Positions 1 through 64,000 of a stretch of 64,000 bases of DNA are shown here, one piece after another. Origin of the DNA: an uncultured Acidobacteriota bacterium (lineage in GTDB: Bacteria > Acidobacteriota > Vicinamibacteria > Marinacidobacterales > DATDRI01); contig CAVONV010000002.1 in NCBI GenBank assembly GCA_963697355.1, positions 56,372 through 120,371 on the forward strand, written 5' to 3'. Numbering within the stretch: the first letter of the stretch is position 1; each line of letters opens with the position of its first letter. Below the pieces are notes generated by a model. It was given only the letters and a program-made list of their open reading frames with translations, made no database searches and was not told where the DNA came from. The position numbers and the translations under genes are program-made.

Positions 1-245
1 GTGAGGGGTGCCCAGGTTGTTCCCGCATTGATGGTCTTCCACACCCCTCCTGATCCTACGGCGATGTACCAAGTGCTCTGATCCTTGGGGTGGATGGCGA
101 TGTCGGCGATCCGGCCCGACATCAGAGCCGGGCCGATTCCGCGGAAGGCCAGACCCTTGAACGTCTCGGCATCGAACTTCGTCGCTTCCTGAGAAAGTCC
201 GTGGGTCGAAAAGAGAAACAAAAAGCAAAGAGCGATTCTTTTCAT
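1..245 (-). CDS. BNR/Asp-box (sortilin/Vps10-like) repeat protein, N-terminal fragment running off the window edge
   Basis: ATG is the complement of 243-245, which is absent from the ORF track because the ORF is cut at the edge. The translation MKRIALCFLFLFSTHGLSQE is a signal peptide. It is followed by GIGPALMSGRIADIAIHPKDQSTWYIAVGSGGVWKTINAGTTW, typical of BNR repeat beta-propeller proteins. Confidence 0.5.
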   Translation of the reverse strand, partial: MKRIALCFLFLFSTHGLSQEATKFDAETFKGLAFRGIGPALMSGRIADIAIHPKDQSTWYIAVGSGGVWKTINAGTTWAPL

Positions 246-290
246 GGTTCTCTCCTGGGATTGAGTCTTTTGAAAATCATTCATTCATAT

Positions 291-2996
291 CTACTGCAAG
301 GTGCCCATCGCGAGAGCGAAGGCCGCTCTAGCACCAAGAAGCACCGCGACTAGGAGGAAAGCCACAGCCGGTAGCTTTGCCCAAAAACGATAGGTCATGG
401 CGCGGTCGACCAGCAAGCCCCCGCCGACCGCGACGGGCACCATTACGAAGTAATGGTGCTTGAGGATGAAGTTGAAAAAGACGTCAAAAAAGCTGAAGAC
501 GATCAATATGGACGCCCAGGCGAGTAAGATGAATCGAGCGTCTACGCGGGACCGAACGCCGAGACCGGCCAAGCTCGCAAGTCCCACGAGAGGAATGAGA
601 GACGTGCCAAAACTGTAAGCCAGTTTGCGAGGCACCATGGACAGGCGTGCCCAAATGGAGAAGGGCTCGTCGCCTCCCGAAACAAGGAGGATGGGTATCG
701 ACTCACGCAGAAAAGGCATGACCCAGTGGATGTAGTAAATGAAAAACGCCGCGGCCAATGAAGCGGAAGTGCATCCTGCGAGGTGCCTGCCAGATTGAGG
801 ATTCTTCCGGAAGACGAAAGGCAACGCCAAAGCCAACGTGAAAACAGTAAAAAGAAGGGAAGCCGTATAGGAAAGGTACGCTAGAGTCAATAGTGCGACG
901 GCACCCCACCAGTAGGTTCTCAGGCCCAGTCGATCCAAATAGAAGATGACGAAGGCAAGTGCCAACGATGCCGCCCAACATCCGAACACGGTGAGAAAAT
1001 GGGACAGGGCCAGGAGTTGATAGGTGGCCGTCATGGTCACCGTGAGGAGAGCTGCCCAAACCCCCGCCCTCGCGTTTCCAAATCGCCGTGCCAAGGCTGC
1101 AGCAAGGAAAGCCATACAAGTGAGCATCGATACTTGTAGTAGCTTTTGAAGAAACGCGAACCATGAAGCAGGCAACGCCGTTAGGGGAGCTATCAACGTG
1201 TGATAGGTGCAAGGGTAAGGTACGACAAGCCCCCCCCACTGTGCTTCGCGACTCAGGATGTTGTCTGGATGAGGCAAATAGAAAACGAGGAATTTCCCCT
1301 TCCAGATCTCTTCCGCTATCGATGAGTGGTAGAGGAAGTGCAAACCTTTGTAAAGCGGAAAGGCCATGGCGGTGAGCCAAACGATGAAACCTACCTGAAT
1401 CACTGCTAGTGCAAGCGATCTCGCGTGAAAGTCGGAGGACGAAGCTGAATCGAGATGGAGAAGGCCTCCTCCCAAAAGGGCACCGATGGAAGCCAGGAGG
1501 CAGATCCCCAAGAGCGTCCCCGCGAAGGGGATGAAAAGGACGGGATTGAAGAACAACGCATAAAGCACCGCGCCCAGGAAAAATGCCGTGCCGGCGGTGC
1601 ACCAGCGTGCCGGCAGACCCGTAGCCCCCAATCCCCAAAGGAAGACCAAGGTCGCACCAAGAAACGCGAGAACCGTTCTCAGCGAAGGGAGAGCCCGGCC
1701 GCGTTGAATGACAACGCGGTCGATGCGAAGTCTTCCGGCGTTTGTTGCGGCCGGAAACTCGATTCGGAGTCCGGAGCGCCATCCGACGGGGGCCGGAGCG
1801 ACGAGTCTCGTCTCCGTCCATGTATCGCCAAGGGCTGCTTCGACCTCGGAATAGCCCGCCCGAGCAAGGGGCAAGACGGCGGCATTGTTCTCATCCAATG
1901 AAGCCGTAATGGTGATTTGCCAGTTGGTTCCTCCTCCAAAATCACGCAAATCAATTTGGGAGCCCGCCAAAGCGCGCCGGAAAGTGACGCCCCTCTCGGC
2001 GTCGAAGGAAGCGAATCGGTCAACCAGAGTTGTCTCTTGCCCCGAGCCCAAATCGATGTCCAATTCGGGACGAGCCAAGTAGGCAATCGACAGACCCGAA
2101 AAACCTGCAATCGCGATAACCAAGGTCGTCCACCGGGTGACGCTGTCCAGCCCTTGCCGGGCAGCCATTCCTGTGGCGAGGAAGAGTTGACGCACTAGAT
2201 CCACCAGGGAAGGAAAGAGCTTGGTCACGGCGAAAGCGACGAAGGTCAGGAGTAGGAGTGGTATGACGGCTGAGGCCATGTAGCCTCGAGCCCATGCATA
2301 GGCACCACCCATGAGACAGGCGCCGATCAATCCGGAACGCGATGCACTGCTTGGGCGAAGCCCGACTCGAACAAGAGTTCCAAAAAACAGGCAAAGCGTG
2401 AGGCTCGCGAGCACAACTTGTCGAAGAGACGGAAAACCCCAAACCAACGCGGAGCCTCGAGGCAGCCAACGTGCTTCGTGAACGCGAACGCCCAAGGATC
2501 GTTCATCGGTTGGCCCGGGTGTGAAGGTCTCGGAGCGCAAACAAACCCTGATATCGGAGCTCCACCATCCTCGTGACGCGGCGGGAATTTGGAGGCTCTC
2601 AATGCGCCGGCGCGCCTCGAACTGTTGCGTCGATCCTGGAGTCTCGAGAACCACGAGAGGGTTCTTCTGTCCTCTCGGGCGGAAGCCGGCGATGTCGAGT
2701 GCGACCTTTCCCCGGCGCCCCGGTCCAATGTCCGGGAAAGTAACGCAGCTTCTGGAACGGCTCCAGCGGTAGTCGCCTTCTGCGTCGTGAAATCCCTCGA
2801 CGAAAGGCGTGCTCCAGAACGCGCGGCCGACGGGTACGGCGATAGGCCGGTTGATTTGGTAGCCGATGGTTGTGGACAGGATGGAGGCGAGAATGAGCCA
2901 AAGGAGCTCTCTGCCACCGCTTCGCTTTTGGGAGCCTCTTGTACTGGCCGAAGAACCCTTTGTTATTGGAGCTTCGGGAGGTTCTTCTTGAAGCAT
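291..2996 (-). CDS. Large polytopic integral membrane protein (about 900 aa), possibly a GT-C-like glycosyltransferase; internal ATG at 2996 preferred over the track start at 3230
   Basis: Long ORF with GC3-biased codons. There is one N-terminal TM segment, then a soluble loop of about 190 aa containing TPFVEGFHDAEGDYRWS, then 13 or more hydrophobic helices. Starting at MLQEEPP removes the overlap with the divergent neighbour. Confidence 0.55.
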   Translation of the reverse strand: MLQEEPPEAPITKGSSASTRGSQKRSGGRELLWLILASILSTTIGYQINRPIAVPVGRAFWSTPFVEGFHDAEGDYRWSRSRSCVTFPDIGPGRRGKVALDIAGFRPRGQKNPLVVLETPGSTQQFEARRRIESLQIPAASRGWWSSDIRVCLRSETFTPGPTDERSLGVRVHEARWLPRGSALVWGFPSLRQVVLASLTLCLFFGTLVRVGLRPSSASRSGLIGACLMGGAYAWARGYMASAVIPLLLLTFVAFAVTKLFPSLVDLVRQLFLATGMAARQGLDSVTRWTTLVIAIAGFSGLSIAYLARPELDIDLGSGQETTLVDRFASFDAERGVTFRRALAGSQIDLRDFGGGTNWQITITASLDENNAAVLPLARAGYSEVEAALGDTWTETRLVAPAPVGWRSGLRIEFPAATNAGRLRIDRVVIQRGRALPSLRTVLAFLGATLVFLWGLGATGLPARWCTAGTAFFLGAVLYALFFNPVLFIPFAGTLLGICLLASIGALLGGGLLHLDSASSSDFHARSLALAVIQVGFIVWLTAMAFPLYKGLHFLYHSSIAEEIWKGKFLVFYLPHPDNILSREAQWGGLVVPYPCTYHTLIAPLTALPASWFAFLQKLLQVSMLTCMAFLAAALARRFGNARAGVWAALLTVTMTATYQLLALSHFLTVFGCWAASLALAFVIFYLDRLGLRTYWWGAVALLTLAYLSYTASLLFTVFTLALALPFVFRKNPQSGRHLAGCTSASLAAAFFIYYIHWVMPFLRESIPILLVSGGDEPFSIWARLSMVPRKLAYSFGTSLIPLVGLASLAGLGVRSRVDARFILLAWASILIVFSFFDVFFNFILKHHYFVMVPVAVGGGLLVDRAMTYRFWAKLPAVAFLLVAVLLGARAAFALAMGTLQ

Positions 2997-3036
2997 TTGA
3001 GGACGGATCCTAGCACGTTCAATCGAGGCGTCTGAA

Positions 3037-4881
3037 GTGGTTTCCACTTTGCTACCACGGAGACCACCGGCCGTGCTACTCTCTACGCGGTTTCCATTTG
3101 ATCTCGCGTCGGGAGCGATTCTATTGGCGACAGAGCGCAAAGAGCCGCCTCGTTGGTATCCACCGGCCAAGCTCGCTAAGAACCTGGCTTGGATCGCTTG
3201 GATCAATGCCGTCGCATCGCTCCTCACCAACGGTTACACCCTGCAGTGGCTCGAGCCAACGGTCTCCCGCAGGGCGCTCGTGCTGCTCAGTCTCGCCGTC
3301 GCGGCGGCGATCTCCGGCTGGACAAGATATGGAGTTCCCGCCTCTCGCGAAGGTTGGAAGAAGTGGGCTCGCTCTCTCGTGGTGCCCGCTTTGCTCATCC
3401 TCATCCTAGCGGCGGCTTTTGGCCTTCGTGTTTGGGGGATTACCTACGGACTCCCGCAAAGCTACATCCCCGATGAATACGACTATGTCCACTCCGCCCT
3501 TAAAAAGTTAAAAACGGGGGATTTCAATCCAAGGTGGTGGTACTACCCATCCCTCCAGCCTTATCTTTGCACCGCGACCTATCTCGCCGTCTACCTTCAG
3601 AATCTTCCGAGTGGCCGATGGGCAGGTATCCACCAGGTCACGGAGGAGGACATGCTCTATTGGGGACGTTTCTTAGGTGTCGTTTTCGGAACCTTGACGG
3701 TCCTCGTGACGTTTCTATTGGGGCGAAGCCTCTTCAGCACGAAAGTCGGTCTGGTATCGGCTGCTCTGTTGGCGGTCTTTCCCGGTGCCGTGGAGCACTC
3801 TCAGTACAACAAGCCGGACGTCGTACTGTACTTTGCCGTGGTCGTGAGTGTCATCGTAACACTGACCTATCTAGGCAAAGGAGGTTACAAGCTCGCGTTC
3901 GCTTGCGGTGTCGCTATCGGCCTCGCGACGGCGACGAAGTATAACGGCGTGTTGTTGGCAGCACCGTTTCTGATCGCCGTTGCGCTTCGGCATAGGAGGA
4001 GGCTGTTCTCCGAGGTCGATCTCTACGTTGGAGCGGTGGGTGCAGTGATGACCTTCGTCGTCATCAATCCATATTTTCTTGCGGATTTCCCGAGGTTCCT
4101 CGAGCACGTTTCTTTCGACATCTACAGCTATGGGTACCTTGGTCGGCCCGGCGCCGAAGGAGACAACAACTGGTACACTCATGCCGTCTACACGGCTCGC
4201 TACGGCGCGGGTTTCTGGGTGTCCTTGTTCGCGGTTGCGGGTCTAGTTATCGCCTTGTATCGAGCCAGAGGGAGTACGGCTGTCTTTCTGAGCTTTCCCA
4301 TCCTCTACTACTCGCACTACGGTGCTCAGCGTATCAACTGGGCGGGAAACCTCATTGCGGTATATCCCTTCCTCGCGATACTGGCGGGCTACGCTCTCTA
4401 TGAGTTCCTGGCTGTGATCGTCCGACGAATGGGTTCGAAGCGCTATCTCGCCTTCGAGCCCGTCGCCGCGGTGCTTTTGCTCGTGGTTTTGATTTGGTCT
4501 CCCCTCAGAACGTCTATTCGCTTCAACACCGAGTTGACGCTTCCCGACACGGGCAACGTCGCGCGCGAGTGGATCGATGGCGCCTTTCCTCCTGGTACTT
4601 CTTTTGCGGTGGAAAGACACGCGCCTGTTCCGGATCGGAAGAAATACAAAGTGATGCAGGAGGCACGCATCATTCAGAAAGCGCTGCGGAGTTATCGAGA
4701 TCTGGGAGTTGGGTACTTTGTGGTCTCATCACAAGTCTACGAGCGATTCGGGCCGGAGCATCGCCTTTCCAAAGCCTACGATCGCCTATTTCAAGCCTGC
4801 CCGCTCGTAAGAAAATTCGAGCCACTCGAGGGGGAGTTGCAAGGACCGACGATCCGGGTACTCAAAGTGCCACCTGAGTAG
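3037..4881 (+). CDS. GT-C fold glycosyltransferase of the PMT/ArnT-like family (GT39/GT83-like)
   Basis: Multi-TM protein with the first-loop motif YGLPQSYIPDEYDYVHSA, a DE motif typical of lipid-carrier-dependent mannosyl/arabinosyl transferases. It is about 600 aa with a C-terminal soluble domain. Confidence 0.7.
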   Translation: MVSTLLPRRPPAVLLSTRFPFDLASGAILLATERKEPPRWYPPAKLAKNLAWIAWINAVASLLTNGYTLQWLEPTVSRRALVLLSLAVAAAISGWTRYGVPASREGWKKWARSLVVPALLILILAAAFGLRVWGITYGLPQSYIPDEYDYVHSALKKLKTGDFNPRWWYYPSLQPYLCTATYLAVYLQNLPSGRWAGIHQVTEEDMLYWGRFLGVVFGTLTVLVTFLLGRSLFSTKVGLVSAALLAVFPGAVEHSQYNKPDVVLYFAVVVSVIVTLTYLGKGGYKLAFACGVAIGLATATKYNGVLLAAPFLIAVALRHRRRLFSEVDLYVGAVGAVMTFVVINPYFLADFPRFLEHVSFDIYSYGYLGRPGAEGDNNWYTHAVYTARYGAGFWVSLFAVAGLVIALYRARGSTAVFLSFPILYYSHYGAQRINWAGNLIAVYPFLAILAGYALYEFLAVIVRRMGSKRYLAFEPVAAVLLLVVLIWSPLRTSIRFNTELTLPDTGNVAREWIDGAFPPGTSFAVERHAPVPDRKKYKVMQEARIIQKALRSYRDLGVGYFVVSSQVYERFGPEHRLSKAYDRLFQACPLVRKFEPLEGELQGPTIRVLKVPPE

Positions 4882-4892
4882 ACAAGGTCGGA

Positions 4893-5321
4893 TTAGAGCG
4901 CGAATCCCATGATACCTTCGGCAACGAGCTCCTCGCCGTGGTATGCGCTCATCTTGAGGCTTCCGAGCCGTCCGCGCATTTTCCGGACCTCACCGTCGAT
5001 CCTCAAGGAACATCCCGCGGGAATCCTCTTGTGGAAACGGATGTCGTCGATCGAGCGAAAGAAGATAGCCCGCCCGCGGTTCTCTTCCGGATAGAGCACC
5101 AAAACGGCGCCTACTTGTGCCATGGCTTCGGTCAATATGGTCGGTGGGTAATAGTACCTGCCAGCATCGTCTCGAATGAGAAAAGCGCCGGTGTCCCCTA
5201 CACGAATCACGCCGCTGATCCTCGTTCCCGGCGTGATCTCGCTGATCTCGTCGACGAAGAGGAACGGATCTCGGTGGGGAAGGATCTTTTCGATTTCTCG
5301 ACGGTCAAGGATCGTGCTCAC
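4893..5321 (-). CDS. fabZ: 3-hydroxyacyl-ACP dehydratase FabZ
   Basis: ILPHRDPFLFVDEI and hot-dog fold motifs; 142 aa. Confidence 0.85.
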   Translation of the reverse strand: MSTILDRREIEKILPHRDPFLFVDEISEITPGTRISGVIRVGDTGAFLIRDDAGRYYYPPTILTEAMAQVGAVLVLYPEENRGRAIFFRSIDDIRFHKRIPAGCSLRIDGEVRKMRGRLGSLKMSAYHGEELVAEGIMGFAL

Positions 5322-6007
5322 GGATCCTCCCTCTCTGTCTCGGCCCCAGCCCGTCGGTCGAAAACGAGGAAGTACTGGTAGGGAAGGAAAGAATGCTCCT
5401 CGACGAGCTTGAAGCCCGATGCTTCAGCCTCGGCGATGAGACGTTGTCTGGGCACACGATACCGACGTGTGGGGCCTACGGGAACGTCTTTGTTACTGAA
5501 GAAATCGACAACGGCCAAGCGACCGTCAGGCTTCAATACGCTCCTGATGTTCGACAACAGCGCTTTCGGCGATCGAAGCTCGTGGTAGACGTCGACAAGA
5601 AGCGCTAGGTCGACAGTGCCGGCCTCCAGGCGGGTGTCATTTTCTTGGGAAAGGACCGTGGTGACGTTGATGAGACCGATCTCGCCTACCTTGCGCTCGA
5701 CAAATGCCAGCATCTCCTGCTGGATGTCCACCGCAAACAGCCGGCCGTCCGGACCAACCGCCTTGGACAGGAACGGCACAAAATAACCGGAGCCCGTTCC
5801 GATATCAGCGATAGTCGAGCCAGCTTCGATTTGGAGAGCCTCGATAACTTGAACCGGCTTTTGCCAATCGTCTCGGCTCTCGTTCTCTAATGCGTCGACG
5901 TCCCGGGGGCTGTAAATCCGACTGTTCTGGGCCGGAGCCATGAGGCTTGCCCAGCTGAGTGCAAAGAATATGAGCAGAGATATTCTCACCGCCGTTTCCC
6001 GCCTCAC
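5318..6007 (-). CDS. Class I SAM-dependent methyltransferase with an N-terminal signal/TM segment
   Basis: IADIGTGSGYFV motif I and the DxxxxL acidic motif. There is a 4-bp overlap with fabZ. Confidence 0.8.
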   Translation of the reverse strand: MRRETAVRISLLIFFALSWASLMAPAQNSRIYSPRDVDALENESRDDWQKPVQVIEALQIEAGSTIADIGTGSGYFVPFLSKAVGPDGRLFAVDIQQEMLAFVERKVGEIGLINVTTVLSQENDTRLEAGTVDLALLVDVYHELRSPKALLSNIRSVLKPDGRLAVVDFFSNKDVPVGPTRRYRVPRQRLIAEAEASGFKLVEEHSFLPYQYFLVFDRRAGAETEREDP

Positions 6008-6078
6008 TATAGCACAGGGGCAACGGTCAAGCCCGCCTTCGTTGACGGTCCCGATTCACTGTCGCCGACTTCAACGCG

Positions 6079-6222
6079 TCAGTCGACGGGCTGCCTGTCA
6101 TCAGACTCGACGGGGAGCTGAGTTTGGTGACTACTCGAATAGCCGCGGAAAGGGCTGATCCACTGCGCTAGTTGAAGGAGAAGAGCCCCAACGAGAACGA
6201 CGAGAACGATAAATGTGCGCAT
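6079..6222 (-). CDS. Small hypothetical membrane peptide (47 aa), not in the ORF track
   Basis: AAGGAGG lies 5 nt upstream of the ATG (complement of 6220-6222). Translation MRTFIVLVVLVGALLLQLAQWISPFRGYSSSHQTQLPVESDDRQPVD has one TM helix plus an acidic tail. The stop is the complement of 6079-6081. Confidence 0.35.
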   Translation of the reverse strand: MRTFIVLVVLVGALLLQLAQWISPFRGYSSSHQTQLPVESDDRQPVD

Positions 6223-6615
6223 AGGTGCCTCCTTGAGCTGCAGTTGTCCCGGGGAGGCAGATAGTCCCTGTTGTCAGGCCAAGAAAGCATTGGGAAGGGG
6301 GTCGCATCCTAAGTGCGTCTGAGAAAATACCGACCTTGCTGAAAAACGCGAAACGGTTACTGAACGAATTTAGAAATGAAACCGACGCACGAATTCCCCG
6401 TCAAAACCATTCTGCTTCCCGGACGCCGATCCGATTGGGGTGGAAAGAGCGCTTGGCGTTAGGTTATTCGTTCGAGTGTTTGTTTGTCAAGAATAAGGAT
6501 CAGTAAGTTCAGGACCGACATGGAGATTGGTGTATTCTTTGCCCGCCCGTTCCTTGTTGCAAGGCTATATGAGTATCATGGACGACGTTTATCGAGGCAA
6601 CGACTGCTAGACAAA

Positions 6616-7995
6616 ATGCATCGAATCGCCGCATTGAAGAGCGAGTGGAAACCCATGCTGGCGCTTGCCATACCTGTGGTCGCGGCCGAGCTCGGTTGGG
6701 TGGCCATGGGAACGGTTGACACCATGATGGTGGGCCGCGTAAGTGCCGAGGCTATTGGAGCCGTTAGTCTGGGAACGGCTCTTTTCCTGGCGGTGGCAAT
6801 TTTTGGCATGGGGCTACTGTTGGGATTGGATACATTGGTTTCCCAAGCCTTTGGTGCCGGTCGGATCGATGACTGTCATCGAGCCCTCGTGCACGGGGTC
6901 TACTTGAGCCTGTTGTTGGCGCCCGTCCTCATGTTGATGGTGTCTCTTCTCGTGCAACTGCTGGATGTCTGGGGTACCGATCCGCGAGTGGTGGCGCTCA
7001 CCATTCCTTATGTGGAAAAAGTGACATGGAGCCTGCTGCCGTTACTTCTGTACGCAAGCTTCCGGCGCTATCTACAAGCCATGGGTCTAGTCAAACCGGT
7101 CATGTTCGTTTTGATCACCGCCAACATCGTGAACGCGATCGTCAACTGGTTGCTCATTTTCGGCAATCTGGGCGCACCAGCTCTCGGCGTCGTTGGAGCA
7201 GGTTGGGCGACGTTCGTCTCTCGCACCTTCATGGCCGTTGGGCTCTTCCTGTACATCCTCTATAACGACTACCGCCAACAGACCGGCCTTTTCCGTGTAA
7301 CCTTCGCGTTCGAGTCGTCCCGCATGAGAGAGCTGCTCGCTTTAGGGTTTCCCGCGGCGGGTCAACTCACGCTCGAGCTCGGCGTTTTTGCTGCTGCAAC
7401 AGCTCTTGTGGGTAGACTCGACTCCGTTTCGCTTGCCGCCCATCAAATTGCGCTAACTGCCGCCAGCATCACATTCATGGTTCCTCTCGGGGTCTCTTCG
7501 GCGGGAGCCGTGCGGGTAGGGCAGAATCTCGGACGGGGAGAATCTCGAGCCGCTGGACACGCGGGATGGACGGCTCTTATTCTCGGCGCAGGATTCATGT
7601 CGCTCAGCGCCCTTTGTTTTCTCTTGTGGCCGAGCTACATTCTCCGCGCCTTTACTTCCGAAGAAGCCGTCGTGACGGCGGGAGTCTCTTTGTTGTTCGT
7701 TGCCGCCTTCTTTCAGTTGTTTGACGGGATTCAGGTCGTAGCTACGGGGATCCTGCGCGGGGCCGGAGACACGCGAACTCCTATGTTGAGTAATCTTGTC
7801 GGCCATTGGTTTCTAGGCCTCCCCATCGGTGTCACTTTGTGCTTCCTTTTGGACTGGGGAGTGGTGGGAATCTGGATAGGGCTGTCCTTCGGATTGATTG
7901 GTATCGGCATCGTGCTTCTTTACGTCTGGACACGCCGTGTTCGGTACCTCAACCGGAGCTCAGCAGACCATCAAAACGTGAAGATTTTTGAATGA
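6616..7995 (+). CDS. MATE family efflux transporter
   Basis: 12-TM protein with MATE repeats, about 459 aa. ATG 6616 is preferred over the track start 6484 because it gives a typical N-terminus. Confidence 0.85.
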   Translation: MHRIAALKSEWKPMLALAIPVVAAELGWVAMGTVDTMMVGRVSAEAIGAVSLGTALFLAVAIFGMGLLLGLDTLVSQAFGAGRIDDCHRALVHGVYLSLLLAPVLMLMVSLLVQLLDVWGTDPRVVALTIPYVEKVTWSLLPLLLYASFRRYLQAMGLVKPVMFVLITANIVNAIVNWLLIFGNLGAPALGVVGAGWATFVSRTFMAVGLFLYILYNDYRQQTGLFRVTFAFESSRMRELLALGFPAAGQLTLELGVFAAATALVGRLDSVSLAAHQIALTAASITFMVPLGVSSAGAVRVGQNLGRGESRAAGHAGWTALILGAGFMSLSALCFLLWPSYILRAFTSEEAVVTAGVSLLFVAAFFQLFDGIQVVATGILRGAGDTRTPMLSNLVGHWFLGLPIGVTLCFLLDWGVVGIWIGLSFGLIGIGIVLLYVWTRRVRYLNRSSADHQNVKIFE

Positions 7996-8040
7996 GATTC
8001 TTGAGTACTTGGGTACTCGAGTTCTCGAGTACCTACCGTG
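7996..8040. repeat. Degenerate GAGTTCTT-type tandem repeat with a small palindrome between convergent genes
   Basis: tgagattcttgagtacttgggtactcgagttctcgagtacc contains the hairpin GAGTAC ttgg GTACTC and octamer-like units shared with sites at 18.5, 25.2, 50.7 and 55.8 kb. Confidence 0.4.
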
Positions 8041-8080
8041 ACCAACCTCGTTGTACTCCGGGCCTCAGCGCTCCTCGACC

Positions 8081-9601
8081 CTACATCATCAAGGCGGCGG
8101 CAATGGAGACGATGCCGTTGAAGAAGTAACCGAGCTGCAAGTTCTCATTGGGGCTATGCTGGTTGTTGTCGAAGTTGACAATGGGCACCGATATGGCGGG
8201 AAGCCCGAGCTTCCGGACGAAAGGCGAGATGGGGACCGTGCCACCGCTGGTACGGATCCGAACAGGCGGCTCACCCCAAGTTCTTTCCAGAGCCTCAACG
8301 AGTTTCGCGGCTTGGGGATCATTGAGTGGGGTTCGGTAGGCTTCGGTACCCTTGCCATGTCGCACCACCTTCACAATCTTGGAATGGCGAGACCGGGTAG
8401 CGTCATCCGGGTCCTCATCCGTGATGTGGTAGCCCTGCTTCTGGATGTGAACGATCACTTTGTCGAACATGATGTCGGCTGGTGTTTCCTCGACCAAGCG
8501 GACATCGATCTCGGCGACGGCTCGATCGGGAACGATGGTACGCACTTCGGCTTCGACCCAAGCGGAACGGAGCCCCCGGATGTTGAGAGAAGGATACTGC
8601 CGCGCTTCTTGAAGCGATCGGCCGACTTTGTCAGGTTCTGCAATACCAAACGCTTTCATCAGTGCTTCATGATCGTCGGGAACCGAATCGAGGACCTTCT
8701 GATCTTCCGATGAGATGGCGATGCCATCGTAGAAGCCTTCAATGACCGTCCGGCCCCCGTCATCTTTCATTGAGGCCAAGAGCCGTGCTAGGCGGATGGC
8801 GGGATTCGGGGTCCAGTTCCCGTAGTGCCCGCTATGAAGGGACATTTTGGGCCCGTAAGTGGTGAGCTGGAGCGTTAGTATTCCGCGAGCACCATAGACC
8901 AACGTGGGTCGGTTCGAATAGTGGATGGGGCCATCTAGAATCAACATCAAGTCGGCCTTCAGTTTCTCTCGGTATTTGTCGATGGCCGGCGCCAAGCTGG
9001 GGGAGCTTGCTTCCTCTTCCCCATCTAGGATGACTCGGATGTTGGATGTTGGTCGGTGTCCTGCAGCGCGAATGGCATCGATGGCGGCGACGATGGCGAT
9101 AATGGGCGACGTGTCATCGGAGGCCGACCGCGCATAGAGACGCCATTTGGGATCGAATCTATCCGCTCCTTCGAGATCGATCTCCTTGGCACGATCCTCC
9201 ATCTTGCCGTCTCGAAGGATCGGCCGAAAAGGGTCTTCTTGTTTCCAAAGAGAGCGATCGACGGGTTGCCCATCGTAGTGAGCGTAAAGAAGAAGCGTCC
9301 GTCGAGCCCCAGGCACTTTGAGCTCACCGTAGACAAGAGGATTTCCTTCCGTCTCCAAGAGCTCTGCCCGAAAGCCACGACCGGCGAGCGTCCTTTCGAG
9401 GTGCTCGGCTTTTCTCCGGATATTTTCTCGGTCGGCAGCGACGTCGGGAATCCGGAGTGTCTCGACGAGCTCGTCAATGATGGCTTTTTGGTGAGTTTCG
9501 ATGTAGGTCTCGACCTGACCCTTGAGCTCGTCAGCGGAAAGAGGATTTGCCGAAATGGCTGCTATGAAAGCGAGGCTGGTTGAAGCGCGAACCCAGTGCA
9601 T
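8081..9601 (-). CDS. M20 family metallopeptidase (dipeptidase, ArgE/DapE/CPG2-like), secreted
   Basis: LLLYAHYDGQPVD and ILDGEEEASSP metal-binding motifs. ATG 9601 (MHWVRASTSLAFIAAISANP) gives a signal peptide. Confidence 0.8.
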   Translation of the reverse strand: MHWVRASTSLAFIAAISANPLSADELKGQVETYIETHQKAIIDELVETLRIPDVAADRENIRRKAEHLERTLAGRGFRAELLETEGNPLVYGELKVPGARRTLLLYAHYDGQPVDRSLWKQEDPFRPILRDGKMEDRAKEIDLEGADRFDPKWRLYARSASDDTSPIIAIVAAIDAIRAAGHRPTSNIRVILDGEEEASSPSLAPAIDKYREKLKADLMLILDGPIHYSNRPTLVYGARGILTLQLTTYGPKMSLHSGHYGNWTPNPAIRLARLLASMKDDGGRTVIEGFYDGIAISSEDQKVLDSVPDDHEALMKAFGIAEPDKVGRSLQEARQYPSLNIRGLRSAWVEAEVRTIVPDRAVAEIDVRLVEETPADIMFDKVIVHIQKQGYHITDEDPDDATRSRHSKIVKVVRHGKGTEAYRTPLNDPQAAKLVEALERTWGEPPVRIRTSGGTVPISPFVRKLGLPAISVPIVNFDNNQHSPNENLQLGYFFNGIVSIAAALMM

Positions 9602-9689
9602 GGTGACCCCCGGTCGGATTTTGTGACTCAAGCCTTTATGTTACAATGAGATAGATACCAAATTCATCGTTGATAGGACGCGAACAGGG

Positions 9690-10598
9690 ATGCCGAGAGC
9701 CTGCCCGGCCTGCGGGCGCCCCAACTCCGACGAGGCCGCCCGGTGCCTCTATTGTACAGAGCCCTTGGGTGCAGCGGCCCCGGATGAGGTGGTTGCACCG
9801 ACGATCCCTGTTTCGAAGCGGCATCTTATCATCCTGGCGCCGCAACAAGACGAGAGATCGAGCGAAGAGCGAGCTCAATCCCTTGCAGAGGTGCTCGGTT
9901 TCGCGCCCTACGATGCGCGACTGGCGCTGAAGACGATGCGGCATCGTCTTCTCTGTAAAGTGGAAGGCCAGAGAGAAGCACGGGAGATCTCGAGCCAGCT
10001 CGAGCGACGTGGAGTGGAGCATTTCAAGTTGGCGGAAGCCGACGTCGAGGCCGTGCCTGTGGTCTCTATAAGGTGGCTTCGATTCCACTCGGATCGCATG
10101 GAAATGCAACTCTTGGAAAAGGGCACGGAGCAAGTGAGCTATGAAGATGTGCTGCTCTTGGTCCGCGGTGAAATCGCGAGAGAACGTCACAATGAACGCC
10201 GGATGGCAACACCCCAGGGAGCGAGTCAACCGCTCACTTCGGGGCTTCGACTCTTTCTTTTCGTGCGCGCCTATGACGTTGCAGCTGAGCTCGATTCGGA
10301 GCAATTCGACTGGAGTGCGTTGGGCGACCGGCAGAGCATATCGACGCCTATGAACTTCAAGAGGCTCGTCGATGAGATTCTTCATCGCGCCACGAGCGCG
10401 GAGTTGGACCGAGGCTTTGACTTGGAGCCGGTAGTGCTTTCTCGCTCCGAAGCCGGATCTGACATGGATGCACTTCTCGATGGCTCCAAGGCACGTGACG
10501 GAGTGGTGTACGACAACGAGGCTCAGTTTCGCTTCTACGCACGCTGGCGATACTTGGTTGCCCGCGCGCGAGCCAATACCGGAGGAGAAAGGAATTGA
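9690..10598 (+). CDS. Hypothetical protein with an N-terminal zinc ribbon (CPACG..CLYC)
   Basis: GC3-biased ORF. The overlapping minus-strand ORF 9636..10682 looks like a shadow ORF. Domain family not recognised. Confidence 0.55.
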   Translation: MPRACPACGRPNSDEAARCLYCTEPLGAAAPDEVVAPTIPVSKRHLIILAPQQDERSSEERAQSLAEVLGFAPYDARLALKTMRHRLLCKVEGQREAREISSQLERRGVEHFKLAEADVEAVPVVSIRWLRFHSDRMEMQLLEKGTEQVSYEDVLLLVRGEIARERHNERRMATPQGASQPLTSGLRLFLFVRAYDVAAELDSEQFDWSALGDRQSISTPMNFKRLVDEILHRATSAELDRGFDLEPVVLSRSEAGSDMDALLDGSKARDGVVYDNEAQFRFYARWRYLVARARANTGGERN

Positions 10599-10927
10599 GG
10601 ACCCAATATCATTGCACCTCTTGTTCGGTGCCCCTCGAACGTTCGCGGCGCCTGGGTGCTTTCGAACGCGTCGGGTTGGCATTGATTCCGTTCGTTCGGC
10701 CGTTCCGCTGCCCGGTGTGCCGCAAACGGTCGATCCGTTTCACAAATCGTCCTAGCAGTCACGGATTGCTGCTCTTCTTTGTCACCATCCTGGTTGGAAT
10801 CCTTCTCATCCAGACACTTTGGCATTTTGGCATCCTGGCCGGAGACTATGGCGGAAATGGATATGAACCCAAGGACATAGAGCGGCAACGCTTCCTAGAA
10901 CGCCACAAGACCAGCGACACCCACTAG
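10595..10927 (+). CDS. Small zinc-ribbon membrane protein (CTSC...CPVC plus one TM helix)
   Basis: ATGA overlap with the upstream gene. Four Cys in two CxxC pairs, then the TM helix LLLFFVTILVGILLIQTLWHFGIL. Confidence 0.5.
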   Translation: MRTQYHCTSCSVPLERSRRLGAFERVGLALIPFVRPFRCPVCRKRSIRFTNRPSSHGLLLFFVTILVGILLIQTLWHFGILAGDYGGNGYEPKDIERQRFLERHKTSDTH

Positions 10928-11028
10928 GAAAACGCCCGACCGGGTAAGACTTACATGGAGGACGTAATACTTGCGTGGGGCTTGAGACCAGAGACCGATG
11001 AGCCTGCGGATGGTGTTCGTCTAAACAT

Positions 11029-12126
11029 ATGATAAGAAAGGGCGTGGAGGATTATGTGGAAAACGTGGGAGTGGCAGCTCTTTTGCTACAAGAAAGATTG
11101 ATGAGACGACGCAGCGCCGGCTTCGCTTTGATGTTAATCGGCCTCATGGCCGCGAGCCCCCTCTGCGGCCAAAACGGATCCTCCACGAAGGATCTTTCCG
11201 CCGGCTATCGCTTCGGTCTAGACGTCGATGCCGTTCACTTGGCGGCCACCGTGGTGAACAAGAAGGGAAGCCTCGTGACGGATCTGAATGAAGACGATTT
11301 CGTCGTCTACGAGGATGGTGTGCCCCAGGATCTCGCTTACTTCTCGAGTGGTACGGATGCGCCGGTGGACGTTATGCTGCTCGTGGATGGCAGCGGAAGC
11401 ATGGACATGGCCTCCAAGGTTGCCAATGCGCGGAATGCAGCCATTCAGCTCGTGAGTGTCCTCGGTGCAGAGGATCGAGTGGCCGTATATGCCTTCGCTC
11501 GGGAGATCGTCGAGTTGTGCTCCTTCACGGTAGACAAGAACGAGGCTATCGGAGCGTTGCAACGTCTCGAGCCATTTGGTTCAACGGCGATATACGACGC
11601 CGTCGCGAAGGCATCGGATCTCATTCGGCACCAGGGATTTGGGCGCCGGGCCATCGTCCTCATTACGGATGGAATCGATACCGCCAGTGAGCTTTCTGTT
11701 GACCAAGCCGTCGAAGTGGCCAAGGGAGTGGATTTGCCTGTCTATGCCATGCGAGTTCTCTCCCCCGCTGATGACCCTGAAAGCGACTCTTTTGTGGGTG
11801 TTCACGGCCGTGACGCGATGCTGGTGGATTCCCTCGAACGTTTTGCCGCAGAAACGGGAGGAAAGCTATACGAGGCCAGCGAACTCGGAGCACTGAGGCT
11901 TGCGTCGTTCCGAGTGAAAGAAGAGCTCAAAACCCAGTACCGGCTGGGCTATATACCTCGAAATTCCCGTCAGGATGGGCGGTTTCGTCGAATCGAGGTG
12001 TATATCAGGCTGGAAAACGTCCAAGTACGGACCCGCAAGGGCTACTATGCGCGCGCCAACAAGCGTGGTGCTGGCGAAAGCAACACGCAAGCGGTGCCCG
12101 TACAAGATCCCCATTTCAATCGTTGA
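11029..12126 (+). CDS. VWA domain protein (TIGR03436-like acidobacterial VWFA-related family)
   Basis: Signal peptide, then the MIDAS motif LLVDGSGSM and the rest of the VWA fold. Overall architecture matches the acidobacterial VWFA family. Confidence 0.8.
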   Translation: MIRKGVEDYVENVGVAALLLQERLMRRRSAGFALMLIGLMAASPLCGQNGSSTKDLSAGYRFGLDVDAVHLAATVVNKKGSLVTDLNEDDFVVYEDGVPQDLAYFSSGTDAPVDVMLLVDGSGSMDMASKVANARNAAIQLVSVLGAEDRVAVYAFAREIVELCSFTVDKNEAIGALQRLEPFGSTAIYDAVAKASDLIRHQGFGRRAIVLITDGIDTASELSVDQAVEVAKGVDLPVYAMRVLSPADDPESDSFVGVHGRDAMLVDSLERFAAETGGKLYEASELGALRLASFRVKEELKTQYRLGYIPRNSRQDGRFRRIEVYIRLENVQVRTRKGYYARANKRGAGESNTQAVPVQDPHFNR

Positions 12127-12773
12127 GGAGGTTGGGAATGAAGCAGCTGTTAGTCATTTTCGTGCTAGCTCTCGTGCTAGCCCCTGGTTGTGCTAGTAAG
12201 AAATATGTCGGCAAGGAAGTCGGTGTTGTCAACGAAAAGGTCGAGAGCCTCAGCCAGAGCGTTGAAGAGAATCAAGAGCGCATCAAGTCGGCCGAGGCAG
12301 AGCTTGACCGCCACTCAGGCGAGATCAGCCGGGTGGATGGCAAAGCCGATGAGGCCGGAAGTTTGGCCAACTCGGCGAAAGAAGATGCTGCGAATGCCAT
12401 GAAAGCGGCTCAGGGCAAGCTCATTTACGAAGTGACGCTCTCCAATGACGTGAGTTTCGACTTCGGCGCGGCCAAGCTTTCAGACGAAGCCAAGACGCAA
12501 ATCACAGAGCTCGCTGAGAAGGTCAAGGCGGACAATCGTCGTCTCTATATCGAAATTGAAGGCCACACGGACAACACGGGCGACGAGACCTACAACGAGA
12601 AGCTGGGCCTCCAGCGCGCCGAAGCGGTTCGGGACTATCTCTACCAGACTAACGGAATCCCCCTTCACGCCATCTCGGTTTTCAGCTTCGGTGAGTCCCA
12701 GCCTATCGCTGACAACTCGACTCGTGATGGGCGGGCCGAGAACCGCCGCGTCGTGATCAAGGTTCTCGAGTAA
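12123..12773 (+). CDS. OmpA-family lipoprotein with coiled-coil N-terminal region
   Basis: Lipobox LAPGC. C-terminal OmpA-like domain HTDNTGDETYNEKLGLQRAEAVRDYL...ENRRVVI. ATGA overlap with the VWA gene. Confidence 0.85.
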   Translation: MRRLGMKQLLVIFVLALVLAPGCASKKYVGKEVGVVNEKVESLSQSVEENQERIKSAEAELDRHSGEISRVDGKADEAGSLANSAKEDAANAMKAAQGKLIYEVTLSNDVSFDFGAAKLSDEAKTQITELAEKVKADNRRLYIEIEGHTDNTGDETYNEKLGLQRAEAVRDYLYQTNGIPLHAISVFSFGESQPIADNSTRDGRAENRRVVIKVLE

Positions 12774-12864
12774 TCTTGAGAATCCCCCGGCTCAATGACG
12801 GGCAGGAGGGATCCCGGTAGGCTCCCTATCCGGCGCGCAGGGGGCCTACCGGGTACTAATCAAC

Positions 12865-12926
12865 GGGGACAGTGCTCCTCACTAAAGCCTGATTAGGCAA
12901 GGGCTTTGGTGAGGAGGGCTGTCCCC
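12865..12926. other. Two-tier imperfect hairpin (18-bp arms with a 2-nt bubble, plus an inner 6-bp stem)
   Basis: The arms are ggggacagtgctcctcac and gtgaggagggctgtcccc, with an inner aaagcc/ggcttt stem. It lies between the OmpA gene and the ECF sigma gene and has no U-tract. Confidence 0.4.
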
Positions 12927-13146
12927 ATCATTGATCTCTTGGCACGACGGCTATCCCCATCAGTTTTCCTTCCCATCGCTGTGCCCTTCTGCATCTGATG
13001 TCCTGCCGGTATAAACTCTTTTAGAACTTGGTCTTAGGCGGTGGGAGACGTCCCCAAATGTTGTCCCCTTTAGTGGTAGAATGGCTTCCTCTTGAAACGA
13101 TGGAATAGATCTCCGGTACGACCGGTATTGTGGGAGAGAGGAAGGC

Positions 13147-13740
13147 TTGGGTAGTCCAGCCTATGTCCAGGACCAAGTAAAGGTCGAGGAGGTGGATCGC
13201 GACCTCATCGCTCGAACTTTGAAGGGAGATCGAGACGCCTTCGAAGCCATTGTGCGGCAATACCAAAGGAGGGTCTACGGAGTGGCGCTCAGGATGACAC
13301 GGCGGCACGAGGTGGCGGATGATATCGCCCAAGAGACGTTCGTGCGGGCTTACACGAAGCTTCATCGCTTCGAGCTGGGAAGGCCTCTCGCCCCTTGGTT
13401 GACGCGAATCGCAGCAAATCTCTCCATCAACTATCTGACACGTGCCGCACGGACGGAACAGCCTTTTACGGACGAGGGAACGTCGAGCGGGTTGCCGGCG
13501 GCAAGACCTGAAGACTCAGATCCTCAACAAAGTCTCCTTTCATCCGAGTTTGCCCGCGCTCTCGATGAGGCCGTGGAGAAACTCTCCCCGGAGCAGAAAG
13601 CCGTATTCATCCTGAGGGTGCACGAGGAAATGCGCTACGAGGATATTGCTGAATCACTTGATATTTCCATGGGAACGGTCATGTCACGGTTGTTTCGCGC
13701 CCGCGCAAAGCTCAAGGATTTGCTCAAGAATTATATGTAG
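13147..13740 (+). CDS. ECF (sigma-70 family, group 4) RNA polymerase sigma factor
   Basis: Region 2 (DIAQETFVRAY) and region 4 HTH (YEDIAESLDISMGTVMSRLFRARAKL). Start is TTG 13147 or GTG 13192. Confidence 0.85.
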   Translation: MGSPAYVQDQVKVEEVDRDLIARTLKGDRDAFEAIVRQYQRRVYGVALRMTRRHEVADDIAQETFVRAYTKLHRFELGRPLAPWLTRIAANLSINYLTRAARTEQPFTDEGTSSGLPAARPEDSDPQQSLLSSEFARALDEAVEKLSPEQKAVFILRVHEEMRYEDIAESLDISMGTVMSRLFRARAKLKDLLKNYM

Positions 13741-13753
13741 ACGAGACGAAAAG

Positions 13754-14965
13754 ATGCAATGCGATGATTTCCTGCCGATGGTCGAAAAGCTTGCCGATGG
13801 CGAGTGCTCCACGGCGGAGAAGGAACAAGTGAGAGCTCACCTGGAAGCCTGCGACGCTTGCCGGGAACACTACGAGTTTTTGAAGGCGCTTCCGGATGCC
13901 GCCCGCCGAACGAGCTTACCCGAGCCGCCCGGTGCCTATTGGGAGGCATTGCCACGAAAGGTCATGGTTCGCATCGATCAAGAGCAATCCACCGAGAAGC
14001 ACTCCGCTTGGCTCCCCGGGTGGTTTGCCCCAGCTCAACTTCGGTGGTTGGCCGTCGTGGCCGCCGGGCTGATGGCGCTGGTCTTGAGCTATGAGGTCAT
14101 GCTAGTCCAGCCTGCACAGTCACCAGAGGCAGAGCAGGCATCATCGACTGCAGTGGTTTCGGAAGACAAGGACCGCCCGTCAGCGTTCGAAGTTTCGGAC
14201 GAGGCAGCCGTGAAGCGATTGGAGCAAGACGGACAAGGAGCCCGCGAGCTCGAGCTGCAAGAAGCGGACGATTTGAAGCCGATGTCTTCCGCGAGAAAAA
14301 AGGCCCGCCCCGAAATGCCTTCTCCGCCGGAGAAAACGTTGGCAAAGACGGATGAGCAAACCTTCGGGAGGGCTCGTCCGGTGGAATCGCCTATATCCGT
14401 TCCGGAAAAAGGCGAAACCGAAGGGAGTGTCGCAGCGTTTGCAGATGAAGAAGCCTCTGTTTTGCACGAAGTCGTCGGAAAAGAAGGTGTGTTACCGCCA
14501 ACGGAACCTTCTGTGGTCGTTGCGGATGCACCAGAAAGACCGCAAGCCGTGAGTGGCGAAGAGTCGAAACTGAGTGCTCAAGCGGAACCGTCTCCAGATC
14601 GTGGAAGAGCGAAGCTGGAAGCTGATCAGGCGAGGGCCCTTGACAGAATAGCTGTCGTGGACCGGAGTCAGAAGGCGAGCTACCGTGGGGCCTTGGGCGC
14701 GGCCCAAGAGCCAACAGAGAGCCAAATTGAAGCTCGGTCCGATCAATTGCGCGACTCTTTGGAGGGGGGCTTGGAAGGAGACGAATTGTTGAATGCTCGA
14801 TTTGAGCTGGCCGAGTGCTCGATAGCTCTTGCAAACCTTCGCCTGACAGAAGAAAGGCGTAACCGGGCCGTTCAAGATTCGGAAGCGTTTTTGAAGATCT
14901 CACCCGAAGGGGAGAAAGCCGAGAAAATCAAGCGCGGGCTAGCTGCTCTCCTCGAGAAGAAGTAG
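13754..14965 (+). CDS. Anti-sigma factor with zinc-finger (zf-HC2-like) N-terminus, one TM helix and a long extracytoplasmic low-complexity tail
   Basis: ATG 13754 lies 14 nt after the sigma stop. Motif HLEACDACREHYEF, TM helix LRWLAVVAAGLMALVL, then an E/A/P-rich region. Confidence 0.7.
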   Translation: MQCDDFLPMVEKLADGECSTAEKEQVRAHLEACDACREHYEFLKALPDAARRTSLPEPPGAYWEALPRKVMVRIDQEQSTEKHSAWLPGWFAPAQLRWLAVVAAGLMALVLSYEVMLVQPAQSPEAEQASSTAVVSEDKDRPSAFEVSDEAAVKRLEQDGQGARELELQEADDLKPMSSARKKARPEMPSPPEKTLAKTDEQTFGRARPVESPISVPEKGETEGSVAAFADEEASVLHEVVGKEGVLPPTEPSVVVADAPERPQAVSGEESKLSAQAEPSPDRGRAKLEADQARALDRIAVVDRSQKASYRGALGAAQEPTESQIEARSDQLRDSLEGGLEGDELLNARFELAECSIALANLRLTEERRNRAVQDSEAFLKISPEGEKAEKIKRGLAALLEKK

Positions 14966-14991
14966 CCGGAGATCAGAGGCCAGTAAACAGC

Positions 14992-16011
14992 CTAGATGAG
15001 TGGCTTTCCCTCAATCCCAACGTCCAGGTGATACACGGCCGTTGTGCCGGCAAGCACGACCCCCCCGTTGCCATCAAAAGCCAAACCCACCAGCGGTGGA
15101 CTGGAAACGAGGCAATCCTTGTCGCCGTTGGGTTGGATACGATACAGACCGCTGTCTCCGGCCAGAGCTTCGGTGACGTACAGATTGCCGTCCGAGTCGA
15201 ACGCCATACCTTGTGGACGACCGAGACCTGTGTGGAAAATCTCGACTTTGGCGTCTGGATTCACTCGATAGATTGAATCTACACTCGAGAGACTGGGGCC
15301 ACTGACAAAGAGATCACCTTGCTCATCAAACGCCAAGTGGTATGCAGCAATCGACGGTGGTAGGTGACAGAACGCTCGGGGCTCCCCGTTGCGCTCAATC
15401 CGAAAAACGGTTCCCTGTCGGTCGCCGACGTAAAGGACCCCTTCCGGATCAAACGCAATACCCGTCGCGATACCCAGTTCATCGGCAATGAGCTGGACGT
15501 CCTTTTCGGGGCTAACACGGTATACGGTACCTTCATGACGGCTGGAAATGTAGAGGTGTTTGTCCGGACCGATCGCCATCCCCGTGGGATTGTCAATCTC
15601 GCTCAAGAAAGGCTCAGCTCTATCGTCAGAGCTGATCTGAAAAACCGATACGGGGACTTTTTCTCCACGGCTCCCGCTGAAGGTAACGAATAGGTTGCCT
15701 GAATAGTCGATAGCAGGATTTGCAACGGGATGCAGATCGTCAGCAATCAGCCGTGCCACCGAAATGGGAAAAGGCGTACTCTCCGTTCCTTCTTGCTCGA
15801 TACGCACTGTCGAGAGGCCGTTGCTTTGGGGAACGATGACGGAGACCTGACGATCAGATACCCGAGTGATCTGCGCGCGTCTCTCACCGAAAAAAACCCG
15901 CAGCGCATGTGCTCTGGTCGGGTCGAACCCACTTCCGAGCAAGTCCAGGCGGCCACCAGGAACAGCATGACTCGGGCTGACTCTTTCGACAACGGGATGG
16001 GCGGCAGTCAA
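14992..16011 (-). CDS. IPT/TIG domain plus NHL/SMP-30-like beta-propeller protein
   Basis: The N-terminal Ig-like segment reads VSPSHAVPGGRLDLLGSGF. It is followed by repeated GxxFDxxGxLYVxD-like blades. Confidence 0.65.
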   Translation of the reverse strand: MTAAHPVVERVSPSHAVPGGRLDLLGSGFDPTRAHALRVFFGERRAQITRVSDRQVSVIVPQSNGLSTVRIEQEGTESTPFPISVARLIADDLHPVANPAIDYSGNLFVTFSGSRGEKVPVSVFQISSDDRAEPFLSEIDNPTGMAIGPDKHLYISSRHEGTVYRVSPEKDVQLIADELGIATGIAFDPEGVLYVGDRQGTVFRIERNGEPRAFCHLPPSIAAYHLAFDEQGDLFVSGPSLSSVDSIYRVNPDAKVEIFHTGLGRPQGMAFDSDGNLYVTEALAGDSGLYRIQPNGDKDCLVSSPPLVGLAFDGNGGVVLAGTTAVYHLDVGIEGKPLI

Positions 16012-16071
16012 TTGTTGGGGTCCTCTGATTATGCGAATAGGGCCATAATAGCATGGGAGAAGAAGGCCTGC

Positions 16072-16560
16072 TTATTTGAGCTCGATGAGTCCGTCGTCCA
16101 TGAGACGTTTGAAGATCGAAAGGACATCCGTTTCGCTCATGGGACAAATCTTGATAATGGAACGAATGTCCCATTCGCCATTCACACGTGAGAGGACGAA
16201 TCCTTCCTGGGGGGCGAGGGTTACATTTGCAAGGTCGTCCAAAGAGAGCTTGAGTACTGGAATTCGTCCGAGGGGAATCTTGGTGGTTCGTTTGCCGTCG
16301 TCGATGAGCCGCTGGGTCTTCAAGAAGAAAAGACGAGCGTACTTGTTGTGCGGATCGATCTCGAGGGCGGCTTCAAACGCACTCATGGCTTCCGGATACT
16401 GCCCTGCATTGAACCAGACCACGCCTTGCTTCAGCCGCTCGCGAAGCTCCTCGACTTGTTGTTCGAATGGGATGTCTTCAGGTGCTTCACCGACGGTCAG
16501 TAGTCCGCGATTGTACAGTTCCAGGAGCCGCGCGGCCGCGTAGAAATCGACGGCATGCAT
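16072..16560 (-). CDS. TPR plus DUF4388-like domain protein
   Basis: The central TPR reads WFNAGQYPEAMSAFEAALEIDP. The C-terminus LSLDDLANVTLAPQEGFVLSRVNGEWDIRSII resembles DUF4388. Confidence 0.55.
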   Translation of the reverse strand: MHAVDFYAAARLLELYNRGLLTVGEAPEDIPFEQQVEELRERLKQGVVWFNAGQYPEAMSAFEAALEIDPHNKYARLFFLKTQRLIDDGKRTTKIPLGRIPVLKLSLDDLANVTLAPQEGFVLSRVNGEWDIRSIIKICPMSETDVLSIFKRLMDDGLIELK

Positions 16561-16568
16561 CTCCAGAG

Positions 16569-17174
16569 CTATCTCGGCGAGATTCTTGCCCTTTTTGCTA
16601 ACTGCAGGATGCGGCGGTCTTCCGCAGTGAGCTCCGCATCCTCGGTATCGCCTACTTCAAACGTGGTATACCGGGATGGGAAGACTTCTCGGATCCTCTG
16701 CCATTCGTCTGTTCGTCTCGCACCTTCCAATATGACACCGGTGAGGTCGAGAGGAAGCGAGATGGGAATCTTCTCCGGCAGATCATCGTCCTCGAAAACG
16801 AATTCTCCTTCGGGCCATAAAAAGCAATCGTATATGGTTTCTTCCGTTTTGAGCCTGAGGAGATCTTTCAACTCCTCGTCACTGAGGAGACCTTCGCGTA
16901 TGAGGATCTGTCCGAGCGGTTCGCGCTTACGGTCTTGCTCTATCAGAGCTCTGAAAAGATCCTCTTCGGAGATTTTCCCCGACCGAATGAGGAACTGACC
17001 CAGCGTCTCACGTGGACTATTCGATGTAGACGAGAAGAGGCGACCACTATTGAAGAAGAGCTGCTTTTCGATGGGGCCGTTTTTGAGGCGCAATGTGCCC
17101 GTCTTCAAGTTCGTCGCACACCACTGGAGAAGATCTCCAGAGTGCATGGTTTGCAGACTCCCGCTGATGCCCAT
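16569..17174 (-). CDS. DUF4388 domain protein with tandem MshEN (GspE_N-like) c-di-GMP-binding motifs
   Basis: The N-terminal DUF4388 segment reads GSLQTMHSGDLLQWCATNLKTGTLRL. Two 23-aa motifs follow, LGQFLIRSGKISEEDLFRALIEQ and LGQILIREGLLSDEELKDLLRLK, separated by a 5-aa linker. Confidence 0.65.
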   Translation of the reverse strand: MGISGSLQTMHSGDLLQWCATNLKTGTLRLKNGPIEKQLFFNSGRLFSSTSNSPRETLGQFLIRSGKISEEDLFRALIEQDRKREPLGQILIREGLLSDEELKDLLRLKTEETIYDCFLWPEGEFVFEDDDLPEKIPISLPLDLTGVILEGARRTDEWQRIREVFPSRYTTFEVGDTEDAELTAEDRRILQLAKRARISPR

Positions 17175-17221
17175 GAGGTTTCAAAGGTGGTGGTGAACGG
17201 GGAAGTACGTGAGACGAATCG

Positions 17222-17752
17222 TCAACTCCTCTGCTCGGTGTGCCAGTACAAATAGTCTCGCCAGCTTTCCGGCACTTCCCCGATGCCCAAGGTGATTCTC
17301 AAGGCTGGGAGAAAGGTCGGCCGCTTTGGAACGCGCATGAGTTGTAGTCCTGCTTGTCGGGGAGTTTGACCTCCCTTGCGACGGTTGCATTCGGCGCAAC
17401 AAGCTACGATGTTCTCCCAATCTTTGCGGCCTCCCTGGGACGCTGGGACGACATGATCGAGTGTCAGTTCCGAACCGGTCAACCGCAGTCCACAGTACTG
17501 GCAACAATGTTTGTCTCGAAGGTAGATGTTGGTGCGGGAGAACGGTACATGATGAAAGCGCTTTGTGACCCGTACCCGGGCGCGGAGCCTCAACACTGAT
17601 GGGAGATCCAAACTCTCGGAAACACCACGTATGACTCGATCGGAAGCCGCTAGGACCTCCACTTTGCCCTTGATGAGCAACGTAACGGCCCGCTGCCAGG
17701 AAACCACCCGCAGTGGTTCGTACGTGGCATTGAGTAAGAGTGTCCTTTCCAC
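17222..17752 (-). CDS. HNH endonuclease
   Basis: CQYCG...LTLDHVVP...WENIVACCAECNRRKG, a complete HNH motif. Confidence 0.85.
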   Translation of the reverse strand: MERTLLLNATYEPLRVVSWQRAVTLLIKGKVEVLAASDRVIRGVSESLDLPSVLRLRARVRVTKRFHHVPFSRTNIYLRDKHCCQYCGLRLTGSELTLDHVVPASQGGRKDWENIVACCAECNRRKGGQTPRQAGLQLMRVPKRPTFLPALRITLGIGEVPESWRDYLYWHTEQRS

Positions 17753-18009
17753 GGGTTATGCACTCCCCTTTCCACGACCCGTGGCTAAACTCTGCGTTCT
17801 TACACACCACACCTCCGACGAAAGACCTTCACGTCCTTCAATTGGATTCGGTGAGTGAGTATTCGCGCTCTCGACGACCCTCCGAAGAAGAAGAGTTTTG
17901 CTTACTAGCTCTAATTAAGCTTATGTTGCGTAAAAAGAGCATTAATGTCAAGCAGCTTGCCATCGAGGTAAGTGTAGACATGGTGTTGAGTTGCGAGAGA
18001 GGGGGAACC

Positions 18010-18471
18010 ATGGATCGACATAGTGACTACGTAGCGGTCGTGGGCGCGTCGGAATGTGACAATGACGTAGCTTGCTTGGCGGAAAGTACGGGCAAGTCGA
18101 TTGCTCGAGCAGGAGCCGTGCTCGTCTGCGGTGGGATGGGAGGGGTTATGGAGGCGGCGGCCCGAGGGGCGAAGCAGGAGGGCGGGTTTACCATTGGTCT
18201 ATTGCCCGGGGTGAGTCGAATGGCTGCTAATCGTTACATCGATTTGGCAATCGCCACAGGTCTCGGCCATTTCCGCAATTTTCTAATCGCCCAGACGTCT
18301 GACGCTCTCATTGCCGTGACCGGCAAATACGGTACCCTTTCGGAGATGGCTATGGGACTCATTTTGGGGAAGACCGTTGTCGGCTTGGGATCGTGGGACA
18401 TCGAAGGTGTCGTATCGGCGTCGAGCCCCGAAGAGGCCGTCCGCCTCGCCCTAGCCTCCACTAAAAAGTAG
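18010..18471 (+). CDS. TIGR00725/LOG-family Rossmann-fold protein
   Basis: VAVVGAS...LVCGGMGGVMEAAARGA...IGLLP...ALIAVTGKYGTLSEMA. ATG 18010 is preferred, with the GA-rich RBS gagagagggggaacc. Confidence 0.75.
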   Translation: MDRHSDYVAVVGASECDNDVACLAESTGKSIARAGAVLVCGGMGGVMEAAARGAKQEGGFTIGLLPGVSRMAANRYIDLAIATGLGHFRNFLIAQTSDALIAVTGKYGTLSEMAMGLILGKTVVGLGSWDIEGVVSASSPEEAVRLALASTKK

Positions 18472-18526
18472 GGTAACTGAGTTCTCGGGTTCTTGAGTTC
18501 TGGTTTCTCGAGTTCTTGAGTTCTTC
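18472..18526. repeat. Tandem degenerate octamer (GTTCTTGA)n, about 6 units
   Basis: gttctcgg gttcttga gttctggt ttctcga gttcttga gttcttcc. The same motif recurs at 7996, 25101, 25231, 50661 and 55820. Confidence 0.5.
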
Positions 18527-18979
18527 CTATAGATACTGCCGATAGACCGGGTTGGAGCGGCAATAGTCTTGAATCGCTCTGGTGATGATGAGGGCATCCT
18601 CTGGTGTGGGGTCGAGAAAATACAAACCAAACCCGGGCGGGAGGCTGTGAACCGGGTGCGCTTGATACGGATTGACCCAAGCCACGACCGCGCTGACGGA
18701 CAGACGTCGGTCGTTTCCCGGAACGTAAAAACTCACTTTGAGAGACTCGTCTTTTGTGGGTAACAAGTCCGTGGCCACGTAGGCACCTTTTAGTGAGAGA
18801 TCCAGCATCAAGCCATCATGTTCGACTCGAGACCGGAGGAGACAGCAGCGGCGTATGAACGGGATTCGGAGCGTGCGGGGAACATAAGGAGGGGAGGCAT
18901 TCTTTCCCGACCTCCGGGATAGTCCTTTTCTGGAAGCCGGAGTCACAATAGCTCTCAGAATCGTCTGGGCACAAGACAC
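18527..18979 (-). CDS. PilZ domain protein (putative)
   Basis: Arg-rich segment RRCCLLRSR followed by LDLSLKGAYV (D-x-S-x-x-G), then a beta-rich C-terminus. The spacing is atypical, so this is a tentative call. Confidence 0.45.
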   Translation of the reverse strand: MSCAQTILRAIVTPASRKGLSRRSGKNASPPYVPRTLRIPFIRRCCLLRSRVEHDGLMLDLSLKGAYVATDLLPTKDESLKVSFYVPGNDRRLSVSAVVAWVNPYQAHPVHSLPPGFGLYFLDPTPEDALIITRAIQDYCRSNPVYRQYL

Positions 18980-19017
18980 TTCATCTACGGAAACAGCGGA
19001 CAGCCGCCCTACAGCAC

Positions 19018-19428
19018 CTAATCAACGTGCCCTTCGGCATATGCTATTGCTGAATCCTCATCCTGGAAAATCTTGAAGACGTTGTCCAGGCGGACGACTT
19101 TCAACAATTTCAGAATACGTCCAGAGGGCTTGACCAGCAGTATCTGGCGGTTCTCGCCCGAGAACTTGGAAAGGTAGCCGACCAGCTCACCCATTCCGGT
19201 GCTGTCGATGTAATTGATACCTGTGAAATCGATGATGACATTACTCTCTTCTTTGCGTAGAACGTTGTCGAGGGCGCTGGAAAAGAACTCGGCACTCTCC
19301 CCGAGCTTGATCGCTCCCTCTATGTCGAGGATAGTGACCTTGCCGCTCGAACGTTTTTCGATGATCAAGAAGTAGGCCCCCGTTGTGGGACGATGAACCC
19401 GACGTCTAAAGCCAATGATAGGGTACAA
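19018..19428 (-). CDS. STAS-domain anti-sigma-factor antagonist (SpoIIAA-like)
   Basis: ILDIEGAI...DFTGINYIDSTGMGELV. An internal TTG giving MIIEKRSSGK (about 108 aa) is the more likely true start. Confidence 0.75.
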   Translation of the reverse strand: MYPIIGFRRRVHRPTTGAYFLIIEKRSSGKVTILDIEGAIKLGESAEFFSSALDNVLRKEESNVIIDFTGINYIDSTGMGELVGYLSKFSGENRQILLVKPSGRILKLLKVVRLDNVFKIFQDEDSAIAYAEGHVD

Positions 19429-19550
19429 AAATGTTATCCGGCCCCGCCGGATCTGTCAAATAAACTGCTGGCGAAAGCAGAAGAGCAAGAAGCCTGTTCC
19501 GGGTTGCCGCACCAAGTGAATTTCCATGACGTTGTGCTAGACTCGCAGCG

Positions 19551-20522
19551 ATGGGTTGGAAGCAAAAGGTGTTGTTCCTGGGGTGGGTTGCGGCCCCCGG
19601 GGTTTTTTCTGTCGCCCTGTCAGCATCAGAATCCAGCCTCGGTACGCTCCTCGAGCTGGTCGATGGCGGAGGGTTCCGTATCCCGCGACTCGAGGCATCA
19701 GGAATCGTCTGTTTCCAAGACAAATTCATCGTCGCTGACGACACCGTAAACCATCTCTTCGTCTTCGACCGTGAAGGAAGGTTGTCTTACCACATCGAAT
19801 CAGATCGGTTTCCACGTGAAAAGGCGAAATTCGAGGATCTGACTTTCGACGCTTCGACGGGAACCTTCTTCGTCGTAGGGTCTCACCAAGGCTGGGATTA
19901 CGAAAACTTGGAGAGTCTGAGTGTCCTCCTCCGATTCAAACTGAAAAAGGTAGAGCAAAAGCTCACCGTCGATGAAGCATCTGTAGAGAGCCTGCCTCTT
20001 TTCAGGAGTTTTGATCAGATCGGACTGTGGAAACCGGACTCCATGAAAATAGAGGGACTCGCCTATGATTCCGCAAGAGACCATCTCTACGTGGGATTGC
20101 GCGAGCCCGTGGACCGTGCCCGCGTCTATCGGATCGACGTAGGTACCTTGGCCCGCGCGGGCCGAGATTCAGAGCCTCCTCTTCCGATAGAGGTGCTGAG
20201 TTTCGATGCCGGTAACCTTGACGGGACTCCGTTTTGTATCTCCGCTCTGCTGTGGCTCCCGACCCACCGAGGTCTCCTGATCGCCACAAGTACGGAGGAC
20301 GATATGGAACATCGATTCCTTGGGAACCGACTGTGGTTTTACTCCGAGGGCCGGTCGGTGACCCTTGTACAGGATACCTTCGACCGTGGGATGAAGGCGG
20401 AAGGTCTCGCAGTCGGTGAGGATCAACTCGTCATCGCCTACGATAACGATCAAGACGATACGGATATTCCCAGCCGGGTCCGCCTGATACCGTTGCAGCC
20501 GCTACTAGAAGGTCATACCTAG
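19551..20522 (+). CDS. Secreted hypothetical beta-propeller-like protein (phytase-like/SdiA-regulated superfamily?)
   Basis: Signal peptide, then repeated EGLAxD/LYVxxRE-like blades. Family uncertain. Confidence 0.45.
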   Translation: MGWKQKVLFLGWVAAPGVFSVALSASESSLGTLLELVDGGGFRIPRLEASGIVCFQDKFIVADDTVNHLFVFDREGRLSYHIESDRFPREKAKFEDLTFDASTGTFFVVGSHQGWDYENLESLSVLLRFKLKKVEQKLTVDEASVESLPLFRSFDQIGLWKPDSMKIEGLAYDSARDHLYVGLREPVDRARVYRIDVGTLARAGRDSEPPLPIEVLSFDAGNLDGTPFCISALLWLPTHRGLLIATSTEDDMEHRFLGNRLWFYSEGRSVTLVQDTFDRGMKAEGLAVGEDQLVIAYDNDQDDTDIPSRVRLIPLQPLLEGHT

Positions 20523-20544
20523 CGCTTCGTGAGTTGCCGGTCTC

Positions 20545-23370
20545 ATGGAGTTCCAACGTCCCGAAGTCGAACAACGAACCCTGGAGACCGTGCGTTTCCT
20601 CCTCGATGAGCTCGGTGGCGCGCGATTGTTTGGAGCCGTCCAGTTGCATGCTCTCATCGAGAGAGACCTGGGTCTCGGGAGCCTCGAGAGGGTGGAGCTG
20701 GTGTCTCGGTTGGAGTCGGAGTTCGGAATCGAACTCTCGGAGAGTGTTATTTCCGAGTCTGAGACCCTCAACGATCTCGTGAAGGCCATCTTGAGCACAA
20801 AAGGATCAGCTTGGGTTGGGCCGCGTCAGCAACGAGAGGCGCCGTCGGCGTTCATGCCACCGCAGGACCATCTACAAACGCTGGTGGAAGCCCTGGAATG
20901 GAGAGCCCAGGTAAATCCTTACCGAGCCCATATCTATTTTCAGGAGGAGAGAGGCGAAGAGCAGACCATCCATTATGGAGACCTTTATCGAGATGCTCTT
21001 GCCCTTGCCGGGGGATTGGCTGCAAGAGGTCTTAGGCCCCGAGACACAACCGCGATCATGCTTCCCAGCGGTCGAGATTTCTTTGTGGCCTTCGCAGGGG
21101 TGATTCTCGCCGGTGGTGTTCCGGTCCCCTTGTACCCTCCGTTCCGCTTGGACCGAATCGGAGAATACGCCAGCCGGCAGACGGCCATACTTGCCAACGC
21201 GAGAACGAAGCTCTTCATCACGCTGAGTCGTGGCCGATCGATCGGACAACTTCTACGCTCTCGTGTCCCCCAACTAGAGGGTGTGACGACGGTTGAGGAT
21301 CTCGTTTCGCAATCTGCTCCTGCCCCTTCCGTAGAAGTGCGCCCTGACGATCCGGCTTTCATTCAGTACACCTCGGGGAGTACGGGTGCTCCCAAAGGAG
21401 TCCTTCTAACGCACCGCAATCTCGTTGCGAACATTCGGGGCATCGGCGAAACACTGGAGCTTGGTGCGACCGATGTCGGGGCAAGCTGGCTGCCTCTCTA
21501 CCACGACATGGGGCTCATTGGGATGTGGTTGACGCCCCTTTACTTTGGTGTTCCCGTAGTGATTATGTCGCCCTTGACTTTCCTGGCGCGTCCCGAGCGT
21601 TGGTTATGGGCCATACACAGTCACCGCGCCACACTTTCCGCGTCTCCCAATTTTGGCTACGAGCTTTGTGTCCGAAGGATTCGCGACGAGGCTCTCGAGG
21701 GCTTGGACCTTTCGAGCTGGCGTGGAGCAATGAACGGAGCTGAGCCGGTCTCCGTAGAGACGATGGATAGGTTCCGTCGACGTTTCACGCCGATGGGATT
21801 CAAGCCAGAAGCGATGATGCCGGTCTATGGAATGGCGGAATCCTCCGTGGCTCTCGCTCTGCCACCACTTCTTCGCGGTCCGAGAATCGAGGCTCTTTCT
21901 CGGGTACCGTTCGAGACAGAGGGTCGTGCGGTGACGGCGTCCGAAGGGGACGCTCGAGCTCTTCGATTCGTTTCTGTCGGACAACCGTTGAAGGGGCATG
22001 AGGTGCGGATTGTCGACGATGAAGGGGGAGTTCTTCCTGAGCGGCGGGAAGGGGTGCTCCAGTTTCGTGGTCCATCGACAATGCAGGGCTACTACCGAAA
22101 TGCCGCTGCAACCGAAGCAGTCGCCAAGCCGGGGGGGTGGGTCGATTCAGGCGATCGCGCTTTCGTGGCGGATGGTGAAGTTTTCATCACCGGGCGGGTC
22201 AAGGACGTCGTCATCAGGGCCGGCCGGAACATATACCCTCACGAGGCCGAGGAGATCGCCGCCGATGTCGAGGGAGTGCGTCGGGGGTGTGTTGCCGCCT
22301 TTGGGGTCCGTGACGAGCGACAGGGAACGGAAAAACTCGTGGTTGTGGTCGAGACTCGAGTCGATGGAGCCCTGCATCGCCAATCAATGACAGCCGCTAT
22401 CCAAGAACGATTGGGAGAGCTGTTCGGTGCGCCTGCGGATGACGTTGTGTTAGTGCCGCCTGGCTCGGTGCCCAAGACATCGAGCGGGAAGCTGAGACGT
22501 TCGACTACGAAAGAGCGGTATCTGGAAGGAAAGCTCGTCGGCGGAACGGACAATCGAAGGTTCGTTCTGATCCAAGTGACGATTCTCGATGTATTCGACC
22601 GTCTGTGGCGAGCGGCTCGGGGCTTCGGCCGATGGGTCTATGGAATCTACGCCGTTCTTCTATCACTGGCCATCGTCGTTCCCGTTTGGTTCGCGGCACT
22701 TGCGTGTCCTTCCAGGAGGCTCGTGGGACGCATCGTGCGGTTTGGGGCGCGGGCCTATCTTTTTTTGAGCGGGTGCCGGCTCGAGGTCGTGGGACTCGCA
22801 CATCTGAAGGACCCAGCGGAGCCACCCGTCATTTTCGTCTCGAACCATGCCAGCTATCTGGATCCTCTTCCGATCATTGCGGGATTACGCCACGACTTCG
22901 CTTTCATCGTTAAGCGGGAGGCCGGTAGTTGGCCCGTTGTTGGGACTTTCATTCGTCGACTCGGTTACCTGCTCGTTGACCGTATCGATCCCAAGGAAAG
23001 CGTCGAGAGCGCGGAGGAAATCACGGCTGCATTTCATCAAGGCCGCTCTGTGTTCTTCTTTGCCGAAGGCACCTTCACTCGGGTCACTGGCCTCAGGCCG
23101 TTCAAGTTGGGTGCTTTCAAGTTGGCGGCCGAAACCGGGCGCCCCATCGTGCCACTCGCGCTGAAGGGGACCAGGAGGTGGCTGCGCGATGGAACGTGGC
23201 TTCCGCGGCGGAGCGATTTGCAGCTGGTCATCGATGAGCCTCTCCATGCCACGTCATCGTCTTTGTCGGAGGTCGTGCGTCTAAGGGATGAGGTCGCCCA
23301 AGTGATTTCACGACAGGTTGGAGAGCCGCGCCTCGACCTCGTAGCGGCAGGCTTGCCGGTGGCGGAATGA
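20545..23370 (+). CDS. Tridomain fusion of an acyl-carrier (PP-binding) domain, a fatty acyl-AMP ligase and a PlsC-type lysophospholipid acyltransferase
   Basis: N-terminal DLGLGSLERVELV carrier motif. AMP-binding core YTSGSTGAPKGV and GDRAF...GRVKD. TM segment. C-terminal FVSNHASYLD (HX4D) and FAEGT acyltransferase motifs. Confidence 0.8.
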   Translation: MEFQRPEVEQRTLETVRFLLDELGGARLFGAVQLHALIERDLGLGSLERVELVSRLESEFGIELSESVISESETLNDLVKAILSTKGSAWVGPRQQREAPSAFMPPQDHLQTLVEALEWRAQVNPYRAHIYFQEERGEEQTIHYGDLYRDALALAGGLAARGLRPRDTTAIMLPSGRDFFVAFAGVILAGGVPVPLYPPFRLDRIGEYASRQTAILANARTKLFITLSRGRSIGQLLRSRVPQLEGVTTVEDLVSQSAPAPSVEVRPDDPAFIQYTSGSTGAPKGVLLTHRNLVANIRGIGETLELGATDVGASWLPLYHDMGLIGMWLTPLYFGVPVVIMSPLTFLARPERWLWAIHSHRATLSASPNFGYELCVRRIRDEALEGLDLSSWRGAMNGAEPVSVETMDRFRRRFTPMGFKPEAMMPVYGMAESSVALALPPLLRGPRIEALSRVPFETEGRAVTASEGDARALRFVSVGQPLKGHEVRIVDDEGGVLPERREGVLQFRGPSTMQGYYRNAAATEAVAKPGGWVDSGDRAFVADGEVFITGRVKDVVIRAGRNIYPHEAEEIAADVEGVRRGCVAAFGVRDERQGTEKLVVVVETRVDGALHRQSMTAAIQERLGELFGAPADDVVLVPPGSVPKTSSGKLRRSTTKERYLEGKLVGGTDNRRFVLIQVTILDVFDRLWRAARGFGRWVYGIYAVLLSLAIVVPVWFAALACPSRRLVGRIVRFGARAYLFLSGCRLEVVGLAHLKDPAEPPVIFVSNHASYLDPLPIIAGLRHDFAFIVKREAGSWPVVGTFIRRLGYLLVDRIDPKESVESAEEITAAFHQGRSVFFFAEGTFTRVTGLRPFKLGAFKLAAETGRPIVPLALKGTRRWLRDGTWLPRRSDLQLVIDEPLHATSSSLSEVVRLRDEVAQVISRQVGEPRLDLVAAGLPVAE

Positions 23371-23394
23371 TGAAATCGGGCGCGTTCGCCCGAC

Positions 23395-24180
23395 ATGGGG
23401 GTTAGTATGATGTACTCGTTTTGGAGGCGACGAATTGATGCGGGCCGGGCCCTCACGAGATATCGGGGCGCCCCTTGGCTAGAAGACAAACGAGTGTTCA
23501 GAAGAGCCGCAATATTGAGCGCAGTCCTTGCTTTGGGGCCCATGGGACATCAAGGGAGTCGAGCGATGGAAGAAGAACCGACGATCCGCACCATCGAGCT
23601 CCAAGGGTGCATGCTTCACACTCTCGTTGCCGGCCCGGCCGACGGCTTTCCTGTATTGCTGCTTCACGGTCGACGGTTTCATTCCGGAACCTGGCTCGAG
23701 ATAGCGACTTATGGAACACTGGCCAGTCAGGGATACCGCGTCGTGGGCGTCGACCTTCCAGGCTACGGCCGCTCAGAGAAGAGCGAGGTTCCGTGGGACC
23801 GATTCCTCGCGGAGCTCATTCCCGAGCTCGGCATGGGCAAACCGGTCATCGTCGCACCTTCGATGAGCGGTGGTTATGCGTTTGCGCTCTTGATGGAACA
23901 CCCCGAATTTGCTTCGGGCTTTGTTGGCGTGGCGCCCGCCTGGGCCAAAGATCACGAAAGCGGGATTCAGAACATCAAAGTACCGACGCTCCTCCTCTGG
24001 GGTGAGAACGACACCATTTCGCCAGTGTCCTTGGGCGAGAAATTGATGGGCTTGATCGAGGGCAGCCGGTTGGTGGTCCTAGACGGTGCAAGTCATCCTT
24101 GCTATCTCGATCGTCCGGACGAGTTTCACCAAACCCTGCTCGAGTTTTTGGAAACCATTCGCTCCGCGAACAAGCGATAG
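23395..24180 (+). CDS. Alpha/beta hydrolase
   Basis: LLLHGRRFHSGTW and the GxSxG nucleophile elbow PSMSGGYAF. Start could instead be ATG 23566. Confidence 0.75.
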   Translation: MGVSMMYSFWRRRIDAGRALTRYRGAPWLEDKRVFRRAAILSAVLALGPMGHQGSRAMEEEPTIRTIELQGCMLHTLVAGPADGFPVLLLHGRRFHSGTWLEIATYGTLASQGYRVVGVDLPGYGRSEKSEVPWDRFLAELIPELGMGKPVIVAPSMSGGYAFALLMEHPEFASGFVGVAPAWAKDHESGIQNIKVPTLLLWGENDTISPVSLGEKLMGLIEGSRLVVLDGASHPCYLDRPDEFHQTLLEFLETIRSANKR

Positions 24181-24210
24181 AAGACTAGAGGGCTGTCCCC
24201 TTAGTCTTTT
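24181..24210. terminator. Hairpin plus short T-run between convergent genes
   Basis: aagacta-gagggctgtcccct-tagtctt followed by tt. It overlaps the UbiA-like stop and shares the GGCTGTCCCC motif with 12913-12926. Confidence 0.35.
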
Positions 24211-25100
24211 GTTAGTAGGGCGGCTAGGAGGGTAAGCGCGAGTGCCGTGTTGGTGGCCAGGATCCAAACGACGTTCGACGCGAGCGCCGGTATCGGGATG
24301 GGCTCATCGGGTTTGGAAAAAGCCCAGCGAAGAGGCTGAGCGAGTAACAAAGAGGGAATCACGGCGACGAGGCAGGACCAAGGCAACCAATCGAAAACGA
24401 TCGCTGTGACGATGGCTCCCGGAACCGAGACTGCGGCCAAGGCGTAGATGAGAGCTGCCGCTTTCCGGCCCAGCAAGATAACGAGATTCCGTCTTCCTCC
24501 TTTGCGATCGGCTTCCTCGTCGGGGAACTCGTTCAAGAGAAGCAAATTGAAGGTCATGAAGAATGCGGGAACCGATGCGGCGATGGCGACCTGGCCGAGC
24601 GTCCCACCTTGAATCATTGCCGTCCCCACGACGGGTAGGGCGCCGAGTCCAAGGCCGGCGGCCATCTCACCAATACCTATGCGGGCGAAAAGGTCGGTGT
24701 AGGCCAGAACACAAACGGCCCCGGTAAGGAAAAGGGGCAGAAGGAACCATCCCACGTCAATGAGGAACCAGACGCCGCAAGCTGCGCCGACGGCAGCCGC
24801 AACGTAGCCGACGGTCCAGGCCGTGCGCTGGCTCAAGTGGCCGGCTGGAAGCGTTCCACTCCCACCGGAGAACGGTGTCCGTTCCGTGTGAAGATCAATC
24901 CCCGTTCTCATGTCACTTGCTTCGTTGAGGGCGTTGACGGCGATGTGCAGAGCGACCAAACCCACGAGCGCTATGATCGTGGCCGACCACCGGAAACTTC
25001 CTTCATAGGCCGACGCGGCTGCCCCTGCCGCGACGAGGGTCACGGATAGCGCTAGAAAAGGTGCACGGGTCACACTGAGAAGATGTTGAATGGCTGCCAT
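24201..25100 (-). CDS. UbiA-family prenyltransferase-like integral membrane protein
   Basis: 8-9 TM helices. Asp-rich motifs NALNEASDMRTGID and NEFPDEEAD. Confidence 0.55.
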   Translation of the reverse strand: MAAIQHLLSVTRAPFLALSVTLVAAGAAASAYEGSFRWSATIIALVGLVALHIAVNALNEASDMRTGIDLHTERTPFSGGSGTLPAGHLSQRTAWTVGYVAAAVGAACGVWFLIDVGWFLLPLFLTGAVCVLAYTDLFARIGIGEMAAGLGLGALPVVGTAMIQGGTLGQVAIAASVPAFFMTFNLLLLNEFPDEEADRKGGRRNLVILLGRKAAALIYALAAVSVPGAIVTAIVFDWLPWSCLVAVIPSLLLAQPLRWAFSKPDEPIPIPALASNVVWILATNTALALTLLAALLTKD

Positions 25101-25290
25101 AACTGCCTCTTATCAAGAACTCAAGCCCGCCTCCGTCGGTGATGCCGATTCGTCGCCACCGACTTCGGCGAGGCCTCGCCGAAGCCGTTGGTTCGCAATC
25201 TCGAGCACCAACGGCGGAGGCGGGAATTCAAGAACTCAAGAACTCAAGAATTCAAGAACTCGAGAGTCGAGAGATTGTAGCGATCTTGCG
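25101..25290. repeat. Composite imperfect palindrome containing CTTCGGCGAGGCCTCGCCGAAG and four CAAGAACT octamers
   Basis: It lies in the divergent promoter region between the UbiA-like gene and galK. The core hairpin is the 22-bp perfect palindrome cttcggcgagg/cctcgccgaag. It is homologous to segments at 55951-56000 and 56205-56225. Confidence 0.5.
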
Positions 25291-25348
25291 CGACAATAAA
25301 GAATGATAACATTTGCGGTTCCGTGGAAGTCTGAAACCTGCAAAGAAG

Positions 25349-26590
25349 ATGTCTTCGATACCCGATAGCCGTCGTCTTCGAGCTTTGGAGAGGACGTTCA
25401 AGGTGTCCTTTGGGTCTGCCAGAGGAGAGCGCGTGGCTAGGGCCCCCGGCCGAGTCAATTTGATCGGGGATCATACCGACTATAACGGCCTTCCGGTCTT
25501 TCCCATGGCTCTCCAACGAGACATCACGATCCTTTTTCGTCCACGAGAAGATGCTACGGTTCGTATCGCCAACGTGGATTCGCGCTTCCCTTCTTTTTCC
25601 GTCGTGCTCGACCAGCAGATCGAACCCAGCACCCGGGGTGATTGGTCGAACTACGCTCGGGCCGCGGGGCAAGCGCTCAGCCGATCTCATGGACTGCTGA
25701 AGGGCTTCGATGGCGTTGTCTCGGGAAACATACCCGTCGCAGCGGGACTTTCCTCCTCCTCTGCCATGGTCGTGGCAGTAGCCATGGCGCTCATTGATGT
25801 CAACTCCATCTCCATCAAACCGCTTCAGCTCATGAGTCTAATGGCTCGTGCCGAACATTACACAGGGGCCGAAGGAGGCGGGATGGATCAAGCCATCTGT
25901 TTGGGCGGGGTCTCGAACGCGGCTATCAAGATCGAATTCGACCCCTTGAGACTGACGCCGGTACCTGTGCCGAAGAAGTGGTGTTTCATCGTTGCCTTTA
26001 GCGGGCTCCGGGCCGAGAAGTCGGGCGATGCCCGTGAGGCCTATAACAGCCGGGCCCGCCAATCGAGGGCAGCCATAGAGACGCTTTCTCAGCGCTTTCC
26101 CATAGCCCGCAGCTATCGAGAGCTCATTGCCGACACCCGTACCGACGAGTTGCTTGCGACCGCGCAGGACCACCTCGACGATCTCCTGTTCCGCCGGTTT
26201 CGCCACGTCGTCACGGAAGCGGCTCGTGTTGATGAAGCCGGCCGAGCCATGGAGGATGGCGATATTCGGGAGTTCGGCCGCTTGATGAGCGCCTCGCACA
26301 GAAGTCTGAGGGATGACTTCGAGGTGAGTTGCTCGCAGCTGGATGAGCTCGTCGAAGCCGCCATGGATGCCGGCGCGGAAGGTGCTCGGTTGACCGGGGC
26401 TGGGTTTGGTGGTTGCATCGTTGCTTTGTGCTCTTCGGACCAGGTGCCCGCTTTCATGTCGTTCATTGCGGAAAACTACTACCAGCAACGAGGTCGAACG
26501 GAGTCGCTCGCGGACGACGTTCTTGTGGCCGAGCCCTCGCCTGGCGCCTCCGTAACCCCGTTTCGATTGACGCCGTACATGGCTCAATGA
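25349..26590 (+). CDS. galK: Galactokinase
   Basis: GRVNLIGDHTDYNGLPVFPMAL signature and GHMP kinase PVAAGLSSSSA motif. Confidence 0.85.
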   Translation: MSSIPDSRRLRALERTFKVSFGSARGERVARAPGRVNLIGDHTDYNGLPVFPMALQRDITILFRPREDATVRIANVDSRFPSFSVVLDQQIEPSTRGDWSNYARAAGQALSRSHGLLKGFDGVVSGNIPVAAGLSSSSAMVVAVAMALIDVNSISIKPLQLMSLMARAEHYTGAEGGGMDQAICLGGVSNAAIKIEFDPLRLTPVPVPKKWCFIVAFSGLRAEKSGDAREAYNSRARQSRAAIETLSQRFPIARSYRELIADTRTDELLATAQDHLDDLLFRRFRHVVTEAARVDEAGRAMEDGDIREFGRLMSASHRSLRDDFEVSCSQLDELVEAAMDAGAEGARLTGAGFGGCIVALCSSDQVPAFMSFIAENYYQQRGRTESLADDVLVAEPSPGASVTPFRLTPYMAQ

Positions 26591-28110
26591 CTTTTCTGCC
26601 ATCCGTCGACATCGCGATACTCGTCCTCTATGTCCTTGCCGTCGTGGCCTACGGCGCGGGCTTCTTTCGAAGGAGTAGGACGCCTCGAGGCTTCACGGCT
26701 GCGGGTGGGGCCATCCCCGGTTGGGCCGTGGGTCTTTCTCTGTTTGGGACATACTTGAGCAGCAACACGTTCTTGGGTGTTCCCGGCAAAGCCTACGGAA
26801 CAAATTGGAACTCTTTCGTCTTCAGTTTGTCGTTACCGTTCGCGGCTTGGATTGCGGCGAAGTACTTCGTGCCTTTTTATCGGGAGCATGGAGAGATCTC
26901 GGCCTACACTCATCTGGAACGCCGATTCGGACGGTGGGCACGCACTTACGCCATGGTGTGCTACTTGTTGACGCAACTTGCCCGCATCGGTTCCATTCTC
27001 TTTGGAGTCGCTTTGGCCCTTGGTGCGATGACGGGCTGGTCGCCGGCCGTCATCATCATGGCGACCGGATTACTCGTCACGCTATATACACTTCTCGGTG
27101 GAATCGAGGCTGTCATTTGGACCGACGTCGTCCAAAGTGTCATCCTCTCCGTTGGCGCGTTGGTTGTCGTTGTCCTTCTCGTCGTCGGTATGCCGGAAGG
27201 ACCGGGTCAACTCTTGGAGATCGCCTCGGCCTCGGGGAAATTCAGCTTGGGTAGTGCCGCCTTGGACTTCACAACGTCGACGGTATGGGTGGTCTTTCTT
27301 TACGGCCTATTCACGAATCTCAACAATTTCGGTATAGATCAGAGCTTCGTTCAACGCTACCACACGGCACGAAGCGACAGCGAGGCTCGTCGCTCCGTTT
27401 GGTTTGCCGCCGTCTTGTACATCCCCATCTCGCTTCTGTTCTTCTTCATCGGGTCGGGACTCTTTTCCTATTACGAGGCGCGACCGGATCAGAAGTTGGA
27501 CTTGGAGCAGGCGGTGGTTGTGCCCGCGGAGCAGGGCCATGCCCAACCGACGCCCGAGGAGCTTGGAGATCGTGTCTTTCCTCATTTCATCGCGAACCAG
27601 CTTCCACCTGGTGCGGCAGGTCTTCTAATGGCGGCCCTTTTCGCGGCGGCCATGAGCAGCATCGATACCAGTCTCAACAGCTCGGCGACCGTTATCTTGT
27701 CCGACCTCTACCCGAGTCGTGGGCGATCGGTGAGTGATCGTGAGGCGATGCGGGTTCTCTATATTGGTACAGTTGTCGTGGGATTTCTCGGTACGGGTAC
27801 GGCTCTGGCTATGATGGGGGTGACGAGCGTTCTTGATGCATGGTGGACCCTTTCCGGCATCTTCGCCGGCGGCATGCTCGGACTCTTCCTTCTTGGAATG
27901 ATATCGAAGTGGGCAAAGACACCCGCGGCCGTCACGGGTGTTGTGGCCGGTCTTGCCGTCATCATTTGGATGACGCTATCGCCTCGTCTCCCCGAGGCCT
28001 CAGTTCTTCGAAGCCCCTTTCACGCCAATATGATCATCGTCGTAGGCACCCTCACCATATTCCTCATCGGAATGCTGGTTTCTCCAAAGAGGTCGCGGAC
28101 CGAGACCTGA
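26587..28110 (+). CDS. Sodium:solute symporter (SSS family)
   Basis: ATGA overlap with galK. About 13 TM helices with SSS-type motifs GxxxAAxMSSxDTxL. Confidence 0.85.
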   Translation: MTFLPSVDIAILVLYVLAVVAYGAGFFRRSRTPRGFTAAGGAIPGWAVGLSLFGTYLSSNTFLGVPGKAYGTNWNSFVFSLSLPFAAWIAAKYFVPFYREHGEISAYTHLERRFGRWARTYAMVCYLLTQLARIGSILFGVALALGAMTGWSPAVIIMATGLLVTLYTLLGGIEAVIWTDVVQSVILSVGALVVVVLLVVGMPEGPGQLLEIASASGKFSLGSAALDFTTSTVWVVFLYGLFTNLNNFGIDQSFVQRYHTARSDSEARRSVWFAAVLYIPISLLFFFIGSGLFSYYEARPDQKLDLEQAVVVPAEQGHAQPTPEELGDRVFPHFIANQLPPGAAGLLMAALFAAAMSSIDTSLNSSATVILSDLYPSRGRSVSDREAMRVLYIGTVVVGFLGTGTALAMMGVTSVLDAWWTLSGIFAGGMLGLFLLGMISKWAKTPAAVTGVVAGLAVIIWMTLSPRLPEASVLRSPFHANMIIVVGTLTIFLIGMLVSPKRSRTET

Positions 28111-28161
28111 GTGTGGAGGTTCCCCTCGGCCTTCTCCTCACCCGGAAAGGACGAAGAGCCT

Positions 28162-31161
28162 CTATTGGCCCAGTTCTTTGCGACAACGTCGGATGTGCTC
28201 GTTCTGCTCGCGTTCGCCCGGTGCGTTAGTTGCCCCCTCTTGCCAGGCTTTGTGTGCTTCCTCGGTACGGCCGAGAGCCGCGAGCGCTTTTCCCTTCCAA
28301 AAAAGAGCACGGGCTTCTTGGGGTTGGGAAGGCCTTCCGACGTGTAAGTTGTCCGGATAGGATAGTGCGCGCTCAAAGTCAGCGAGCGCCTCTTTTTGGT
28401 TTCCACGTTCGAGCTCGAGAATACCCCGCTCGATATGAGCCGTGGAGAAAAGGCCCCAAGCGTTTCGATCACCTTCCCAGTTGGAGAACGTCGCTGATTC
28501 GAGGAGCTGGATCGCGTCGTCGTATCGTTTCGCTTCGCTATAAGTTCTTGCTAGTAGAGACGTCACGTCGGCCCGGCGTCTGTTCTCAATGGGCATGGTC
28601 TCGAGGAGTTGGATAGCCGCGTGCTTGTCGTTCCGCTCAACTTGAATGCGAGCCAGATCGCGGTAGAGCACTTGGTCGTTGGGGCGTGCCGCTACCGCTT
28701 TCCGGTAGGCCTCGGCGGCGAGTGACAGGTCCCTTCCGTGATTCCAATGATACAAACCCAAGTTGCGATGGGCCACACTCAACGTTGGGTTCTTTTCCAC
28801 TGCGGATGTCCATTGCGAAACAGCGTCGTCGATCCGTCCCAAGCCTGCGTAGAGGTTGCCGAGGTAGAGGTGGGCCCTTCCGTCTTCAGAATTTTGCTCG
28901 AGAGCGTACTGAAGGATCTTGATGGTTTCCGGGCGCGACGGAAAGACGTAGTCGCTCGCAAGAGAAGAGGCCAGGTCGAGAGCCCGTTTCGCCTCGACGT
29001 CGTTACCCAAGAGCGATTCGTAGTAGGCCAAGTAGTAATGAGGCAGCGGTCGTTTTGTTCCTTCAGGGACATCATCACATAGAGTGGCTGACAGCAATCG
29101 TACGGCTTCGCCTGGAAGTTCGAGCTCTCCGAAGAACAAAACGAGCTCCAAGAAGGTGAACTCGTCTTCTCCAACGAAACGGCGTGCTTCAACGGCGAAT
29201 CGGTCCAGAGGGGTCGCGCCCAAAAGCGCGAGAACGGCTCGAGGTACTAGCCGAGTCGTACCGCTAGCGATGGTCTCATTGCAAAGCCTCTCGGCCTCCT
29301 CTCGGTGGCCTGACGCATAGAGGGCAACGAGCATCTGTTCAAAGAGCCGGATTCGGTCTGTGCCACCTTCAGTGTATCCAGCTCGGAATGCTTCGAGCGC
29401 TCCCTTGGGGTCGCCTTGGCGCATCTTGGCCCTTCCTACCAAGCTGTAGCCCAATGCGGTCGTTCCCTGGAGCCTCGTCGCCTGGTAGCCCATATGAACA
29501 GCCTTATCGAGTTCCCCCTGATGGAGCTTCACGACGCCTGAGAGGTACCACGCCAGTCCGTGACGGGGATCCCTGACCAATACCTGTTCCAGATGTTCGA
29601 CCGCGGAGGGGTGACGGCCTGCTTCACCATCGAGGACTGCCATAGAGAAGTGGGAGGCGGTGTGCCCGCCATCTTGTTCCAAAGCTCTTTCATACCACTC
29701 CCGCGCTTGAGAGCGATTCATTTGACGATCGAGCTTCTGTCCTCGGAGGTAGGTTTCCTCGACAGGCAGTGAGGCTCGCTCGTTGATGGCAGGCTCTTTC
29801 GGGATCCCAACTTCCGGGACTTCGAGCGGCGACCTGTAAGAAGCGAGGGCTCTATCCTTGCCATCCTTGATGGTGAGAAGGAAAGATGCCTCGCCAAGGT
29901 CCTCCAATTGAACGGTAACAGGTTCATCTGGAGTCAGGTCGACAGTCTTCAAACGGGAATACCCCTCGCCGCCACTGATTTCGATGTTAGCCCCGGGATA
30001 GGCGGCGGTCGATAAGATTCTCAGCTCCAGGTCTCGGCCTCGTGCGATCCGCTCCACCGCGATATCCTTCGTCGCGTACTCGAAACCTTGACCGAGTCCG
30101 AAGACGGGGCACCACCATTCCCGCCAGCGGACCTCTTGGCCCGGATACAGCATGCCGTAGTCTGCTTGTGTAGGTAGGGGGCCACTTTGTACCTCGATAT
30201 AGGGACCGTCTTCGTCGGTCAATACGGATTGGCTGGCGAGTCCGGACTCGGAGTTCCCCCAAGTCCAAGCTTTCTTGCCGGGCGTGACGTGGTGGTTGGC
30301 GACTTGGATGATGCCGTAGTCCCTATCGACATCGTATGCGCCAAAGAAGTCGAACTCACAATCGTGAGCGAATATGGACGTGGGATCGGGATAGTTCTTG
30401 AGCCAAGTGAGATCGCGGCCCTCGTGGATCGGCCAAGTAAAGAAATTCTCACCTTCGTGGTCGGTGCCGAGGGTCATGGGGTAGATGAAGCGCGTCCCTT
30501 CACGGTTGGGAAAGGCGGTGTTGTTCCAGAAGTAGTAAGAATGCGTACCGTCCGTGGGGTTGGATATCGAGAACTGTTCGTCGAGATAGGCACGACCGGG
30601 ATGAAGCGTCAAGCGTACCGTCCATAGGGTCCGAAAATTCATCTCCGTGTTCCCGATGACGAGAGATGCAGAGCCGTCGGGGTTGTCGACCGTCACGACG
30701 TCGACCGGAGAATAACTCGTTACCGTGTGACCGGTGGGCCCGCGGTTCCATTCGATCCCGCCCGAAATCCAGGCGCCTCGAAGGGCAATCAATCCCGGCT
30801 TGATCACTTGGTTGCGATAGAACATTTCCTCGCCGCGTCGCTTGTCGTAGACGGATTGAATCCGTCCGCCTATTTCCGGAAGACACATGACACGCAAGTA
30901 CTCGTTCTCTAGAAAGGCCGCCCTGTAGGTTCGGTCCTCCAATGTCGACGAGAGGTTGTCCTGCATCGTGTAGGGATAGATGAGGGATTCCTCCAATTCG
31001 TAGAATCGAGGATTGATGTCGTCGGGGTACAAGCCGTAAGTCGGGATGACCACGTCTTCGAACCAAGCTCGAACCGGTGCATCGGTCGCGGCGGCGAGTT
31101 GGGGTTGTCCCAATGCGCAAGCGACAACAAGAAAGCAGAAGATGGGTGTAGGGCAACGCAT
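28162..31161 (-). CDS. DUF5107 domain plus TPR-repeat protein, secreted
   Basis: Signal peptide. N-terminal domain of about 370 aa matching the DUF5107-type pattern. At least 10 TPR units follow, and the ORF is about 1000 aa. Confidence 0.65.
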   Translation of the reverse strand: MRCPTPIFCFLVVACALGQPQLAAATDAPVRAWFEDVVIPTYGLYPDDINPRFYELEESLIYPYTMQDNLSSTLEDRTYRAAFLENEYLRVMCLPEIGGRIQSVYDKRRGEEMFYRNQVIKPGLIALRGAWISGGIEWNRGPTGHTVTSYSPVDVVTVDNPDGSASLVIGNTEMNFRTLWTVRLTLHPGRAYLDEQFSISNPTDGTHSYYFWNNTAFPNREGTRFIYPMTLGTDHEGENFFTWPIHEGRDLTWLKNYPDPTSIFAHDCEFDFFGAYDVDRDYGIIQVANHHVTPGKKAWTWGNSESGLASQSVLTDEDGPYIEVQSGPLPTQADYGMLYPGQEVRWREWWCPVFGLGQGFEYATKDIAVERIARGRDLELRILSTAAYPGANIEISGGEGYSRLKTVDLTPDEPVTVQLEDLGEASFLLTIKDGKDRALASYRSPLEVPEVGIPKEPAINERASLPVEETYLRGQKLDRQMNRSQAREWYERALEQDGGHTASHFSMAVLDGEAGRHPSAVEHLEQVLVRDPRHGLAWYLSGVVKLHQGELDKAVHMGYQATRLQGTTALGYSLVGRAKMRQGDPKGALEAFRAGYTEGGTDRIRLFEQMLVALYASGHREEAERLCNETIASGTTRLVPRAVLALLGATPLDRFAVEARRFVGEDEFTFLELVLFFGELELPGEAVRLLSATLCDDVPEGTKRPLPHYYLAYYESLLGNDVEAKRALDLASSLASDYVFPSRPETIKILQYALEQNSEDGRAHLYLGNLYAGLGRIDDAVSQWTSAVEKNPTLSVAHRNLGLYHWNHGRDLSLAAEAYRKAVAARPNDQVLYRDLARIQVERNDKHAAIQLLETMPIENRRRADVTSLLARTYSEAKRYDDAIQLLESATFSNWEGDRNAWGLFSTAHIERGILELERGNQKEALADFERALSYPDNLHVGRPSQPQEARALFWKGKALAALGRTEEAHKAWQEGATNAPGEREQNEHIRRCRKELGQ

Positions 31162-31165
31162 AACG

Positions 31166-31873
31166 TCAATCCTTCATGAAAACGAGATCACCGAAGGCTT
31201 CCGGAACATGGAAGCTACGTCCCGGTGGCGGCGACCAAGCGGCGAGAATGACATCGGTGTCGGGATCCGTCTTGCCGCCTGGCCGCTCAATGCGAAACAG
31301 GTTGAATCGCCAGTTGTCTCCGGACTCCGGCGGCAAGGAAACATGGGTGGTGGAGGGAAGTGACCGAAATCCACCCCAGGGAAGATAAGCCACAGCGGTC
31401 CATCCGACCGACTTTCCTTCGCTGTTGCGAAGAAGTGCTGTGCGGCTCTCGAGTCCTTCTATGTTCCAGGATAGGTCCATCTCTTTTGGCTTTGCCGAGA
31501 GGACCCAGACGTCACAAACGACATTGGCGGGGTTGATTTCGACCTCGGCGTAGTGGGTGCCTTTGCGGCTTGGATCCAAGAAGATCTCTACGACCTCTTC
31601 CTCCCAGAGAGGAGCGTCACGATCCGTATAGGTGTACCAAGGGTCTACGTCTCTAACGTCGAAACGAACGTAGAGGCCCTGATCGGTCCAAAGTGCCCGA
31701 AACTCCGTGATGAGCTCCGGGGGACCGAAGCCAGCGCTCTCGGCGGCGCTCCAGACCTCATCATGCGATTCAATCAGACTCGAGTGCGATGACGTCGTGG
31801 CTGCGACTTGATATGCGGGTTTTGTTGTTGAGGAGAAAAGCCCCAGTATCAAAAGGAGTAGGATGTGATTCAT
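31166..31873 (-). CDS. CBM9-like (DOMON-like) carbohydrate-binding domain protein, secreted
   Basis: ATG 31873 gives the signal peptide MNHILLLLILGLF. Motifs YAEVEINP and FHVPEAFG. There is a 4-nt gap to the downstream DUF5107 gene. Confidence 0.6.
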   Translation of the reverse strand: MNHILLLLILGLFSSTTKPAYQVAATTSSHSSLIESHDEVWSAAESAGFGPPELITEFRALWTDQGLYVRFDVRDVDPWYTYTDRDAPLWEEEVVEIFLDPSRKGTHYAEVEINPANVVCDVWVLSAKPKEMDLSWNIEGLESRTALLRNSEGKSVGWTAVAYLPWGGFRSLPSTTHVSLPPESGDNWRFNLFRIERPGGKTDPDTDVILAAWSPPPGRSFHVPEAFGDLVFMKD

Positions 31874-31984
31874 AGATATCAACCGGATCGAGACGCCAGA
31901 TGTTAGATCGGACTGATCTTGTTGATCAATAAGCATCTCATTGAAGGAGAAAGGAGAGAGGAGGAAGGAGAAAGACAACGGGCT

Positions 31985-32130
31985 CGATTACCCGGCGGGT
32001 TTGACGTGGGCGGGTGGCAAGTAGCGACTGCTTGACTGCCCGCCTACGCGGTATTTGATTTCTACTCAGCTTCGGCGGGTCCGCTGTAGCCTTGGCGTAG
32101 GCGGACTCGACTGCTTGACCGCTTGCATTG
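31985..32130. repeat. Copy of the mosaic intergenic repeat (GACTGCTTGACTGCC and CTTCGGCGGGTCCGC modules)
   Basis: gcgactgcttgactgcccgcctacgcgg ... cttcggcgggtccgctgtagccttggcgtaggcggactcgactgcttgaccgc. These modules are shared with 50.6-50.75 kb. Confidence 0.4.
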
Positions 32131-32178
32131 ATATACTTCGAGACCAAACCTGATGAAGAACAAGGAAGGACACTCGTT

Positions 32179-34308
32179 ATGCGATATCTCTCGCAGACAC
32201 TTATTGCACACATCCTCGGCACCGTTTTGCTCACAACGGCCTGTTCGCCTCAAGATGCACCAGAGCCGAAACAAGAGACAGAAATCCTGTGGGACACGTG
32301 GGGAGTCCCTCATGTTTTCGCCGGCGACAACGAGGAGCTCTTCCGCGCATTCGGTTGGGCGCAAATGAAAAGCCACGGCGATCTCATCCTAGAGCTCTAT
32401 GGTCAAGCCCGGGGACGAGCGGCGGAGTACTGGGGAGAAGAAAAGACCGTTTCCGACCGATGGGTTCGTACGATGGGGATATACGAGCGGGCCCGCTGGT
32501 GGTATCAGGATCAGAGCTCAGAGTTTCGTCGTTACCTCGACGCTTTCGCCAAAGGGATGAACGAGTACGCTGAAGAGCACGACGAGGAGATCGACGAACG
32601 TTTCAAGAGAGTGTTGCCTGTCGATGCTGTAGATGTGCTCGCCCATGCTCAAAGGGTCATCCATTTCTCCTTCGTTGGGAGCTCGGAGGCGGTAGGACAC
32701 GCGCGTCAGCTTCTTCGGGAGGATGGAAGCAACGCTTGGGCTATCGGCCCTTCTCGAAGTGCGACCGAGCATGCCATGCTTCTCATCAATCCCCACCTTG
32801 CGTGGTCAGGCGAGCAGCTTTGGTACGAAGCCCATCTGGTGGGTCCGGACATTGATTTCTATGGCGCGGCCCTGGTGGGCTTTCCTGTTTTGGCTCTCGG
32901 GTTCAGCGACGAGCTAGGTTGGAGCCACACGGTCAATACGTTCGACGGCGCCGATTCGTTCGAGCTCACCCTGGAGGATGAAGGGTATCGCTATGATGGA
33001 GAGGTGCGTGGCTTCGAAGAAGAAGAGCAAACCCTTCTGGTTCGACGAGACGATGGGACACATCGAGAAGAAAAGCTCAACATCCGTCGCTCCTTGCATG
33101 GTCCCGTGATCGTGCAGGGAAACACAAAAGCTGTGGCCTACCGCGTCGTGGGGCTCGAGGAGTCCCGGATGCTCGAGCAATGGTGGGACATGAGCCGTGC
33201 GACGAATCTTCAACAGTTCGAGACGATTCTCGAGCGACTTCAAGTACCCATGTTCAACGTTATCTACGCGGACCACGACGGTCACATCCTCTATGTCTTC
33301 AACGGCCGAGTGCCGAAGCGTTCTCAAGGTACGTTCCTTTTCTGGTGGGGTGCGGTCCCGGGAGATACCTCCAAAACGATGTGGACCGAAGTCCATTCCT
33401 ATAGCGAGTTGCCGCGTGTCCTCGATCCGGAAAGCGGCTGGCTGCAGAACGCCAACGATCCGCCTTGGACGTCTACTTTTCCATCGACACTGGACACGAC
33501 GGATTTTCCACTCTACATGGCACCGAGGTTCATGCATTTCCGAGCTCAGCAGTCAGCCAACCTGCTGGCAGGCGACGAGCAGATCTCCTTCGAAGAGCTC
33601 GTCGACTACAAACACTGGACCAGAATGCTACTAGCCGATCGGTTTCTCGATGAGTTGATCGTTGCCGCACGTGAGCATGGTGACGAAAAAGCCAAGAAAG
33701 CCGCGGATGTTTTGGAGAGCTGGGACAGGAGCGCGAACGCAGACTCCGAGGGTGCCATCCTGTTCGAGCGATGGGCGCAGAGTATGGACTTCGAGAAGAT
33801 CGTTTTCGCCATCGATGAGGAGTCCAGGGAGCTGATGATCGACACATTTACTGAGCCTTGGAATCCGGATTCCCCTCACATGACACCCGACGGTTTTCGT
33901 CATCCGGAAAAAGCTGCGGAAGTGTTGGGGAGAGCAGCGGAGCATATCGAGAAAGAATACGGTAACCTCTCGGTAGCCTGGGGCGATGTCTACCGATTCA
34001 AACACGGAGGGAAAGATCTTCCCGCCAACGGTGGCCCTGGAGATCCGACGGGTTTGTTTCGAACAGCCTATTTCGTGCCGGGGGGGGATGGAAGAAGCCA
34101 CATCATGGCCGGAGATACCTTCTATGCTGTGGTGGAGTTCTCTCGACCGTTGAAGGCACGTGTGCTTCTGGCCTACGGCAACGCGACTCAACCGAGCTCT
34201 TCCCACGTGGGCGATCAACTCGAGTTGTTTGCGCAAAAAGAAATGCGAGTCCCTTGGCTCACTCGAGCCGAGGTCGAAGCTCATCTGGAGTCCAAGGAAA
34301 CTTTCTGA
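32179..34308 (+). CDS. Penicillin amidase / AHL-acylase family protein (peptidase S45, Ntn hydrolase), lipoprotein
   Basis: The N-terminus has the lipobox LTTACS. The internal SNAWAIGP provides the catalytic Ser. RBS aaggaagga. Confidence 0.8.
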   Translation: MRYLSQTLIAHILGTVLLTTACSPQDAPEPKQETEILWDTWGVPHVFAGDNEELFRAFGWAQMKSHGDLILELYGQARGRAAEYWGEEKTVSDRWVRTMGIYERARWWYQDQSSEFRRYLDAFAKGMNEYAEEHDEEIDERFKRVLPVDAVDVLAHAQRVIHFSFVGSSEAVGHARQLLREDGSNAWAIGPSRSATEHAMLLINPHLAWSGEQLWYEAHLVGPDIDFYGAALVGFPVLALGFSDELGWSHTVNTFDGADSFELTLEDEGYRYDGEVRGFEEEEQTLLVRRDDGTHREEKLNIRRSLHGPVIVQGNTKAVAYRVVGLEESRMLEQWWDMSRATNLQQFETILERLQVPMFNVIYADHDGHILYVFNGRVPKRSQGTFLFWWGAVPGDTSKTMWTEVHSYSELPRVLDPESGWLQNANDPPWTSTFPSTLDTTDFPLYMAPRFMHFRAQQSANLLAGDEQISFEELVDYKHWTRMLLADRFLDELIVAAREHGDEKAKKAADVLESWDRSANADSEGAILFERWAQSMDFEKIVFAIDEESRELMIDTFTEPWNPDSPHMTPDGFRHPEKAAEVLGRAAEHIEKEYGNLSVAWGDVYRFKHGGKDLPANGGPGDPTGLFRTAYFVPGGDGRSHIMAGDTFYAVVEFSRPLKARVLLAYGNATQPSSSHVGDQLELFAQKEMRVPWLTRAEVEAHLESKETF

Positions 34309-34332
34309 AGATCAGACAAGGAAGCGAGATCC

Positions 34333-37300
34333 ATGCGTTCACCAAGAGCATTCTTTTTGACGTCTCCTGTCCGTACACTGCCTCTGTGGCCCCTATGGAT
34401 GCTTCTCGCATTCTCAGGCGATGTGTCGGGGCAAGAAGTGTCCTTCGGTACAGGCGAGTGGGATATGGAGAGATATGGCAATCACCGCGCCGTCGTCGAA
34501 GTTAGCAGCGGAACCAATGCGGTCTGGGCTCACATTCCTTGGCGGCGAAGGGATGAGAACCCGGAAGCCAAGAACATCCTCGTCATGGACGAAGCAACCG
34601 GTGAACGGATCACCAACGTCGTTCGGTTGAAGATCGATCGAGAGTCGGCAGACCTCGTTTTCCAACCCATCACCGTGCCCGGTAAGGTCTACGTCTATTA
34701 CATGCCCTACGAGACTTCCGGGCGTTCGAACTACCCGACCGTCGTCTATGCTTCTCCGGAAGAAACGGCGGATAAAGCCTGGCTGAGCGATCGCCGGTTG
34801 GAGCGAGAGGAGTGGAAGCAGCTTCCACAAGCAAAGGTCGTCGAGTTTCAGTCGATTGATGAGTTCAACAGTTTTTGGCCCATGGAGGTCATCGCCACGG
34901 AGACCGAGATGAAGGCTCTCCGGGAGCTCTATCCAGAAGCTCCCTACCTGGTGTTTCCTGAAGACCGGCGCTATCCGATCCGGATGACCGATGATTTGCC
35001 GTTCCGATGGATCGAGTCCGGCGCTCGGAAGACGTTTCACGGAGAAGCACTACGCGGCGAGTTCTTCGCGTTTCAATTGGGAATCTATGCCGTTCGTCAG
35101 GCCATAGAGAATCTGGACGTTGGCTTTTCGACCTTTGTTCACCAAAATGGCGCGGACGAGATCCCGTCGGCGCGAGCCCGCTGTATCCATTTGGGAGGCG
35201 TCGATTGGACCGGTAAGCCTTTCACGAAGTCGGTCTCCGTCGAGCAGGGCAAGATACAGGCGATATGGTGCGGTCTCGACGTTCAGGAGGATACGCAACC
35301 CGGACACTATCTGGCTAAGGCTACGGTGACGGCCGACAATCTGGAATCGACGATCATTGACCTCGATATCGAGATTGAATCGGATCTCATCGAGGCTCAC
35401 GGGGACAACGAACCCTGGCGCCACTCCCGTCTCCGCTGGCTCGATTCAACGCTGGCCCTCGATGACGAACTGGTCTCTCCCTATACGGCGGTCGAGTGGG
35501 ACAACACAACTCTCAGCGTTCTCGGACGAAGGGTCAAGCTTGCCGATAGCGGCTTTCCAGGGGCTATCGTGAGCCACTTGGCTCCTGAAATGACCCACAT
35601 CACGGATGAAGGAAGAGAACTACTCTCCGCACCGATGGAGTTGGCCGTGGAGGTTGCCGAGCGACGTCTTCTCCGCTGGCAAAGCGAAGGACCTCGCGTC
35701 GTTCGGCGGGCACCGGGCATCGTGGTTTGGGAGTCCGAGAGCTCATCGGCCGAAGCGATGAAGATGAGCGTACGTGGCGCGATGGAGCTCGATGGCAACA
35801 TGGAGTACGTCGTCGTCTTGACCGCGGACGAACCGACAACGGTGGAAGATATCCGCCTCCTCATCCCCATTGAGAACAACGTCGCAAAGTACATGATGGG
35901 AATGGGACACAAGGGGGGCTTTCGTCCGGAAGAGTTCCATTGGCAGTGGGAAGTCACGAACAACCAGGACGGCGCCTGGATCGGCGACGTCAATGCGGGA
36001 CTCCAGTTCAGCATGAAGGACGAAAACTACTCTCGACCTCTCAATACAAACTTCTATCAGTCCAAGCCTTTAGTCATGCCCTCATCCTGGTCCAACGAGG
36101 GGAAGGGAGGGTGTCGGATGAAAGAAGTAGAGGAGGGTGGGACATTCTTGGTCACTTGCTTCAGTGGACCCAGAACGATCCGGCCTGGCGAGAAGCTATA
36201 CTACAATTTTCGGCTGCTGCTCACTCCATTCCGTCCTCTCGACACGAAGAAGCAGTGGGCCACGCGCTTCTTTCATCGCTTCGAGCCGCTGGACGAAATC
36301 GCCAAGACCGGCGCCAACACCGTCAACGTGCATCATGCCACGGAGATCAACCCTTGGATCAACTATCCCTTTTTGCGACCCGAAGAAATGAAGGCCTATG
36401 TCGATGAGGCTCACTCGAAGAACATGAAGGTCAAGATTTACTACACAGTGAGAGAGCTCTCGAACAAGGCTCCGGAGCTCTTTGCTCTCAAAAGCCTGGG
36501 TGACGAAATCTTCTCACACGGACCCGGCGGAGGATTCTCGTGGCTCCAGGAGCATCTCGACGGTGACTACATCGCCGGCTGGCTAGTGCCTCGCATCTTG
36601 GATGCCGCCGTGGTGAACAGCGGCGTCTCTCGATGGCACAACTACTATCTCGAGGGTCTCGCTTGGGTTGTCGACAACGTCCGGATCGACGGACTCTATA
36701 TCGACGATGTCGCTTTCGATCGGACAGTGATGAAACGGCTTCGAAAGATCCTCGATCGGGGACGGGAAGGTGCTCTCATCGATCTTCATTCCGCGAATCA
36801 ATACAACGAGAGAGACGGTTTCGCCAATAGCGCGAACCTCTATCTCGAGCACTTCCCTTATCTGGATCGCCTCTGGTTCGGGGAGTACTTCGACTACGAC
36901 TCGTCGCCCGACTTTTGGCTCATCGAGCTCTCGGGGATTCCCTTCGGACTCATGGGAGAAATGCTCCAAGACGGGGGTAATCCCTGGCGGGGGATGCTCT
37001 ATGGAATGACGACGCGTCTCCCTTGGGCCGGGGACCCTTCGGCATTGTGGCGCTTCTGGGACGAGTTTGGCATCCAGGACACGCGAATGATCGGCTATTG
37101 GGTGCCTAGCGCTCCCGTCAAGACGAACCATCCCGATGTGTTGGCGACGACCTATGTCGGCGACGGAAAAGCGTTGGTCTCGGTGGCGAGTTGGGCGCGC
37201 GAGCCCGTTGATGTCCGACTCGAGTTCGATTGGAGAGCTTTGGGAATAGAGTCCTCTTCGGCGCGCATCACGGCCTCGGCCATCAAAGATTTCCAGGAGC

Positions 37301-37371
37301 AGGCCGAGTTTTCGGTGGATGCAAAGATCCGAGTTGAGCCGGGCCGTGGTTGGCTACTGGTAATTAAGTAG
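34333..37371 (+). CDS. Large secreted protein, putative TIM-barrel glycoside hydrolase
   Basis: Signal peptide, N-terminal beta-sandwich-like region, and a central IDGLYIDDVAF-type acid motif. Family not pinned down. Confidence 0.45.
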   Translation: MRSPRAFFLTSPVRTLPLWPLWMLLAFSGDVSGQEVSFGTGEWDMERYGNHRAVVEVSSGTNAVWAHIPWRRRDENPEAKNILVMDEATGERITNVVRLKIDRESADLVFQPITVPGKVYVYYMPYETSGRSNYPTVVYASPEETADKAWLSDRRLEREEWKQLPQAKVVEFQSIDEFNSFWPMEVIATETEMKALRELYPEAPYLVFPEDRRYPIRMTDDLPFRWIESGARKTFHGEALRGEFFAFQLGIYAVRQAIENLDVGFSTFVHQNGADEIPSARARCIHLGGVDWTGKPFTKSVSVEQGKIQAIWCGLDVQEDTQPGHYLAKATVTADNLESTIIDLDIEIESDLIEAHGDNEPWRHSRLRWLDSTLALDDELVSPYTAVEWDNTTLSVLGRRVKLADSGFPGAIVSHLAPEMTHITDEGRELLSAPMELAVEVAERRLLRWQSEGPRVVRRAPGIVVWESESSSAEAMKMSVRGAMELDGNMEYVVVLTADEPTTVEDIRLLIPIENNVAKYMMGMGHKGGFRPEEFHWQWEVTNNQDGAWIGDVNAGLQFSMKDENYSRPLNTNFYQSKPLVMPSSWSNEGKGGCRMKEVEEGGTFLVTCFSGPRTIRPGEKLYYNFRLLLTPFRPLDTKKQWATRFFHRFEPLDEIAKTGANTVNVHHATEINPWINYPFLRPEEMKAYVDEAHSKNMKVKIYYTVRELSNKAPELFALKSLGDEIFSHGPGGGFSWLQEHLDGDYIAGWLVPRILDAAVVNSGVSRWHNYYLEGLAWVVDNVRIDGLYIDDVAFDRTVMKRLRKILDRGREGALIDLHSANQYNERDGFANSANLYLEHFPYLDRLWFGEYFDYDSSPDFWLIELSGIPFGLMGEMLQDGGNPWRGMLYGMTTRLPWAGDPSALWRFWDEFGIQDTRMIGYWVPSAPVKTNHPDVLATTYVGDGKALVSVASWAREPVDVRLEFDWRALGIESSSARITASAIKDFQEQAEFSVDAKIRVEPGRGWLLVIK

Positions 37372-37374
37372 GTC

Positions 37375-37407
37375 AGGGTGACTGTCCCCTTGGCGGACTG
37401 TCACCCT
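37375..37407. other. 13-bp-arm hairpin (agggtgactgtcc / ggactgtcaccct) downstream of the hydrolase gene
   Basis: Near-perfect inverted repeat without a U-tract. It shares the CTGTCCCC motif with the 12.9 and 24.19 kb hairpins. Confidence 0.4.
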
Positions 37408-37560
37408 CACCTTAGTGGACAAGACTTGTATGGGAAAAAAGGGACCTGTCCAGACCCGTCCCCTGAACTTGTTACTGACAGCATTTCTGTCGCCTTCAAC
37501 TCAGACTTGCGCGAGGATGCGCCCGACGCTGTGAAGAAAGACCACCGCGAGGAGAGAATC

Positions 37561-38142
37561 ATGATGTCATCGGTGATGATTGTCAGCCTGCTCGGGATAT
37601 CACTTCTGGCCTGGCCGCCTGCGATAGAAAAAGGACCCAAACAGAAAGCGGACACCTCTTTGGAACCTTATGCCCAGCAGGCCAACGAAGCGATAGGGAC
37701 GTTGCAGAAGGGTCTCGTGAAGGCGCTGACAAGGGCGCTCGAAGAAGGGGGTCCCGAAAAAGCCGTGTCCGTTTGTCGTGAAGAAGCCCAAAAGATCACA
37801 GCCCAACTTTCCGAGGAAATGGGAGTCGTCGTCGGTCGGACCAGCCATCTTCTCCGAAACCCGGTCAACGCACCTCGCGAATGGGCCCGACCCATCGTAG
37901 AAGAAAGCGCGGGAAAGACGACGAGCGAAGTCGAGCCTCACGTTCTAGACCTTGGAGACAAAGTCGGCGTATTGAAGCCCATCAACACGCTCGGCTTGTG
38001 TGCGAACTGCCATGGGAAGGTTGAAGAGATCGATACTGAGGTCAAGGAATCTCTGGCTGAATTCTATCCGACCGACCGGGCGGTAGGTTTTTCCGTTGGA
38101 GACCTGCGCGGCTGGATGTGGGCGGAGATCTCCAAGCGATAA
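37561..38142 (+). CDS. DUF3365-like heme-binding (CxxCH) periplasmic protein
   Basis: ATG 37561 gives the signal peptide MMSSVMIVSLLGISLLA. There is a single CANCHG motif near the C-terminus. Confidence 0.55.
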   Translation: MMSSVMIVSLLGISLLAWPPAIEKGPKQKADTSLEPYAQQANEAIGTLQKGLVKALTRALEEGGPEKAVSVCREEAQKITAQLSEEMGVVVGRTSHLLRNPVNAPREWARPIVEESAGKTTSEVEPHVLDLGDKVGVLKPINTLGLCANCHGKVEEIDTEVKESLAEFYPTDRAVGFSVGDLRGWMWAEISKR

Positions 38143-38168
38143 TATCGTTGCCAAGATGCGATAATTTC

Positions 38169-38198
38169 TTGACGACATTGCCGTCGATCGGGTATAGG
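38169..38198 (+). promoter_or_regulatory. Candidate sigma-70 promoter of the subtilase gene
   Basis: TTGACG, then 17-18 nt, then TATAGG, about 170 nt upstream of ATG 38367. Confidence 0.25.
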
Positions 38199-38366
38199 AT
38201 ATTTTGTTCGAAAGATCTTGGCGCAACAAGCTCCTTCAGGAAGCAGACGTGGAGGAACCTTCCAACGACAGTGCTCGTCCAGACGATCTACTACGCAGAG
38301 TCTTCGTGGCTTCCTGACAACCAATTCATTTTTGTTTCCTAGAACAAGGGGGGAGGAGACAGTCTC

Positions 38367-40658
38367 ATGAAACGAATCTCATTGTGGCTAGTCGTGCTAT
38401 GCCTCGCCGCGGGGCTGACGGTACCGGTGCCGGCATTCGCACAAGACACGGAAGACGTCATCATCCTGTGCGATGGGGATGCAGAGGCGCTGGTGGCTCA
38501 AATCGAAGCTCTCGGCGGTCGGATTAGCATCCAGTACAAAAACGTCAACGCGTTGGCTGCGACCGTTCCTTCGAACCAAATCGCGGCACTCCGTTCTTTG
38601 GCAAACGTGACCAGCGTCGAGAAAGACGTGTTGGTCACGTTGCCGGGAGATCGTGACGCGGCCGGCCGCGCCACTTCCTATCTAGTCGAGGATGATGTCC
38701 AGGTTGAGTCTTTGAATATTCGTGCGACCGGCCTGGAAGCAGTGCCGCAAGGATATGTGAACTTCTTGATGACGGGAGCAATTCTCGCGTGGGAGGAGAC
38801 CAACTACGGCGATGGAAGCATCGTAGCCGTCGTCGATACGGGGACCGTGCCCAATACCTGTCTCCAACACGCCGTCATTGGGGCGCCGGGTTTTCCCGAC
38901 GGTTACAACGCTACAGGTGATGGTGTCCCCGCCACGTCTTCGACCAACCACTGGCATGGGACTCACGTCGGCGGCGTCATCGCCTCTGACTGTGCTCTGG
39001 ATTTCACTGGGAACGAAACGCACAACGTCTATAGAGCGGTGTCTGCAGTCCTTGGTTGGCCGGTCGATTTCGTGCCCATCCTGGGACAAGCACCAGGAGC
39101 ACAACTCTATCCCGTGAAAGTGTTTCCGGAAAGCGGAGCGGGGTCTCCGAATTCAGTCATCATGGCGGGTCTCGATCATATCCTCACGCTCAAGAAAGAC
39201 GGTCTGCTCGACGTCGATATCGTCAACATGAGTCTCGGGGGGGCGACACTCTTTGATGGGCGGGATGCCTATGACCGATTCCTCGAAGAGTTCGCCAAAT
39301 GGAATATGCTCGTGGTGACATCGGCTGGCAATGACGGCCCCGTTCCGAATTCTGTCGGTTCACCGGCGACTTCTTTTGGAACCCTTGCCGTTGGTGCCAC
39401 CGACGAAGCGCTTTCCTCCCGGACGTTCTATGAGTATCTGGGCTGGGCTGCATTGGGACTTCCCGGTCAAGGTTGGATCATGCGGCCTACTGATGAGAGC
39501 CGCATCGTCAACTATTCGGCTCGTGGGCCCATGACTGACGGCCGAGTTGGGCCCGACATGTCCGCTCTCGGGCACTGGAACTTTCAGGCGGGGACGACAC
39601 CGGGTAGCTTACGCTGGGCCGGAGGCACTTCTTTCTCGGCGCCCACGGTGTCAGGAGCGGCCGCTCTGTTGAATGCCTGGTGGGAGAACAAGGTCGGAAT
39701 GGACACTTACCCCGGCAAGATTCGTAACTCGTTGATGATGGGTGCGAATCCGGAGTGGGTCGGGGAGCCTTGGCGGCCTGATAACGTTCAGGGTACGGGT
39801 GTCGTCGACGTGCCGGCCGCGCTCGATAAGATCAAAGACAAGCACACGCCGAACTGGTGGCCCATCAGGAGAGGTGAGCATCTCGAGCCCAACCTCTTTC
39901 TAGAATCGGATCCCAAGCAATGTGACAAGAAGGACTCGTTCAAGGGCGAAGTGATAACACTCAATGCAGGCGAGACTGAGGATTTGGTGATCGAAATCGA
40001 TCGCTACACGAGCAAGGTAACACTCGAAGTGGAGAACATCGCCACCGCGGACAATTCAGCGAATGCCTTTTGGCCCAATGCCTTACAGGTCAACGTGCAA
40101 AGCGCAAGGAGAACTGCGATTGCTAGTGTCATTGAGTGGTTATGGTATCCCTTTTGGTACGGCGATTGGTTTACCCTCGAGATCGGAGACGGTCCTTGGA
40201 TCTCGACGGATATGACGGGGAGTTATCTCGAGGCCAACCGACCCATGGAGCCAGGACTCATGAGGGTGACTTTTGCCGGCGACTACTCCAACGAGGCACC
40301 GGTCTCCTTCACAGTGAAAGTCGAACGAGAAAGTCGTTGCGACCGAGAGGTAAAACCAATCGTGGCCGGCAAGATCGACAACGGCGACGAGATATTGGTT
40401 GGTCCCTTCAAGATCGGATCGGGATACTCACAGGCCACGATCGATTTGGCCTGGAAGATGGATTGGTCACGATTCCCCACCCACGATCTGGATTTCGTCG
40501 TCTTTGATGAAGACTTCAACGTGGTCGGAAGCGCTGGTACCCTCAACGCGCCGGAGCGTGCCACCATCATCGATCCTGAAGGCATTTACTACATCTTGGT
40601 GATCGGCTATGAGCTGTTTGACACCGATGACTATGGGATATTCATAAAGCTGGAATAA
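38367..40658 (+). CDS. Subtilisin-like serine peptidase (S8), secreted, with C-terminal extension domains
   Basis: Catalytic triad motifs VAVVDTGT, HGTHVGG and GTSFSAPTVSGAAALL. Signal peptide. RBS ggggggagga. Confidence 0.85.
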   Translation: MKRISLWLVVLCLAAGLTVPVPAFAQDTEDVIILCDGDAEALVAQIEALGGRISIQYKNVNALAATVPSNQIAALRSLANVTSVEKDVLVTLPGDRDAAGRATSYLVEDDVQVESLNIRATGLEAVPQGYVNFLMTGAILAWEETNYGDGSIVAVVDTGTVPNTCLQHAVIGAPGFPDGYNATGDGVPATSSTNHWHGTHVGGVIASDCALDFTGNETHNVYRAVSAVLGWPVDFVPILGQAPGAQLYPVKVFPESGAGSPNSVIMAGLDHILTLKKDGLLDVDIVNMSLGGATLFDGRDAYDRFLEEFAKWNMLVVTSAGNDGPVPNSVGSPATSFGTLAVGATDEALSSRTFYEYLGWAALGLPGQGWIMRPTDESRIVNYSARGPMTDGRVGPDMSALGHWNFQAGTTPGSLRWAGGTSFSAPTVSGAAALLNAWWENKVGMDTYPGKIRNSLMMGANPEWVGEPWRPDNVQGTGVVDVPAALDKIKDKHTPNWWPIRRGEHLEPNLFLESDPKQCDKKDSFKGEVITLNAGETEDLVIEIDRYTSKVTLEVENIATADNSANAFWPNALQVNVQSARRTAIASVIEWLWYPFWYGDWFTLEIGDGPWISTDMTGSYLEANRPMEPGLMRVTFAGDYSNEAPVSFTVKVERESRCDREVKPIVAGKIDNGDEILVGPFKIGSGYSQATIDLAWKMDWSRFPTHDLDFVVFDEDFNVVGSAGTLNAPERATIIDPEGIYYILVIGYELFDTDDYGIFIKLE

Positions 40659-41327
40659 GCTGAAAGCTTCAACCGCGCCGGGGAGGGTTCCCTTCGGTTC
40701 CCTCCCCTTTTTTGTGTCTCGAGGTTCTTCGCAGAGGACAATTCTCTCTACATCTGTGTGGTACAGGTAGGTTTTGCCCGCATGTTCCAATTCAACGAGA
40801 AACCCCTCTGTCTCGACCTTATCGTAGGTCTTCCCTTCTTCTGGACAGCCTAAGCTCGTGTCCGGCCAAGTCTTGAATCTCACATAGTTGATCTTGATGT
40901 CGTCTGCATCGATGCGGAGCCTCTCGGCGAGCTCTTGCTTTGCTTGTCCCGAGATCCTCTCGGCGGCGACGAGACGTTCTTTCTTCGGGACATAGGGGCT
41001 CTTTTGCTTCTCCTGACAAATGACAGCACGTCCACCGCCCACGTGGACGCGATAAACCTGCTCACCGTGGCGAAAAACAACCCTATAGCCGGGGATGATG
41101 ACCTGAAGGTAAGACGTTCCCTTTTCGGGGCATCCCAGGCTGCTGTCCGGCCATTTCACGGGATAGGCCTTCGGAATTCCTGCCTCCCCGTCCCTGACGT
41201 GGAGCTCTCGGGCGAGTGTTTCGGTTGCGAGATCGATGGCTTCTTGTTCGGTCATCTCCTGCATTGGAGCAAAAGACGATGCCAGCAACAGGCCAACTAC
41301 CAGCGATAGCATTTTGACCCCCTCCAA
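40467..41327 (-). CDS. Secreted protein with two tandem Cys-containing modules of about 55 aa (paralog B); the C-terminal extension is doubtful
   Basis: Signal peptide MLSLVVGLLLASS. The two modules contain WPDSSLGCPEKG...C and WPDTSLGCPEEG...C. The ORF continues about 75 aa past the second module, across the antisense of the subtilase terminator. Confidence 0.5.
   Translation of the reverse strand: MEGVKMLSLVVGLLLASSFAPMQEMTEQEAIDLATETLARELHVRDGEAGIPKAYPVKWPDSSLGCPEKGTSYLQVIIPGYRVVFRHGEQVYRVHVGGGRAVICQEKQKSPYVPKKERLVAAERISGQAKQELAERLRIDADDIKINYVRFKTWPDTSLGCPEEGKTYDKVETEGFLVELEHAGKTYLYHTDVERIVLCEEPRDTKKGREPKGTLPGAVEAFSLFQLYEYPIVIGVKQLIADHQDVVNAFRIDDGGTLRRVEGTSASDHVEVFIKDDEIQIVGGES
40680..40713 (+). 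terminator. Rho-independent terminator of the S8 peptidase gene
   Basis: GGGGAGGG, a 13-nt loop, CCCTCCCC, then TTTTTT. Confidence 0.6.
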
Positions 41328-41435
41328 TATGACTGTGGCTTCTCAGCTCGTTCTATCATAATACCCCGGACAGGGATTCTTATTCCGTAGGTAATTCGGG
41401 CGGAACGAGCCGGGTGACGGCGGGAATGCTCGAAA

Positions 41436-42038
41436 TCACTCTTCCGTCGTTCTGCAGAGGAAAGGTGTTTCCGAATCGGAGCGATACTCGTAAGTCACAC
41501 CGTGGCAGACTAGTTCGATCAAGTAGCCGGGGGTCTCAACGGCTTCGAATGTCTCACCTTCAGCAGGGCAGCCGAGGCGAGTGTCGGGCCAGGTCATCGG
41601 CTTGAGGACCTTGACTTCAATATCGGCGTCTTGGATTCCCAATCGCGAGGCGAGGTCCTCACGAGCGAGGCGTGACAGGCGAAGGGCCGTCAGGAGAGCA
41701 GCATTGTTGGAGCGATAGGCGTTGGTCTTCCTCCCCCGGCAAAGTACGGCCCGTCCGTCGCCGACATGCACGCGATACGAAAGGCTGCCGCGGCGAAAGA
41801 CGACACGGTATCCTGAGACGACCTCTTGGAGATAGGAGCCGCCACTTTGGGGACAGCCGAGGCTGCTGTCCGACCACTTGACCGGCAAGGCGCTCACCAC
41901 CGTAGCGTCATCGGCATCTATGTCGAGTGCTTGGGTGAGTGTATCCGTGGCCAGATTGACGGCTTGGTCGGTCGTTATGGTTGAGACATGAAATGATGAC
42001 GGCGTGTCGAGCAAAAGGAGCAGGAGCAGGACCGGCAT
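41436..42038 (-). CDS. Secreted protein with two tandem Cys-containing modules (paralog A)
   Basis: WSDSSLGCPQSG...C and WPDTRLGCPAEG...C. It ends right after the second module. Confidence 0.55.
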   Translation of the reverse strand: MPVLLLLLLLDTPSSFHVSTITTDQAVNLATDTLTQALDIDADDATVVSALPVKWSDSSLGCPQSGGSYLQEVVSGYRVVFRRGSLSYRVHVGDGRAVLCRGRKTNAYRSNNAALLTALRLSRLAREDLASRLGIQDADIEVKVLKPMTWPDTRLGCPAEGETFEAVETPGYLIELVCHGVTYEYRSDSETPFLCRTTEE

Positions 42039-42184
42039 AGCACTACCTTTCGAAAAACAACTACTAGCTCCCTATCCCATCATAGCGCGGAATTTCCCAG
42101 GAGTCAGGTTCTCGACGGGTCAAACCACTCCGTGCAATTGGATTCTCTAAGTCCTTAAATTAGAGCCGTTTAATCTGAGCCGGT

Positions 42185-42213
42185 TTGACAGCTCCGGACC
42201 TGGAGGCTACGAT
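42185..42213 (+). promoter_or_regulatory. Candidate sigma-70 promoter of the ABC exporter operon
   Basis: TTGACA, then 17 nt, then TACGAT, about 30 nt upstream of ATG 42241. Confidence 0.35.
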
Positions 42214-42240
42214 CATGGTTTCATTTCGAGCAGAACGACC

Positions 42241-43023
42241 GTGCTGAAGAATCTCGTCAACCTATATCGCTACCGGGTCCTGATCCAGAGTTTGGTGGTC
42301 CGGGAGCTCAAGGCCCGCTACCGTGGCTCGGTGTTGGGTTTTCTGTGGTCTTTCATCAATCCTTTGTTGCAGCTCCTGATCTATTGGTTCGTATTCGCGG
42401 TGATCTTTCGCAGTCGGCAGGAGGGTGCCGAACCTTACGCCTTGTTTCTTTTCACGGGCATTCTCCCCTGGACCTGGTTTAGCTCCTCGGTCATGGAGTC
42501 CACCATGATCCTCATCACCAGTGGGAATCTCATCAAAAAGATCATGTTCCCGGCTGAGGTCCTGCCCTTCGTCGTGGTGTTTGCCAATCTCGTGCACTTT
42601 GTTCTCGGGCTGCCGATCCTGCTAGTCTTTCTCATCTACTACGGAAAGATTTATTCTCCCCTCATCTACTTTCCGGGGATTGTCCTTATACAGCTGGTGT
42701 TCACGCTGGGAGTTTGCCTCTTCGTTTCGGCTCTTTCAGTGCACTTTCGTGACGTCCAGAACATCATGGGAAACCTCTTGATGTTCTGGTTCTTCGCGAG
42801 TCCGGTCATCTACTCCTACATCCTGATGCCAAATCTCCAAAAGTGGCTCAATTTCAATCCCATGACCCATATCTTGGTTGGGTACCATCAAACCCTTTTC
42901 TTTAGTGAAGGGCTGGGGCATTGGCCTTGGATTCTCTTTGTGGCCGGATTCTCCATCGTCGTTTTCCTCTTCGGTTACTTCTTCTTCGATCGCATGCGCG
43001 ACACGTTTGCTGAGGAGGTCTAG
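42241..43023 (+). CDS. ABC-2 type polysaccharide/O-antigen exporter permease (Wzm/TagG-like)
   Basis: Six TM helices. N-terminus LVVRELKARYRGSVLGFLW is typical of this family. Confidence 0.85.
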   Translation: MLKNLVNLYRYRVLIQSLVVRELKARYRGSVLGFLWSFINPLLQLLIYWFVFAVIFRSRQEGAEPYALFLFTGILPWTWFSSSVMESTMILITSGNLIKKIMFPAEVLPFVVVFANLVHFVLGLPILLVFLIYYGKIYSPLIYFPGIVLIQLVFTLGVCLFVSALSVHFRDVQNIMGNLLMFWFFASPVIYSYILMPNLQKWLNFNPMTHILVGYHQTLFFSEGLGHWPWILFVAGFSIVVFLFGYFFFDRMRDTFAEEV

Positions 43024-43027
43024 GACA

Positions 43028-44365
43028 GTGGGAACTGCCGTTCGCATCTCGGATGTGTCCAAGGTTTACCAGCGGTATTCCCACCGCAAGCAGTTCCGCA
43101 CTCTGAAGAGCGCTCTTCTCAAAGGTAATTTGATCCAAGAGCTCCGTCCGGACGAAACCTTTACGGCACTTTCAGGTGTCACATTCAACATACGGGAAGG
43201 CGCTACCTTTGCCGTCATCGGGCGCAACGGTTCGGGAAAAAGTACCCTCCTCAAGCTGATGGCGGGGATCACCAAGCCCACCACCGGAATGGTCGAGGTC
43301 CATGGACGTGTCTCCGCTCTCATCGAGCTCGGCGCCGGCTTTCATCCGGAGATCAGCGGGCGCGAGAACGTTTTTATCAACGGCATCATGTTGGGGTTGA
43401 GCAAGAAAGAGATCCACCGATTGTTCGACAAGATCGTCGAGTTTGCCGAGCTCGACGAGTTCATCGATGCCCCGGTCAAGACTTACTCGAGCGGCATGTA
43501 CATGCGGCTTGGCTTCGCCGTCGCGATCCACGTCAACCCTGATGTTCTCCTCATCGATGAAGTGCTGGCGGTCGGCGACGAAGCATTCGTCCACAAGTGT
43601 CTGGACAAGATCAGCGAGTTCCGCAGGAGGAAGAAAACCATCATTCTTGTAACCCACAGTCTGGGCCTGGTCGAAAAAATGGCCGACGAGGCACTTTGGC
43701 TGGACGAGGGACAAATCCAGCACCGAGGTGACCCTAAGAAGGTCGTGGATGCCTATTTGACTCAGGTCACGACACGGGACGAAGACGTACTTGCCGCCGC
43801 GACGGAAAGAGCCCGAGCGGAAGCCGAGTCTGATCCTGCCGAGACGACGCTCGAGGCCGCCGACGACGCGGAAACGATCGAGCCTGTGTCGGCATTCAAG
43901 AGGGAGAAGGGACGTTGGGGCTCGCGCGAGATCGAGATCACGGGCGTGGATCTTCTCGGTGATGATGGTAGGCCGCGCCATGTGTTCACAATCGGAGAGC
44001 CGGTGACCATCCGACTCAAAGTGAAGACGACGGGGACACTTCGCGACTTTGTCTTCGGGGCTGCCGTTTTCAACGCCGACGGTGTTTGCTGCTACGGTAC
44101 CAACACGCATATCGAGGAGTTCACTCCCAAAGAAGTGTCCGGCGAGGGTGAGGTCCGACTCGTTTTGGAACGCCTGCAGCTCATCGAGGGTTCCTACTTC
44201 CTGGACGTGGCGGCCCATCAACGCGATGGATACCCCTTTGACTACCACAGAGCTCTCTACACGTTTCGAGTGAACTCGCGGATCAAAGACCTCGGGATCT
44301 ACCGGCCCTCGCACCGTTGGGAGTTCACTCCCAATATCGTGATCCGTTCTCCCGAGTCCTCCTAG
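43028..44365 (+). CDS. ABC exporter ATP-binding protein (Wzt/TagH-like) with C-terminal carbohydrate-binding beta-sandwich domain
   Basis: GTG 43028 lies just after the permease stop, with a GAGGAGG RBS. Walker [10 protein letters not shown], the LSGG-like signature YSSGM, and Walker B LLIDE. A C-terminal extension of about 190 aa follows. Confidence 0.85.
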
Positions 44366-44384
44366 GGCCGCCGGAGCATCTCTG

Positions 44385-44879
44385 TTGAGTACAATCAAAA
44401 TTCACACCTTGGAGTCGATGAAGGACGAACGGGAGAGACTTCGTGAGACAGGGCTGAATCTGGTCTTCACCAACGGCTGCTTCGATCTTCTTCACCCAGG
44501 GCACGTCCGTTACCTCAAGGAAGCCCGTCAGCTCGGAGATCGACTTATTGTAGCTGTCAATCGAGATGAGACCGTGGCTAAGCTCAAAGGAAAGGAGCGG
44601 CCATTGGTTCCGATAGCGGAGCGAATGGAGGTCCTCTCGGCTCTCGTGATGGTCGACTACGTCATTCCCTTCGAGGAGGAAACGCCGGCGCGGGTCATAC
44701 AAGAGCTGGTACCGGATGTCCTCGTCAAGGGTGGAGACTGGCCTATCGATCAGATCGTGGGTAGGGACATCGTCGAAGCCGCCGGGGGCCGTGTGATATC
44801 CCTCCCGTTTGCCAAAGGTTACTCGACCACTGGATTGATTGATCAGATCGTGGAACGACTCGGTGGCACCAGAAATTGA
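44385..44879 (+). CDS. Cytidylyltransferase-fold nucleotidyltransferase of the RfaE/HldE domain II type (heptose-1-phosphate adenylyltransferase-like)
   Basis: [16 protein letters not shown]...RDETV; 164 aa. Confidence 0.75.
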
Positions 44880-47800
44880 TCGCCTTGCTCTCGCGCGCAA
44901 GTTGGAAGAGGCCGGACTCGACCGGATAACCGAACGACTCACCGCCGGGGAGGGTCGCTTTCAGCTCACGGGTCTCATGGGACCCGCGCGCTCACTTGCC
45001 CAAGCGGTACTGATTTCTCGATCGGCGGGGCCGGTTCTGTTCGTCGTTTCGGACGAGCGAAGAGTGGCCGAGGCGGTATCCGACCTGAGTGCCTTCCTCC
45101 ACTCGTGGGGCATCGACAAGAAGCTATTCAATTTCCCGGCGCTCGAAGTCGATCCGTACCGTGGTCTTTCGCCTCATTTCAACGTCGTCTCGGCCCGTGC
45201 CCGAGCGCTCACGGCTCTCATCGAGGAAGACTCGCCGGTCATCGTGGCACCGGTACCGGCTCTTCTCTACCGGACGGCCTCGCCGTCCGTTTTTTCCGAG
45301 GGAATCGTCAATCTTCGTCGCAGAGCCATTTTCGAGCCGGGCGAGCTGGAGCGAAGGCTTCTAGAAGCCGGCTATATCCATGAAGATCCCGTGATGTCGC
45401 CGGGCGATTTCGCTCGTCGCGGAGGGATTCTCGATGTGTATCCTCCAGATGCTCGAGAGCCCTTTCGGCTGGAATTCGTGGGTGAGGAGATCGAAGAGAT
45501 CCGTACGTTTGGTCCCGAGACGCAACGTACGACGGGCTCTTTGGATGGGGTCCGCATCTGTCCTGCCCGAGAGTGGCCTTTCAATGATTCCCATCGCGAA
45601 GAGCTCTTGGTGCGGTTGAGGGAAAAAGGCGTAGCGAGCGAGTTGAAAGCCAACATTGAGAAAGGAAGTTTCCCGCCGGGCATCAACTTTGCGCTGCCCG
45701 AGCTCGACGATTTCAAGAGCACGTTCTTCGACTACGTCGGCAAGGGAATCGTGTTGATAGAAGAACCGGTGGAAGTCTTTCGATGTGCATCAGCAGAATG
45801 GGAACGTGTCCTCGATAGCTACGGAGAGGTACCCAGGCGAGCTGGAATCGCCCAACCCGAACCGGCCATGCTCCTTCTTTCTCCGGACGAGCTTTCGTCG
45901 CGCTTGGCGGAGCGATCGGTAAGCTTCCAGGAAATGGACATCGTGGAGAGCCTCCCAACTGAGGATGTGGAGTCCAGCCAAAGGGTCCATCTATCGAGTC
46001 AGCTCCTACCGGTGTTTCGTGGGAACATCAAGGATTTCGTCGACGAGATCCGAAGGCAAAAGGGGGCGCTCCGACAAGTCCATATTTTCGTTGGCCATCG
46101 CGGTCTCGCCGAACGACTGATCGAGATCCTCCAAGAATCTGATATGTCGGCGGGATTGACGGACGATGGGCCGGTAGAAGCAGGCACGGTGGCGTTGCAC
46201 CTCGGCGACCTCTCCCACGGCTTTGCTCTTCCCGAGCTCGGCCAAGCCGTTTTTTCCGGCCGAGATCTCTTTAGTGAGCCGCCGCGATCCGAGAAACGTC
46301 GTGCCCATAAACTGGGTCGCTTTCTTTCCGATTTTCGTGATTTGAAGCTGGGGGATTACGTGGTCCATGTCGATCATGGCATTGGCGTCTTCACGGGCCT
46401 CACGCAGGTGTCCGGGAACGGCGATAATGCTGAGTTCGTTCTCCTCGAGTACATGGGCGGCGACAAACTCTACGTACCCGTGGAGAAGCTTGATCTGCTC
46501 GAAAAGTACTCGAGCTCAGAGAGTGCGAAGCCCAAACTCGATAAGCTCGGAGGTACGGGGTGGGAAAGGGTCAAAAAACGCGTCCGCAAGTCCATGCGCG
46601 ACATGACCCAGGAGCTCCTCCAACTCTATGCGGCTCGAAAAGCCATCCCCGGGCACGCTTTCTCAGCGGATACGCATTGGCAGGCCGAGTTCGAGGACTT
46701 GTTCGAGCACGAGGAGACAGGCGACCAGTTTCAAGCCATCGATGAAGTCAAGCGAGATCTCGAAGCGACCTTTCCGATGGATAGGCTTTTGTGTGGTGAC
46801 GTCGGCTACGGCAAGACGGAAGTGGCGATGCGGGCCGCCTTCAAGGTCGTCATGGATGGAAAACAGGTGGCTGTCTTGGTGCCCACCACGGTACTGGCAT
46901 TCCAACACTACAACACCTTCAAGGCCCGTTTTGCTCCTTTCCCAGTTCACGTCGAAATGTTGTCACGTTTCAAGACTCCCAAAGAGCAAAAAGTGATCGT
47001 GAAGGGGGCGTCGGAAGGGACGATCGACATCCTCATCGGAACCCATCGCCTGCTATCCAAGGACGTCGAGTTCCATGATCTCGGACTCTTGGTTGTTGAT
47101 GAAGAGCAGCGGTTCGGGGTGAGTCACAAAGAGCGCGTCAAGAAGATGCGCCGCCGAGTGGATTGCTTGACGATGACCGCGACTCCGATACCACGAACGC
47201 TCAACATGTCCCTATCGGGCGTCCGGGATCTTTCCGTCATCGAAACGCCTCCTAAAGATCGGATGGCGATCCAAACCTATATCACGCACATCGACGAGAA
47301 AGTTCTTGCGAAAGCCATGCGATATGAGCTCGGTCGTGGGGGGCAGGTGTACTTCGTCCACAATCGGGTGGGGTCGATCTACTCGATGGCTTCTTTTCTC
47401 CAACGACTCGTGCCCGAGGCGCGCATTGTCGTGGCGCACGGACAGATGAAGGAGTCCGAGCTCGAGACGGCCATGCTCCGCTTCATAGGTCGCGAGTTCG
47501 ATGTCCTCGTGAGCACCACGATCATCGAGAATGGTCTGGACATCCCCCTCGTCAATACACTCATCGTCAACCGAGCCGATCGCTTTGGGCTCTCTCAGCT
47601 ATACCAGTTACGCGGACGTGTCGGCCGGTCGAGTCGCCGCGCCTATGCCTACTTGCTCGTGCCCGATCGAAAACAGCTTACTCCCGTTGCAAGAAGGCGC
47701 TTGGCGGCGATCAGGGAGTTCAGTGACCTCGGTGCTGGTTTCCGTATCGCGGCTTTGGATCTCGAGCTGCGCGGCGCCGGCAATTTGCTGGGCGGTGAGC

Positions 47801-48354
47801 AACACGGGCACATCGAAGCTGTCGGTTTTGACATGTACGTCAAGCTCCTCGAGGAGACGGTGCGTGAGCTCTCAGGAGAAGAGGATGCTGACGTCGCCCG
47901 TGCAACCTTGAGCCTCAGGATCGATCTTCGGATTCCCGAGGCATTCATTCCGGATCCTAACCAGCGGATGTCGGTCTACAAGCGGGCGTCTTCCGCTCGA
48001 GATCATACAACTCTCGAGGGGTTGGCGGCGGAGATCCGGGACCGGTACGGTCCCCTTCCGACACCCTTACTGCAGCTTCTAGAGTACGCGCGTCTACGGT
48101 TGTTGGCCGAAAAGGTAAGGGTCGTTTCAATTGAGCGAGAAGCCGGTCTTCTCGCCTTCCGTTTCGATCCGTCCTCGCCGGTGGACCCGGCCCGGCTGGT
48201 CCAGCTGGCAGAACGCGTCGCTGGAGCTCAACTGACGCCGGGAGGCCTGTTGAAGTTTCGTTTGGCGGGTTACGAAGTCCCGGAGCTCCTCTCGACAGTC
48301 AGGGAGGTTTTGCTAGAGCTCAATCCCTACTCTATGATGGCGGAGAGGACGTGA
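44839..48354 (+). CDS. mfd: Transcription-repair coupling factor
   Basis: CarD-like/TRCF domains and DEAD-box helicase motifs [25 protein letters not shown] and QLRGRVGR. The start is ambiguous (ATG 44839 overlapping upstream, or TTG 44902). Confidence 0.9.
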
Positions 48355-48370
48355 GGAACAGGAGAAAGGG

Positions 48371-49348
48371 ATGAGGCGGTTGCGAGACTTGGCTGCTGCG
48401 GGACTCGTTCTGGCTCTGGCAGGTTGCGGCGAGCCACCTCCCGACGACCCCGTCATCGTCGAGATCGGTGAGCGTAGGATAACTCATTCCCAGTTCGAAG
48501 GTTACGTTGCGAACATGGTCGACGAACAGGCCCCATTTGCCGAAGGAGAGCTCAAGGCCGAGCTTCTGAGCCAATTCATCGATGAGCAGCTCCTTCTCAT
48601 GGAGGCGGATGCGAAAGGAATCGAGGTGGATCCGAGTGAAGTCGAGTCCTTGGCTTTCCAAGTCGAGTCCATGGCGAATGAGGGAGAGACGGGAAGCCCT
48701 GAGGATGCGGAAGCCCGTCGAGCAAGAACCCGCATGGATTTCGAGAGCCACCTTCGGGTGCGCCGACTCATCGACGAGAAAGTACTGAAGGACTTGGAGG
48801 TGGCGGAAGACGAGGTGGCTCGGTACTACGAAGAGCACCGAGAGTTCTACAAACGGCCGGAAGCCGTGGACATTTCTCAGATCTTGGTCGATTCGGAATC
48901 AGAAGCGACCCGGATAATGGAAGAGATCAAGAAGAGGCCCGCAAGTTTCGAGGAGTTGGCGCAGCAGCACTCGACGGGTCCGGAAGCTTCACGGAAAGGA
49001 CACCTCGGTACCTATCGGAAGGGCGAGCTTCCGCCGGCGTTCGAGAACGAAGTGTTCTCGCTTCCCAAGGGTGGATTGTCGGAGGTGGTCGAGACCGACT
49101 TTGGTTTTCACATCTTTCGTGTGAACGAGATACGACGGTCTCGGGAGCTCAAGCTGGAAGAAGTGGCGGACGCCATCCGAGTCGAGCTCCTTCGCGAGAA
49201 GGGTGACGAGGCGATGGCCCTCTACATTGAGGAGCTCCGGAGACAGTATCCTGTCAAGGTCTTCGGCGACCGGTTGAGTTTTCCCTATACGGAGCGAGGC
49301 GCTGCAGCCAGCGAGCCCTCGCCCACCAGGCGACCGGCAGGTTTGTAG
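48371..49348 (+). CDS. SurA/PpiD-like peptidyl-prolyl isomerase (parvulin) lipoprotein
   Basis: Lipobox LALAGCG. PPIC rotamase domain DISQILV...GELPPAFENEVFSLPKGGLSEVVETDFGFHIFRV. Confidence 0.8.
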   Translation: MRRLRDLAAAGLVLALAGCGEPPPDDPVIVEIGERRITHSQFEGYVANMVDEQAPFAEGELKAELLSQFIDEQLLLMEADAKGIEVDPSEVESLAFQVESMANEGETGSPEDAEARRARTRMDFESHLRVRRLIDEKVLKDLEVAEDEVARYYEEHREFYKRPEAVDISQILVDSESEATRIMEEIKKRPASFEELAQQHSTGPEASRKGHLGTYRKGELPPAFENEVFSLPKGGLSEVVETDFGFHIFRVNEIRRSRELKLEEVADAIRVELLREKGDEAMALYIEELRRQYPVKVFGDRLSFPYTERGAAASEPSPTRRPAGL

Positions 49349-49378
49349 GTTCGCCATACTAATGTGGAGGTCAACATC

Positions 49379-50332
49379 ATGAAAAGAGCGCTCACGATGA
49401 TCTTCCTAGCCTATGTGCTGGGCCCTAATCTCGTGCGGGCTGAGGTAGTGGAGCGCATCGTTGCCAAAGTCAACGGTCAAATCATCACCAAGACTCAGTT
49501 GGACAAAGAATATCAGATGCTCATCGAGCGTCTCGGTCCTGCTCCTACCCCGGAGGAGGAAGAACGGCGTAGAACCGAGCTCCGAGGAGAGGTTCTCGAT
49601 TCGATGATCGACACAATGCTCATTATGCAGATTGCAGACGAACGAGGGCTCCGAGTTCCGCCGCGGTACTTCCAAGAGTGGAAGGCCAACATCATGAAGG
49701 AGATGAACATCGAGACCGAAGAGGATTTCCAGAGGCAGATCGAGATCCAAGGCTTGACGGAGGACGATCTCCGAGAGAACTTCGAGCGGAACTTGCTCAC
49801 CCAAGAGATCCGGCGGATGGAAGTCGAGAACAAAATCAACATCGCCCAGCCTGAGATCGAAAAGTACTACCGCGAGCACATCACGGACTATACTGAACCG
49901 TCCAAAGTGAGGATTCGCGAGGTCGTCGTCAAGTTCGAGGCCGGGGGCGAGGCTGAAGCGGAGCAGAGAGCCCGCCGTTTGCTGCAAGACATTCAGCAAG
50001 GTGCAGACTTCGCGGAAGTGGCGCGTCGTCACTCAGATGCTTCTTCCAAGGAGGCGGGAGGAGATTTGGGTTTCTTCGAGCAAAGAGAGCTAGCCGCACC
50101 ATTGGCCTCGGTGGCTTTTGAGATGACGCCGGGGGACATCAGTGATTTGATCCGCATGGATACGTCCTTCCGCATCATTCGAGTGGAAGAAAAAACGGAG
50201 GAAAAGACCATGACCTTGGACTCCGTCTACAATGACATTGGCAATGCTCTCCGGGAGGAATTGCTCCAAGAACAGACCGAGAAGTTCCTGAAACAGATTC
50301 GAGAGCAAGCCATTGTCGAAGTGAGGATATAG
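49379..50332 (+). CDS. SurA-like peptidyl-prolyl isomerase (parvulin), secreted
   Basis: GGAGG RBS 8 nt upstream of ATG 49379. Signal peptide. Rotamase domain IREVVVKF...DLGFFEQRELAAPLASVAFEM. Confidence 0.8.
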   Translation: MKRALTMIFLAYVLGPNLVRAEVVERIVAKVNGQIITKTQLDKEYQMLIERLGPAPTPEEEERRRTELRGEVLDSMIDTMLIMQIADERGLRVPPRYFQEWKANIMKEMNIETEEDFQRQIEIQGLTEDDLRENFERNLLTQEIRRMEVENKINIAQPEIEKYYREHITDYTEPSKVRIREVVVKFEAGGEAEAEQRARRLLQDIQQGADFAEVARRHSDASSKEAGGDLGFFEQRELAAPLASVAFEMTPGDISDLIRMDTSFRIIRVEEKTEEKTMTLDSVYNDIGNALREELLQEQTEKFLKQIREQAIVEVRI

Positions 50333-50449
50333 CATTTACACGGCACCTGGAGATGGACGTAGGTCCGACTTCACCGGTCGGGCGAGAGTGATCATAGATG
50401 CCGATCCTCACTGCTGGCTGAGGGATTCGGGCCGCTTGCAGGGTATCAA

Positions 50450-50750
50450 GGCGCTCCATGGTCAGAAGCCAGTAGGCAGCCAGTAGAAGTGACCAGAGGT
50501 CAGTGGGCGGTAGGCGGTGGACAGTGAAGAAAGAGGCCAGGGAACAGTGGCCAGTGAAGAAGAAAGTAGGCGGTAGGCCGTCCGCCTATTCAAGCTTAGG
50601 GCGGACCCGCCGACCGCCTTCGCATGAGCTTCGGCGAGGCCTTGACGTAGCTTGGGCGAAGGCGGGCTCGAGTTCTTGAGTTCTTCGCCGGAGAGGTTCC
50701 AACTTTGACTGCTTGACTGCCCAGTAAGGACATACAACAATCCGAAACGA
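50450..50750. repeat. Mosaic intergenic repeat block L (CTGG-unit tandems, a 43-nt core, a palindromic hairpin and octamer modules)
   Basis: The 43-nt core 50583-50625 is 42/43 identical in inverse orientation to 56005-56047. Flanking modules are also shared in the same inverse order. Confidence 0.55.
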
Positions 50751-50751
50751 G

Positions 50752-51030
50752 TTGGGAAAACCTTTGCGGCTAGACCTCTTTCTCAAACAATCCAGGCTGG
50801 TCAAGCGGCGTGCCCTAGCAAAAGAGCTTTGTGAGGATGGTGCGGTCCGTGTGAACGGGGGTGCGGCGCGTGCGGGAAAGGAAGTCACTGCGGGAGATCA
50901 ATTGAGCTTGAGACTATGGAGCCGCCTGCTCGATCTCGAGATTGTGCACATCCCCGAGCGGCCACCCTCGAAAGAGGAGGCGCGGAAGCTCTTTCGTATC
51001 CTATCTGAAAAACGCGTGGAAGAACCTTGA
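50752..51030 (+). CDS. S4-domain RNA-binding protein (Hsp15/YlmH-like), small
   Basis: RLDLFLKQSRLVKRRALAKELCEDGAVRVNG is an S4 fold. TTG start. Confidence 0.6.
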   Translation: MGKPLRLDLFLKQSRLVKRRALAKELCEDGAVRVNGGAARAGKEVTAGDQLSLRLWSRLLDLEIVHIPERPPSKEEARKLFRILSEKRVEEP

Positions 51031-52052
51031 AGGGAATCGAACCCATTGCCATTGGCCGCGGGGATCAGAAGGTCACGCTCGATCCACCCTTTATACTGGC
51101 ACCACTTGCCGGATACACCGACCGCGGCTTTCGGGGTTTGATTCGACAGATGGGCGGCTGCGGTCTGGTCGTGACAGAGATGGTGAGCTCGGAGGGGCTC
51201 ACGCGAGGGAGTCGGCTCTCGAAGGAGGTTGCCACCGTTACGCGCGAGGAGCAGCCGGTAGGCGTCCAGATCTTCGGTTCTCGTCCCGACCGGATGACTC
51301 GTGCCGCTCAGGTTGTCGAGGAGCTCGGCGCAAGTATGGTGGACATCAACATGGGGTGTCCTGTTCCTAAAGTGACTCGGACCGGGTCCGGTGCCGCACT
51401 GATGCAAGACATCTCGAAGGCTGCGGAGATCGTCTCGGGCATGGTGAAGGCGACTCGAATTCCCATCACGGCCAAAATTCGATCGGGTTGGGATCAGGAC
51501 CACATCAATGCACCGGAGCTTGCGACCGCCTTGGAAGAAGCCGGTGCTTCCGCCATTACGGTGCATCCCAGGTGTCGTAGCGAGCGACATCGAGGAAAAG
51601 CCGCTTGGAAAGTCATTGCTGCAGTGAAGCAAGCTGTTCGGATCCCGGTTATCGGTAACGGCGATGTCCACTCCGTTGCGGATGCCCGAGCTATGATCGA
51701 CGAAACGGGCGTGGACGGAATCATGATCGGCCGGGGAGCCCTCAGAAATCCTTGGGTCTTCCGGCAAATCGAAGAAGGATTCTCCGGCAAACCGATCCTG
51801 GGTCCTACATTGGAAGACTACCGGCAAGCGCTAGATGACTTCGTTGCCCGTTTGGGCGAGTACCTGCCGGAAAAGGTCGTGGTGAACCGCGTCAAGGCGC
51901 TCATCGGGTGGGTGACCAAAGGTCTTCCCGGTGGAGCAGAGCTGCGTCGAACCGTCTACGCGTCGAAGTCTCTCGAGGAAGTCTTGGGCATCGTCGAAGA
52001 CTACTTCTTGTCAGCCCCGGTCGACTCTCCCTTCTCTTTGCCCCGCCCTTGA
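51027..52052 (+). CDS. dusB: tRNA-dihydrouridine synthase
   Basis: LAPLAGYTDRGFR, the FMN-binding TIM barrel, and the catalytic Cys region MGCP. Confidence 0.85.
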   Translation: MKGIEPIAIGRGDQKVTLDPPFILAPLAGYTDRGFRGLIRQMGGCGLVVTEMVSSEGLTRGSRLSKEVATVTREEQPVGVQIFGSRPDRMTRAAQVVEELGASMVDINMGCPVPKVTRTGSGAALMQDISKAAEIVSGMVKATRIPITAKIRSGWDQDHINAPELATALEEAGASAITVHPRCRSERHRGKAAWKVIAAVKQAVRIPVIGNGDVHSVADARAMIDETGVDGIMIGRGALRNPWVFRQIEEGFSGKPILGPTLEDYRQALDDFVARLGEYLPEKVVVNRVKALIGWVTKGLPGGAELRRTVYASKSLEEVLGIVEDYFLSAPVDSPFSLPRP

Positions 52053-52139
52053 AATCCTCGGTGGCATTCGACATGAAATAGTAGCAACAAGCTAGGACAC
52101 ATCTTCACCGTTCGCTGTCTGCCGCCTACGGGCTCCTGC

Positions 52140-52330
52140 TTCACTGTCTACTGCCGACAGTCCCAATAGCTTCTTCTTCACTTCCAACTAACTTGCCGCG
52201 GGCAGGGGCAAGGGCACGGGCACGGGGCATCCGCACGAAGTTAGTCTCTGACGCGGCGGACGTCCTGACCGTGCAGATGCTGGTCACTGGCTGCTGTTTA
52301 CTGATTCTGGTGACTACTCTTCAGTCCATC
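52140..52330. repeat. Two-copy element: G-tract run plus conserved hairpin (copy 1)
   Basis: gcggggcaggggcaagggcacgggcacgggg (5 G-tracts), then the hairpin catccgcacg / cgtgcagatg. It is about 85% identical over about 130 bp to 62120-62260. Confidence 0.5.
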
Positions 52331-52334
52331 TCCC

Positions 52335-55070
52335 TCATTTCGTGCTCAAGCGCGAAAGCTCCCGGGGGCTCAGCGGAGTTGCCGGCCCCTGGTACAAGGC
52401 ATTGAAAAGGAGCTTGAAGGTGGCACGGGGCTGAGTGCGAAACGACACTTGACTCGCGAGCGCCACTACATTGCCTCGGCCAACTTTGAAAGCCATGACG
52501 TTGGCCTGGTCACGGAGAAGGTCCCCACCTAGGAGCCAGCCGCTTGCGACAAGATTGTCTTTGTCCGGGTACCGCGTGACCACTTCCGCCTCGATGTCGA
52601 AACCAGGCTTGATGCGATATGCCTGGTCGTAGCGAAAAAAGATCGGCCACTCGCTCGGCATACCGAAAGCGACTGGGTGGTTCGGGTTGAATTGATGTTC
52701 GAGTAATGAGCCTGGGCAGAAGAAAACCGTCGCGGCATTGACGACATTGTCCCGGAGTGTTTTCATGAGCTGAGTGGGGCTTTGAAAGGCCTCCTTGAGC
52801 ATCCGGTCGGCTTGGCTCTTCGGGATTTGTGGCTCGTCGCGCGGATCGGGACTCGCTGATCCGCCGGACCGTCGAGGAGGCTCGGGTAGCAGTTTCTCGA
52901 TGGGAAGGTCGCAAAGCTCGCGCGCTGTCTCGACCGAGCTCCCCAAGGCAACAAGAGTGCCTCCGTTCTCCACCCAACCGGCGAGCTTGTTCCATCCCGA
53001 TTCACCGATCCCATAGGCCCATTTCCAGTTCTCATCATGCCGGTCCTGTGAAAGCCCCTCGATCATCCGTGACTTGCTTGTACCGGCCGGAAGCACGATA
53101 ACGTCGTACTTGGATGAGAGGTCGCCCGCAAAATCGGTCGACGACATGACCTGATGGTTGAAACCATACTGCTCGAAGAGCCACATCATCCAGCCCGCCG
53201 GCATGTTGCCGGCGACCTTGTAGAGGCCAATGCGGGTAGGTGCCTTGATGCGATATCCGTCGATTCCGGGCGCCCGGTTAGTGGCGGATACCGCGAGGCC
53301 CGTCTCTTTGGATACCGTCTGCAAAACGGCCCCGGCCTTGCCTTTCGGAGGAACGATCCAGGTGCCAGGCGAATGTTGTTTCCCATCCGCCTGGAAGCCT
53401 TTGGCGGCTCGAAAGACGGGGACATTCTCTTTCTGCAGCCGAGCCAAGGCCAAAAAGCCGGCATTGGACTCGGGTCCGATGAGATAGGCCCAACTGGGTT
53501 TGTTTGGAAAGGACGCCGGAGGTGGTGTGATCTCCTCGAGAAGCTCGAGGTCCGCTTCGAATTTTCTCTCCACCTGACGTACATCCACTCCCATGAGCAT
53601 GCCGAGGGTTTGAGCCGTCACATCGTAGGGAGGAATGGGAGGCCCTCCTTCGAAATACCGCAAATCGGGATAGATCTGTTTCTCGAGCATCGTCTTGGCG
53701 TAGGCGCCACTTGGTTGGGCGAGGAGAACGACCCAGGAGCCGGCCGGATAGTCATGACCATCCGCAGCAAAAGCGGCCTTGGCCTGATGGATCTCCACGT
53801 CACCCGTGTCGAGAAGCTCCAGCATTTCATAAGCTTCGAACGGATCTCTCTGCTCGGCCGGAATCACGAAAGCAAAAGGAGATTCATCCCGATTCACCCA
53901 ATCACGATGGATCTTGTAGAAATTCTCGAGCCAGGCATCGCGATACTTCGCCATGTGCTTGAGGCCGCCGAACTCGGCGGTGATGGCGTAGTCCACGATA
54001 TCGCCCAGCCGCCAGATGCCCTTCTCGTAGGGTTTGGGAAAATTCCAACGGATTTCCTGGGGACCCAAAGGCGTGTCTTCTCCAGCCGGGTTCACGAATG
54101 GGTCGGCCAGATTGGCGCTGGCTAACTCGGTCAGAATGCGGGGTTGGCCGTGGTAGACCATGTACTGGCGGGCCGGCGCCCAGTAGTCGTATTGAGTCGC
54201 GTAGGTGACGCCGCCCTTACCGTCCGAGATGAGCTCCGCGGCCATGGCGAGGCCGATTTGCGCCTGTGCCTCGATGATAATGGGGTGGATGTTGGGGTCA
54301 TATGGATCCTTGAACGGCGGAACGAAGATCCGAGCCCCCGTCGACCCCATTTGATGCATGTCGTGGGTGAGCTGCGGATTGTAGACGTTCTGGACTTTCT
54401 CGATGGCAAGCCTCGTTTCAACCTGGGTGAACATGAACCAATCGCGGTTATCATCATGGCCAACATACTTATGATAAAGGTCCGGATAACGACGGTCGTA
54501 GCCGGTCCCTTTGTTGTCGTACCAGTGATCGATAACGAGCACCTGTCCGTCGGGATTTTGCGACGGAACGAGAAGCAAGACCGTGTTATCGAGAATCTGT
54601 TGGATCTCGGCGGAGTCCTCGGTGGCCATCCGATGGGCGATTTCGATGATGGCCTGCCCATTGCCTACTTCGGTTGCGTGGATAGTGGAAAAGAGGAGAT
54701 AAAAAGGTACTCCCTCATCGACCAACGCCATCGCTTCTGTCTCCGACAGCCCTCTCGGATTGGCGAGGCGGCCGGTAATCTCCACGAGTCGGTCCATCCG
54801 TGCCAAGTTTTCGGGCGAGCTTATCTTCACCAGCACATAGGGGTGGCCCATGGTCGACTTGCCGAGCTCCTCGAACGTGACGCGACCCGAGCCGGCCGCC
54901 AGATGTTGGAAATACTCCAACACTTTGGGATAGCGAGCCATCTCCCCATCGGTTCCAATCTCGAATCCAAAAAATTGCTGTGGAGTCTGGACCGGCTGAG
55001 CCATGCCTGGCGCAGCCAGGACGACCAAGCTCACCAGAGTCAGCGCGATCACCGAGAATCTATGTCTCAT
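52335..55070 (-). CDS. Large secreted M14-family (zinc carboxypeptidase-like) protein
   Basis: ATG 55070 gives the signal peptide MRHRFSVIALTLVSLVVLAAPGMA. Zinc motif HATE (HxxE). About 911 aa with C-terminal accessory domains. Confidence 0.7.
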   Translation of the reverse strand: MRHRFSVIALTLVSLVVLAAPGMAQPVQTPQQFFGFEIGTDGEMARYPKVLEYFQHLAAGSGRVTFEELGKSTMGHPYVLVKISSPENLARMDRLVEITGRLANPRGLSETEAMALVDEGVPFYLLFSTIHATEVGNGQAIIEIAHRMATEDSAEIQQILDNTVLLLVPSQNPDGQVLVIDHWYDNKGTGYDRRYPDLYHKYVGHDDNRDWFMFTQVETRLAIEKVQNVYNPQLTHDMHQMGSTGARIFVPPFKDPYDPNIHPIIIEAQAQIGLAMAAELISDGKGGVTYATQYDYWAPARQYMVYHGQPRILTELASANLADPFVNPAGEDTPLGPQEIRWNFPKPYEKGIWRLGDIVDYAITAEFGGLKHMAKYRDAWLENFYKIHRDWVNRDESPFAFVIPAEQRDPFEAYEMLELLDTGDVEIHQAKAAFAADGHDYPAGSWVVLLAQPSGAYAKTMLEKQIYPDLRYFEGGPPIPPYDVTAQTLGMLMGVDVRQVERKFEADLELLEEITPPPASFPNKPSWAYLIGPESNAGFLALARLQKENVPVFRAAKGFQADGKQHSPGTWIVPPKGKAGAVLQTVSKETGLAVSATNRAPGIDGYRIKAPTRIGLYKVAGNMPAGWMMWLFEQYGFNHQVMSSTDFAGDLSSKYDVIVLPAGTSKSRMIEGLSQDRHDENWKWAYGIGESGWNKLAGWVENGGTLVALGSSVETARELCDLPIEKLLPEPPRRSGGSASPDPRDEPQIPKSQADRMLKEAFQSPTQLMKTLRDNVVNAATVFFCPGSLLEHQFNPNHPVAFGMPSEWPIFFRYDQAYRIKPGFDIEAEVVTRYPDKDNLVASGWLLGGDLLRDQANVMAFKVGRGNVVALASQVSFRTQPRATFKLLFNALYQGPATPLSPRELSRLSTK

Positions 55071-55323
55071 GCCTCCGCTCCCTTCTGTTTCGTACGTGCT
55101 TGCTGGGTATTCCAATCCCTCAACGATGACGAGATTGTACGCGCGGCAGCGTCGCCGGTCGAATGCAAAGACTCCGCATCTGAACCGTACAATGACACTG
55201 TGCATTACGCTCGGCTGAGCTCCGAAGAACGCATCGAACCACTTGCCAAACACATAGTCGCTTTCCTCGTATGGCTGGAAGATCGTCAGTAAGATTTTCA
55301 AAATATACTGAAGTGCGCGAGGC

Positions 55324-55707
55324 TCAATCGTTTTGTTTGCCGCTCGTTACGTCCTGATACGATCTAAAGAAATATAAGTAAACCGTGACGATGAGGAGCA
55401 GCGCGACGGCGCTCACCAATAACCATTGGGGCGCTCCGAGGTAGATGATCTTTTCCAAGTAGTGGGTAATGAAAGAACCCTCGTAGGACTCGATTCCTGC
55501 CCTGACCCAAAGCCACTGTTCGAGGTAAGTGAGAGGGCAGATCCAAGCCCAGATTTCTATGGCCAAGCTGTAGAGCACAGCGGCTAAGTGCACGCACTTC
55601 CATCGGCGGGTTCGCCACAGAAAAAAGGCTCCCGTGACGACAAAGACAATCCAAAGGAAGTGCAAGAGAACAATCCCCTCGGCTGCCCATTTGTAGAGAG
55701 CTGGCAC
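55324..55707 (-). CDS. DUF2784-like small membrane protein
   Basis: Four TM helices; conserved CPLTxLE...G motif. Confidence 0.55.
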   Translation of the reverse strand: MPALYKWAAEGIVLLHFLWIVFVVTGAFFLWRTRRWKCVHLAAVLYSLAIEIWAWICPLTYLEQWLWVRAGIESYEGSFITHYLEKIIYLGAPQWLLVSAVALLLIVTVYLYFFRSYQDVTSGKQND

Positions 55708-55789
55708 TTTCGGCTCCTGTGGCGGTCTTCCCTTTTTTGCCGCTCGGTCTCTTCCAACAGACTTCCCTGCAATTGTACGTTTTCACCGA

Positions 55790-56330
55790 ACCGTCAAACA
55801 GTCAAAGTTAGGACTCCTCCGGCGAAGAACTCAAGGACTCGAGAAGACAGTGATTCGACCACTATGTCGACTGGATTTGTGCCCTTGACTGACCCAACTG
55901 GTCACTGTGAACCCGCCTTCGCTCATTGCGTCACGCTGTTGGCTTCCGCCTCCGTCGGCGGCGCCGATTCTTGCCACCGACCTTGGCGAGACTCGCCGAA
56001 GCGAATGCGAAGGCGGTCGGCGGGTCCGCGCTAAGCTTGAATAGGCGGACTGCCCACTGCCCACCGCCCACCGCCTACTTTCTTCTTCACTGGTAACTGG
56101 TCACTGGCTTCTGGCCTCTCTTCTTTTGCTGGTCACCCGCCTTCGCCGCCAAGTCTTATCATCGGCGGCTACCGCCTCCGTCGCTGAATCGATCGATGGG
56201 CCAGCGACTTCGGCGAGTCTCGCGGTAGCTCCGCAAGGGAGTCGGTCGAGACGGAGCGTAGGCGGACTGGTCACTGATCACTTCTACTGTCTGCCTACTG
56301 GCTTCTTTCCACTAACGGCGTATACTTGTG
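55790..56330. repeat. Mosaic intergenic repeat block R (internally duplicated unit of about 220 bp), inverted relative to block L
   Basis: Unit A is 55900-56125 and unit B is 56129-56330. They share cgccttcgc..ccgcctccgtcg..cttcggcgag.ctcgc..taggcggactg..cactg..ctggcttct. There is no ORF with coding-like composition. Confidence 0.55.
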
Positions 56331-56490
56331 CCCCGAGGTAGAGCGTCATGAAGCCCGCAACGAGCTCCCGATTTACGATTCCGAAACGAGACCAGAAGCG
56401 GAACTATTCTGCAGTGACGTGTATCCAAACAGAGTGAAAGGTATACGTATGCCACGAGATGAAGTGAACCACCGGTGCGGTAAGAAGTGG

Positions 56491-57831
56491 ATGGTCCGAA
56501 CGGCCGTGACGGTCACGATGACGGCTGCGATTGGTTTTGGATCCGTTCAAAAGAGTCAGGCACGAGAGATGTCTCCCTCTGTCCAGGAATCCCTTTCAGC
56601 CACAAAGAAACTGCAATCGGTCATTGAGGCGGCATGGGAGACCGGGCCCGACCTTGTCGAGAGCTTATCCAGGCTCGATGCGGAGGCGGCACTCGACCAG
56701 TCCTTTCGGGGTGTGGGCTCGCCGTATGTCCAATTCCAAATGGAGGGTATTGGCTCCGGATTTGACCCTCAGCCCAATGCCCAGCGGTACCTACGTCTGG
56801 GAACGCCCTTCGATCTTCCCTGGCATTTCGGTAAATCACGAAAGCTCGGGGGCGGACTCGAAGATTGGCAGGGTGTTGCCGCCGAGGCCGCTCGACTTCG
56901 GGTGGCTCAGAATGTGACTGTTGCGTGGTTGCGATTGGCCGCTGTCGAGGAAATGATCGGCGTCGAGGAACGTCGTTTGAGCCGGTTGGACCAAGCGGTC
57001 CGCCTCCAATCGGAACGCCTCCATTTGGGCGAGGTGGCCGGCATGGAGGTCATGCAACTCGAGCTCCAGAGGGCCAAGGATGCATCGATCCTGAGAGCTC
57101 TGGAGGCCGAGCAGCGGGCCATGCAAGCGGCGATCCGGCAGTTGGCCGGTGACGGGGTGGCGCTCCCGGCATTGGGAGATCTTCCCGCCCTTGCCGACGA
57201 TCTTCCGCCCTGGTCCATCGGTTGGGAAGGGGAAGGTGCGGAAGAAAAGGTGAAGAGGGGGCCCTACTTTTCCAGTCTGGACAGACGTACCGAAAAAGAA
57301 CTGTTATTGCGCGATCTGATTGACGCCACGGCATGGGGACGACCGGAAATCCAAGTGGAGTGGGAGCACATTCCCGCCTTAGAAGGACTCCCTTCGTTCG
57401 ATGCCTTCGGTTTCAACTTGTCCGTTCCTCTGCCTCTGGGAAAAAGAGGTGGGCAGACAAAGGCGACGGCCCAAGCGGAAGCCAGAGCCGCCGCCGCCGC
57501 CCGCGAGCGTGGTCGTCGCGAATTGGTGCAAAGGGCCGAGGCCGCCTGGGCAGAGGTGGAATCCGCAACGGCAAGGCTCAAAGAAACGGAGCCCCTTTTG
57601 GATCGCTTGCCACGAACCGAGCGCTCGTTGAGCGAGCAGTTTCGCCTCGGGGCCATTACTTATTTGGTTTATATCGATGGCCTCGCTCGATTGGACGATC
57701 TCATGGTTCAACGGATCGAGGCCTTCGAAGCTTTTGTGAGGTCACGGTTGGAATTGGCCGTCCTGTTAGGGGATAGCAACTCTTTTCCCCTTCCACCCTT
57801 CAGGGCGGTAGACACCGAGGAGGCGAACTGA
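56491..57831 (+). CDS. Outer-membrane efflux protein (TolC/CzcC family)
   Basis: Signal peptide MVRTAVTVTMTAAIGFG. Two repeated coiled-coil/beta-barrel halves. It lies upstream of MFP and RND genes. Alternative starts are 56449 and 56326. Confidence 0.8.
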   Translation: MVRTAVTVTMTAAIGFGSVQKSQAREMSPSVQESLSATKKLQSVIEAAWETGPDLVESLSRLDAEAALDQSFRGVGSPYVQFQMEGIGSGFDPQPNAQRYLRLGTPFDLPWHFGKSRKLGGGLEDWQGVAAEAARLRVAQNVTVAWLRLAAVEEMIGVEERRLSRLDQAVRLQSERLHLGEVAGMEVMQLELQRAKDASILRALEAEQRAMQAAIRQLAGDGVALPALGDLPALADDLPPWSIGWEGEGAEEKVKRGPYFSSLDRRTEKELLLRDLIDATAWGRPEIQVEWEHIPALEGLPSFDAFGFNLSVPLPLGKRGGQTKATAQAEARAAAAARERGRRELVQRAEAAWAEVESATARLKETEPLLDRLPRTERSLSEQFRLGAITYLVYIDGLARLDDLMVQRIEAFEAFVRSRLELAVLLGDSNSFPLPPFRAVDTEEAN

Positions 57832-58940
57832 TGAAGCAAGTGCGGATGGGATTGATTGTGCTATTGGTGACGACAGTCTTCGCCAACGGTGAGGTTTTGA
57901 CGTTGGACGCGGCCGCCCAAGCTCGGGCCGGCATCGTGACACGTCCAGTGAGAGAACGCGCTTTCGGTGAGTCTTTTCGGGTCTTGGGGCTGGTCGTTCG
58001 GACTCCAGGGTCGATGAGCACTGTCAAGACAATTCTCGAAGGGCGTGTGACGGAAATCAATGTTGCGCCTGGAGATTCCGTGCGAGAGGGGCAGGTCCTC
58101 CTGGAGCTCCACTCCCACGCTCTTCACGGAATGCAGGGAGAGATGATGCAGAGCTACAACCAACTCAAGTTGGCGGAGAGCCGTGTCGAAGCGGGACGGA
58201 TACTCCTCGAGCTCGAAGGCATCAGCAGTCTCGAGTTGCAGCAGCGTGAGCAGCAGGCGTTTGCAGCGCGTCTCGCCTTCGAGCTGGCAAAAAGCGAGCT
58301 CCTCGATTTGGGGATCGATGAGGAGGAGAGTCTAAGAATCCTGGAGGAAGGCAGTCCCGATTCCCATCTGCCGGTGCGAGCCCCCTCGGACGGAGTGGTT
58401 CTCGAGCTCTATGTGCAACAACACGAGTGGGTGCAGGCTTTCGACTCCCTCGTAGACCTCGGTAATCCCAATCAAATGGAGCTTCAGCTTCAAATTCCTC
58501 CCGATCAAGCCTCTGGGGTGACGATGGGAGACGCCGTGGAGTTCGTTCCGGTGGGTCGTCCCGAGACCGTTGGCCATGCTCGAGTCATCAGTCGTGTGCC
58601 TCAGGTGGACCCAACAACGCGCACCGTCACGATTCGCGCTCGGATCGAAGGACGGAAGGAAGAGCTCTTCCCCGGCATTTTTGTGGAAGGACAGCTCGTC
58701 CTCGGAGGCGTTCGTAACTCGCCTTCGGTACCCGAGTCTGCAGTCACTCGATTCGGTTCGACCGACTACGTCTTCGTTCGTACCGGACCGGAGACCTTCG
58801 AGGCGAGGCCGGTCCAGCTCGGTCGCTTCAACGGAACCCGTTATGAGATCTCGGAAGGCGTGAGCTTGGACGAAGAAGTCGTCGTCGAAGGCGTCTTTTT
58901 TCTGAAGTCGGTTCTCGTCAAAGGGACTTCGGAAGGTTAG
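57831..58940 (+). CDS. RND efflux periplasmic adaptor (membrane fusion protein, CzcB/CusB-like)
   Basis: TGATG overlap with the upstream gene. Biotinyl/lipoyl-like and beta-barrel MFP domains. Confidence 0.85.
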   Translation: MKQVRMGLIVLLVTTVFANGEVLTLDAAAQARAGIVTRPVRERAFGESFRVLGLVVRTPGSMSTVKTILEGRVTEINVAPGDSVREGQVLLELHSHALHGMQGEMMQSYNQLKLAESRVEAGRILLELEGISSLELQQREQQAFAARLAFELAKSELLDLGIDEEESLRILEEGSPDSHLPVRAPSDGVVLELYVQQHEWVQAFDSLVDLGNPNQMELQLQIPPDQASGVTMGDAVEFVPVGRPETVGHARVISRVPQVDPTTRTVTIRARIEGRKEELFPGIFVEGQLVLGGVRNSPSVPESAVTRFGSTDYVFVRTGPETFEARPVQLGRFNGTRYEISEGVSLDEEVVVEGVFFLKSVLVKGTSEG

Positions 58941-58948
58941 GGGGCGTC

Positions 58949-61900
58949 GTGAAGCGTCTTATCGATATCTCGTTGACCAACCGCCTCGTCGTCATTCTCC
59001 TTTCCGTCCTTCTCATCGGGGCGGGTATTCGAGCCTTGCTGCGACTTCCCATCGATGCATTTCCGGACGTCACCAATATCCAAGTCACCGTCATTTCGCA
59101 AGCGGCGACGTTCTCGCCTCTCGAAGTGGAACAGTTGGTGACCTACCCCATCGAGCAGGCCTGCGCGGGACTGCCTTATTCGACCGAGGTGCGTTCGCTT
59201 TCCAAGTTCGGCCTTTCCATGATCACCGTCGTGTTTGAAGACGGAACCGATATCTATTTCGCGCGCCAGCTCGTCATGGAACGTTTGTTCTCCATCCAGG
59301 ACGAGCTACCCGAAGGTGTGAGCTCTAATCTCGGTCCTATTTCGACCGGGTTGGGTGAGGTTTTTCAATACACGCTGGAAAGTCCGGAGCGGGATCTCAT
59401 GGAGCTTCGTAGCCTTCAGGATTGGGTGCTACGGCCCATACTGCGGACGACTCCGGGTGTTGCCGGCGTCGACTCCTTCGGCGGGTACGTTCGTCAGTAC
59501 CATGTGGTCGCGGATCCCAGCGCCTTGCGCCGGTTCGGGCTGACGGTCGAAGAGTTGGCCCAAGCCGTGGCCGCCAACAATGGTGTGGCGGGTGGGGGTT
59601 ATATCGAGCGGGGAGGCGAGCAATTCGTCGTTCGCGGAGATGGTTGGGTCAGAAGCATCGCCGATTTGCAGAGCACGGTCGTTGCCTACCGCGAACGAGT
59701 CCCCGTCTTGTTGGAGCAGGTTGCCAGCGTCGAGATCGGTCCCGAAATCCGCCAAGGAGCCATCTCCCAAAACGGTGAAGGTGAGGCGGTCGCGGGAATC
59801 GTGCTCATGTTGAGGGGGGCGTCTGGAAAAGACGTCGTCGACGGTGTCAAAGATCGACTAGCCACTGCCCGGCAAAGCCTGCCGCCGGATGTCGAGGTCA
59901 ATCCTTTCTATGACCGCACTGTTTTAGTCGAGACCGCATTGGGGACCGTTCAAAAAGCCCTATTTCAGGGAGCCGTTCTCGTCCTGCTGGTGCTCCTTTT
60001 TTTCATGGGTCACTTTCGGTCTTCGATGCTGGTGGCGCTCCAACTTCCCATGGCAGCCCTTGCCACATTCGTCGTTATGGACATCGTCGGCTTGTCGGCC
60101 AACCTTATGACGTTATCCGGTCTGGCGATTGCGATCGGGATGCTCGGTGATGGAGCGATTGTTCTCGTGGAAAACGGCGTGCGTCTTTTTGGTCAGGAGG
60201 GGCAGCGGACGGAGAACGAAGACCGGTCGAGTCTCGTGCGTCAGGCGGCTTTGGAGGTCATCCGGCCGATTGCCTTCGGTGTGGCCGTCATCATTGTCGT
60301 CTTCCTACCCATTGCCTCGCTTCAAGGCATGGAAGGTAAGATGTTCGCGCCGCTGGCCTACACGATCTCGATTGCACTCGGCTGCGCCCTTATCTTGACC
60401 GTGACGCTCATTCCCGCGTTGGCGTCCCTTTTCCTCAAGCCGGTCAAGGTATTCGGCTCCGGACGGCACCCGGCCGATATCGTGAGACAGATGTATCGCC
60501 CTCATCTGGCTTGGGCGCTCAATCATCCTCGCTTTGTGATGGTCGCCGCCTTCGCCCTCCTCATCGTTGCTCTGGCTGTCGTTCCTTTCTTGGGTACCGA
60601 GTTCCTCCCCTCCATGGATGAAGGCGACATCGTCGTCCAACCGTTCCAGATCCCCTCCGTATCCCTCTCTCAGTCACTGGATACCGTGGCTCGCATCGAA
60701 AAAGCGATTCTCGAGGTCCCGGAGGTGACGAGAGTCGTGAGCCGGACCGGTCGCTCGGATATCGCATCCGACCCCATGGGTGTCGGCGAGAGCGACATGT
60801 ACGTCATTTTGAGACCTCGTTCCGAGTGGCACACGGCCCGCAATAAAGAAGGACTCGTGGCAGCCTTGAGGGACAAGCTCGACACGGTACCTGGTGTGGA
60901 GTTCGGCTACACGCAGCCCATTCAGATGCGCGTCGATGAGCTGATATCGGGTGTGAAATCTCAGATTGCCGTGAAGATCTTCGGCGATGACCTCCAGGGG
61001 CTCGCCGGCCTGGGCGAACAAGTTGCCGGTGTCTTGCGACAGGTACGGGGGGCGGTCGACGTCAAAGTGGAAGCCGTGGAAGGTCTCGGCTATCTCCAGA
61101 TCACCATGCATCGGCGACGCATGGCGCGCCTCGGCGTCAGCGTAGCTCAACTTCGGAGCTTGATCGAGATCGCCATGGGAGGACAAGTGGTGACCACCGT
61201 GCCCGAGGGTGATCGACGCACCGACGTGATGGTCCGATTGCCGCAGGCTTTCACCCGCAACGTGGAGAACTTACGTTCGCTTCCTTTGTCGACGCCGTCC
61301 GGAGAGCAGGTGCTGCTCAGGGAGGTAACGGAAATCGATCTCGTTGAGGGTCCGGCGCAGATCTCTCGCGAGGAAGGCAAGCGCCGGGTAGTCGTCGAGC
61401 TCAACGTGGTGGGCAGGGACATCGGGGGGTTCGTTGAAGAGGCTCAGCAGCGTCTCGATGCGGAGATCCAATTACCCACAGGCTACTTCGTCACATGGGG
61501 TGGCCAGTTCGAGCAACAGCAACGCGCCATGGCCCGACTCCAGGTCATGGTGCCGCTGGCTTTGCTACTGATCTTCATACTTCTCTATATCAACTTCCGT
61601 GCCGTTCGGCCCGTTTTCATCATCTTGGTCAACATACCTCTCGCGCTCGTCGGAGGAGTATTGGGGCTCAAAATCTCGGGATTGTATTTGTCTGTTTCAG
61701 CGTCGGTCGGATTCATTGCGTTGTTTGGAATTGCCATACTGAACGGTCTGGTGATGGTCGAATTCTTCAATAACCTCGAACGGCAGGGCGTCTCGCGGCG
61801 GCAAGCCATTTTGACGGGGGCCGAGATGCGTTTGAGACCCGTCCTCATGACCGCTGCCACTACCGCGCTGGGCCTGGTTCCTCTTATCTGGGCGTCGGGT

Positions 61901-62047
61901 GTTGGCTCGGAAGTGCAGCGTCCTTTGGCCGTTGTCGTGGTCTCCGGTGTGGTGACATCGACGCTTCTGACTTTGATGGTACTTCCCGTCCTCTACGAGC
62001 GTTATGGTGGGACTGCAGTAGGACAGCCGAAGAATGGCAGCGTTTAG
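58949..62047 (+). CDS. Heavy-metal-efflux RND transporter (CzcA/CusA family)
   Basis: 1032 aa with 12 TM helices. LSGLAIAIGMLGDGAIVLVEN and other HME-RND signatures. GTG start. Confidence 0.9.
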   Translation: MKRLIDISLTNRLVVILLSVLLIGAGIRALLRLPIDAFPDVTNIQVTVISQAATFSPLEVEQLVTYPIEQACAGLPYSTEVRSLSKFGLSMITVVFEDGTDIYFARQLVMERLFSIQDELPEGVSSNLGPISTGLGEVFQYTLESPERDLMELRSLQDWVLRPILRTTPGVAGVDSFGGYVRQYHVVADPSALRRFGLTVEELAQAVAANNGVAGGGYIERGGEQFVVRGDGWVRSIADLQSTVVAYRERVPVLLEQVASVEIGPEIRQGAISQNGEGEAVAGIVLMLRGASGKDVVDGVKDRLATARQSLPPDVEVNPFYDRTVLVETALGTVQKALFQGAVLVLLVLLFFMGHFRSSMLVALQLPMAALATFVVMDIVGLSANLMTLSGLAIAIGMLGDGAIVLVENGVRLFGQEGQRTENEDRSSLVRQAALEVIRPIAFGVAVIIVVFLPIASLQGMEGKMFAPLAYTISIALGCALILTVTLIPALASLFLKPVKVFGSGRHPADIVRQMYRPHLAWALNHPRFVMVAAFALLIVALAVVPFLGTEFLPSMDEGDIVVQPFQIPSVSLSQSLDTVARIEKAILEVPEVTRVVSRTGRSDIASDPMGVGESDMYVILRPRSEWHTARNKEGLVAALRDKLDTVPGVEFGYTQPIQMRVDELISGVKSQIAVKIFGDDLQGLAGLGEQVAGVLRQVRGAVDVKVEAVEGLGYLQITMHRRRMARLGVSVAQLRSLIEIAMGGQVVTTVPEGDRRTDVMVRLPQAFTRNVENLRSLPLSTPSGEQVLLREVTEIDLVEGPAQISREEGKRRVVVELNVVGRDIGGFVEEAQQRLDAEIQLPTGYFVTWGGQFEQQQRAMARLQVMVPLALLLIFILLYINFRAVRPVFIILVNIPLALVGGVLGLKISGLYLSVSASVGFIALFGIAILNGLVMVEFFNNLERQGVSRRQAILTGAEMRLRPVLMTAATTALGLVPLIWASGVGSEVQRPLAVVVVSGVVTSTLLTLMVLPVLYERYGGTAVGQPKNGSV

Positions 62048-62099
62048 AGGAAAGAAGCCAGAGGCCGAGTGGCCAGTTACTCAGAGTCACACCTCTTGG

Positions 62100-62279
62100 A
62101 AAAAAGTCTCACGTGACTGGCAACTGTTCGCTCTTCCAACTAACTAGCCTATGGCAGGGGCAAGGAGCAAGGGATCGGGCAGGGGCACGGGGCATCCGCA
62201 CGAAATTAGTCTCCGATGCAGTGGACGTCCCGGCCGTGCGGATGCTGATAACTGCTCACTGGCTCCTGGCCTCTTCTCC
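62100..62279. repeat. Two-copy G-tract plus hairpin element (copy 2)
   Basis: ggcaggggcaaggagcaagggatcgggcaggggcacgggg, then the perfect hairpin gcatccgcacg / cgtgcggatgc at 62192-62202 and 62235-62245. Confidence 0.5.
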
Positions 62280-63218
62280 TTACTGCGTTGCTTTCCGCAT
62301 ACGCCGGGCCAGTTCCGCGTAGACATAGATAAGGGCAAGGCCTCGGTAGGGGCGCCAGCGCTCCGCGAACTCTCGCATGCTCTCCTCTCGGGCCGGCGCC
62401 TCGTATCCCAACATCTCCTTTGCAAAGTACTTCAGCACTCCTAGATCACCGGCAGGAAACACATCGAGGCGAGATAAACCTCGTAGGAGTGTAAACTCCG
62501 CCGTCCATCTTCCGACTCCCTTGAAAGAAGTCAAGAGCTCGATGAGCTCCTCGTCGGGCATGCTCACAAGCTTTGCTTCTGACAAATCACCAGCGAGAAA
62601 AGTCTTGGCAAGTCGGCTGAGCGTTTCAGACTTGCTCTGGCTCAAGCGAAAGGAGCGGAGCTCTTCTATGGTCATCTTTGCCACCCGGGCCGGCGAGGGG
62701 AAATTGTAATGGAGCTTACCGTCGAAACGAGCCCTCCGTCCTAGTACGGTCGCCAGAGCACAAAGGATGCTGTGGGCAAACTTCAAGTTGATTTGCTGTG
62801 AGATGACGATCTGGATCAGGGTTTCCCAGACTGTGGCTCGTCCAACCACGCGCAATCCCCGATATTTCTTGATAAGGGGACCGAGAAGCGGATCGTTGCC
62901 GAACTTACGATAGAACGGGCGCACATCCGAACGGATCCTAAAGACATTGTCTAGAACGCCCTGTACAACGTGCTTTGCCTCTGTCGTTTTAGCGCGTGCT
63001 CCCGAGATGGTGACCTCGAGAAGGGCTCGAGATGGTGCCCCGCGCTCGGTGACCTCGACCAGATGAGGGTGGTGACCTACGAACACGAGGCGCCGGTAGA
63101 GATCGTCCTCGAAGCAGTCCACGACTTCCGGAAACGCCGCTATGCGCGCTGCCGTAAGGGCCAGAGAATAGGGTCGTTCTGGTACTAACGCGTAACGAGC
63201 ACATTCTCTAGACATCAA
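62280..63218 (-). CDS. alkA: DNA-3-methyladenine glycosylase II (HhH-GPD)
   Basis: LTSFKGVGRWTAEFTLLRGLSRLDVFPAGDLGV. The HhH-GPD motif includes the catalytic Asp. Confidence 0.8.
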   Translation of the reverse strand: MMSRECARYALVPERPYSLALTAARIAAFPEVVDCFEDDLYRRLVFVGHHPHLVEVTERGAPSRALLEVTISGARAKTTEAKHVVQGVLDNVFRIRSDVRPFYRKFGNDPLLGPLIKKYRGLRVVGRATVWETLIQIVISQQINLKFAHSILCALATVLGRRARFDGKLHYNFPSPARVAKMTIEELRSFRLSQSKSETLSRLAKTFLAGDLSEAKLVSMPDEELIELLTSFKGVGRWTAEFTLLRGLSRLDVFPAGDLGVLKYFAKEMLGYEAPAREESMREFAERWRPYRGLALIYVYAELARRMRKATQ

Positions 63219-63259
63219 TGGGGCACTCTCTGTTCAGGGTGCCCAGTTTACTTCAAGGC

Positions 63260-63850
63260 TTACCTGCAAGCCTCGAACGCCGGGAGGTGGTTGTGAAGCG
63301 AGGCCGCTCGGTTGTTCGTGAAGACGTTCCGGACGTCGTTGGGGAGCTCCAGCTCCAAATACGTATCGTAGAGAGCAATATTGTCGATTTCCGCTTGGGC
63401 TGCTGCGGTACAGGCCTCTCGGATAGATTCGAAGCGAGGGACATTGCCGAGATTCCATTCGCTTGTCGGAACTTCGAGGCTTCGGTTCCGGTAGAGGCCC
63501 GCGATGGCGGAGGAGTGTCTTTGCTCGGCATTGACGATTCGGCTGAAGGGAAACACTTGCCCGAAATCCGCTAGGACTCGCCGGTAGATGTTCTCGGCGT
63601 GGTATTCGTCTTGGAGCGTTAGCGCCATGGCAGCCACAACTTCCGCGGTCGTACCTTGCGTGACAACACCCGTTCCGTTCGCGGTGTTGCTGCCGTTGGC
63701 GTTGAGATTGTTGGTTTGACCGTATTGGTAGCCCAGCATAGGGGGCTCAGGAGACGTGGGTGTAACGGAGTCATTACAACCCATGGATGCGATGGAGACA
63801 AAGGTGATGAATGTCAATGTGGCAACGGCACGGTTAGTGTTGTTGTTCAT
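63260..63850 (-). CDS. DUF2202 (ferritin-like) domain lipoprotein
   Basis: The lipobox segment reads IASMGCN. Conserved LQDEYHAENIYRRVLADFGQVFPFSRI...EQRH...NHLPAFE pattern. Confidence 0.6.
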   Translation of the reverse strand: MNNNTNRAVATLTFITFVSIASMGCNDSVTPTSPEPPMLGYQYGQTNNLNANGSNTANGTGVVTQGTTAEVVAAMALTLQDEYHAENIYRRVLADFGQVFPFSRIVNAEQRHSSAIAGLYRNRSLEVPTSEWNLGNVPRFESIREACTAAAQAEIDNIALYDTYLELELPNDVRNVFTNNRAASLHNHLPAFEACR

Positions 63851-64000
63851 CTTCTTCTCCTGATGGTTGATGCTGTCCTCTGGTTGCGGCGGCGGATCAC
63901 TTGGAGCCGCTCATCGACCCTCGGATCAACGAAACGAGCTCCCCGGGTCTCATTTCTAACGACTGAGCGAGTTGGCGCAGGGAAGAGGTTCGAGTGGCCT

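Follow-up and report, generated by a model that had tools for sequence, protein, structure and literature searches.

An octamer microsatellite dispersed in the intergenic DNA of an uncultured acidobacterium: inheritance at fixed sites and whole-unit change

The array lies in the spacer between two convergent genes of the window, the 64-kb stretch of DNA that was analysed as a whole (56.8% G+C). The gene on its 5′ side, on the + strand, belongs to the TIGR00725 family (121.8 bits against a cut-off of 106.9), and its product is also assigned to Pfam LDcluster4 (PF18306), SLOG cluster-4. The TAG stop codon of this gene occupies 18469–18471 and the array begins 6 nt further on. The facing gene (18527–18979, − strand) encodes a PilZ-domain protein, and its stop codon at 18527–18529 is 0–1 nt away from the end of the array. 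The units read, in order, TGAGTTCT CGGGTTCT TGAGTTCT GGTTTCT CGAGTTCT TGAGTTCT TC; TRF assigns them a period of 8, 6.1 copies, 70% matches and a score of 54. Both the sequence and the TRF period confirm the original observation of six degenerate octamers just 3′ of the TIGR00725 gene. Their placement immediately after a stop codon is correct for that gene and incomplete as a description, because the array also abuts the convergent PilZ stop codon. Since it abuts both stop codons, the whole 55-nt spacer is array.

The octamer unit can be written as CTYRAG followed by AA or TT, and it reads as (AAGAACTC)n or as (GAGTTCTT)n depending on the strand. Within the 64-kb window the unit forms arrays at six sites, four of which hold 4–6 copies with a period of 8 and two of which hold 2–2.4 copies (Table 1). 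All the further intergenic sites that had been named for the octamer exist, with small corrections to their coordinates: the tract placed at 25101–25115 lies at 25113–25125, and the array placed at 25231–25270 with four units spans 25225–25271 and has about six (TRF period 8, 5.2 copies, 88% matches). Both orientations are represented among the arrays, and their settings are convergent, divergent or promoter-upstream. At 7993–8033 the TGA stop codon of a MatE gene falls inside the first unit, and a perfect palindrome, GGTACTCGAGTTCTCGAGTACC, occupies 8012–8033 inside the array. The tract at 50667–50685 is preceded by a GC palindrome and followed by CGCCGGAG and then by a promoter-like TTGACT-N17-AACAAT (50713–50741), upstream of an S4/dus operon; a promoter scan places the promoter-like −35 box ∼27 nt downstream of the tract. 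A right flank reading TTCTTCGC(C/A)G is common to the copies at 50667 and 55825 and to the relic at 40718–40732.

Table 1. Positions of the octamer arrays and the associated palindrome in the 64-kb window
Positions	Strand	Feature	Units or unit type	Context
7993–8033		Octamer array, five degenerate units	TGAGATTC TTGAGTAC TTGGGTAC TCGAGTTC TCGAGTAC	
18478–18526		Octamer array, six units (one of 7 nt)	GAGTTCTT-type on + strand, AAGAACTC-type on − strand	TIGR00725/PilZ spacer
25113–25125		Short octamer tract	TCAAGAACTCAAG	Left of GC-rich palindrome; 13 nt upstream of UbiA start (− strand)
25126–25224		GC-rich imperfect palindrome, 99 nt, REP/MITE-like		In phase inside octamer array
25225–25271		Octamer array, about six units	AAGAACTC-type on + strand	Divergent UbiA/galactokinase intergenic region
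40718–40732	+	1.5-unit relic	CTCGAGGTTCTTCGC	Directly 3′ of canonical hairpin and T-run terminator (∼40680–40715)
50667–50685	+	2.4-unit tract	CTCGAGTTCTTGAGTTCTT	Left arm of large inverted repeat
55825–55844	−	Mirror copy of the 50667 tract		Right inverted-repeat arm, upstream of DUF2784/M14 peptidase operon

The arrays are far above chance frequency and are confined to intergenic DNA. Exact GTTCTTGA has 9 matches in the 64-kb window against 2.6 expected, and none of 100 shuffles reaches 9. The 16-mer (GAGTTCTT)x2, with up to 3 mismatches allowed, has 13 matches against 0.56 expected and a shuffle maximum of 2. Twelve of these 13 near-matches fall within the six intergenic sites, in a window of which intergenic DNA constitutes 7.4%, and the sole coding near-match, at 62525, is at chance level. 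The octamer had been described as always non-coding, and within the window this is borne out. A check of intergenic against coding enrichment had also been proposed; run within the 64-kb window, it showed that the 4.7 kb of intergenic DNA contains 9 exact single units and the 59 kb of coding DNA contains 3, which makes the unit ∼37 times denser in the former. The probability that six independent sites would all be intergenic is ∼2e-7. Within the window, the octamer thus has the properties of a dispersed short tandem repeat family, namely a unit of 7–9 nt repeated at least three times, many loci and a mostly non-coding location.

The intergenic DNA of the window is a mosaic of short modules, comprising the octamers, heptamer runs (GACCAGT, GGCGGTA and ACTGCCC types, with GGACAGT beside octamers), a second octamer (TTGACTGC x2), hexamer runs (GGGCA type) and GC-rich palindromes of ∼99 nt. 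Several array copies are joined to REP/MITE-like GC palindromes, heptamer runs and promoter-like sequence. The 99-nt palindrome between the two tracts of the UbiA/galactokinase region is flanked by the 8-mers AACTCAAG and AATTCAAG, whose match at 7 of 8 positions is uninformative on duplication inside a periodic array. Related copies of this palindrome lie near 6032 and at 50590–50666, 55935–56045 and 56140–56260. The palindromic modules fold at −64 and −74 kcal/mol (z = −4.9 and −6.2). The octamer tracts proper consist of direct repeats; it is the 99-nt GC module beside them that is palindromic. An inverted-repeat pair of ∼280 nt (50459–50737 and 55773–56311) carries one octamer tract per arm, each followed by CGCCGGAG and promoter-like sequence that points toward the S4/dus or the DUF2784/M14 operon. 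Logan contigs of the window's species break off within the mosaic repeats.

The PilZ/TIGR00725 neighbourhood is syntenic in the metagenomic contigs used for comparison (L112, L113, L115 and L116), and alignment of these and other relatives indicates that the arrays have been inherited across species at orthologous sites, where their position and orientation are unchanged. The spacer of the window reads TAG-G-(AAGAACTC-type)x6. In L113 (87% PilZ identity) it holds five units of the (AAGAAATC/AAGAATTC)x5 type, TAA-AC-AAGAAATC AAGAATTC AGGAATTC AAGAAATC AGGAAG..., and in L112 (73% PilZ identity) five units of the (GAGAACTC/AAGAATTC)x5 type, TAA-AGAGAACTC AAGAACTC GAGAACTC AAGAATTC GAGAATTC. Both arrays have the position and orientation of that in the window, with 5 units against 6. 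AGAA.TC is constant across all the units shared by the three, while the unit variants are lineage-specific and homogenised in each lineage. The PilZ-site array is 50–71% identical among these relatives, compared with 76–89% for the flanking coding DNA. L115 and L116 (57% identity) carry no array at this site and their two stop codons are 12 nt apart; none is present either in a further 534 kb from relatives with 57–83% identity. We conclude that the array probably arose at this site by insertion into a very short spacer, in the common ancestor of a narrow clade, and was retained from then on. Because the ancestral PilZ/TIGR00725 spacer would have measured only 12 nt, as it does in the more distant relatives, the array appears to have been imported and not grown from local sequence, and insertion into so small a gap would also account for its adjacency to the stop codons.

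Other sites of the window have counterparts in relatives as well. L313, a relative at 77% identity, has three units at the orthologue of the 50667 tract and two at that of the 55825 tract, compared with two and two in the window. It keeps CGCCGGAG and TTGACTG...TACAAT downstream of the octamers and upstream of S4 and DUF2784, and the heptamer runs beside its octamers are very different from those of the window. The 122 nt located 3′ of the M20 gene, which include the array at 7993–8033, are ∼95% identical to L200, compared with 79.5% for the M20 gene itself; L200 has a second array in place of the window's MatE gene.

Unit number also differs between strains. The window was compared with ENA ERZ25039600 contig_25032 (867 kb), which is from the same species and encodes the window's M20 peptidase, DUF2784 protein and HNH protein at 100% identity. 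An exact-match search with the 323-aa product of a neighbouring gene returned no protein. Over the 20.5 kb aligned (99.86% identity), six SNPs, a single-base indel and a 22-nt gap are all that separates the window from contig_25032. The gap, which is the sole multi-base indel, is a net loss in contig_25032 through which the array at 7993–8033 lacks three units and has gained AG, and half of its palindrome is destroyed. The other five of the six arrays (18478, 25113, 25225, 50667 and 55825) are identical in both assemblies. The arrays therefore change by gain or loss of whole units, as expected from slipped-strand mispairing or unequal recombination, and the whole-unit difference between strains that marks a hypermutable microsatellite or VNTR is present in one of the six. 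A comparison of copy number between strains had been proposed together with a reading of the array as a slipped-strand microsatellite; the comparison supports slippage or unequal recombination, and the reading is strengthened by the orthologues (6 against 5 units, 2 against 3 units) and by the lineage-homogenised unit variants. MatE is called at 491, 499 and 503 residues across assemblies of the species, and these gene calls fit the presence of further array-length alleles.

The octamer is found outside this lineage. An exact 16-mer scan of 185,579 species genomes gave at least 111 loci, where arithmetic predicts ∼280 chance matches. Among the matches listed, arrays extend to at least 24 nt at 64 of 111 loci, and dispersed octamer arrays are present in unrelated MAGs of Acidobacteriota, Chthoniobacterales, Chlorobiota, Pirellulales, CPR and Bacteroidales. 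The Acidobacteriota MAG MFD03804 has five arrays; in each case the array starts on a stop codon or just past it, and a GC hairpin follows. The Chthoniobacterales MAG has seven, and it contains two copies of an element in which inverted octamer arrays surround a conserved core of ∼80 nt. Octamer-bearing genomes are also rich in other 7–9-nt arrays, and a second motif, CACAGATT(A/T), co-occurs with the octamer at three loci in two phyla. The view that the array is specific to this genome is contradicted both by these dispersed arrays in unrelated MAGs and by the orthologous arrays at 73–87% protein identity. In a control on viral contigs, the octamer was found at 37 loci, compared with 50 and 22 for two shuffled octamers, and extended arrays accounted for 10 of 37 octamer loci and for 5 of 50 and 8 of 22 shuffled loci. 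Since the octamer is in no excess over shuffled octamers there, its recurrence across phyla may be partly a search artefact, and no claim is made that the octamer sequence itself is special. Literature searches found no paper containing the 16-mer, and those for generic octamer repeats were empty.

The array is a further member of a known but unexplained kind of repeat, and it is real and non-random. Cyanobacterial STRRs, short tandemly repeated repetitive heptamers, were reportedly described by Mazel et al. in 1990. With these the arrays share short tandem units and many non-coding sites per genome, and the heptamer runs of the window (GACCAGT, GGACAGT) look STRR-like. They differ from STRRs in having a unit of 8 nt rather than 7 and an acidobacterial rather than a heterocystous cyanobacterial host, and there is no sequence relationship. 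In the strict sense the array is not an STRR; its unit is 8 nt, and the names that NCBI gives to homologues of the flanking genes (60–69% identity) are Acidobacteriota, Vicinamibacteria or Vicinamibacterales. These names suggest that the source of the window, an uncultured acidobacterium, is probably Vicinamibacteria-like. Enterobacterial REP/BIME elements are extragenic, strain-variable mosaics of palindromic units and short linkers. They resemble the arrays in being extragenic, mosaic and strain-variable and in often lying between convergent genes or after stop codons. The octamer tracts, however, are direct tandem repeats; only the 99-nt GC palindromes are REP-like, and no RAYT-type gene was seen. 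In the simple-sequence contingency loci of Haemophilus and Neisseria, units are gained and lost by slipped-strand events and strains differ as a result. The arrays described here, in contrast, lie outside the −35/−10 gap and, but for the MatE stop codon inside one of them, outside reading frames, and one unit serves many loci.

The closest description is that of Geobacter metallireducens, in whose genome the octamer GTTGCTYN is repeated four times in tandem at 48 sites, the unit TCTCCGTS[Y] three times at 47 sites, 21 of which are paired, and the heptamer MTYCTGA five times at 16 sites (Aklujkar et al., 2009; PMC2700814). These tandem sites are mostly arranged as inverted pairs, G. sulfurreducens has none of them, and a constant distance separates ISGme8/9 from some; the sites were proposed to bind global regulators such as IHF/HU (PMC2700814). 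Both families are dispersed and mostly intergenic, consist of 3–5 tandem units of 7–9 nt, are missing from a close relative and have mobile DNA nearby. In the window's own species, CTCCTGA x3.5 (L312, 3491–3515) fits the heptamer MTYCTGA, and CTTCTGA runs occur in other array-bearing MAGs too. The two differ in unit sequence and in host phylum; most Geobacter sites are inverted pairs, whereas only 50667 and 55825 are paired here, and neither variation in unit number nor retention at orthologous sites was reported for Geobacter.

A further parallel concerns binding. A binding-site array had been suggested for the octamer at the outset, and such an array would have precedents. ParG dimers bind ACTC boxes at regular 4-bp spacing in the parH centromere of plasmid TP228, and this ACTC-N4 arrangement illustrates that proteins can coat arrays with a period of 8 bp (PMC3130281). 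The unit AAGA-ACTC can be viewed as an ACTC box with an A-rich 4-bp spacer, and the likeness extends to the 8-bp period and to the 5–12 boxes per array. As in RHH operator arrays, tandem boxes with an 8-bp period, ACTC then AAGA, are present in the sequence. The arrays here, on the other hand, are chromosomal and dispersed and have no adjacent parF/parG, and L113 does not retain the ACTC box. No par-like or RHH gene was found among the called neighbours.

Several other identities were considered for the arrays. Rfam models at gathering score and a tRNA/tmRNA search gave no match in the whole window, and a permissive Rfam search around 7900–8150 returned only a chance-level snoRNA match (E = 0.85) near 8063–8099. 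A terminator scan returned no site at any array, although the canonical terminator at ∼40680–40715 does exist. A canonical promoter is likewise absent from the arrays, and the sole relevant site is the promoter-like sequence 27 nt 3′ of the 50667 tract. Coding potential was rejected for either strand: the GAGTTCTT strand contains TGA in all three frames, and the opposite strand is open, but with a period of 8 nt its successive units are read in different frames, and the frame also changes among orthologues. LexA-type GTTC-N7-GTTC, the ECF sigma spacing of GAAC/TCAAG, and the Hfq ARN, CsrA GGA and Rho YC spacings were rejected, as each misfits the arrays in spacing or conservation. A conserved RNA hairpin was rejected because shuffled sequences fold as well as the orthologous arrays of L112 and L113 do (z = −0.1 to +1.0).

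The description of the octamer as a dispersed, strictly extragenic microsatellite family that is inherited vertically at fixed sites and changes by whole units is very probably right. With more modest confidence, we favour an account in which it is a slippage-driven extragenic repeat family of the same sort as the STRRs and the Geobacter tandem sites, possibly serving as a protein-docking array at the DNA level. The arrays would have been imported into their sites and then kept by slippage turnover. Any role in cis would be exerted on DNA and not on RNA, given that orientation and setting (convergent, divergent or promoter-upstream) vary among the arrays, some of which lie upstream of a −35 box. 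The most plausible such role, by analogy, is a phased docking tract, in which an abundant DNA-binding protein would coat short boxes that recur every 8 bp; taken by itself, this role is tentative and rather doubtful. Against docking, the 8-bp spacing puts successive boxes on different faces of the helix, and against the ParG analogy, the ACTC box drifts to AATC/ATTC in L113. A repeat that has no role and renews itself is about as likely as one with a protein-docking role. Such neutral or selfish hypermutable DNA, without any sequence-specific role, would survive only where insertions are harmless, right up to gene edges, with slippage outpacing deletion, and we regard this as a serious possibility, if one short of an even chance. 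It is consistent with the unit-number polymorphism between near-identical strains, including the loss of half a palindrome, with an array that evolves faster than the flanking coding DNA, with the lineage-specific unit variants, with the spread over all types of intergenic context in both orientations, and with more distant relatives that function with a 12-nt spacer. Weak or absent constraint fits both the lower conservation of the array relative to the flanking coding DNA and the half-palindrome lost between near-identical strains. Neutrality sits less well with arrays kept at orthologous sites across species with 73–87% protein identity, or with the ∼95% identity to L200 of the 122 nt around the array at 7993–8033 next to a gene at 79.5%. 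Moreover, the octamer at six sites requires a mechanism of dispersal, which plain slippage does not supply. In another account, the arrays would be by-products of a small mobile element or landing pads for it, and the GC-rich palindromic module could either insert at CTYRAG or create an 8-bp target duplication and then be lost through its hairpin, with one unit added per cycle; in other genomes, inverted arrays would serve as MITE ends. The 99-nt palindrome in phase within an array, between AACTCAAG and AATTCAAG, the junction TC(A/G)AG|CCCGCC in three of five copies, the flanks common to the copies at 40718, 50667 and 55825, the two copies of the Chthoniobacterales element with inverted arrays around its ∼80-nt conserved core, a unit length equal to a common target-duplication length, and the fixed distance of ISGme8/9 from similar sites in Geobacter (PMC2700814) all point in this direction. 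The solo arrays at 7993 and 18478, however, have no palindrome nearby, the window contains no transposase, and within an array of 8-bp period an 8-bp duplication is indistinguishable from none. The accumulation of target duplications is, to our knowledge, not an established bacterial process. Overall, an origin from such an element is unlikely.

Models that place the effect in RNA or in phase variation are weaker than the slippage-driven family. At the RNA level, a G-U hairpin of the GAGUUCUU strand would terminate or stabilise a transcript, and the AAGAACUC strand would be an unstructured 3′-UTR or leader, for example for Rho or RNase entry. The GAGUUCUU strand folds because CUUGAG pairs with itself through G-U pairs; + strand RNA from 18465–18535 reaches −21.1 kcal/mol (z = −2.4), the region 7990–8050 folds on both strands (z = −2.6 and −3.0), and none of the three orthologues shows structure in its A-rich strand (z = +0.3 to +1.1). 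In other MAGs, arrays in T orientation are preceded by GC hairpins, and in MFD03804 the arrays come after stop codons and before a hairpin whose stem differs among copies yet stays paired, as judged by eye and uncounted. Such an action is nonetheless improbable, with orthologous arrays in L112 and L113 that fold no better than shuffles, a terminator scan that is empty at all arrays, several arrays upstream of promoters in divergent regions, and a C-over-G excess that is lost in L113. The arrays would be contingency loci if unit number switched adjacent promoters or altered a C-terminus. The strains do differ in unit number, the MatE stop codon lies inside a variable array, so that the C-terminus varies and MatE has 491, 499 or 503 residues in different assemblies, and arrays are found ∼27 nt upstream of a −35-like box. 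But no array is placed between −35 and −10: they stand upstream of the −35-like box or else between the ends of genes. Five of six are identical in the two assemblies compared, and those between convergent genes have no promoter to switch. Phase variation is considered very improbable.

A much broader proposal, which we consider a long shot, is that extragenic 7–9-nt arrays built from a shared set of units (GAGTTCTT, CTYCTGA, CACAGATTA and others) form a cross-phylum class that is actively written into intergenic DNA and read by a conserved host protein. The class would span Acidobacteriota, Planctomycetota, Verrucomicrobiota, Bacteroidota, CPR, Geobacter and, with the STRRs, cyanobacteria. 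Writing might proceed through small palindromic elements that insert again and again and are lost through their hairpins, leaving behind one unit of target-duplication length per cycle, or it might depend on a templated repeat-adding enzyme, so far unrecognised. If true, the proposal would explain both the occurrence of the octamer at unrelated sites and the agreement of unit length with common target-duplication lengths.

Repeats of this kind have been on record for decades, the STRRs since 1990 and the octamer and heptamer sites of Geobacter since 2009. The locus described here adds an example from an uncultured acidobacterial lineage, together with direct evidence for inheritance at orthologous sites and for whole-unit turnover; earlier accounts of this kind of repeat contained neither. 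Should a protein that binds the arrays or a mechanism that writes them come to light, annotation could be extended to many intergenic repeats of environmental genomes that lack an explanation at present. The strain pair and public read sets could serve to measure slippage rates. On the practical side, short-read assemblies break at the arrays, and the arrays are markers for strain typing.

The regulatory region of two operons is duplicated in mirror image. A pair of inverted-repeat arms encloses 5 kb occupied by the S4-dus operon and, convergent with it, the DUF2784-M14 peptidase operon. Both arms share the same promoter-proximal order, in which octamers are followed by CGCCGGAG and then by TTGACTG...TACAAT, indicating the mirror-image duplication. 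The two arms are retained in L313, a relative at 77% identity. STRR-like heptamer runs are present in both the window and L313, and vary between the two species far more than the adjoining octamers. A second octamer, placed just upstream of promoter-like -10 boxes, is found again within the divergent region 31979-32127, where its copies at 32020-32127 read GACTGCTTGACTGCCC and GACTGCTTGACCGCTTG.

Repeat features in the window and in other contigs
Feature	Source	Positions	Remarks
Inverted-repeat pair	window	50459-50737 and 55773-56311	arms ~280 nt, 80-90% complementary
STRR-like heptamer runs	window	50459-50560, 56049-56120	GACCAGT, GGCCAGT, GGCGGTA, ACTGCCC
STRR-like heptamer runs	L313	1420-1620 and 6700-6900	CCAGTTA/TCAGTTA x5-6
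Second octamer	window	50705-50720	TTGACTGC, x2
GC-rich imperfect palindrome	window	25126-25224	~99 nt
Related palindrome copies	window	near 6032-6110, 50590-50666, 55935-56045, 56140-56260	
Module, two copies	window	52181-52289 and 62133-62254	~110 nt, 74-83% identical
CACAGATT(A/T) 9-mers beside GAGTTCTT arrays	L009	4600-4640	
CACAGATT(A/T) 9-mers beside GAGTTCTT arrays	L046	455-490, 950-985	
CACAGATT(A/T) 9-mers beside GAGTTCTT arrays	L110	~3881	minus strand
Composite element	L021, Chthoniobacterales MAG	2331-2477 and 7401-7566	
Composite element	L100, Chthoniobacterales MAG	1369-1666	
Arrays	L029, Acidobacteriota MAG MFD03804.bin.2.150	~3640-3730	
Arrays	L086, same MAG	~70-160	
Arrays	L096, same MAG	433-456, 4458-4497	
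Arrays	L108, same MAG	2058-2096	

The GC-rich palindromes share the core CCGCCTCCGTCG...CTTCGGCGAG/CTCGCCGAAG...CGGCGGAGGCGG and form a very stable hairpin as RNA or DNA (-64 to -74 kcal/mol; z = -4.9 to -6.2). Three of the five copies carry the octamer junction, TC(A/G)AG abutting CCCGCC. The palindromes resemble REP or MITE elements. The ~110-nt module, sited between convergent genes in both copies, runs from CTTCCAACTAACT..GCC through a GGGCA-type hexamer run to GGCATCCGCACGAA(G/A)TTAGTCTC....

The GGGCA-type mosaic repeat is interrupted at window position 62142 by a 1.66-kb insertion in another assembly of the same species (L312, ~1900-3560). The insertion is flanked by ACTA and encodes a four-helix-bundle protein (TIGR02436, 23S rRNA IVS/Avd-like), the stop codon of which lies within a CTCCTGA x3.5 heptamer run, together with an orphan 385-aa gene that has no match in Pfam or NCBIfam. 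The species' two assemblies also differ in mfd (TRCF; window 45348-47918) by ~150 SNPs and several frame-breaking indels, and the flanks of this tract are nearly identical in both; the divergence stems either from recombination with another strain or from chimeric metagenome assembly. The 122 nt 3' of the M20 peptidase gene (window 7959-8080; 2300-2422 in the relative L200) are ~95% identical between the two species; the M20 genes themselves are 79.5% identical. This stretch, which is overlapped by the MatE gene in the window and is without MatE in L200, may be a non-coding element that is either conserved or was exchanged recently.

Outside the window, tandem 9-mers adjoin GAGTTCTT arrays in Bacteroides, Pirellulales and Sedimentisphaerales contigs, against a chance expectation of ~0.08 loci; different repeat units thus co-occur across phyla. 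The Chthoniobacterales element is ordered as a AAGAACTC array, a ~80-nt conserved core with the hairpin GCGCTGAAAAGCGC, and an inverted GAGTTCTT array; it either resembles a MITE or is a structured RNA whose closing stem is repetitive. In MFD03804.bin.2.150, every array begins at or just past a stop codon and is followed by a GAGAATGRAACAGGAGGAYGGC-NNN-GCCRTCGTCTTCCGGAT hairpin. Judged by eye, the stems of this hairpin vary among copies with pairing retained (GACGGCG/CGCCGTC, GATGGC/GCCATC, GACAGC/GCTGTC).

Follow-up and report, generated by a model that had tools for sequence, protein, structure and literature searches.

A carrier-FAAL-acyltransferase fusion protein of Acidobacteriota as a predicted membrane-anchored enzyme for acyl activation and transfer

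A single gene in the window (the whole stretch of 64,000 nucleotides analysed here) encodes a protein in which an acyl carrier (ACP) domain, a FAAL (fatty acyl-AMP ligase) domain, a helix pair and a PlsC-type acyltransferase (LPLAT) domain follow one another (Table 1). This fusion is probably a stand-alone, inner-membrane-anchored enzyme that combines activation of an acyl chain with its carriage and its transfer. Every catalytic residue is conserved, the domains are identified, their fold is predicted, the family is widely distributed and conserved partner genes are absent; what we infer is in which direction the acyl group flows, that the carrier is used in cis, how the protein lies in the membrane and what its acceptor is.

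Table 1. Fusion gene, its domains and its neighbours (nucleotide positions in the window)
Feature	Residues	Position	Strand	Basis
DUF6929-like secreted beta-propeller gene		19551..20522	+	Pfam DUF6929, 31.7 bits; N-terminal hydrophobic segment
ACP-FAAL-helix pair-LPLAT fusion gene, complete	941 aa	20545..23370	+	ATG start; end includes stop codon; ORF list, Pfam/NCBIfam
N-terminal acyl carrier domain	1-85	20545..20799	+	PF00550; NCBIfam ACP models, 1e-8
Flexible tether, carrier to ligase	86-112	20800..20880	+	No regular secondary structure; pLDDT lower than elsewhere in the N-terminal part (AF2)
Fatty acyl-AMP ligase domain	113-662	20881..22530	+	NCBIfam FAAL PRK09192, 461 bits
Helix pair, predicted membrane anchor	663-745	22531..22779	+	AF2 secondary structure and hydropathy
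PlsC-type lysophospholipid/glycerol-phosphate acyltransferase	746-930	22780..23334	+	PF01553
Alpha/beta-fold hydrolase		23395..24180	+	Abhydrolase_1/6 (Pfam)
G+C-rich short hairpin		24187..24202	.	20-nt gap between hydrolase and UbiA; read as terminator-like on both strands
UbiA-superfamily membrane prenyltransferase		24201..25100	-	PF01040, 99.4 bits; convergent with hydrolase

The fusion gene and its domains

The fusion gene is real, as the original prediction had it, and full-length homologs of its product share 47-94% identity with 97-100% query coverage. An assembly chimera, one of the two objections that the prediction had raised against itself, was ruled out because at least 120 protein clusters, independent of one another and on contigs of up to 9.2 Mb, show the three-domain architecture of about 940 residues. 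The same architecture is common to these full-length clusters and to 298 clusters at 50% identity, the family being found in Acidobacteriota, Coxiellaceae, Legionellales and Thiotrichales. FAAL-lysophospholipid-acyltransferase fusions have been mentioned in passing by two FAAL surveys (PMC8460268; PMC12820801), and neither a functional test of such a fusion nor biochemical or genetic data on any family member were found in the literature searched. The fusion thus belongs to a large, already catalogued family and is not rare, so that the word "unusual" in the original prediction does not hold.

The Pfam scan returned PP-binding, AMP-binding and Acyltransferase matches within the one ORF, which bears out the predicted tridomain reading. 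The PP-binding match (PF00550) spans residues 40-82 with 32.7 bits against a gathering score of 20.8. The predicted carrier motif LGLGSLERVEL was located at residues 42-52 (nt 20668-20700) and contains the phosphopantetheine-attachment site Ser46 (nt 20680-20682). In the AF2 model the carrier folds into a bundle of helices, and Ser46 marks the N-terminal start of helix 46-60. A missing serine had been the other possible objection; Ser46 proved invariant in 37 of 37 and 52 of 52 aligned relatives, where the N-terminus of helix II carries it within a (G/D/S)SL motif. G45-S46-L47 is invariant in the 52 aligned sequences, and gammaproteobacterial members of the family show the canonical IDSL at this site. 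The tether that follows is conserved in length, being 27-31 residues long in 33 of 37 relatives, and not in sequence (identity only 13%). No phosphopantetheinyl transferase was detected among the window ORFs scanned, a point against the proposed enzyme.

Judged by its sequence, the adenylation domain is a true FAAL. The Pfam AMP-binding match covers residues 117-517 (240.9 bits). The domain as a whole holds the P-loop TSGSTGAPKG at 276-285, the catalytic-lysine loop PKTSSGK at 643-649, the residues W315/P317/M322 and F370 and the FAAL-specific helix region 343-350. In the PDB sequence search the ligase matched E. coli FAAL (3pbk) at 5e-90 as compared to about 1e-37 for CoA ligases, and the top matches, from 5e-90 to about 1e-47, were all FAALs or FAAL-like loading or adenylation domains; the AF2 model of the fusion protein superimposed on 3pbk with a Foldseek TM-score of 0.91. 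The residues by which E. coli FAAL rejects CoA and shapes its alternative pocket (W224, P226, M231, F279, P107 and helix T252-R258; PMC8460268) correspond to W315, P317, M322, F370, P199 and helix 343-349, as mapped via ungapped stretches of the PDB sequence alignment, and all of them are invariant or nearly so. The domain resembles stand-alone and didomain FAALs, namely those of E. coli (3PBK) and L. pneumophila (3KXW), that of the cyanobacterial olefin synthase (7R7E) and FadD32, in fold, adenylation motifs, FAAL-specific helix, blocked canonical CoA pocket and proline-guarded alternative pocket. Known FAALs, however, serve an ACP that is either separate or fused at the C-terminus and that supplies PKS/NRPS lines (PMC11837247), whereas here the ACP is N-terminal and a membrane lipid acyltransferase lies downstream.

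Between ligase and transferase, the AF2 model shows a long helix (671-720) followed by a second one (724-742). The transmembrane segment of the original prediction corresponds to a single strongly hydrophobic helix at about residues 700-725, the C-terminal part of the long helix, with a Kyte-Doolittle maximum of 2.5 at residues 702-715. Most relatives have a hydrophobic helix in the same region (median hydropathy 2.12, range 1.13-3.03), and the pair is predicted to be a membrane anchor leading into the transferase.

The Acyltransferase match (PF01553) covers residues 748-873 with 92.7 bits. The HX4D box noted originally lies within NHASYLD at residues 767-773 (nt 22843-22863), FAEGTFT was found at 839-845, and N767, H768, D773, R813, E841 and T843 are invariant in the aligned relatives. 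Across the Acidobacteriota, Coxiellaceae, Legionellales and Thiotrichales relatives, Ser46, the adenylation motifs, the FAAL CoA-rejection residues and HX4D/EGT are all invariant or nearly so. The closest solved relative is T. maritima PlsC (5KYM), a canonical 1-acyl-sn-glycerol-3-phosphate acyltransferase, which aligned over about 200 residues (E = 7.7e-19) with HX4D and EGT conserved and with helices preceding the catalytic core. PlsC has a two-helix membrane anchor at its N-terminus. It differs in being a free-standing protein of about 250 residues that uses diffusible acyl-ACP or acyl-CoA, whereas the fusion domain is joined to its own acyl supply and scores 91.8 bits on the AGPAT model TIGR00530, under the cutoff of 102.95.

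That shortfall, together with matches of 54-55 bits to two models of the lyso-ornithine-lipid enzyme OlsA, bears on the nature of the acceptor. The chemistry of activation, carrying and transfer might be kept while the acceptor is something other than a lyso-glycerophospholipid, such as an OlsA-like lyso-aminolipid, a glycolipid or another hydroxylated membrane molecule; PF01553 enzymes include the aminolipid O-acyltransferases OlsA and SalA (PMC11631085), and the family retains a carrier of its own, a frequent trait of specialised lipid pathways. We consider this unlikely, since AGPAT/PlsC accounts for both the model with the highest score and the only solved relative, and no OlsB-like N-acyltransferase or aminolipid gene adjoins the fusion in any locus examined.

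Neighbouring genes

The original prediction had described a self-contained locus of fusion, hydrolase and prenyltransferase. In such a three-gene module a fatty acid would be freed or a lyso-lipid made by the hydrolase, re-acylation would fall to the fusion, and an isoprenoid part would be added or built by the prenyltransferase. The genes are indeed adjacent, with gaps of 24 nt (fusion to hydrolase) and 20 nt (hydrolase to UbiA). An alpha/beta hydrolase does lie downstream, with an intact triad (Ser156 in SMSGG, Asp in GENDT, His in ASHP), although its elbow is an SxSxG variant and not the literal GxSxG that had been announced; its true start may be downstream of 23395, because homology to its ortholog in L025 begins at nt 23557. 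The convergent UbiA-like gene was likewise present on the minus strand, its product carrying the motifs NxxxDxxxxxD and DxxxD and reaching only 86 bits on MenA models against a cutoff of 264.

We compared ten related genomes or contigs (L025-L034) and 24 distant loci (L001-L024). Of the ten related loci, just the closest (L025, 62% identity) has hydrolase and UbiA after the fusion, and this arrangement is absent from the other nine (L026-L034) and from all 24 distant loci; a hydrolase ortholog was likewise seen only in L025. In three other Acidobacteriota contigs (L035-L037), UbiA orthologs (65-66% identity) are translationally coupled to a PMT_2 GT-C glycosyltransferase gene, with neither hydrolase nor fusion gene nearby. 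In the window the UbiA gene is convergent and forms a transcript of its own, set off from the hydrolase by a hairpin, the hairpin coming only from a consensus scan that gave 15 sites in the region against 6.5 expected. In L029 and L030 the fusion directly abuts ABC-2/Wzt/CTP-transferase/Mfd genes, whereas in the window some 19 kb separate the fusion from the orthologs of these genes (67-74% identity), and therefore hydrolase and UbiA lie in a lineage-specific intervening segment. The two genes are thus not partners of the fusion; for want of conserved co-occurrence the three-gene module is largely refuted, and we hold it to be very improbable.

The only neighbour conserved across the window's clade of 57-62% identity is the upstream, co-directional DUF6929-like gene, 22 nt from the fusion gene. 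L025-L028 and L032-L034 have its ortholog immediately upstream of the fusion, whereas L029-L031 and L001-L024 lack it. The AF2 model of the protein (pLDDT 90.8) gave only generic NHL/YjiK-like propeller matches.

Elsewhere in the family, an MFS transporter gene is adjacent to the fusion in three Coxiellaceae loci and one Acidobacteriota locus, and a cyclopropane-fatty-acyl-phospholipid synthase gene in one locus. These neighbours lend weak support to a lipid-salvage role and echo the lplT-aas pairing, in which the MFS flippase LplT is the partner of E. coli Aas (PMC11416262). None of the MFS neighbours is an LplT ortholog, and no such transporter occurs near the fusion gene or elsewhere within the window.

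Comparison with ElbD and Aas and the proposed acyl flow

Myxococcus xanthus ElbD, too, is a single protein that unites an acyl-CoA-synthetase-like (A) domain with an ACP in cis and with an acyltransferase of the AGPAT-like kind (PMC9131029, PMC9426513). The fusion might accordingly be a reductase-less ElbD relative that supplies or attaches acyl chains in a specialised pathway, e.g. for alkyl-ether or membrane-spanning lipids of Acidobacteria, instead of serving general salvage. ElbD-like homologues without the reductase are described from other phyla, animal pathogens among them (PMC9131029), ElbD homologs have been reported in Acidobacteriota, and the fusion family is present in Acidobacteriota, Coxiellaceae and Legionellales. 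Still, we find this improbable. ElbD starts with an N-terminal FAR-type reductase, whereas the fusion protein has no NAD_binding_4/FAR domain in Pfam or NCBIfam; three papers give the ElbD order as reductase, synthetase, carrier and AGPAT, with the split variant breaking between Re and A, so that, by published description, the ElbD carrier comes after the ligase and that of the fusion before it. The ElbD gene belongs to the elbA-E operon and its product is soluble on purification, neither of which is true of the fusion with its hydrophobic helix. No ElbB/ElbE-like gene or reductase was found among the annotated ORFs of the window or the annotated neighbours in related loci, and an exhaustive search with the C-terminal module returned no protein of about 1,400 residues among the best 150 matches.

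E. coli Aas is likewise a single membrane-associated polypeptide that couples adenylate-forming fatty-acid activation to an HX4D acyltransferase of PF01553, and passes the acyl group via an acyl-ACP thioester to a lyso-lipid (PMC11416262). The reversed domain order that had been predicted was borne out: in Aas the transferase (1-203) precedes the synthetase (204-719), whereas the fusion runs carrier, ligase, helix, transferase. Aas also lacks both a carrier domain, using free holo-ACP, and a predicted transmembrane helix (PMC11416262). The fusion ligase scores 461 bits on the FAAL model, whereas the Aas-type models NF006386 and NF005291 give it 186 and 146 bits and give the transferase 60 and 40 bits. 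A permuted Aas ortholog was rejected, given the fit of the ligase to the FAAL model and only 16 bits for the transferase on the E. coli-type Aas model NF005959. Most likely, Aas-like chemistry arose here from an independent fusion, with a FAAL in place of an Aas-type synthetase, the carrier in cis and the order reversed.

Whether the transferase draws on the carrier in cis bears on the acyl flow. The carrier occupies the extreme N-terminus, so that about 700 residues of sequence separate it from the transferase, and Aas uses free ACP and appears to self-associate (PMC11416262). The FAAL-ACP part could hence pass its acyl group to another enzyme or to a dimer partner, with the transferase taking ordinary acyl-ACP or acyl-CoA and the fusion merely co-localising the activities at the membrane. 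This, too, seems doubtful to us, because the three domains are kept together across phyla with a tether of conserved length, and no conserved partner gene could take the acyl chain. That all full-length representatives are fused, at about 910-1020 residues, argues that the domains act as one unit. Some caution is called for about such a unit. In FAAL-ACP didomains the ligase normally comes first and the carrier second (PMC11837247), so the atypical N-terminal position counts against our best explanation, and the acyltransferase domain may not work as predicted, since acyltransferase activity was not detected in vitro for ElbD (PMC9131029).

The conserved catalytic residues and the structure predicted for the protein are still read most economically as the chemistry of the original prediction, namely activation of a free fatty acid, loading in cis and transfer to a lipid acceptor. 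The FAAL domain would convert a free long-chain fatty acid and ATP into an acyl-adenylate and, as in other FAALs, would not hand it over to coenzyme A. The acyl group would then form a thioester on the phosphopantetheine arm at Ser46 of the protein's own carrier, swinging on the tether of about 27 residues. The helix pair (671-742) would position the PlsC-type domain at the cytoplasmic face of the membrane, where the HX4D dyad could move the acyl group from the tethered carrier to the free hydroxyl of a putative lyso-glycerolipid (lysophospholipid or lysophosphatidic acid). The net logic would be that of the two-step E. coli Aas, and free fatty acid would be salvaged directly into membrane lipid, bypassing the CoA and AcpP pools.

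The fusion family

The ORF described by the original prediction was found, on the + strand, at the position where it had been placed, and a Pfam scan bore out the three domains that had been read from it. Protein searches retrieved at least 120 clusters with the same Pfam domains, mostly of 926-964 aa, whose identity to the query was 47-94% and whose alignments covered 97-100% of it. These relatives were drawn from many independent assemblies, some of them on contigs of 2-9 Mb, and the closest among the matches listed (P0001, 94% identity) comes from a separate assembly. Base composition was flat throughout the fusion region, and a query of public assemblies with the exact sequence of the fusion protein returned no identical entry. 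An assembly chimera, which had been named as a possible artefact, is excluded by the occurrence of the same architecture in these clusters from independent assemblies, and the fusion ORF is real.

With the last 301 residues of the fusion as query, HMMER was also run exhaustively against 1.84 billion representative proteins and matched 298 representatives at E <= 1e-30. Among the best 150 of these 298, all full-length proteins measured 910-1022 aa and carried the module at their C-terminus, the others being fragments. Named carriers of the fusion belong to the Vicinamibacteria and other Acidobacteriota, the Bryobacteraceae, Solibacteraceae, Coxiellaceae, Legionellales and Thiotrichales. Judging by named homologs of the fusion gene and of its neighbours, the window itself, in which no rRNA or tRNA gene was found, would stem from an acidobacteriotal genome, probably a Vicinamibacteria-like one. 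Fusions that join a FAAL (fatty acyl-AMP ligase) to a lysophospholipid acyltransferase (LPLAT) have been listed among 'unique domain organizations' (Patil et al., 2021; PMC8460268). No occurrence of LPLAT fusions was found in the supplements of Patil et al., and the literature yielded passing mentions only, with no functional characterisation of any family member. The window protein adds one further member to a large fusion family that is catalogued but functionally uncharacterised, so the novelty of the finding for the window itself is modest, low to moderate.

Coordinates of the fusion gene, its domains and the neighbouring genes discussed in the text (domains in residues, genes in nucleotides)
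Feature	Sequence	Coordinates	Strand	Remarks
Fusion gene	window	20545-23370	+	941 aa, ATG start
PP-binding (PF00550)	fusion protein	40-82		32.7 bits, gathering score 20.8
AMP-binding	fusion protein	117-517		240.9 bits (Pfam)
Acyltransferase (PF01553)	fusion protein	748-873		92.7 bits
Putative 979-aa ORF	window	291-3230	-	no Pfam match at E <= 1e-5
PMT_2 gene	window	3037-4878		
PatA_N/DUF4388-TPR gene	window	16078-17174	-	apparent frameshift near nt 16590
DUF6929-like beta-propeller gene	window	19551-20522	+	secreted
Alpha/beta hydrolase gene	window	23395-24180	+	downstream of fusion
UbiA-family gene	window	24201-25100	-	membrane protein
Segment between fusion and older neighbours	window	23371-42240		about 19 kb
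ABC-2/Wzt/CTP-transferase-like/Mfd block	window	42247-48351		67-74% identity to orthologs
Atg22-like MFS gene	L010 (Acidobacteriota)	8744-10147		overlaps fusion gene
Atg22-like MFS gene	L007 (Coxiellaceae)	8946-10235		immediately downstream of fusion
Atg22-like MFS gene	L014 (Coxiellaceae)	8820-10124		immediately downstream of fusion
Atg22-like MFS gene	L002 (Coxiellaceae)	10635-11885	-	1.8 kb from fusion
Cyclopropane-fatty-acyl-phospholipid synthase gene	L002 (Coxiellaceae)	8839-9978		directly adjoins fusion
UbiA-PMT pair	L035 (Acidobacteriota)	3316-5900		
UbiA-PMT pair	L036 (Acidobacteriota)	3698-5900		
UbiA-PMT pair	L037 (Acidobacteriota)	3253-5903		

Ligase, carrier and transferase domains

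A FAAL is defined biochemically by the formation of an acyl-AMP that is then passed to a holo-ACP and not to CoA. The ligase domain was inspected for the motifs of the ANL core (P-loop T/SSGTTGxPKG, YGxTE, SGD, GRxKD and a C-terminal catalytic Lys) in two alignments, one of 37 sequences from Acidobacteriota, Coxiellaceae, Legionellales and Thiotrichales and a second one of 52. The core residues T276-K284, Y428-G429-x-A431-E432, D537, R551/K553/D554 and K644/K649 were invariant in both. The top NCBIfam model for the fusion was the 'fatty acyl-AMP ligase' PRK09192, with 461 bits, under its full-length cutoff of 600, whereas the Aas-type models NF006386 and NF005291 gave 186 bits (cutoff 1221) and 146 bits (cutoff 1349) on the whole protein. 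The best PDB matches, from 5e-90 to about 1e-47, were FAALs or FAAL-like loading/adenylation domains: the E. coli FAAL (EcFAAL, 3PBK) was the top match, and the cyanobacterial olefin-synthase FAAL, the L. pneumophila FAAL, FadD32, FadD23 and FadD28 were also in the top set. CoA ligases appeared at about 1e-37 or weaker, and Foldseek aligned the model of the fusion with 3PBK at a TM-score of 0.91.

In EcFAAL, the bulky residues W224, M231 and F279 fill the canonical pocket and so reject CoA, a FAAL-specific helix (T252-R258) lies at the pocket entrance, and an alternative pocket, which serves the phosphopantetheine arm, is guarded by the prolines P226 and P107 (Patil et al., PMC8460268). Mapped through ungapped stretches of the PDB-match alignment, these elements correspond to W315, M322, F370, residues 343-349, P317 and P199 of the fusion, each of which is either invariant within the family or conserved to 90% or more. 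Residues 418-520, which take in the stretch from the YGxAE motif to the next conserved strand, align with EcFAAL with only one gap, of one residue; the fusion therefore runs co-linearly with a known FAAL over the part where FAALs have their specific insertion. Judged by each of the sequence and fold criteria tested, the ligase domain is predicted to be a full FAAL and not an Aas-type or FadD-type enzyme, in agreement with the original prediction.

The carrier motif LGLGSLERVEL occupies residues 42-52, with the codon of Ser46 at nt 20680-20682. This Ser, on which the assignment of a phosphopantetheine carrier hung, was invariant in the 37-sequence and 52-sequence alignments and was kept even in sequences without a precomputed PP-binding match. 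The family motif around it is DLG(L/I)(G/D/S)SL(E/G)R(V/A)EL, and gammaproteobacterial members carry the canonical IDSL. In the AlphaFold2 model of the fusion (mean pLDDT 82.7, pTM 0.75) the carrier is a small bundle of helices 5-22, 26-31, 46-60, 67-71 and 75-84, and Ser46 opens helix 46-60, which is the canonical N-terminus of helix II. The domain has both features of PF00550, namely the bundle and the Ser of a (D/G)S(L/I) motif at the start of helix II. In the same model an unstructured segment (residues 85-112) follows the carrier; this tether shows 13% identity across the family, yet its length stays within 27-31 residues in 33 of the 37 members, a conservation of length and not of sequence that is expected of a swinging arm. 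No phosphopantetheinyl transferase was found among the window ORFs scanned.

The sole strongly hydrophobic stretch of the fusion was located at about residues 700-725, where a TM segment had been proposed. In the AlphaFold2 model a long helix (671-720) and then a second one (724-742) lead into the catalytic core of the transferase, and the hydrophobic part of this helix pair was found in most relatives. The predicted HX4D motif is present as NHASYLD (residues 767-773), and N767, H768, D773, R813, E841 and T843 were invariant in the 37 and 52 relatives. With H768-x4-D773, the motif II Arg R813 and the motif III E841-G-T843, the sequence marks the domain as a putative PlsC/LPLAT acyltransferase. 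The C-terminal 261 residues alone matched best the generic AGPAT-domain model TIGR00530 (91.8 bits, cutoff 102.95), PRK15018 scored 39.7 bits on the transferase domain (cutoff 501), and the only solved relative was T. maritima PlsC (5KYM, 7.7e-19). The invariant catalytic residues together with the PlsC/AGPAT matches make the fold and the catalytic machinery secure, but do not thereby secure the assignment of the acceptor. Two models for OlsA, which acts on lyso-ornithine lipid, gave 54-55 bits against a cutoff of 300, and we judge an acceptor other than a glycerophospholipid to be unlikely, albeit the least unlikely of the rival readings.

Gene neighbourhood of the fusion

The original prediction had joined the fusion, the downstream alpha/beta hydrolase and a UbiA-like prenyltransferase into one self-contained lipid-tailoring locus. 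The hydrolase is present, but its elbow reads SMSGG and not literally GxSxG as had been claimed; a plausible acid motif (GENDT) and a histidine motif (ASHP) follow it. The UbiA-family membrane protein is likewise encoded there, convergently with the hydrolase and with a hairpin within the 20-nt gap. All window neighbours were compared by tblastn with 34 loci, and the precomputed Pfam contexts of ten related genomes were inspected. The trio occurred in one of the ten related genomes or contigs and in none of the 24 distant loci: hydrolase and UbiA lie downstream of the fusion only in L025, the closest genome (62% identity), and L026-L028 and L032-L034 (57-59% identity), L029-L031 (50-53%) and every distant locus lack both. 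In L029 the fusion is directly followed by ABC-2, Wzt, CTP-transferase-like and Mfd genes, and in L030 the same genes come after a single intervening Peptidase_M2 gene. The gene order in these two relatives indicates that about 19 kb now separates the fusion from its older neighbours in the window lineage. A three-gene module has, in our estimate, hardly any probability left. The locus-level reading is wrong and the adjacency is an accident of gene order; the enzyme-level interpretation was reasonable and is now better supported. The separating segment holds the hydrolase, UbiA, a galactokinase, a sodium:solute symporter, DUF5107-TPR, CBM9, penicillin amidase, GH123 and subtilase (S8 peptidase) genes and more, and carbohydrate- and peptide-processing genes are abundant in it.

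We also considered the hydrolase and UbiA as an independent pair (e.g., MenH/MenA) and rejected it. In three other Acidobacteriota contigs, UbiA orthologs of 65-66% identity lie across the stop codon of a gene that encodes a PMT/PMT_2 GT-C glycosyltransferase, and neither a hydrolase nor a fusion gene was found near them. MenA models gave 86 bits on the window UbiA against a cutoff of 264, and the JGI family name is MenA; the UbiA-PMT pairing points to a system of polyprenyl-phosphate-linked glycosyl donors and away from MenA. In the window this pairing is broken, and its own PMT_2 gene is not an ortholog of the partner in the three contigs. The start of the window PMT_2 ORF is overlapped by about 190 nt, on the opposite strand, by the putative 979-aa ORF.

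Codons 1-54 of the hydrolase (23395-23556) have no counterpart in its L025 ortholog, which likewise starts with a hydrophobic segment. The N-terminal RR-plus-hydrophobic stretch of the window protein, FRRAAILSAVLALG, could be a signal or Tat-like peptide, and if the hydrolase is exported, its compartment differs from that of the cytoplasmic ligase domain.

Upstream of the fusion, a block comprising ECF sigma and anti-sigma factor, NHL propeller, PatA_N/DUF4388, HNH, SLOG/LDcluster4 and PilZ genes was present in all ten related genomes and represents ordinary lineage synteny of functionally unrelated genes. To the PatA_N/DUF4388-TPR gene the 370-aa L025 ortholog aligns in two pieces, residues 1-200 in frame -3 and 199-369 in frame -2; either the sequence or its assembly contains an error here, or the gene is a pseudogene. 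The DUF6929-like gene, co-directional and 22 nt upstream of the fusion, was the sole neighbour kept throughout the window clade (57-62% identity) and was absent in more distant relatives. Its product was modelled with a pLDDT of 90.8, has 27 invariant residues and found only generic NHL/YjiK-like structural neighbours. A role as a lipase or phospholipase feeding the fusion was discarded, since AlphaFold2 and Foldseek revealed no more than a secreted beta-propeller of generic type.

The single lipid-flavoured neighbour that recurred in other clades was an Atg22-like MFS transporter, present in four loci (one from Acidobacteriota and three from Coxiellaceae) with 27-28% identity between the two phyla. 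This adjacency recalls lplT-aas, but no LplT model of NCBIfam matched, so it lends weak support; the transporters were rejected as LplT orthologs, the analogy being at superfamily level only.

Comparison with Aas and ElbD, and the proposed acyl-transfer route

In Aas the transferase precedes the acyl-ACP synthetase, and the enzyme synthesises acyl-ACP and then acylates a lysophospholipid (PMC11416262). The fusion has the opposite order (carrier, ligase, transferase), as had been predicted, and carries its carrier in cis, whereas Aas has no fused carrier. The E. coli-type Aas model NF005959 gave 16.3 bits on the transferase domain alone against a cutoff of 886, and the linkage of Aas to LplT has no parallel here, with no LplT-type MFS gene within the window. 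We conclude that the fusion follows an Aas-like logic without being a member of the Aas family, and that it arose independently, with the fused carrier making it self-sufficient.

ElbD, the ether-lipid enzyme of Myxococcus xanthus, shares with the fusion its content of ACS, ACP and AGPAT, and reductase-less ElbD-like proteins have been noted in other phyla (PMC9131029). However, ElbD has an N-terminal FAR/thioester-reductase and the fusion gave no NAD_binding_4 match; the carrier lies on the opposite side of the ligase, judging from the ElbD order listed in descriptions by other papers; and ElbD purifies as a soluble protein, whereas a membrane helix is predicted in the fusion. The gene for ElbD is accompanied by elbB (HAD) and elbE (NAD-dependent epimerase/dehydratase), whereas the annotated ORFs of the window and the annotated neighbours at related loci included nothing of the kind. 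Among the best 150 of the 298 matches to the C-terminal module, none was as large as ElbD (about 1,400 aa). A split ElbD reductase upstream of distant family members was rejected as well: no reductase recurred when the neighbour genes were clustered, and a 324-aa upstream ORF extension in the distant locus L001 contained no Pfam domain. As judged from domain make-up, gene neighbours and protein size, a reductase-less ElbD-like role in specialised lipids seems to us quite improbable.

The route that we propose builds on three domains that are catalytically intact, as judged by conserved residues, and always fused, on the length-conserved tether, on the membrane helix and on the FAAL-type features of CoA rejection. 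The FAAL domain would adenylate a long-chain fatty acid in free form, Ser46 of the same polypeptide would take up the acyl group on its phosphopantetheine arm, and the PlsC-type domain, at the cytoplasmic face of the membrane, would transfer it to a lyso-glycerolipid. We consider this overall scheme probable, though by no means assured, and its weakest link is the acceptor. That the carrier does not serve the transferase in cis is an alternative to which we give little credence.

If the inferred mechanism is right, one polypeptide would take a free fatty acid all the way into a membrane lipid without drawing on the CoA or AcpP pools. Family members abound in soil Acidobacteriota and occur in Coxiellaceae and Legionellales as well, and the assigned function would cover thousands of entries labelled 'AMP-binding protein' or '1-acyl-sn-glycerol-3-phosphate acyltransferase'. 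It would also bear on FAS-II-bypassing fatty-acid scavenging beyond model organisms, and the family overall is a worthwhile and cheap experimental target. A bolder and doubtful reading is that the family represents a widespread, self-sufficient route from fatty acids to membrane lipids without CoA or housekeeping ACP, replacing Aas/LplT or FadD in Acidobacteriota and in intracellular Legionellales/Coxiellaceae, maybe with a non-canonical acceptor or with dedicated fatty acids (host-derived or unusual branched ones). If true, it would constitute a third, unrecognised bacterial mode of incorporation of exogenous fatty acids.

Follow-up and report, generated by a model that had tools for sequence, protein, structure and literature searches.

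A palindromic block between divergent UbiA-like and galK genes as a likely copy of a dispersed, hairpin-forming intergenic repeat family

Short tandemly repeated repetitive (STRR) sequences are tandem heptamer arrays in the spacers of heterocystous cyanobacteria. STRR sequences are mentioned in PMC2670836. Structured repeats of another kind, the REP and BIME elements and the REPINs with their RAYT (Y1/HUH) transposases, have been described in Enterobacteria and Pseudomonas (PMC3333891, PMC2817692, PMC3116915, PMC3733652). A REP is defined by size as an imperfect palindrome of 20 to 40 bp with many extragenic repeats. Catalogued REPs carry an unpaired GTAG or CGTC tag at the end of the hairpin, and those of the CGTC type have stems of 8 to 9 bp and loops of 4 to 5 nt (PMC3733652). 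Miniature inverted-repeat transposable elements (MITEs) include Correia/NEMIS and RUP (PMC3184786, PMC3049150), and the BOX elements of Streptococcus pneumoniae are built as boxA-boxB(n)-boxC (PMC3049150). REP, BOX and ERIC-type elements have been named as acting at the RNA level when they are co-transcribed.

The locus considered here lies in a stretch of 64,000 nucleotides, called the window throughout, from an uncultured bacterium that probably belongs to the Acidobacteriota; the named homologues of its Dus protein come from Vicinamibacteria (Acidobacteriota) and are about 65% identical. The window is part of contig_25032 (867 kb) in ENA assembly ERZ25039600. A first-pass annotation of the window had singled out a palindromic block between a UbiA-like gene and galK, in terms that implied a composite regulatory element of the two. 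Our analysis makes it likely that this block is instead one copy of a dispersed, non-coding, hairpin-forming repeat family of intergenic regions, similar in kind to REP/BIME elements, REPINs or MITEs. A limited literature search turned up no earlier account of a family like this one.

The UbiA-like gene (24201-25100, minus strand, PF01040) and galK diverge from ATG codons at 25100 and 25349, respectively, and the block does lie, as annotated, within the promoter region that they share, a spacer spanning 25101-25348. Its most striking feature, CTTCGGCGAGGCCTCGCCGAAG at 25163-25184, is a perfect 22-bp palindrome that none of 100 shuffles matched and that is the longest in the window, the runner-up having 14 bp. 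This palindrome, which reads CTTCGGCGAGG followed by CCTCGCCGAAG, is the hairpin called H3 in the family and the symmetry centre of the galK copy. The inverted CCGCCTCCG segments reported around it were found at 25127-25135 and 25215-25223, and the perfect terminal inverted repeat extends to 10 nt, with CCCGCCTCCG at 25126-25135 and CGGAGGCGGG at 25215-25224 (both listed on the plus strand) agreeing at 10 of 10 positions and pairing with each other in both RNA folds. Between these ends and the palindrome lie two more hairpins: on the plus strand, at 25136-25162, TCGGTG and CACCGA enclose a 15-nt loop in the fold and correspond to H2 of the type-1 unit described below, and on the minus strand, at 25185-25214, CCGTTGG and CCAACGG enclose a loop of 16 nt. 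The inverted repeat as a whole measures 99 bp (25126-25224), with 47-nt arms that are 70% complementary, and the original figure of about 150 bp for the imperfect palindrome was too generous.

Octamers of the form CAAGAACT flank the block, as had been noted, at 25114, 25229, 25237 and 25253, and the window holds nine where two are expected, but the supposed run on the left consists of only about 1.6 units. Because the octamers to the left and right stand in direct and not inverted orientation, they cannot extend a cruciform. The left-hand units, TCAAGAACTCAAG at 25113-25125 (minus strand, with the octamer match at 25114), abut the structured unit; the leader of the UbiA-like gene occupies 25101-25125 on the same strand, with a Shine-Dalgarno sequence, AAGAGG, that is the reverse complement of 25106-25111. 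To the right, a plus-strand octamer array of GAACTCAA/AAGAACTC fills 25224-25279, starting with 5.2 copies of a period of 8 that TRF places at 25224-25265 and passing into degenerate CTCGAGAGTCGAGAG; the array, whose (AAGAACTC)n stretch covers 25224-25275, was grouped with 55809-55858 in repeat family D1. The galK-proximal segment that follows on the plus strand (25289-25348, AATGATAACATyTGC ... AAGAAGATG) lies outside the repeat and is conserved in relatives (alignment A2).

The suggestion that 25101-25290 could form hairpins or a cruciform was well founded, as folding goes well beyond chance for the DNA and for RNA of both strands. The 190-nt block folds as DNA at -45.6 kcal/mol (z -4.7). 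Plus-strand RNA reaches -63.2 kcal/mol (z -6.3), with an outer stem closing three hairpins, and minus-strand RNA reaches -66.0 kcal/mol (z -7.0) as a single long hairpin. In the family alignment A1, 92% of the cells in the proposed helices (outer stem, H2, H3 and the 3' hairpin) are paired, and sliding the partners by one to three columns lowers this value to 27-49%. H3, CTTCGGCGAG-N-CTCGCCGAAG, is almost invariant in that alignment. The H1 position, in turn, is held by three self-complementary sequences (CCGTTGA/TCAACGG, CCGTTGG/CCAACGG and GCCGCC/GGCGGC), and the H2 stem of type 2 shows a compensatory change from G-C to C-G. Changes on both sides of a pair are limited to two pairs and are matched by many shuffles, and covariation is suggestive at best because the 10 aligned sequences represent about four independent types.

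The core of the galK copy recurs in several other spacers of the window. In a self-comparison, 25127-25185 aligned with 55946-56002 (85% over 59 nt) and with 56172-56229 (71%), in agreement with the homology to repeat block R that had been noticed at the outset, and a further match was found at 6027-6072 (76%). The family is built from a basic module that joins a CCGCCTyCG head to a hairpin whose stem has 6 to 7 bp, and the canonical unit consists of two such modules head to tail and then the CTTCGGCGAG/CTCGCCGAAG hairpin, all of it closed by an outer stem of CCGCCTTCGC/GCGAAGGCGG. Units of type 2, found in metagenome contigs L085 and L087 and at 56136-56267 of the window, differ in the sequence of the first two hairpins. 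The galK copy draws on both types: its core is 90% identical to positions 36-93 of type 1, and the minus strand of its right third gives the type-2 5' module, CCCGCCTnCG-CCGTTGG..CCAACGG, by comparison with L085, L087 and the window unit beginning at 56136. On our reading of these alignments, 25126-25224 would be a rearranged copy with two modules inverted around the central family palindrome, an arrangement that lets it fold into either a single long hairpin or a four-way junction.

A profile derived from alignment A1 recognized the galK copy at 25127-25190 (E = 5e-14, and E = 1e-8 on the opposite strand) and found five sites in the 64-kb window, counting this one. Block R contributes a full type-1 unit (55911-56052, plus strand), which is 88% identical to the metagenome consensus, and the type-2 unit at 56136-56267 on the same strand, both matched by the profile. 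The profile also matched a short minus-strand unit at 50580-50666, made up of the outer stem, H3 and a 3' hairpin (GTCCGCC..GGCGGAC) and followed by octamers at 50667-50685, and a degenerate plus-strand core at 6027-6076 (E = 0.013), which is 76% identical over 46 nt to 25121-25166. A short related unit, CCGCCTACGC..TCGGCGGGTCCGC..GCGTAGGCGGAC, lies at 32040-32106 on the plus strand between direct CGACTGCTTGAC repeats. All window sites are intergenic, and the genes that flank them are divergent, convergent or tandem. The same profile had no match in the control set, which comprised 902,598 bases around galK in other phyla, or in 42 kb of orthologous loci from relatives.

Copies also exist beyond the window. 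When JGI metagenomes Ga0316192-98 were searched with a pattern common to the three window cores, eight genuine copies were obtained, along with one chance match (L090) that lies within G+C-rich sequence and has no further similarity. Six of the eight carry the 145-nt type-1 unit at 93-100% identity between unrelated flanks. The genes next to the metagenome copies are unrelated housekeeping genes and encode a protein kinase, a GT9 glycosyltransferase, a lipid A acyltransferase, a polysaccharide deacetylase, a response regulator, a D12 methylase and DnaJ, and recurrence of the core in such unrelated spacers (among them those of DnaJ, the lipid A acyltransferase and the response regulator) leaves the idea of a composite UbiA-like/galK regulatory element without support. 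Searched for as an exact pattern, CCGCCTCCGTCGGNNNNGCCGATTC had no match among the GTDB species representatives, and family patterns had none in scans of viral contigs.

The units are closely tied to tandem arrays. Heptamers border the units of types 1 and 2, CTGGTCA running directly into CCCGCC at one end and GGCGGA into CTGG(C/T)(C/T)n at the other, and AAGAAnTC octamers bound the galK copy, the copy at 50580-50666 and the one in L087. Direct repeats are found on both sides of units, with TCAAGAACTCAAG before and AATTCAAGAACTCAAG after the galK copy, CTGGTCA on either side of 56136-56267 and CGACTGCTTGAC on either side of 32040-32106, and all of them are units of a tandem array. As the flanks of every copy are preexisting arrays, a target-site duplication would look no different from the arrays; the window's best candidate is the CGACTGCTTGAC pair around 32040-32106, although TTGACTGC is also an array unit (50705-50720). 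Elsewhere in the window, octamers occur at 7996-8035, 18476-18527, 50667-50685 and 55825-55858. The first two of these arrays, which are GAGTTCTT-like, almost fill the convergent spacers between MatE and M20 peptidase genes and between LDcluster4 and PilZ genes, respectively, and begin directly after stop codons with no structured unit adjoining. The window also contains a second, unrelated family at 52138-52324 and 62133-62254 (83% identity over 88 nt), in which a GGGCAnG hexa- or heptamer run is followed by GCATCCGCACGAAgTTAGTCTC...GGACGTCC...GTGC(A/G)GATGCTG.

Orthologous loci show how recently such blocks can come or go. A galK search of 185,579 GTDB species-representative genomes found relatives that were at best 57% identical, mostly in Gemmatimonadota with some Planctomycetota and Acidobacteriota MAGs; no octamer or core motifs were present in these loci, and with a best match of 57% they served as a negative control only. 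A far closer relative, represented by contig L093, has a galK that is 82% identical in protein and DNA and the same divergent gene pair, separated by a spacer of 77 bp. Where the window has 201 nt, L093 has 30 nt, with neither unit nor octamers, so that about 171 bp, octamers and unit together, are extra in the window. The 60 bp before the galK ATG and the GAGGA Shine-Dalgarno sequence of the UbiA-like gene are retained in L093. As the only readable spacer from a relative does not contain the element, the composite regulatory reading finds no support in this comparison either, and from these alignments the galK element appears not to be a conserved part of the UbiA-like/galK promoter region. 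At the 82% identity of L093, an insertion in the window is formally indistinguishable from a deletion in L093. Two other relatives are uninformative on whether the repeat is present, as one contig (L091, 98%) ends inside galK and the other (L092, 86%) stops shortly to the right of where the array would lie.

The second informative comparison is with L094, which is about 95% identical in nucleotides across the SurA-S4-Dus-M14-DUF2784-OEP region. Both block R units are absent from it, and the unit at 50580-50666 is replaced by other sequence, while the surrounding heptamer arrays and the octamer module are kept. L094 also lacks the sequence corresponding to 52138-52324, one of the two copies of the unrelated family, and to 50333-50432. 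In a more distant relative (L096, Dus 71% identical), the SurA-S4 spacer is 13 bp, compared with about 420 bp in the window. On this evidence, structured units come and go within short spans of evolution.

Three observations on these spacers can be added. Block R of L094 has an extra hairpin of its own, GGGAAAAAGGGGACCTGTCCCCTTTTTCCC (L094 5400-5450), that is absent from the window and is a lineage-specific spacer insertion. The 100 bp directly after the SurA-like stop codon (50333-50432) hold the core-like pieces GGTCCGACTTCACCGGTCGGGCGAG and ATGCCGAT and may be another decayed unit. Composite repeat blocks at 50440-50740 (minus strand) and 55780-56330 (plus strand) stand inverted to each other around about 5 kb with the S4-domain gene, Dus, the M14 peptidase and DUF2784. 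Because gene order is the same in L094, this bracketing is probably coincidental and not the mark of a composite mobile unit.

What the block does to its neighbors follows from where it sits. The UbiA-like gene is convergent with the next gene and is therefore monocistronic. Its Shine-Dalgarno sequence occupies 25106-25111. The insertion begins 14 nt upstream of that sequence, and the repeat block opens at 25113, so that the promoter must lie within or beyond the block. Judged by this layout, the repeat must be either promoter DNA or a highly structured and very stable 5' leader hairpin of the predicted UbiA-like transcript. On the other side, the conserved 60 bp in front of galK remain intact. 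For galK, the public gene call begins at GTG 25433 and gives 385 aa; ATG 25349 and the next 28 codons are conserved in two relatives, L092 and L093, and the protein is therefore probably 413 aa long. Apart from galK, at least one indel within 14201-35100 separates the window from the version of the contig in ENA (L001): the DUF5107-TPR gene, an intact 999-aa open reading frame in the window (28162-31161) and in the Logan assembly, is two genes of 313 and 686 aa in L001 (3941-6939). A homopolymer or consensus error in one of the versions is the probable cause.

Since a relative does without the galK-site copy and the family is scattered through spacers, the block is best seen as an inserted repeat and not as a purpose-built control element of galK. 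These data are consistent with a model in which the repeat is a nonautonomous element whose copies would be gained and lost by a process acting on DNA hairpins. By analogy with REPINs (PMC3116915, PMC3333891), the likeliest agent would be a hairpin-recognizing single-strand transposase (HUH/Y1, RAYT- or IS200-like) supplied from elsewhere in the genome, and the main alternative agent would be recombination or slippage within the short tandem arrays. No transposase was found among the window open reading frames of at least 180 aa that were scanned or on the contigs that carry copies, which makes any mobilizing enzyme hypothetical. A bolder version of this model, which we put forward as doubtful, would have units and hepta- or octamer arrays as the two halves of one undescribed replicator system of an uncultured marine-sediment lineage. 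The arrays would be landing pads for, or products of, a hairpin-recognizing copying enzyme, and the inverted dimer at galK would be an active, REPIN-like replicating form rather than debris.

The galK-site copy may still have a host-level role. One possibility is that co-transcribed copies of the family work as RNA, by stabilizing, terminating or insulating mRNA, and that the copy at galK is kept because it shapes the 5' leader of the UbiA-like gene. The very stable RNA folds of both strands are compatible with such a function, as are the frequent position of units and octamer arrays directly after stop codons between convergent genes and the necessary location of the galK-site copy in or upstream of the UbiA-like leader; on our reading of the fold, the H2 stem of type 1 can also be extended by G-U pairs on the plus strand only. 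Several results point the other way. No hairpin is followed by a U-tract, and a crude consensus scan of 25000-25450 returned no terminator or promoter sites, including none of the sigma-70 type. Units occur in both orientations relative to their neighbors, that at 50580-50666 being antisense to SurA and S4 and that at 55911 sense to OEP. Rfam 15 held no meaningful match to the galK element, block R or the metagenome copies at gathering-score or permissive thresholds, the best being isrG with 15.8 bits against a gathering score of 100, and gain or loss between genomes that are about 95% identical speaks against strong site-specific selection. We regard an RNA-level explanation as unlikely.

It is also conceivable that no transposition is involved and that the arrays are the primary unstable feature, with units spreading and vanishing by recombination, gene conversion or replication slippage between them. 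Every unit is embedded in register in CTGGnnA heptamer or AAGAACTC/TTGACTGC octamer arrays, arrays persist at orthologous sites that have no unit and differ in their number of repeats, and the mosaic of short, type-1, type-2 and inverted forms is itself suggestive of recombination. Yet an identity of 93-100% among 145-nt units at six unrelated loci is more easily produced by copying than by local slippage, and the absence of both arrays and unit from L093 indicates that the whole block arrived at or left the galK locus together. On balance, this account is quite improbable.

A dedicated cis-regulatory element of the UbiA-like and galK promoters, be it the operator of a dimeric regulator or a supercoiling-sensitive cruciform switch, is the least probable explanation: the block occupies the sole promoter region available to both genes and has a perfect 22-bp palindrome and a strong DNA fold, but palindrome and core also adjoin unrelated genes, the 77-bp ortholog spacer does without them while the conserved galK-proximal segment lies outside the element, the crude scan for sigma-70-like promoters was empty, no gene for a LacI/GalR-type regulator is found among the neighbors, and a gal operator would be a palindrome conserved in gal promoters and restricted to the regulon, whereas L093 and 80 galK loci of other lineages do not have this one. 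Three further candidates were dropped: an integron attC site for want of R''/R' core sites, a CRISPR array for want of spacer-repeat periodicity, and a riboswitch for want of conservation upstream of galK orthologs.

With the inserted-repeat reading preferred, the striking palindrome becomes a false lead, in that it is not evidence for a regulatory switch of galK or the UbiA-like gene. What the locus documents is a family of interspersed repeats, each with several hairpins and linked to hepta- and octamer arrays, from a lineage that, judged by galK, has no close GTDB relative. Such repeats expand spacers of 13-77 bp to 250-1000 bp and are able to rewire promoters and leaders; transcription of the UbiA-like gene now has to begin inside one of them or pass through it. 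They also break short-read assemblies, and several relatives have contigs that stop at such a repeat or close to one. Should there be a cognate transposase, REPIN/RAYT-type biology would reach into a new phylum with this family.

Among described systems, STRR sequences offer the nearest counterpart to the arrays. The heptamer CTGGTCA resembles TTGGTCA, which we take to be the STRR2 unit, a likeness that is a lead only. Octamer families and an association with structured units are, to our knowledge, not described features of STRR sequences, and the phylum is different. BOX elements share with this family a modular construction in which outer modules pair and inner ones vary in number or order, and they too are intergenic and can be co-transcribed. 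In contrast, there is no sequence similarity between the two, and BOX elements are richer in A+T and have no association with hepta- or octamer arrays.

The resemblance to MITEs goes further. The units are non-coding and intergenic, about 100 to 150 bp long, and dispersed as near-identical copies; they have terminal inverted repeats, CCCGCCTCCG/CGGAGGCGGG with 10 of 10 matches at galK and CCGCCTTCGC/GCGAAGGCGG in canonical units. Filled sites in the window correspond to empty ones in L093 (the UbiA-like/galK spacer) and L094 (two other spacers), an insertion polymorphism as in MITEs, and, also as in MITEs, units can land in promoters or leaders. Unlike MITEs, they have no unambiguous target-site duplication and no known parent IS with matching ends, and they contain several independent internal hairpins rather than a simple pair of long terminal repeats.

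REP-type elements differ in more of their details and agree in more of their organization. The modules here, at about 37 to 48 nt, and the units, at 99 to 145 nt, are longer than a REP, with five profile matches in 64 kb and copies on eight metagenome contigs. Stems of 6 to 7 bp and loops of 12 to 16 nt depart from the catalogued forms, and there is no consistent GTAG or CGTC tag: CGTC is present in CCTCCGTCGG before H2 but overlaps the stem, and it is absent before the paralogous hairpin CCGTTGG..CCAACGG. Nor was a RAYT gene seen among the scanned window open reading frames or on the copy-bearing contigs, the units are embedded in hepta- and octamer arrays, and the host is of an uncultured, probably acidobacterial, lineage. 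At the same time, like REP and BIME elements, the units are extragenic, G+C-rich imperfect palindromes that occur in multiple copies and cluster into mosaic composites, and, as with REP, BIME and REPIN sequences, relatives differ in their presence or absence. The inverted pairing that defines a REPIN is found at galK as well, where the arms 25127-25173 and 25174-25220 are 70% complementary and the minus strand folds into a single hairpin of -66 kcal/mol.

Follow-up and report, generated by a model that had tools for sequence, protein, structure and literature searches.

Organization of the locus

The window analysed here, by which we mean the whole stretch of 64,000 nucleotides from an uncultured Acidobacteriota bacterium, contains two adjacent minus-strand genes, A and B, and a secreted subtilase gene convergent with A:

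38367..40658, plus strand: S8 subtilase, secreted, 763 aa, with signal peptide, I9-like prodomain and C-terminal domain of ~270 aa
40467..40718, minus strand: read-through tail of gene A, 83 codons after CGA plus a stop, antisense to the S8 3' end
40680..40707: G+C-rich hairpin, GGGGAGGG-N12-CCCTCCCC, between the convergent genes A and S8
40719..40721, minus strand: lost stop codon of gene A, CGA here, TGA in L002 (a sister contig) and TAG in L003 by DNA alignment
40722..41312, minus strand: conserved body of gene A, 197 codons, two modules, start ATG 41312 with GGAGGGGG upstream, delimited by 197-aa relatives
41436..42038, minus strand: gene B, 200 aa, two modules, predicted to be exported (ORF; AF2 model with pLDDT 88)
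42079..42107: promoter-like site for gene B, a promoter-like sequence match

A first-pass annotation had described two minus-strand genes, each encoding a leader followed by two copies of a module, and this description stands: both ORFs are present, their products are paralogues with 47% identity across 194 aa (E 5e-63) and both have hydrophobic N-termini. The two halves of the gene B product are 29% identical to each other (E 5e-10), and a protein identical to B (P0001) is present in four assemblies. The N-terminal hydrophobicity peaks of the two proteins reach 2.9 and 3.2 (Kyte-Doolittle, 9-residue) and their leaders carry no basic n-region; in the wider family a hydrophobic N-terminus is found in 190 of 208 Met-starting proteins and a lipobox-like motif in ~96. 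Judging by their hydrophobic leaders, A and B are exported proteins. As OEP-HlyD-AcrB and SurA-like proteins are encoded in the 64-kb window, the host appears to be a diderm and the periplasm would thus be their first destination. No matches to rRNA, tRNA or Rfam families were obtained in the window.

The start of gene A is assigned to ATG 41312 and not to TTG 41327, because 197 aa is the length of its relatives (P0025-P0028 and P0009), which begin MLSL... At the other end, the gene had been drawn as far as 40467, which overshoots the family boundary: the stop codon seen as TGA or TAG in L002 and L003 reads CGA here, and this TGA-to-CGA loss makes 40467..40721 a read-through segment that lies outside the family. 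The tail (coding part 40470..40718) adds 84 residues in all, counting CGA, overlaps the S8 gene by 192 nt and is modelled at pLDDT 30-62 as against 94-97 for the gene A modules. It is covered by no homologue (query coverage <=70%), and the 281-aa ORF comprising gene A and the tail has also been called in other assemblies.

The subtilase matches PF00082 at E 1.4e-32, with a weak I9 match, and its catalytic residues were located by motif as D157/H197/S422. The intergenic hairpin has a fold energy of -28.2 kcal/mol (z -2.85), is conserved in L002 and has a similar counterpart in L003; since a T-run follows it on the plus strand, it is probably the S8 terminator.

Architecture and spread of the module

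The four module copies are arranged as follows:

41739..41975, minus strand: B module 1, residues 22-100; loop WSDSSLGCPQSGGSY; Cys62, Cys100
41454..41702, minus strand: B module 2, residues 113-195; loop WPDTRLGCPAEGETF; Cys157, Cys195 and an extra Cys178
41016..41252, minus strand: A module 1, residues 21-99; loop WPDSSLGCPEKGTSY; Cys61, Cys99
40731..40979, minus strand: A module 2, residues 112-194; loop WPDTSLGCPEEGKTY; Cys156, Cys194

Each module proceeds from a helix through the motif W-x-D-x-S-L-G-C-P-x-x-G-x-x-Y to three strands, the last of which ends in Cys. When the four copies are aligned, W, D, L-G-C-P, G, G, Y and the distal C are invariant, and a conserved His is replaced by Arg in B module 2. 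The span from W to C is 46 aa. The module was initially put at ~55 aa, a figure that has to be revised to about 73-80 aa because the conserved N-terminal helix is part of the unit. In the structural models the domain is predicted to be one helix packed against a four-stranded antiparallel sheet, and the motif forms a long beta1-beta2 loop that is the most conserved feature of the module. The proposal that the Cys of G-C-P and the distal Cys form a disulfide gains support from covariation over 528 modules: 465 have both residues, 61 have neither, and only two are mixed (one of each kind), so that the pair behaves as a disulfide would. In a variant subfamily the Cys residues have moved to the Ser31 and Tyr41 positions of the same loop. 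The predicted disulfide would staple the beta1-beta2 loop onto the last strand, and the loop blocks are modelled at pLDDT 93-97. The linker between modules is modelled at pLDDT below 50-61 and is rich in Lys/Arg (RGRKTNAY / QEKQKSPYVPKKE).

Conservation of the loop is not uniform. Among close orthologues the loop of B module 2 is the most variable segment, and in S8-linked proteins module 2 is hypervariable after G-C-P on a conserved scaffold (1.76 bits versus 2.2-2.5; Y/F41 in 17/28 versus 26/28). By contrast, the loops of module 1, like those of gene A, are conserved. In canonical inhibitors, the contact residues are hypervariable on a conserved scaffold.

The first-pass annotation did not recognize the module as a named family, and neither do the databases: A, B and relatives gave no family match when scanned against Pfam, NCBIfam and PADLOC, a PDB profile search by sequence found no match, and Foldseek against the PDB gave no fold match at E 0.001 or better. 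Tautomerase, Homeodomain and PD-C2-AF1 appeared in the family-library scans of these proteins as sub-threshold noise and were set aside; a defence system or phage element was considered and dropped, as no match supported it. Members of the family are labelled 'hypothetical protein' by all sources, and full-text literature on an SLGCP-type motif or on subtilase/PepSY neighbours yielded nothing relevant. The family is widespread among uncultured bacteria: it comprises over 11,000 clusters at 50% identity and occurs in at least 580 GTDB species of Chloroflexota, Acidobacteriota, Myxococcota, Gammaproteobacteria and Actinomycetota. Proteins with one free module are common in it.

Linkage of module genes with subtilase genes

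Genes of the two-module subfamily show genetic coupling to those of secreted S8 subtilases. In 24 of 80 GTDB loci the module gene is directly adjoined by an S8 gene, and outside Chloroflexota this holds for 17 of 26 loci or 14 of the 19 with full flanks (raw counts throughout, uncorrected for shared ancestry); among Chloroflexota members the figure is only 7 of 54. Within 3 kb of a module gene (416 kb in total) 25 S8 genes were counted, as against none farther out (725 kb), and none lies at 3-10 kb. In all three further homologues for which genes were called, a PF00082 gene lies convergent to the module gene (at 15, -4 and 60 bp), and their other neighbours differ from one another. Counting from the protease side, a module gene lies beside 14 of 48 S8 loci of the window type and 0 of 24 generic ones. 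Five phyla and three S8 architectures are represented among the pairs, which points to more than one inherited gene pair. The link with the neighbouring peptidase suggested at the outset is therefore real and conserved in relatives, and the module does not resolve into a named unrelated domain.

Module and S8 genes lie on opposite strands in 45 of 46 pairs, mostly convergently, a near-invariant layout that is atypical of a protease and its partner; one relative is co-directional and follows its S8 gene after 12 bp. Some relatives abut M28 or InhA-like peptidase genes (rarely, with one further GTDB locus each), and in P0213 modules are fused to chagasin-like repeats. Of the four single-module genes that were checked, two have no peptidase gene in their vicinity. 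Chloroflexota lipoproteins of 3-5 modules mostly have no peptidase neighbour and adjoin pgeF-yggS-proC-yggT, and the neighbours at S8-less loci are miscellaneous (Calx-beta/PKD, CoA-transferase, HEAT-repeat, transporters).

A proposed role in protease control

What might these proteins do beside a secreted protease? The module is a good candidate for a new family of proteins that partner proteases, most probably as their inhibitors. A and B themselves, we tentatively infer, are exported, double-headed proteins that inhibit or regulate the subtilase encoded next to them, a reading that we place somewhat short of even. A and B would bind the subtilase and keep it inactive; in one module or in both, the rigid stapled loop would be the part that binds the protease, in the manner of a substrate or as a wedge. 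Double-headed inhibitors of this kind would protect the envelope against a protease that the cell itself makes; the basic, disordered inter-module linker may be a processing site, and the tandem duplication that produced A and B may be specific to this lineage. We count in favour of inhibition the predicted export, the ordered loop, the probable disulfide, and the S8 linkage with its breadth, together with the hypervariable module 2 loop of S8-linked proteins. The M28 and InhA-like adjacencies, the co-directional relative and the chagasin-like fusion in P0213 weigh in the same direction, as does a fold class shared with cystatins, latexin, PepSY and M36 propeptides, though that match is generic. 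Against inhibition we count the opposite-strand layout, by which A and B are not co-transcribed with the protease (to our knowledge, protease-inhibitor pairs are co-transcribed), the facultative coupling (~1/3 of window-type S8 genes have a partner, and few Chloroflexota loci do), and the loop residues W, D, S, L, G, C and P, which look structural and offer no assignable P1.

Several known systems invite comparison. In Streptomyces subtilisin inhibitor (I16), a secreted bacterial protein, a disulfide-braced reactive loop carries Cys-Pro right before P1 (Cys71-Pro72-Met73), which compares with the G-C-P of the module; A and B show neither an I16/PF00720 HMM match nor the SSI fold. AprI/Inh (I38) and ecotin (I11) are periplasmic inhibitors with Sec leaders that guard the diderm envelope from protease in transit, and AprI is encoded in the protease operon and targets serralysins. 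The protective logic proposed for A and B is the same, whereas the folds are unrelated, those of AprI/Inh and ecotin being beta-barrels. A helix and a four-stranded antiparallel sheet within about 60-80 aa, as in PepSY, are found in the module, yet no HMM match to PF03413 and related models was obtained for A and B at E <=1 or for 51 relatives at E <=10, and PepSY domains (M4/M36 propeptides, YpeB, YpmB) lack the long Cys-stapled W-x-D-x-S-L-G-C-P loop and are linked to metallopeptidases, not S8. A and B have no cystatin (I25, PF00031) HMM match and neither QxVxG nor PW motifs; cystatins target papain-like cysteine peptidases and latexin, with two tandem domains of a fold class common to the module, targets M14, so the likeness is at fold-class level only. 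The I9 propeptide (PF05922) is absent from A and B and matches only the N-terminus of the S8 and partner S8s, and chagasin (I42, PF09394) occurs not in A or B but as a separate region of the fusion P0213. A closer genetic parallel is offered by the potempins of Tannerella forsythia, small exported proteins, unannotated before they were studied, each encoded beside the KLIKK peptidase that it controls; PotC is a standard-mechanism inhibitor of the S8 subtilase mirolase, and a potempin loop enters the active-site cleft (PMC9890683). Potempins are OB-fold or eight-stranded beta-barrels, outer-membrane lipoproteins co-transcribed upstream of the peptidase (PMC9890683), features that A and B do not display. 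Like potempins, A and B are small, exported by prediction, formerly unannotated and directly beside a secreted peptidase gene; unlike them, they consist of alpha plus four strands in tandem on the opposite strand, and inhibition is here what we infer.

Two other readings are unlikely, each about as much as the other. The tandem domains could be a non-inhibitory accessory factor that binds the S8 enzyme or its C-terminal domain and aids folding, envelope retention, secretion or activation, much as PepSY/FTP propeptides and YpeB serve their enzymes; the partner S8s, however, have their own I9-type prodomain, two-thirds of window-type S8 genes do without the neighbour, an odd situation if it were an obligatory foldase, and the sequences of A and B hold no hint of a membrane anchor. 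Alternatively, the module may serve outside the cytoplasm as a general binding or structural domain, its ligand being a component of the cell envelope or something else; adjacency to S8 would then reflect co-regulation or co-transfer and not direct contact between the two proteins. The opposite strands, the generic fold, the conserved D, S, Y and H that could form a ligand site, and the fact that most of the family, above all the multi-module Chloroflexota lipoproteins, has no peptidase neighbour would all agree with such a domain. It sits less well with a module-S8 pair that alone is conserved while other neighbours change, across all those phyla and architectures, with the lack of S8 genes beyond the immediate vicinity, and with the additional M28 and InhA-like adjacencies. 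It is improbable that A and B are a dedicated substrate or precursor, from which the subtilase would cut the low-pLDDT, Lys/Arg-rich linker to free stable single modules with their own activity, as free single-module proteins might suggest: there is no conserved cleavage motif, and conservation resides in the folded loop and not in the linker. Such processing is also compatible with the inhibitor model, as multi-domain inhibitor precursors are processed likewise. That A and B are chance ORFs or an annotation artefact, as their atypical leaders and the lost stop of gene A might hint, is already refuted by thousands of homologues with conserved motifs, confident folds and conserved synteny.

Extended from A and B to the family as a whole, inhibition becomes a doubtful proposition: the module would be the hallmark of a new and very large family whose multi-headed members inhibit peptidases, chiefly subtilases, with a cystatin/PepSY-like roll and a disulfide-stapled reactive loop, whose genes are antisense-adjacent and mostly convergent for independent or reciprocal control, for example through convergent transcription. 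A very large domain family still has no Pfam or NCBIfam model or name, and the alignments at hand suffice for its curation. If the inhibitor model is true, S8 enzymes would gain a new family of protein inhibitors, a kind that has few bacterial examples and is useful in biotechnology, and the model would help to explain how large secreted proteases are restrained in abundant soil and sediment bacteria.

Genes A and B and their domain family

The paralogous genes A and B and their surroundings comprise the following features.

41436..42038, minus strand: gene B, ORF of 200 aa
40467..41327, minus strand: gene A, longest ORF, 286 aa
40680..40707: G+C-rich hairpin, probable S8 terminator (-28.2 kcal/mol, z -2.85)
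38367..40658, plus strand: S8 gene, a secreted subtilase, converging on gene A
37378..38142, plus strand: gene for a Tll0287-like protein bearing a c-type haem motif (CANCH), immediately upstream of the S8 gene

In pairwise alignments A and B are 47% identical across 194 residues (E 5e-63) and the two halves of B 29% identical (E 5e-10), while alignment of the four half-proteins leaves W, D, L-G-C-P, G, G, Y and the distal C invariant. The first-pass annotation was therefore correct in describing tandem paralogues with a duplicated Cys-containing module. Its estimate of about 55 residues was too short, because an amphipathic helix (consensus LA-x-x-DLA-x-RLG-V-x-x-x-x-I-x-V) is conserved N-terminal to the W...C core and the repeated unit thus spans 73-80 residues. 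Module 2 of B carries an extra Cys178 (41505..41507) and has Arg at residue 186, a position where His is otherwise 90%-conserved.

Close relatives of A are all 197 aa long and begin MLSL..., so the start of A is ATG 41312, with GGAGGGGG just upstream. The family C-terminus reads ...LCE(E/K)P, and the next codon in the window, 40719..40721 (minus), is CGA. As DNA alignment places TGA at this site in the sister contig L002 and TAG in L003, the nearest GTDB locus, the stop codon of A has been lost in the window. Position 40467, earlier taken as the 3' end, is then not the family end, and 40467..40721 (minus) is a stop-loss extension; its 84 added residues cross the hairpin and continue for 192 nt antisense to the 3' end of the S8 gene. 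An identical 281-aa ORF is called in three other assemblies, so the loss is not one assembly's error. A protein homology search found no homologues of this tail, which has a pLDDT of 30-62 in AlphaFold2 models vs 94-97 in the modules of A. L003 carries the label Anaerolineae, which may stem from faulty binning or labelling. No gene for rRNA or tRNA was found in the 64,000-nt window.

The module had not been recognised as a named family on first reading, and that judgement holds: Pfam, NCBIfam and PADLOC contain no model that hits A, B or their relatives, with 51 members scanned at thresholds as loose as E 10, the PDB has no sequence match to the family, and these proteins are 'hypothetical' in every source. 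From 1.84 billion representatives at 50% identity, a profile search picked out 11,335 proteins at E 0.001 or better, of which 7,924 reached at least E 1e-10. At least 580 family loci occur among GTDB species representatives, nearly all of them metagenome-assembled genomes, in Chloroflexota (Anaerolineae, Caldilineaceae, Dehalococcoidia, Chloroflexia, Thermomicrobiales), Acidobacteriota, Myxococcota, Gammaproteobacteria (Steroidobacteraceae) and Actinomycetota. Family proteins contain from one to at least five modules. P0213, a 1561-aa fragment in which six Cys-less modules are fused with chagasin (I42)-like and RHS repeats, is the sole Pfam-annotated fusion among the ten largest matches scanned. 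This is a real, large and uncurated domain family.

Both A and B begin with short, very hydrophobic leaders lacking a basic n-region; a hydrophobic N-terminus is present in 190 of 208 Met-starting family proteins, and a lipobox-like motif in about 96. To judge from the OEP-HlyD-AcrB efflux operon and two SurA-like PPIase chaperone genes encoded in the window (48371..50332 and 56326..62047), the host is diderm, and with such leaders A and B should therefore reach at least the periplasm. Further exported hydrolases are encoded nearby (32128..37371 and 52335..55301): a penicillin amidase, a GH123 protein and a 988-aa M14 carboxypeptidase-like protein.

A stapled loop on a cystatin/PepSY-like roll

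AlphaFold2 models of A and B, built with 51-52 homologues, give B a mean pLDDT of 88 and modules of 93-98, each folded as one helix followed by four strands, with the conserved motif on an 18-residue beta1-beta2 loop and a disordered, basic linker between modules. A Foldseek search of the PDB found no match at E 0.001 or better; the module is accordingly a roll of the cystatin/PepSY type whose expanded loop is unique, and it belongs to no solved family. PepSY, cystatin and latexin belong to the same fold class, and latexin also shares the tandem layout. The reactive loop of SSI (I16) is a disulfide-braced Cys-Pro, comparable with the G-C-P of the module, but sequence and fold are not shared. 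HMM membership tests (PepSY, cystatin, SSI, subtilase propeptide I9, chagasin) all failed, and the module should not be filed with SSI, PepSY, cystatin or latexin.

The disulfide suggested earlier between the G-C-P Cys and the distal Cys is supported by covariation: both residues are present in 465 of 528 modules, neither in 61 and one alone in 2. In a variant subfamily without the canonical pair, cysteines appear instead within the beta1-beta2 loop at the Ser31 and Tyr41 positions, giving W-x-D-x-C-L-G...C. That one loop can carry either of two staples suggests that its rigid conformation is the feature under selection. Other groups without the canonical pair (LGNP, LGVP, LGGY) have no alternative pair either; proteins lacking both canonical cysteines are P0111, P0120, P0131, P0142 and P0174, and P0119, P0123, P0128, P0132, P0144, P0155 and P0213. 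Scaffold conservation is equal across module classes (about 2.3-2.4 bits), whereas the stretch after G-C-P falls to 1.76 bits per column in module 2 of S8-linked two-module proteins, against 2.2-2.5 bits in the other classes. In S8-linked proteins an aromatic at position 41 is found in 17/28 second modules vs 26/28 first modules. Among close orthologues the module 2 loop is the most variable and fastest-evolving segment of B, including an indel; the loops of A are conserved.

Genomic coupling to S8 subtilases

Among the neighbouring families in 80 GTDB loci surveyed around the module gene (flanks of up to 10 kb), S8 peptidases were the commonest, and an S8 gene was the immediate neighbour in 24 loci, usually within 250 bp. 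Adjacency was seen in 7/54 Chloroflexota loci and in 17/26 others (14/19 when both flanks were at least 1.5 kb). S8 genes numbered 25 in 416 kb near a module gene vs 0 in 725 kb at 3-10 kb distance (nominal p 1e-11, uncorrected for phylogeny). The partners fall into three architectures: S8 alone (the type in the window), I9-S8(PA)-fn3_6 and S8(PA)-fn3_5. Three more homologues, taken from precomputed gene calls, each converge with a PF00082 gene (spacings of 15, -4 and 60 bp) and differ in their remaining neighbours. An S8-centred survey of metagenome loci found an adjoining module gene for 14 of 48 window-type S8 genes (8/24 with good flanks) and for 0 of 24 generic ones (Fisher p 0.003); the coupling is thus specific, although for the S8 gene it is facultative. 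The association for which the first-pass annotation proposed a test across genomes holds in both surveys, and this genetic coupling was previously unreported.

Its most unusual aspect, atypical of a functionally coupled pair, is strand: 45 of 46 module/S8 pairs (from L003-L082, L083-L137, L163, L165, the window and L002) have their two genes on opposite strands (convergent in 33, divergent in 11 and unclear in 1). The lone co-directional pair is L116, where a single-module gene (4281..4595) begins 12 bp beyond the S8 stop codon. The Tll0287-like gene is kept in L002 and absent from the other module/S8 loci. The S8 gene of L002 (8655..10946) is broken into three ORFs (450 + 201 + 96 aa), and an ABC-2 permease in the related contig L001 (5172..5798) is shortened to 208 from 260 aa; both look like frameshift errors of those assemblies, not biology.

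Other peptidases also adjoin the module. Single-module genes overlap a co-directional M28 gene in L167 (3149..4670) and L080 (4817..6350), and in L168 (1503..6138) one is flanked by a divergent S8 and a convergent InhA-like_MAM gene, past which an M14 gene follows; two other single-module loci have no peptidase neighbour. Most Chloroflexota multi-module lipoproteins likewise have none and sit beside pgeF-yggS-proC-yggT-type genes (L022-L053, Caldilineaceae; L066-L082; L167). A large P-loop/HEAT-repeat protein gene is convergent downstream of such members in nine loci.

Candidate inhibitors of the neighbouring subtilase

What might A and B do? We tentatively propose that they are exported, double-headed candidate inhibitors or negative regulators, which would hold the neighbouring subtilase down by tight binding. 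From the observed export signals, tandem fold, cysteine covariation and gene coupling we infer physical binding and inhibition, with the stapled loop as the binding element that would supply the contact residues. Against this reading stand the generic nature of the fold similarity, the facultative coupling, the opposite-strand genes and the peptidase-free neighbourhood of most Chloroflexota multi-module lipoproteins. An S8 accessory factor acting without inhibition, such as a chaperone or anchor, we regard as unlikely. A domain that binds the envelope in general, adjacent to S8 genes for indirect reasons, would suit the peptidase-free loci, less so the conservation of the module/S8 pair amid changing neighbours, and is an equally unlikely account. 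That A and B are dedicated substrates or precursors cleaved in the inter-module linker is improbable, albeit compatible with the inhibitor model. That they are an artefact can be dismissed, given the size of the family.

Nearest in logic to A and B are the potempins of Tannerella forsythia, small, formerly unannotated lipoproteins encoded beside secreted peptidases, of which PotC is a standard-mechanism inhibitor of the S8 peptidase mirolase (PMC9890683). Potempins, however, are beta-barrels co-transcribed with their peptidase, and the modules of A and B differ on both counts; the opposite-strand arrangement also sets A and B apart from AprI, emfourin and the staphostatins. The module family is worth curating, and, if the inhibitor role is true, A and B would represent a new structural variant among systems in which the genes of a peptidase and its protein inhibitor are linked.
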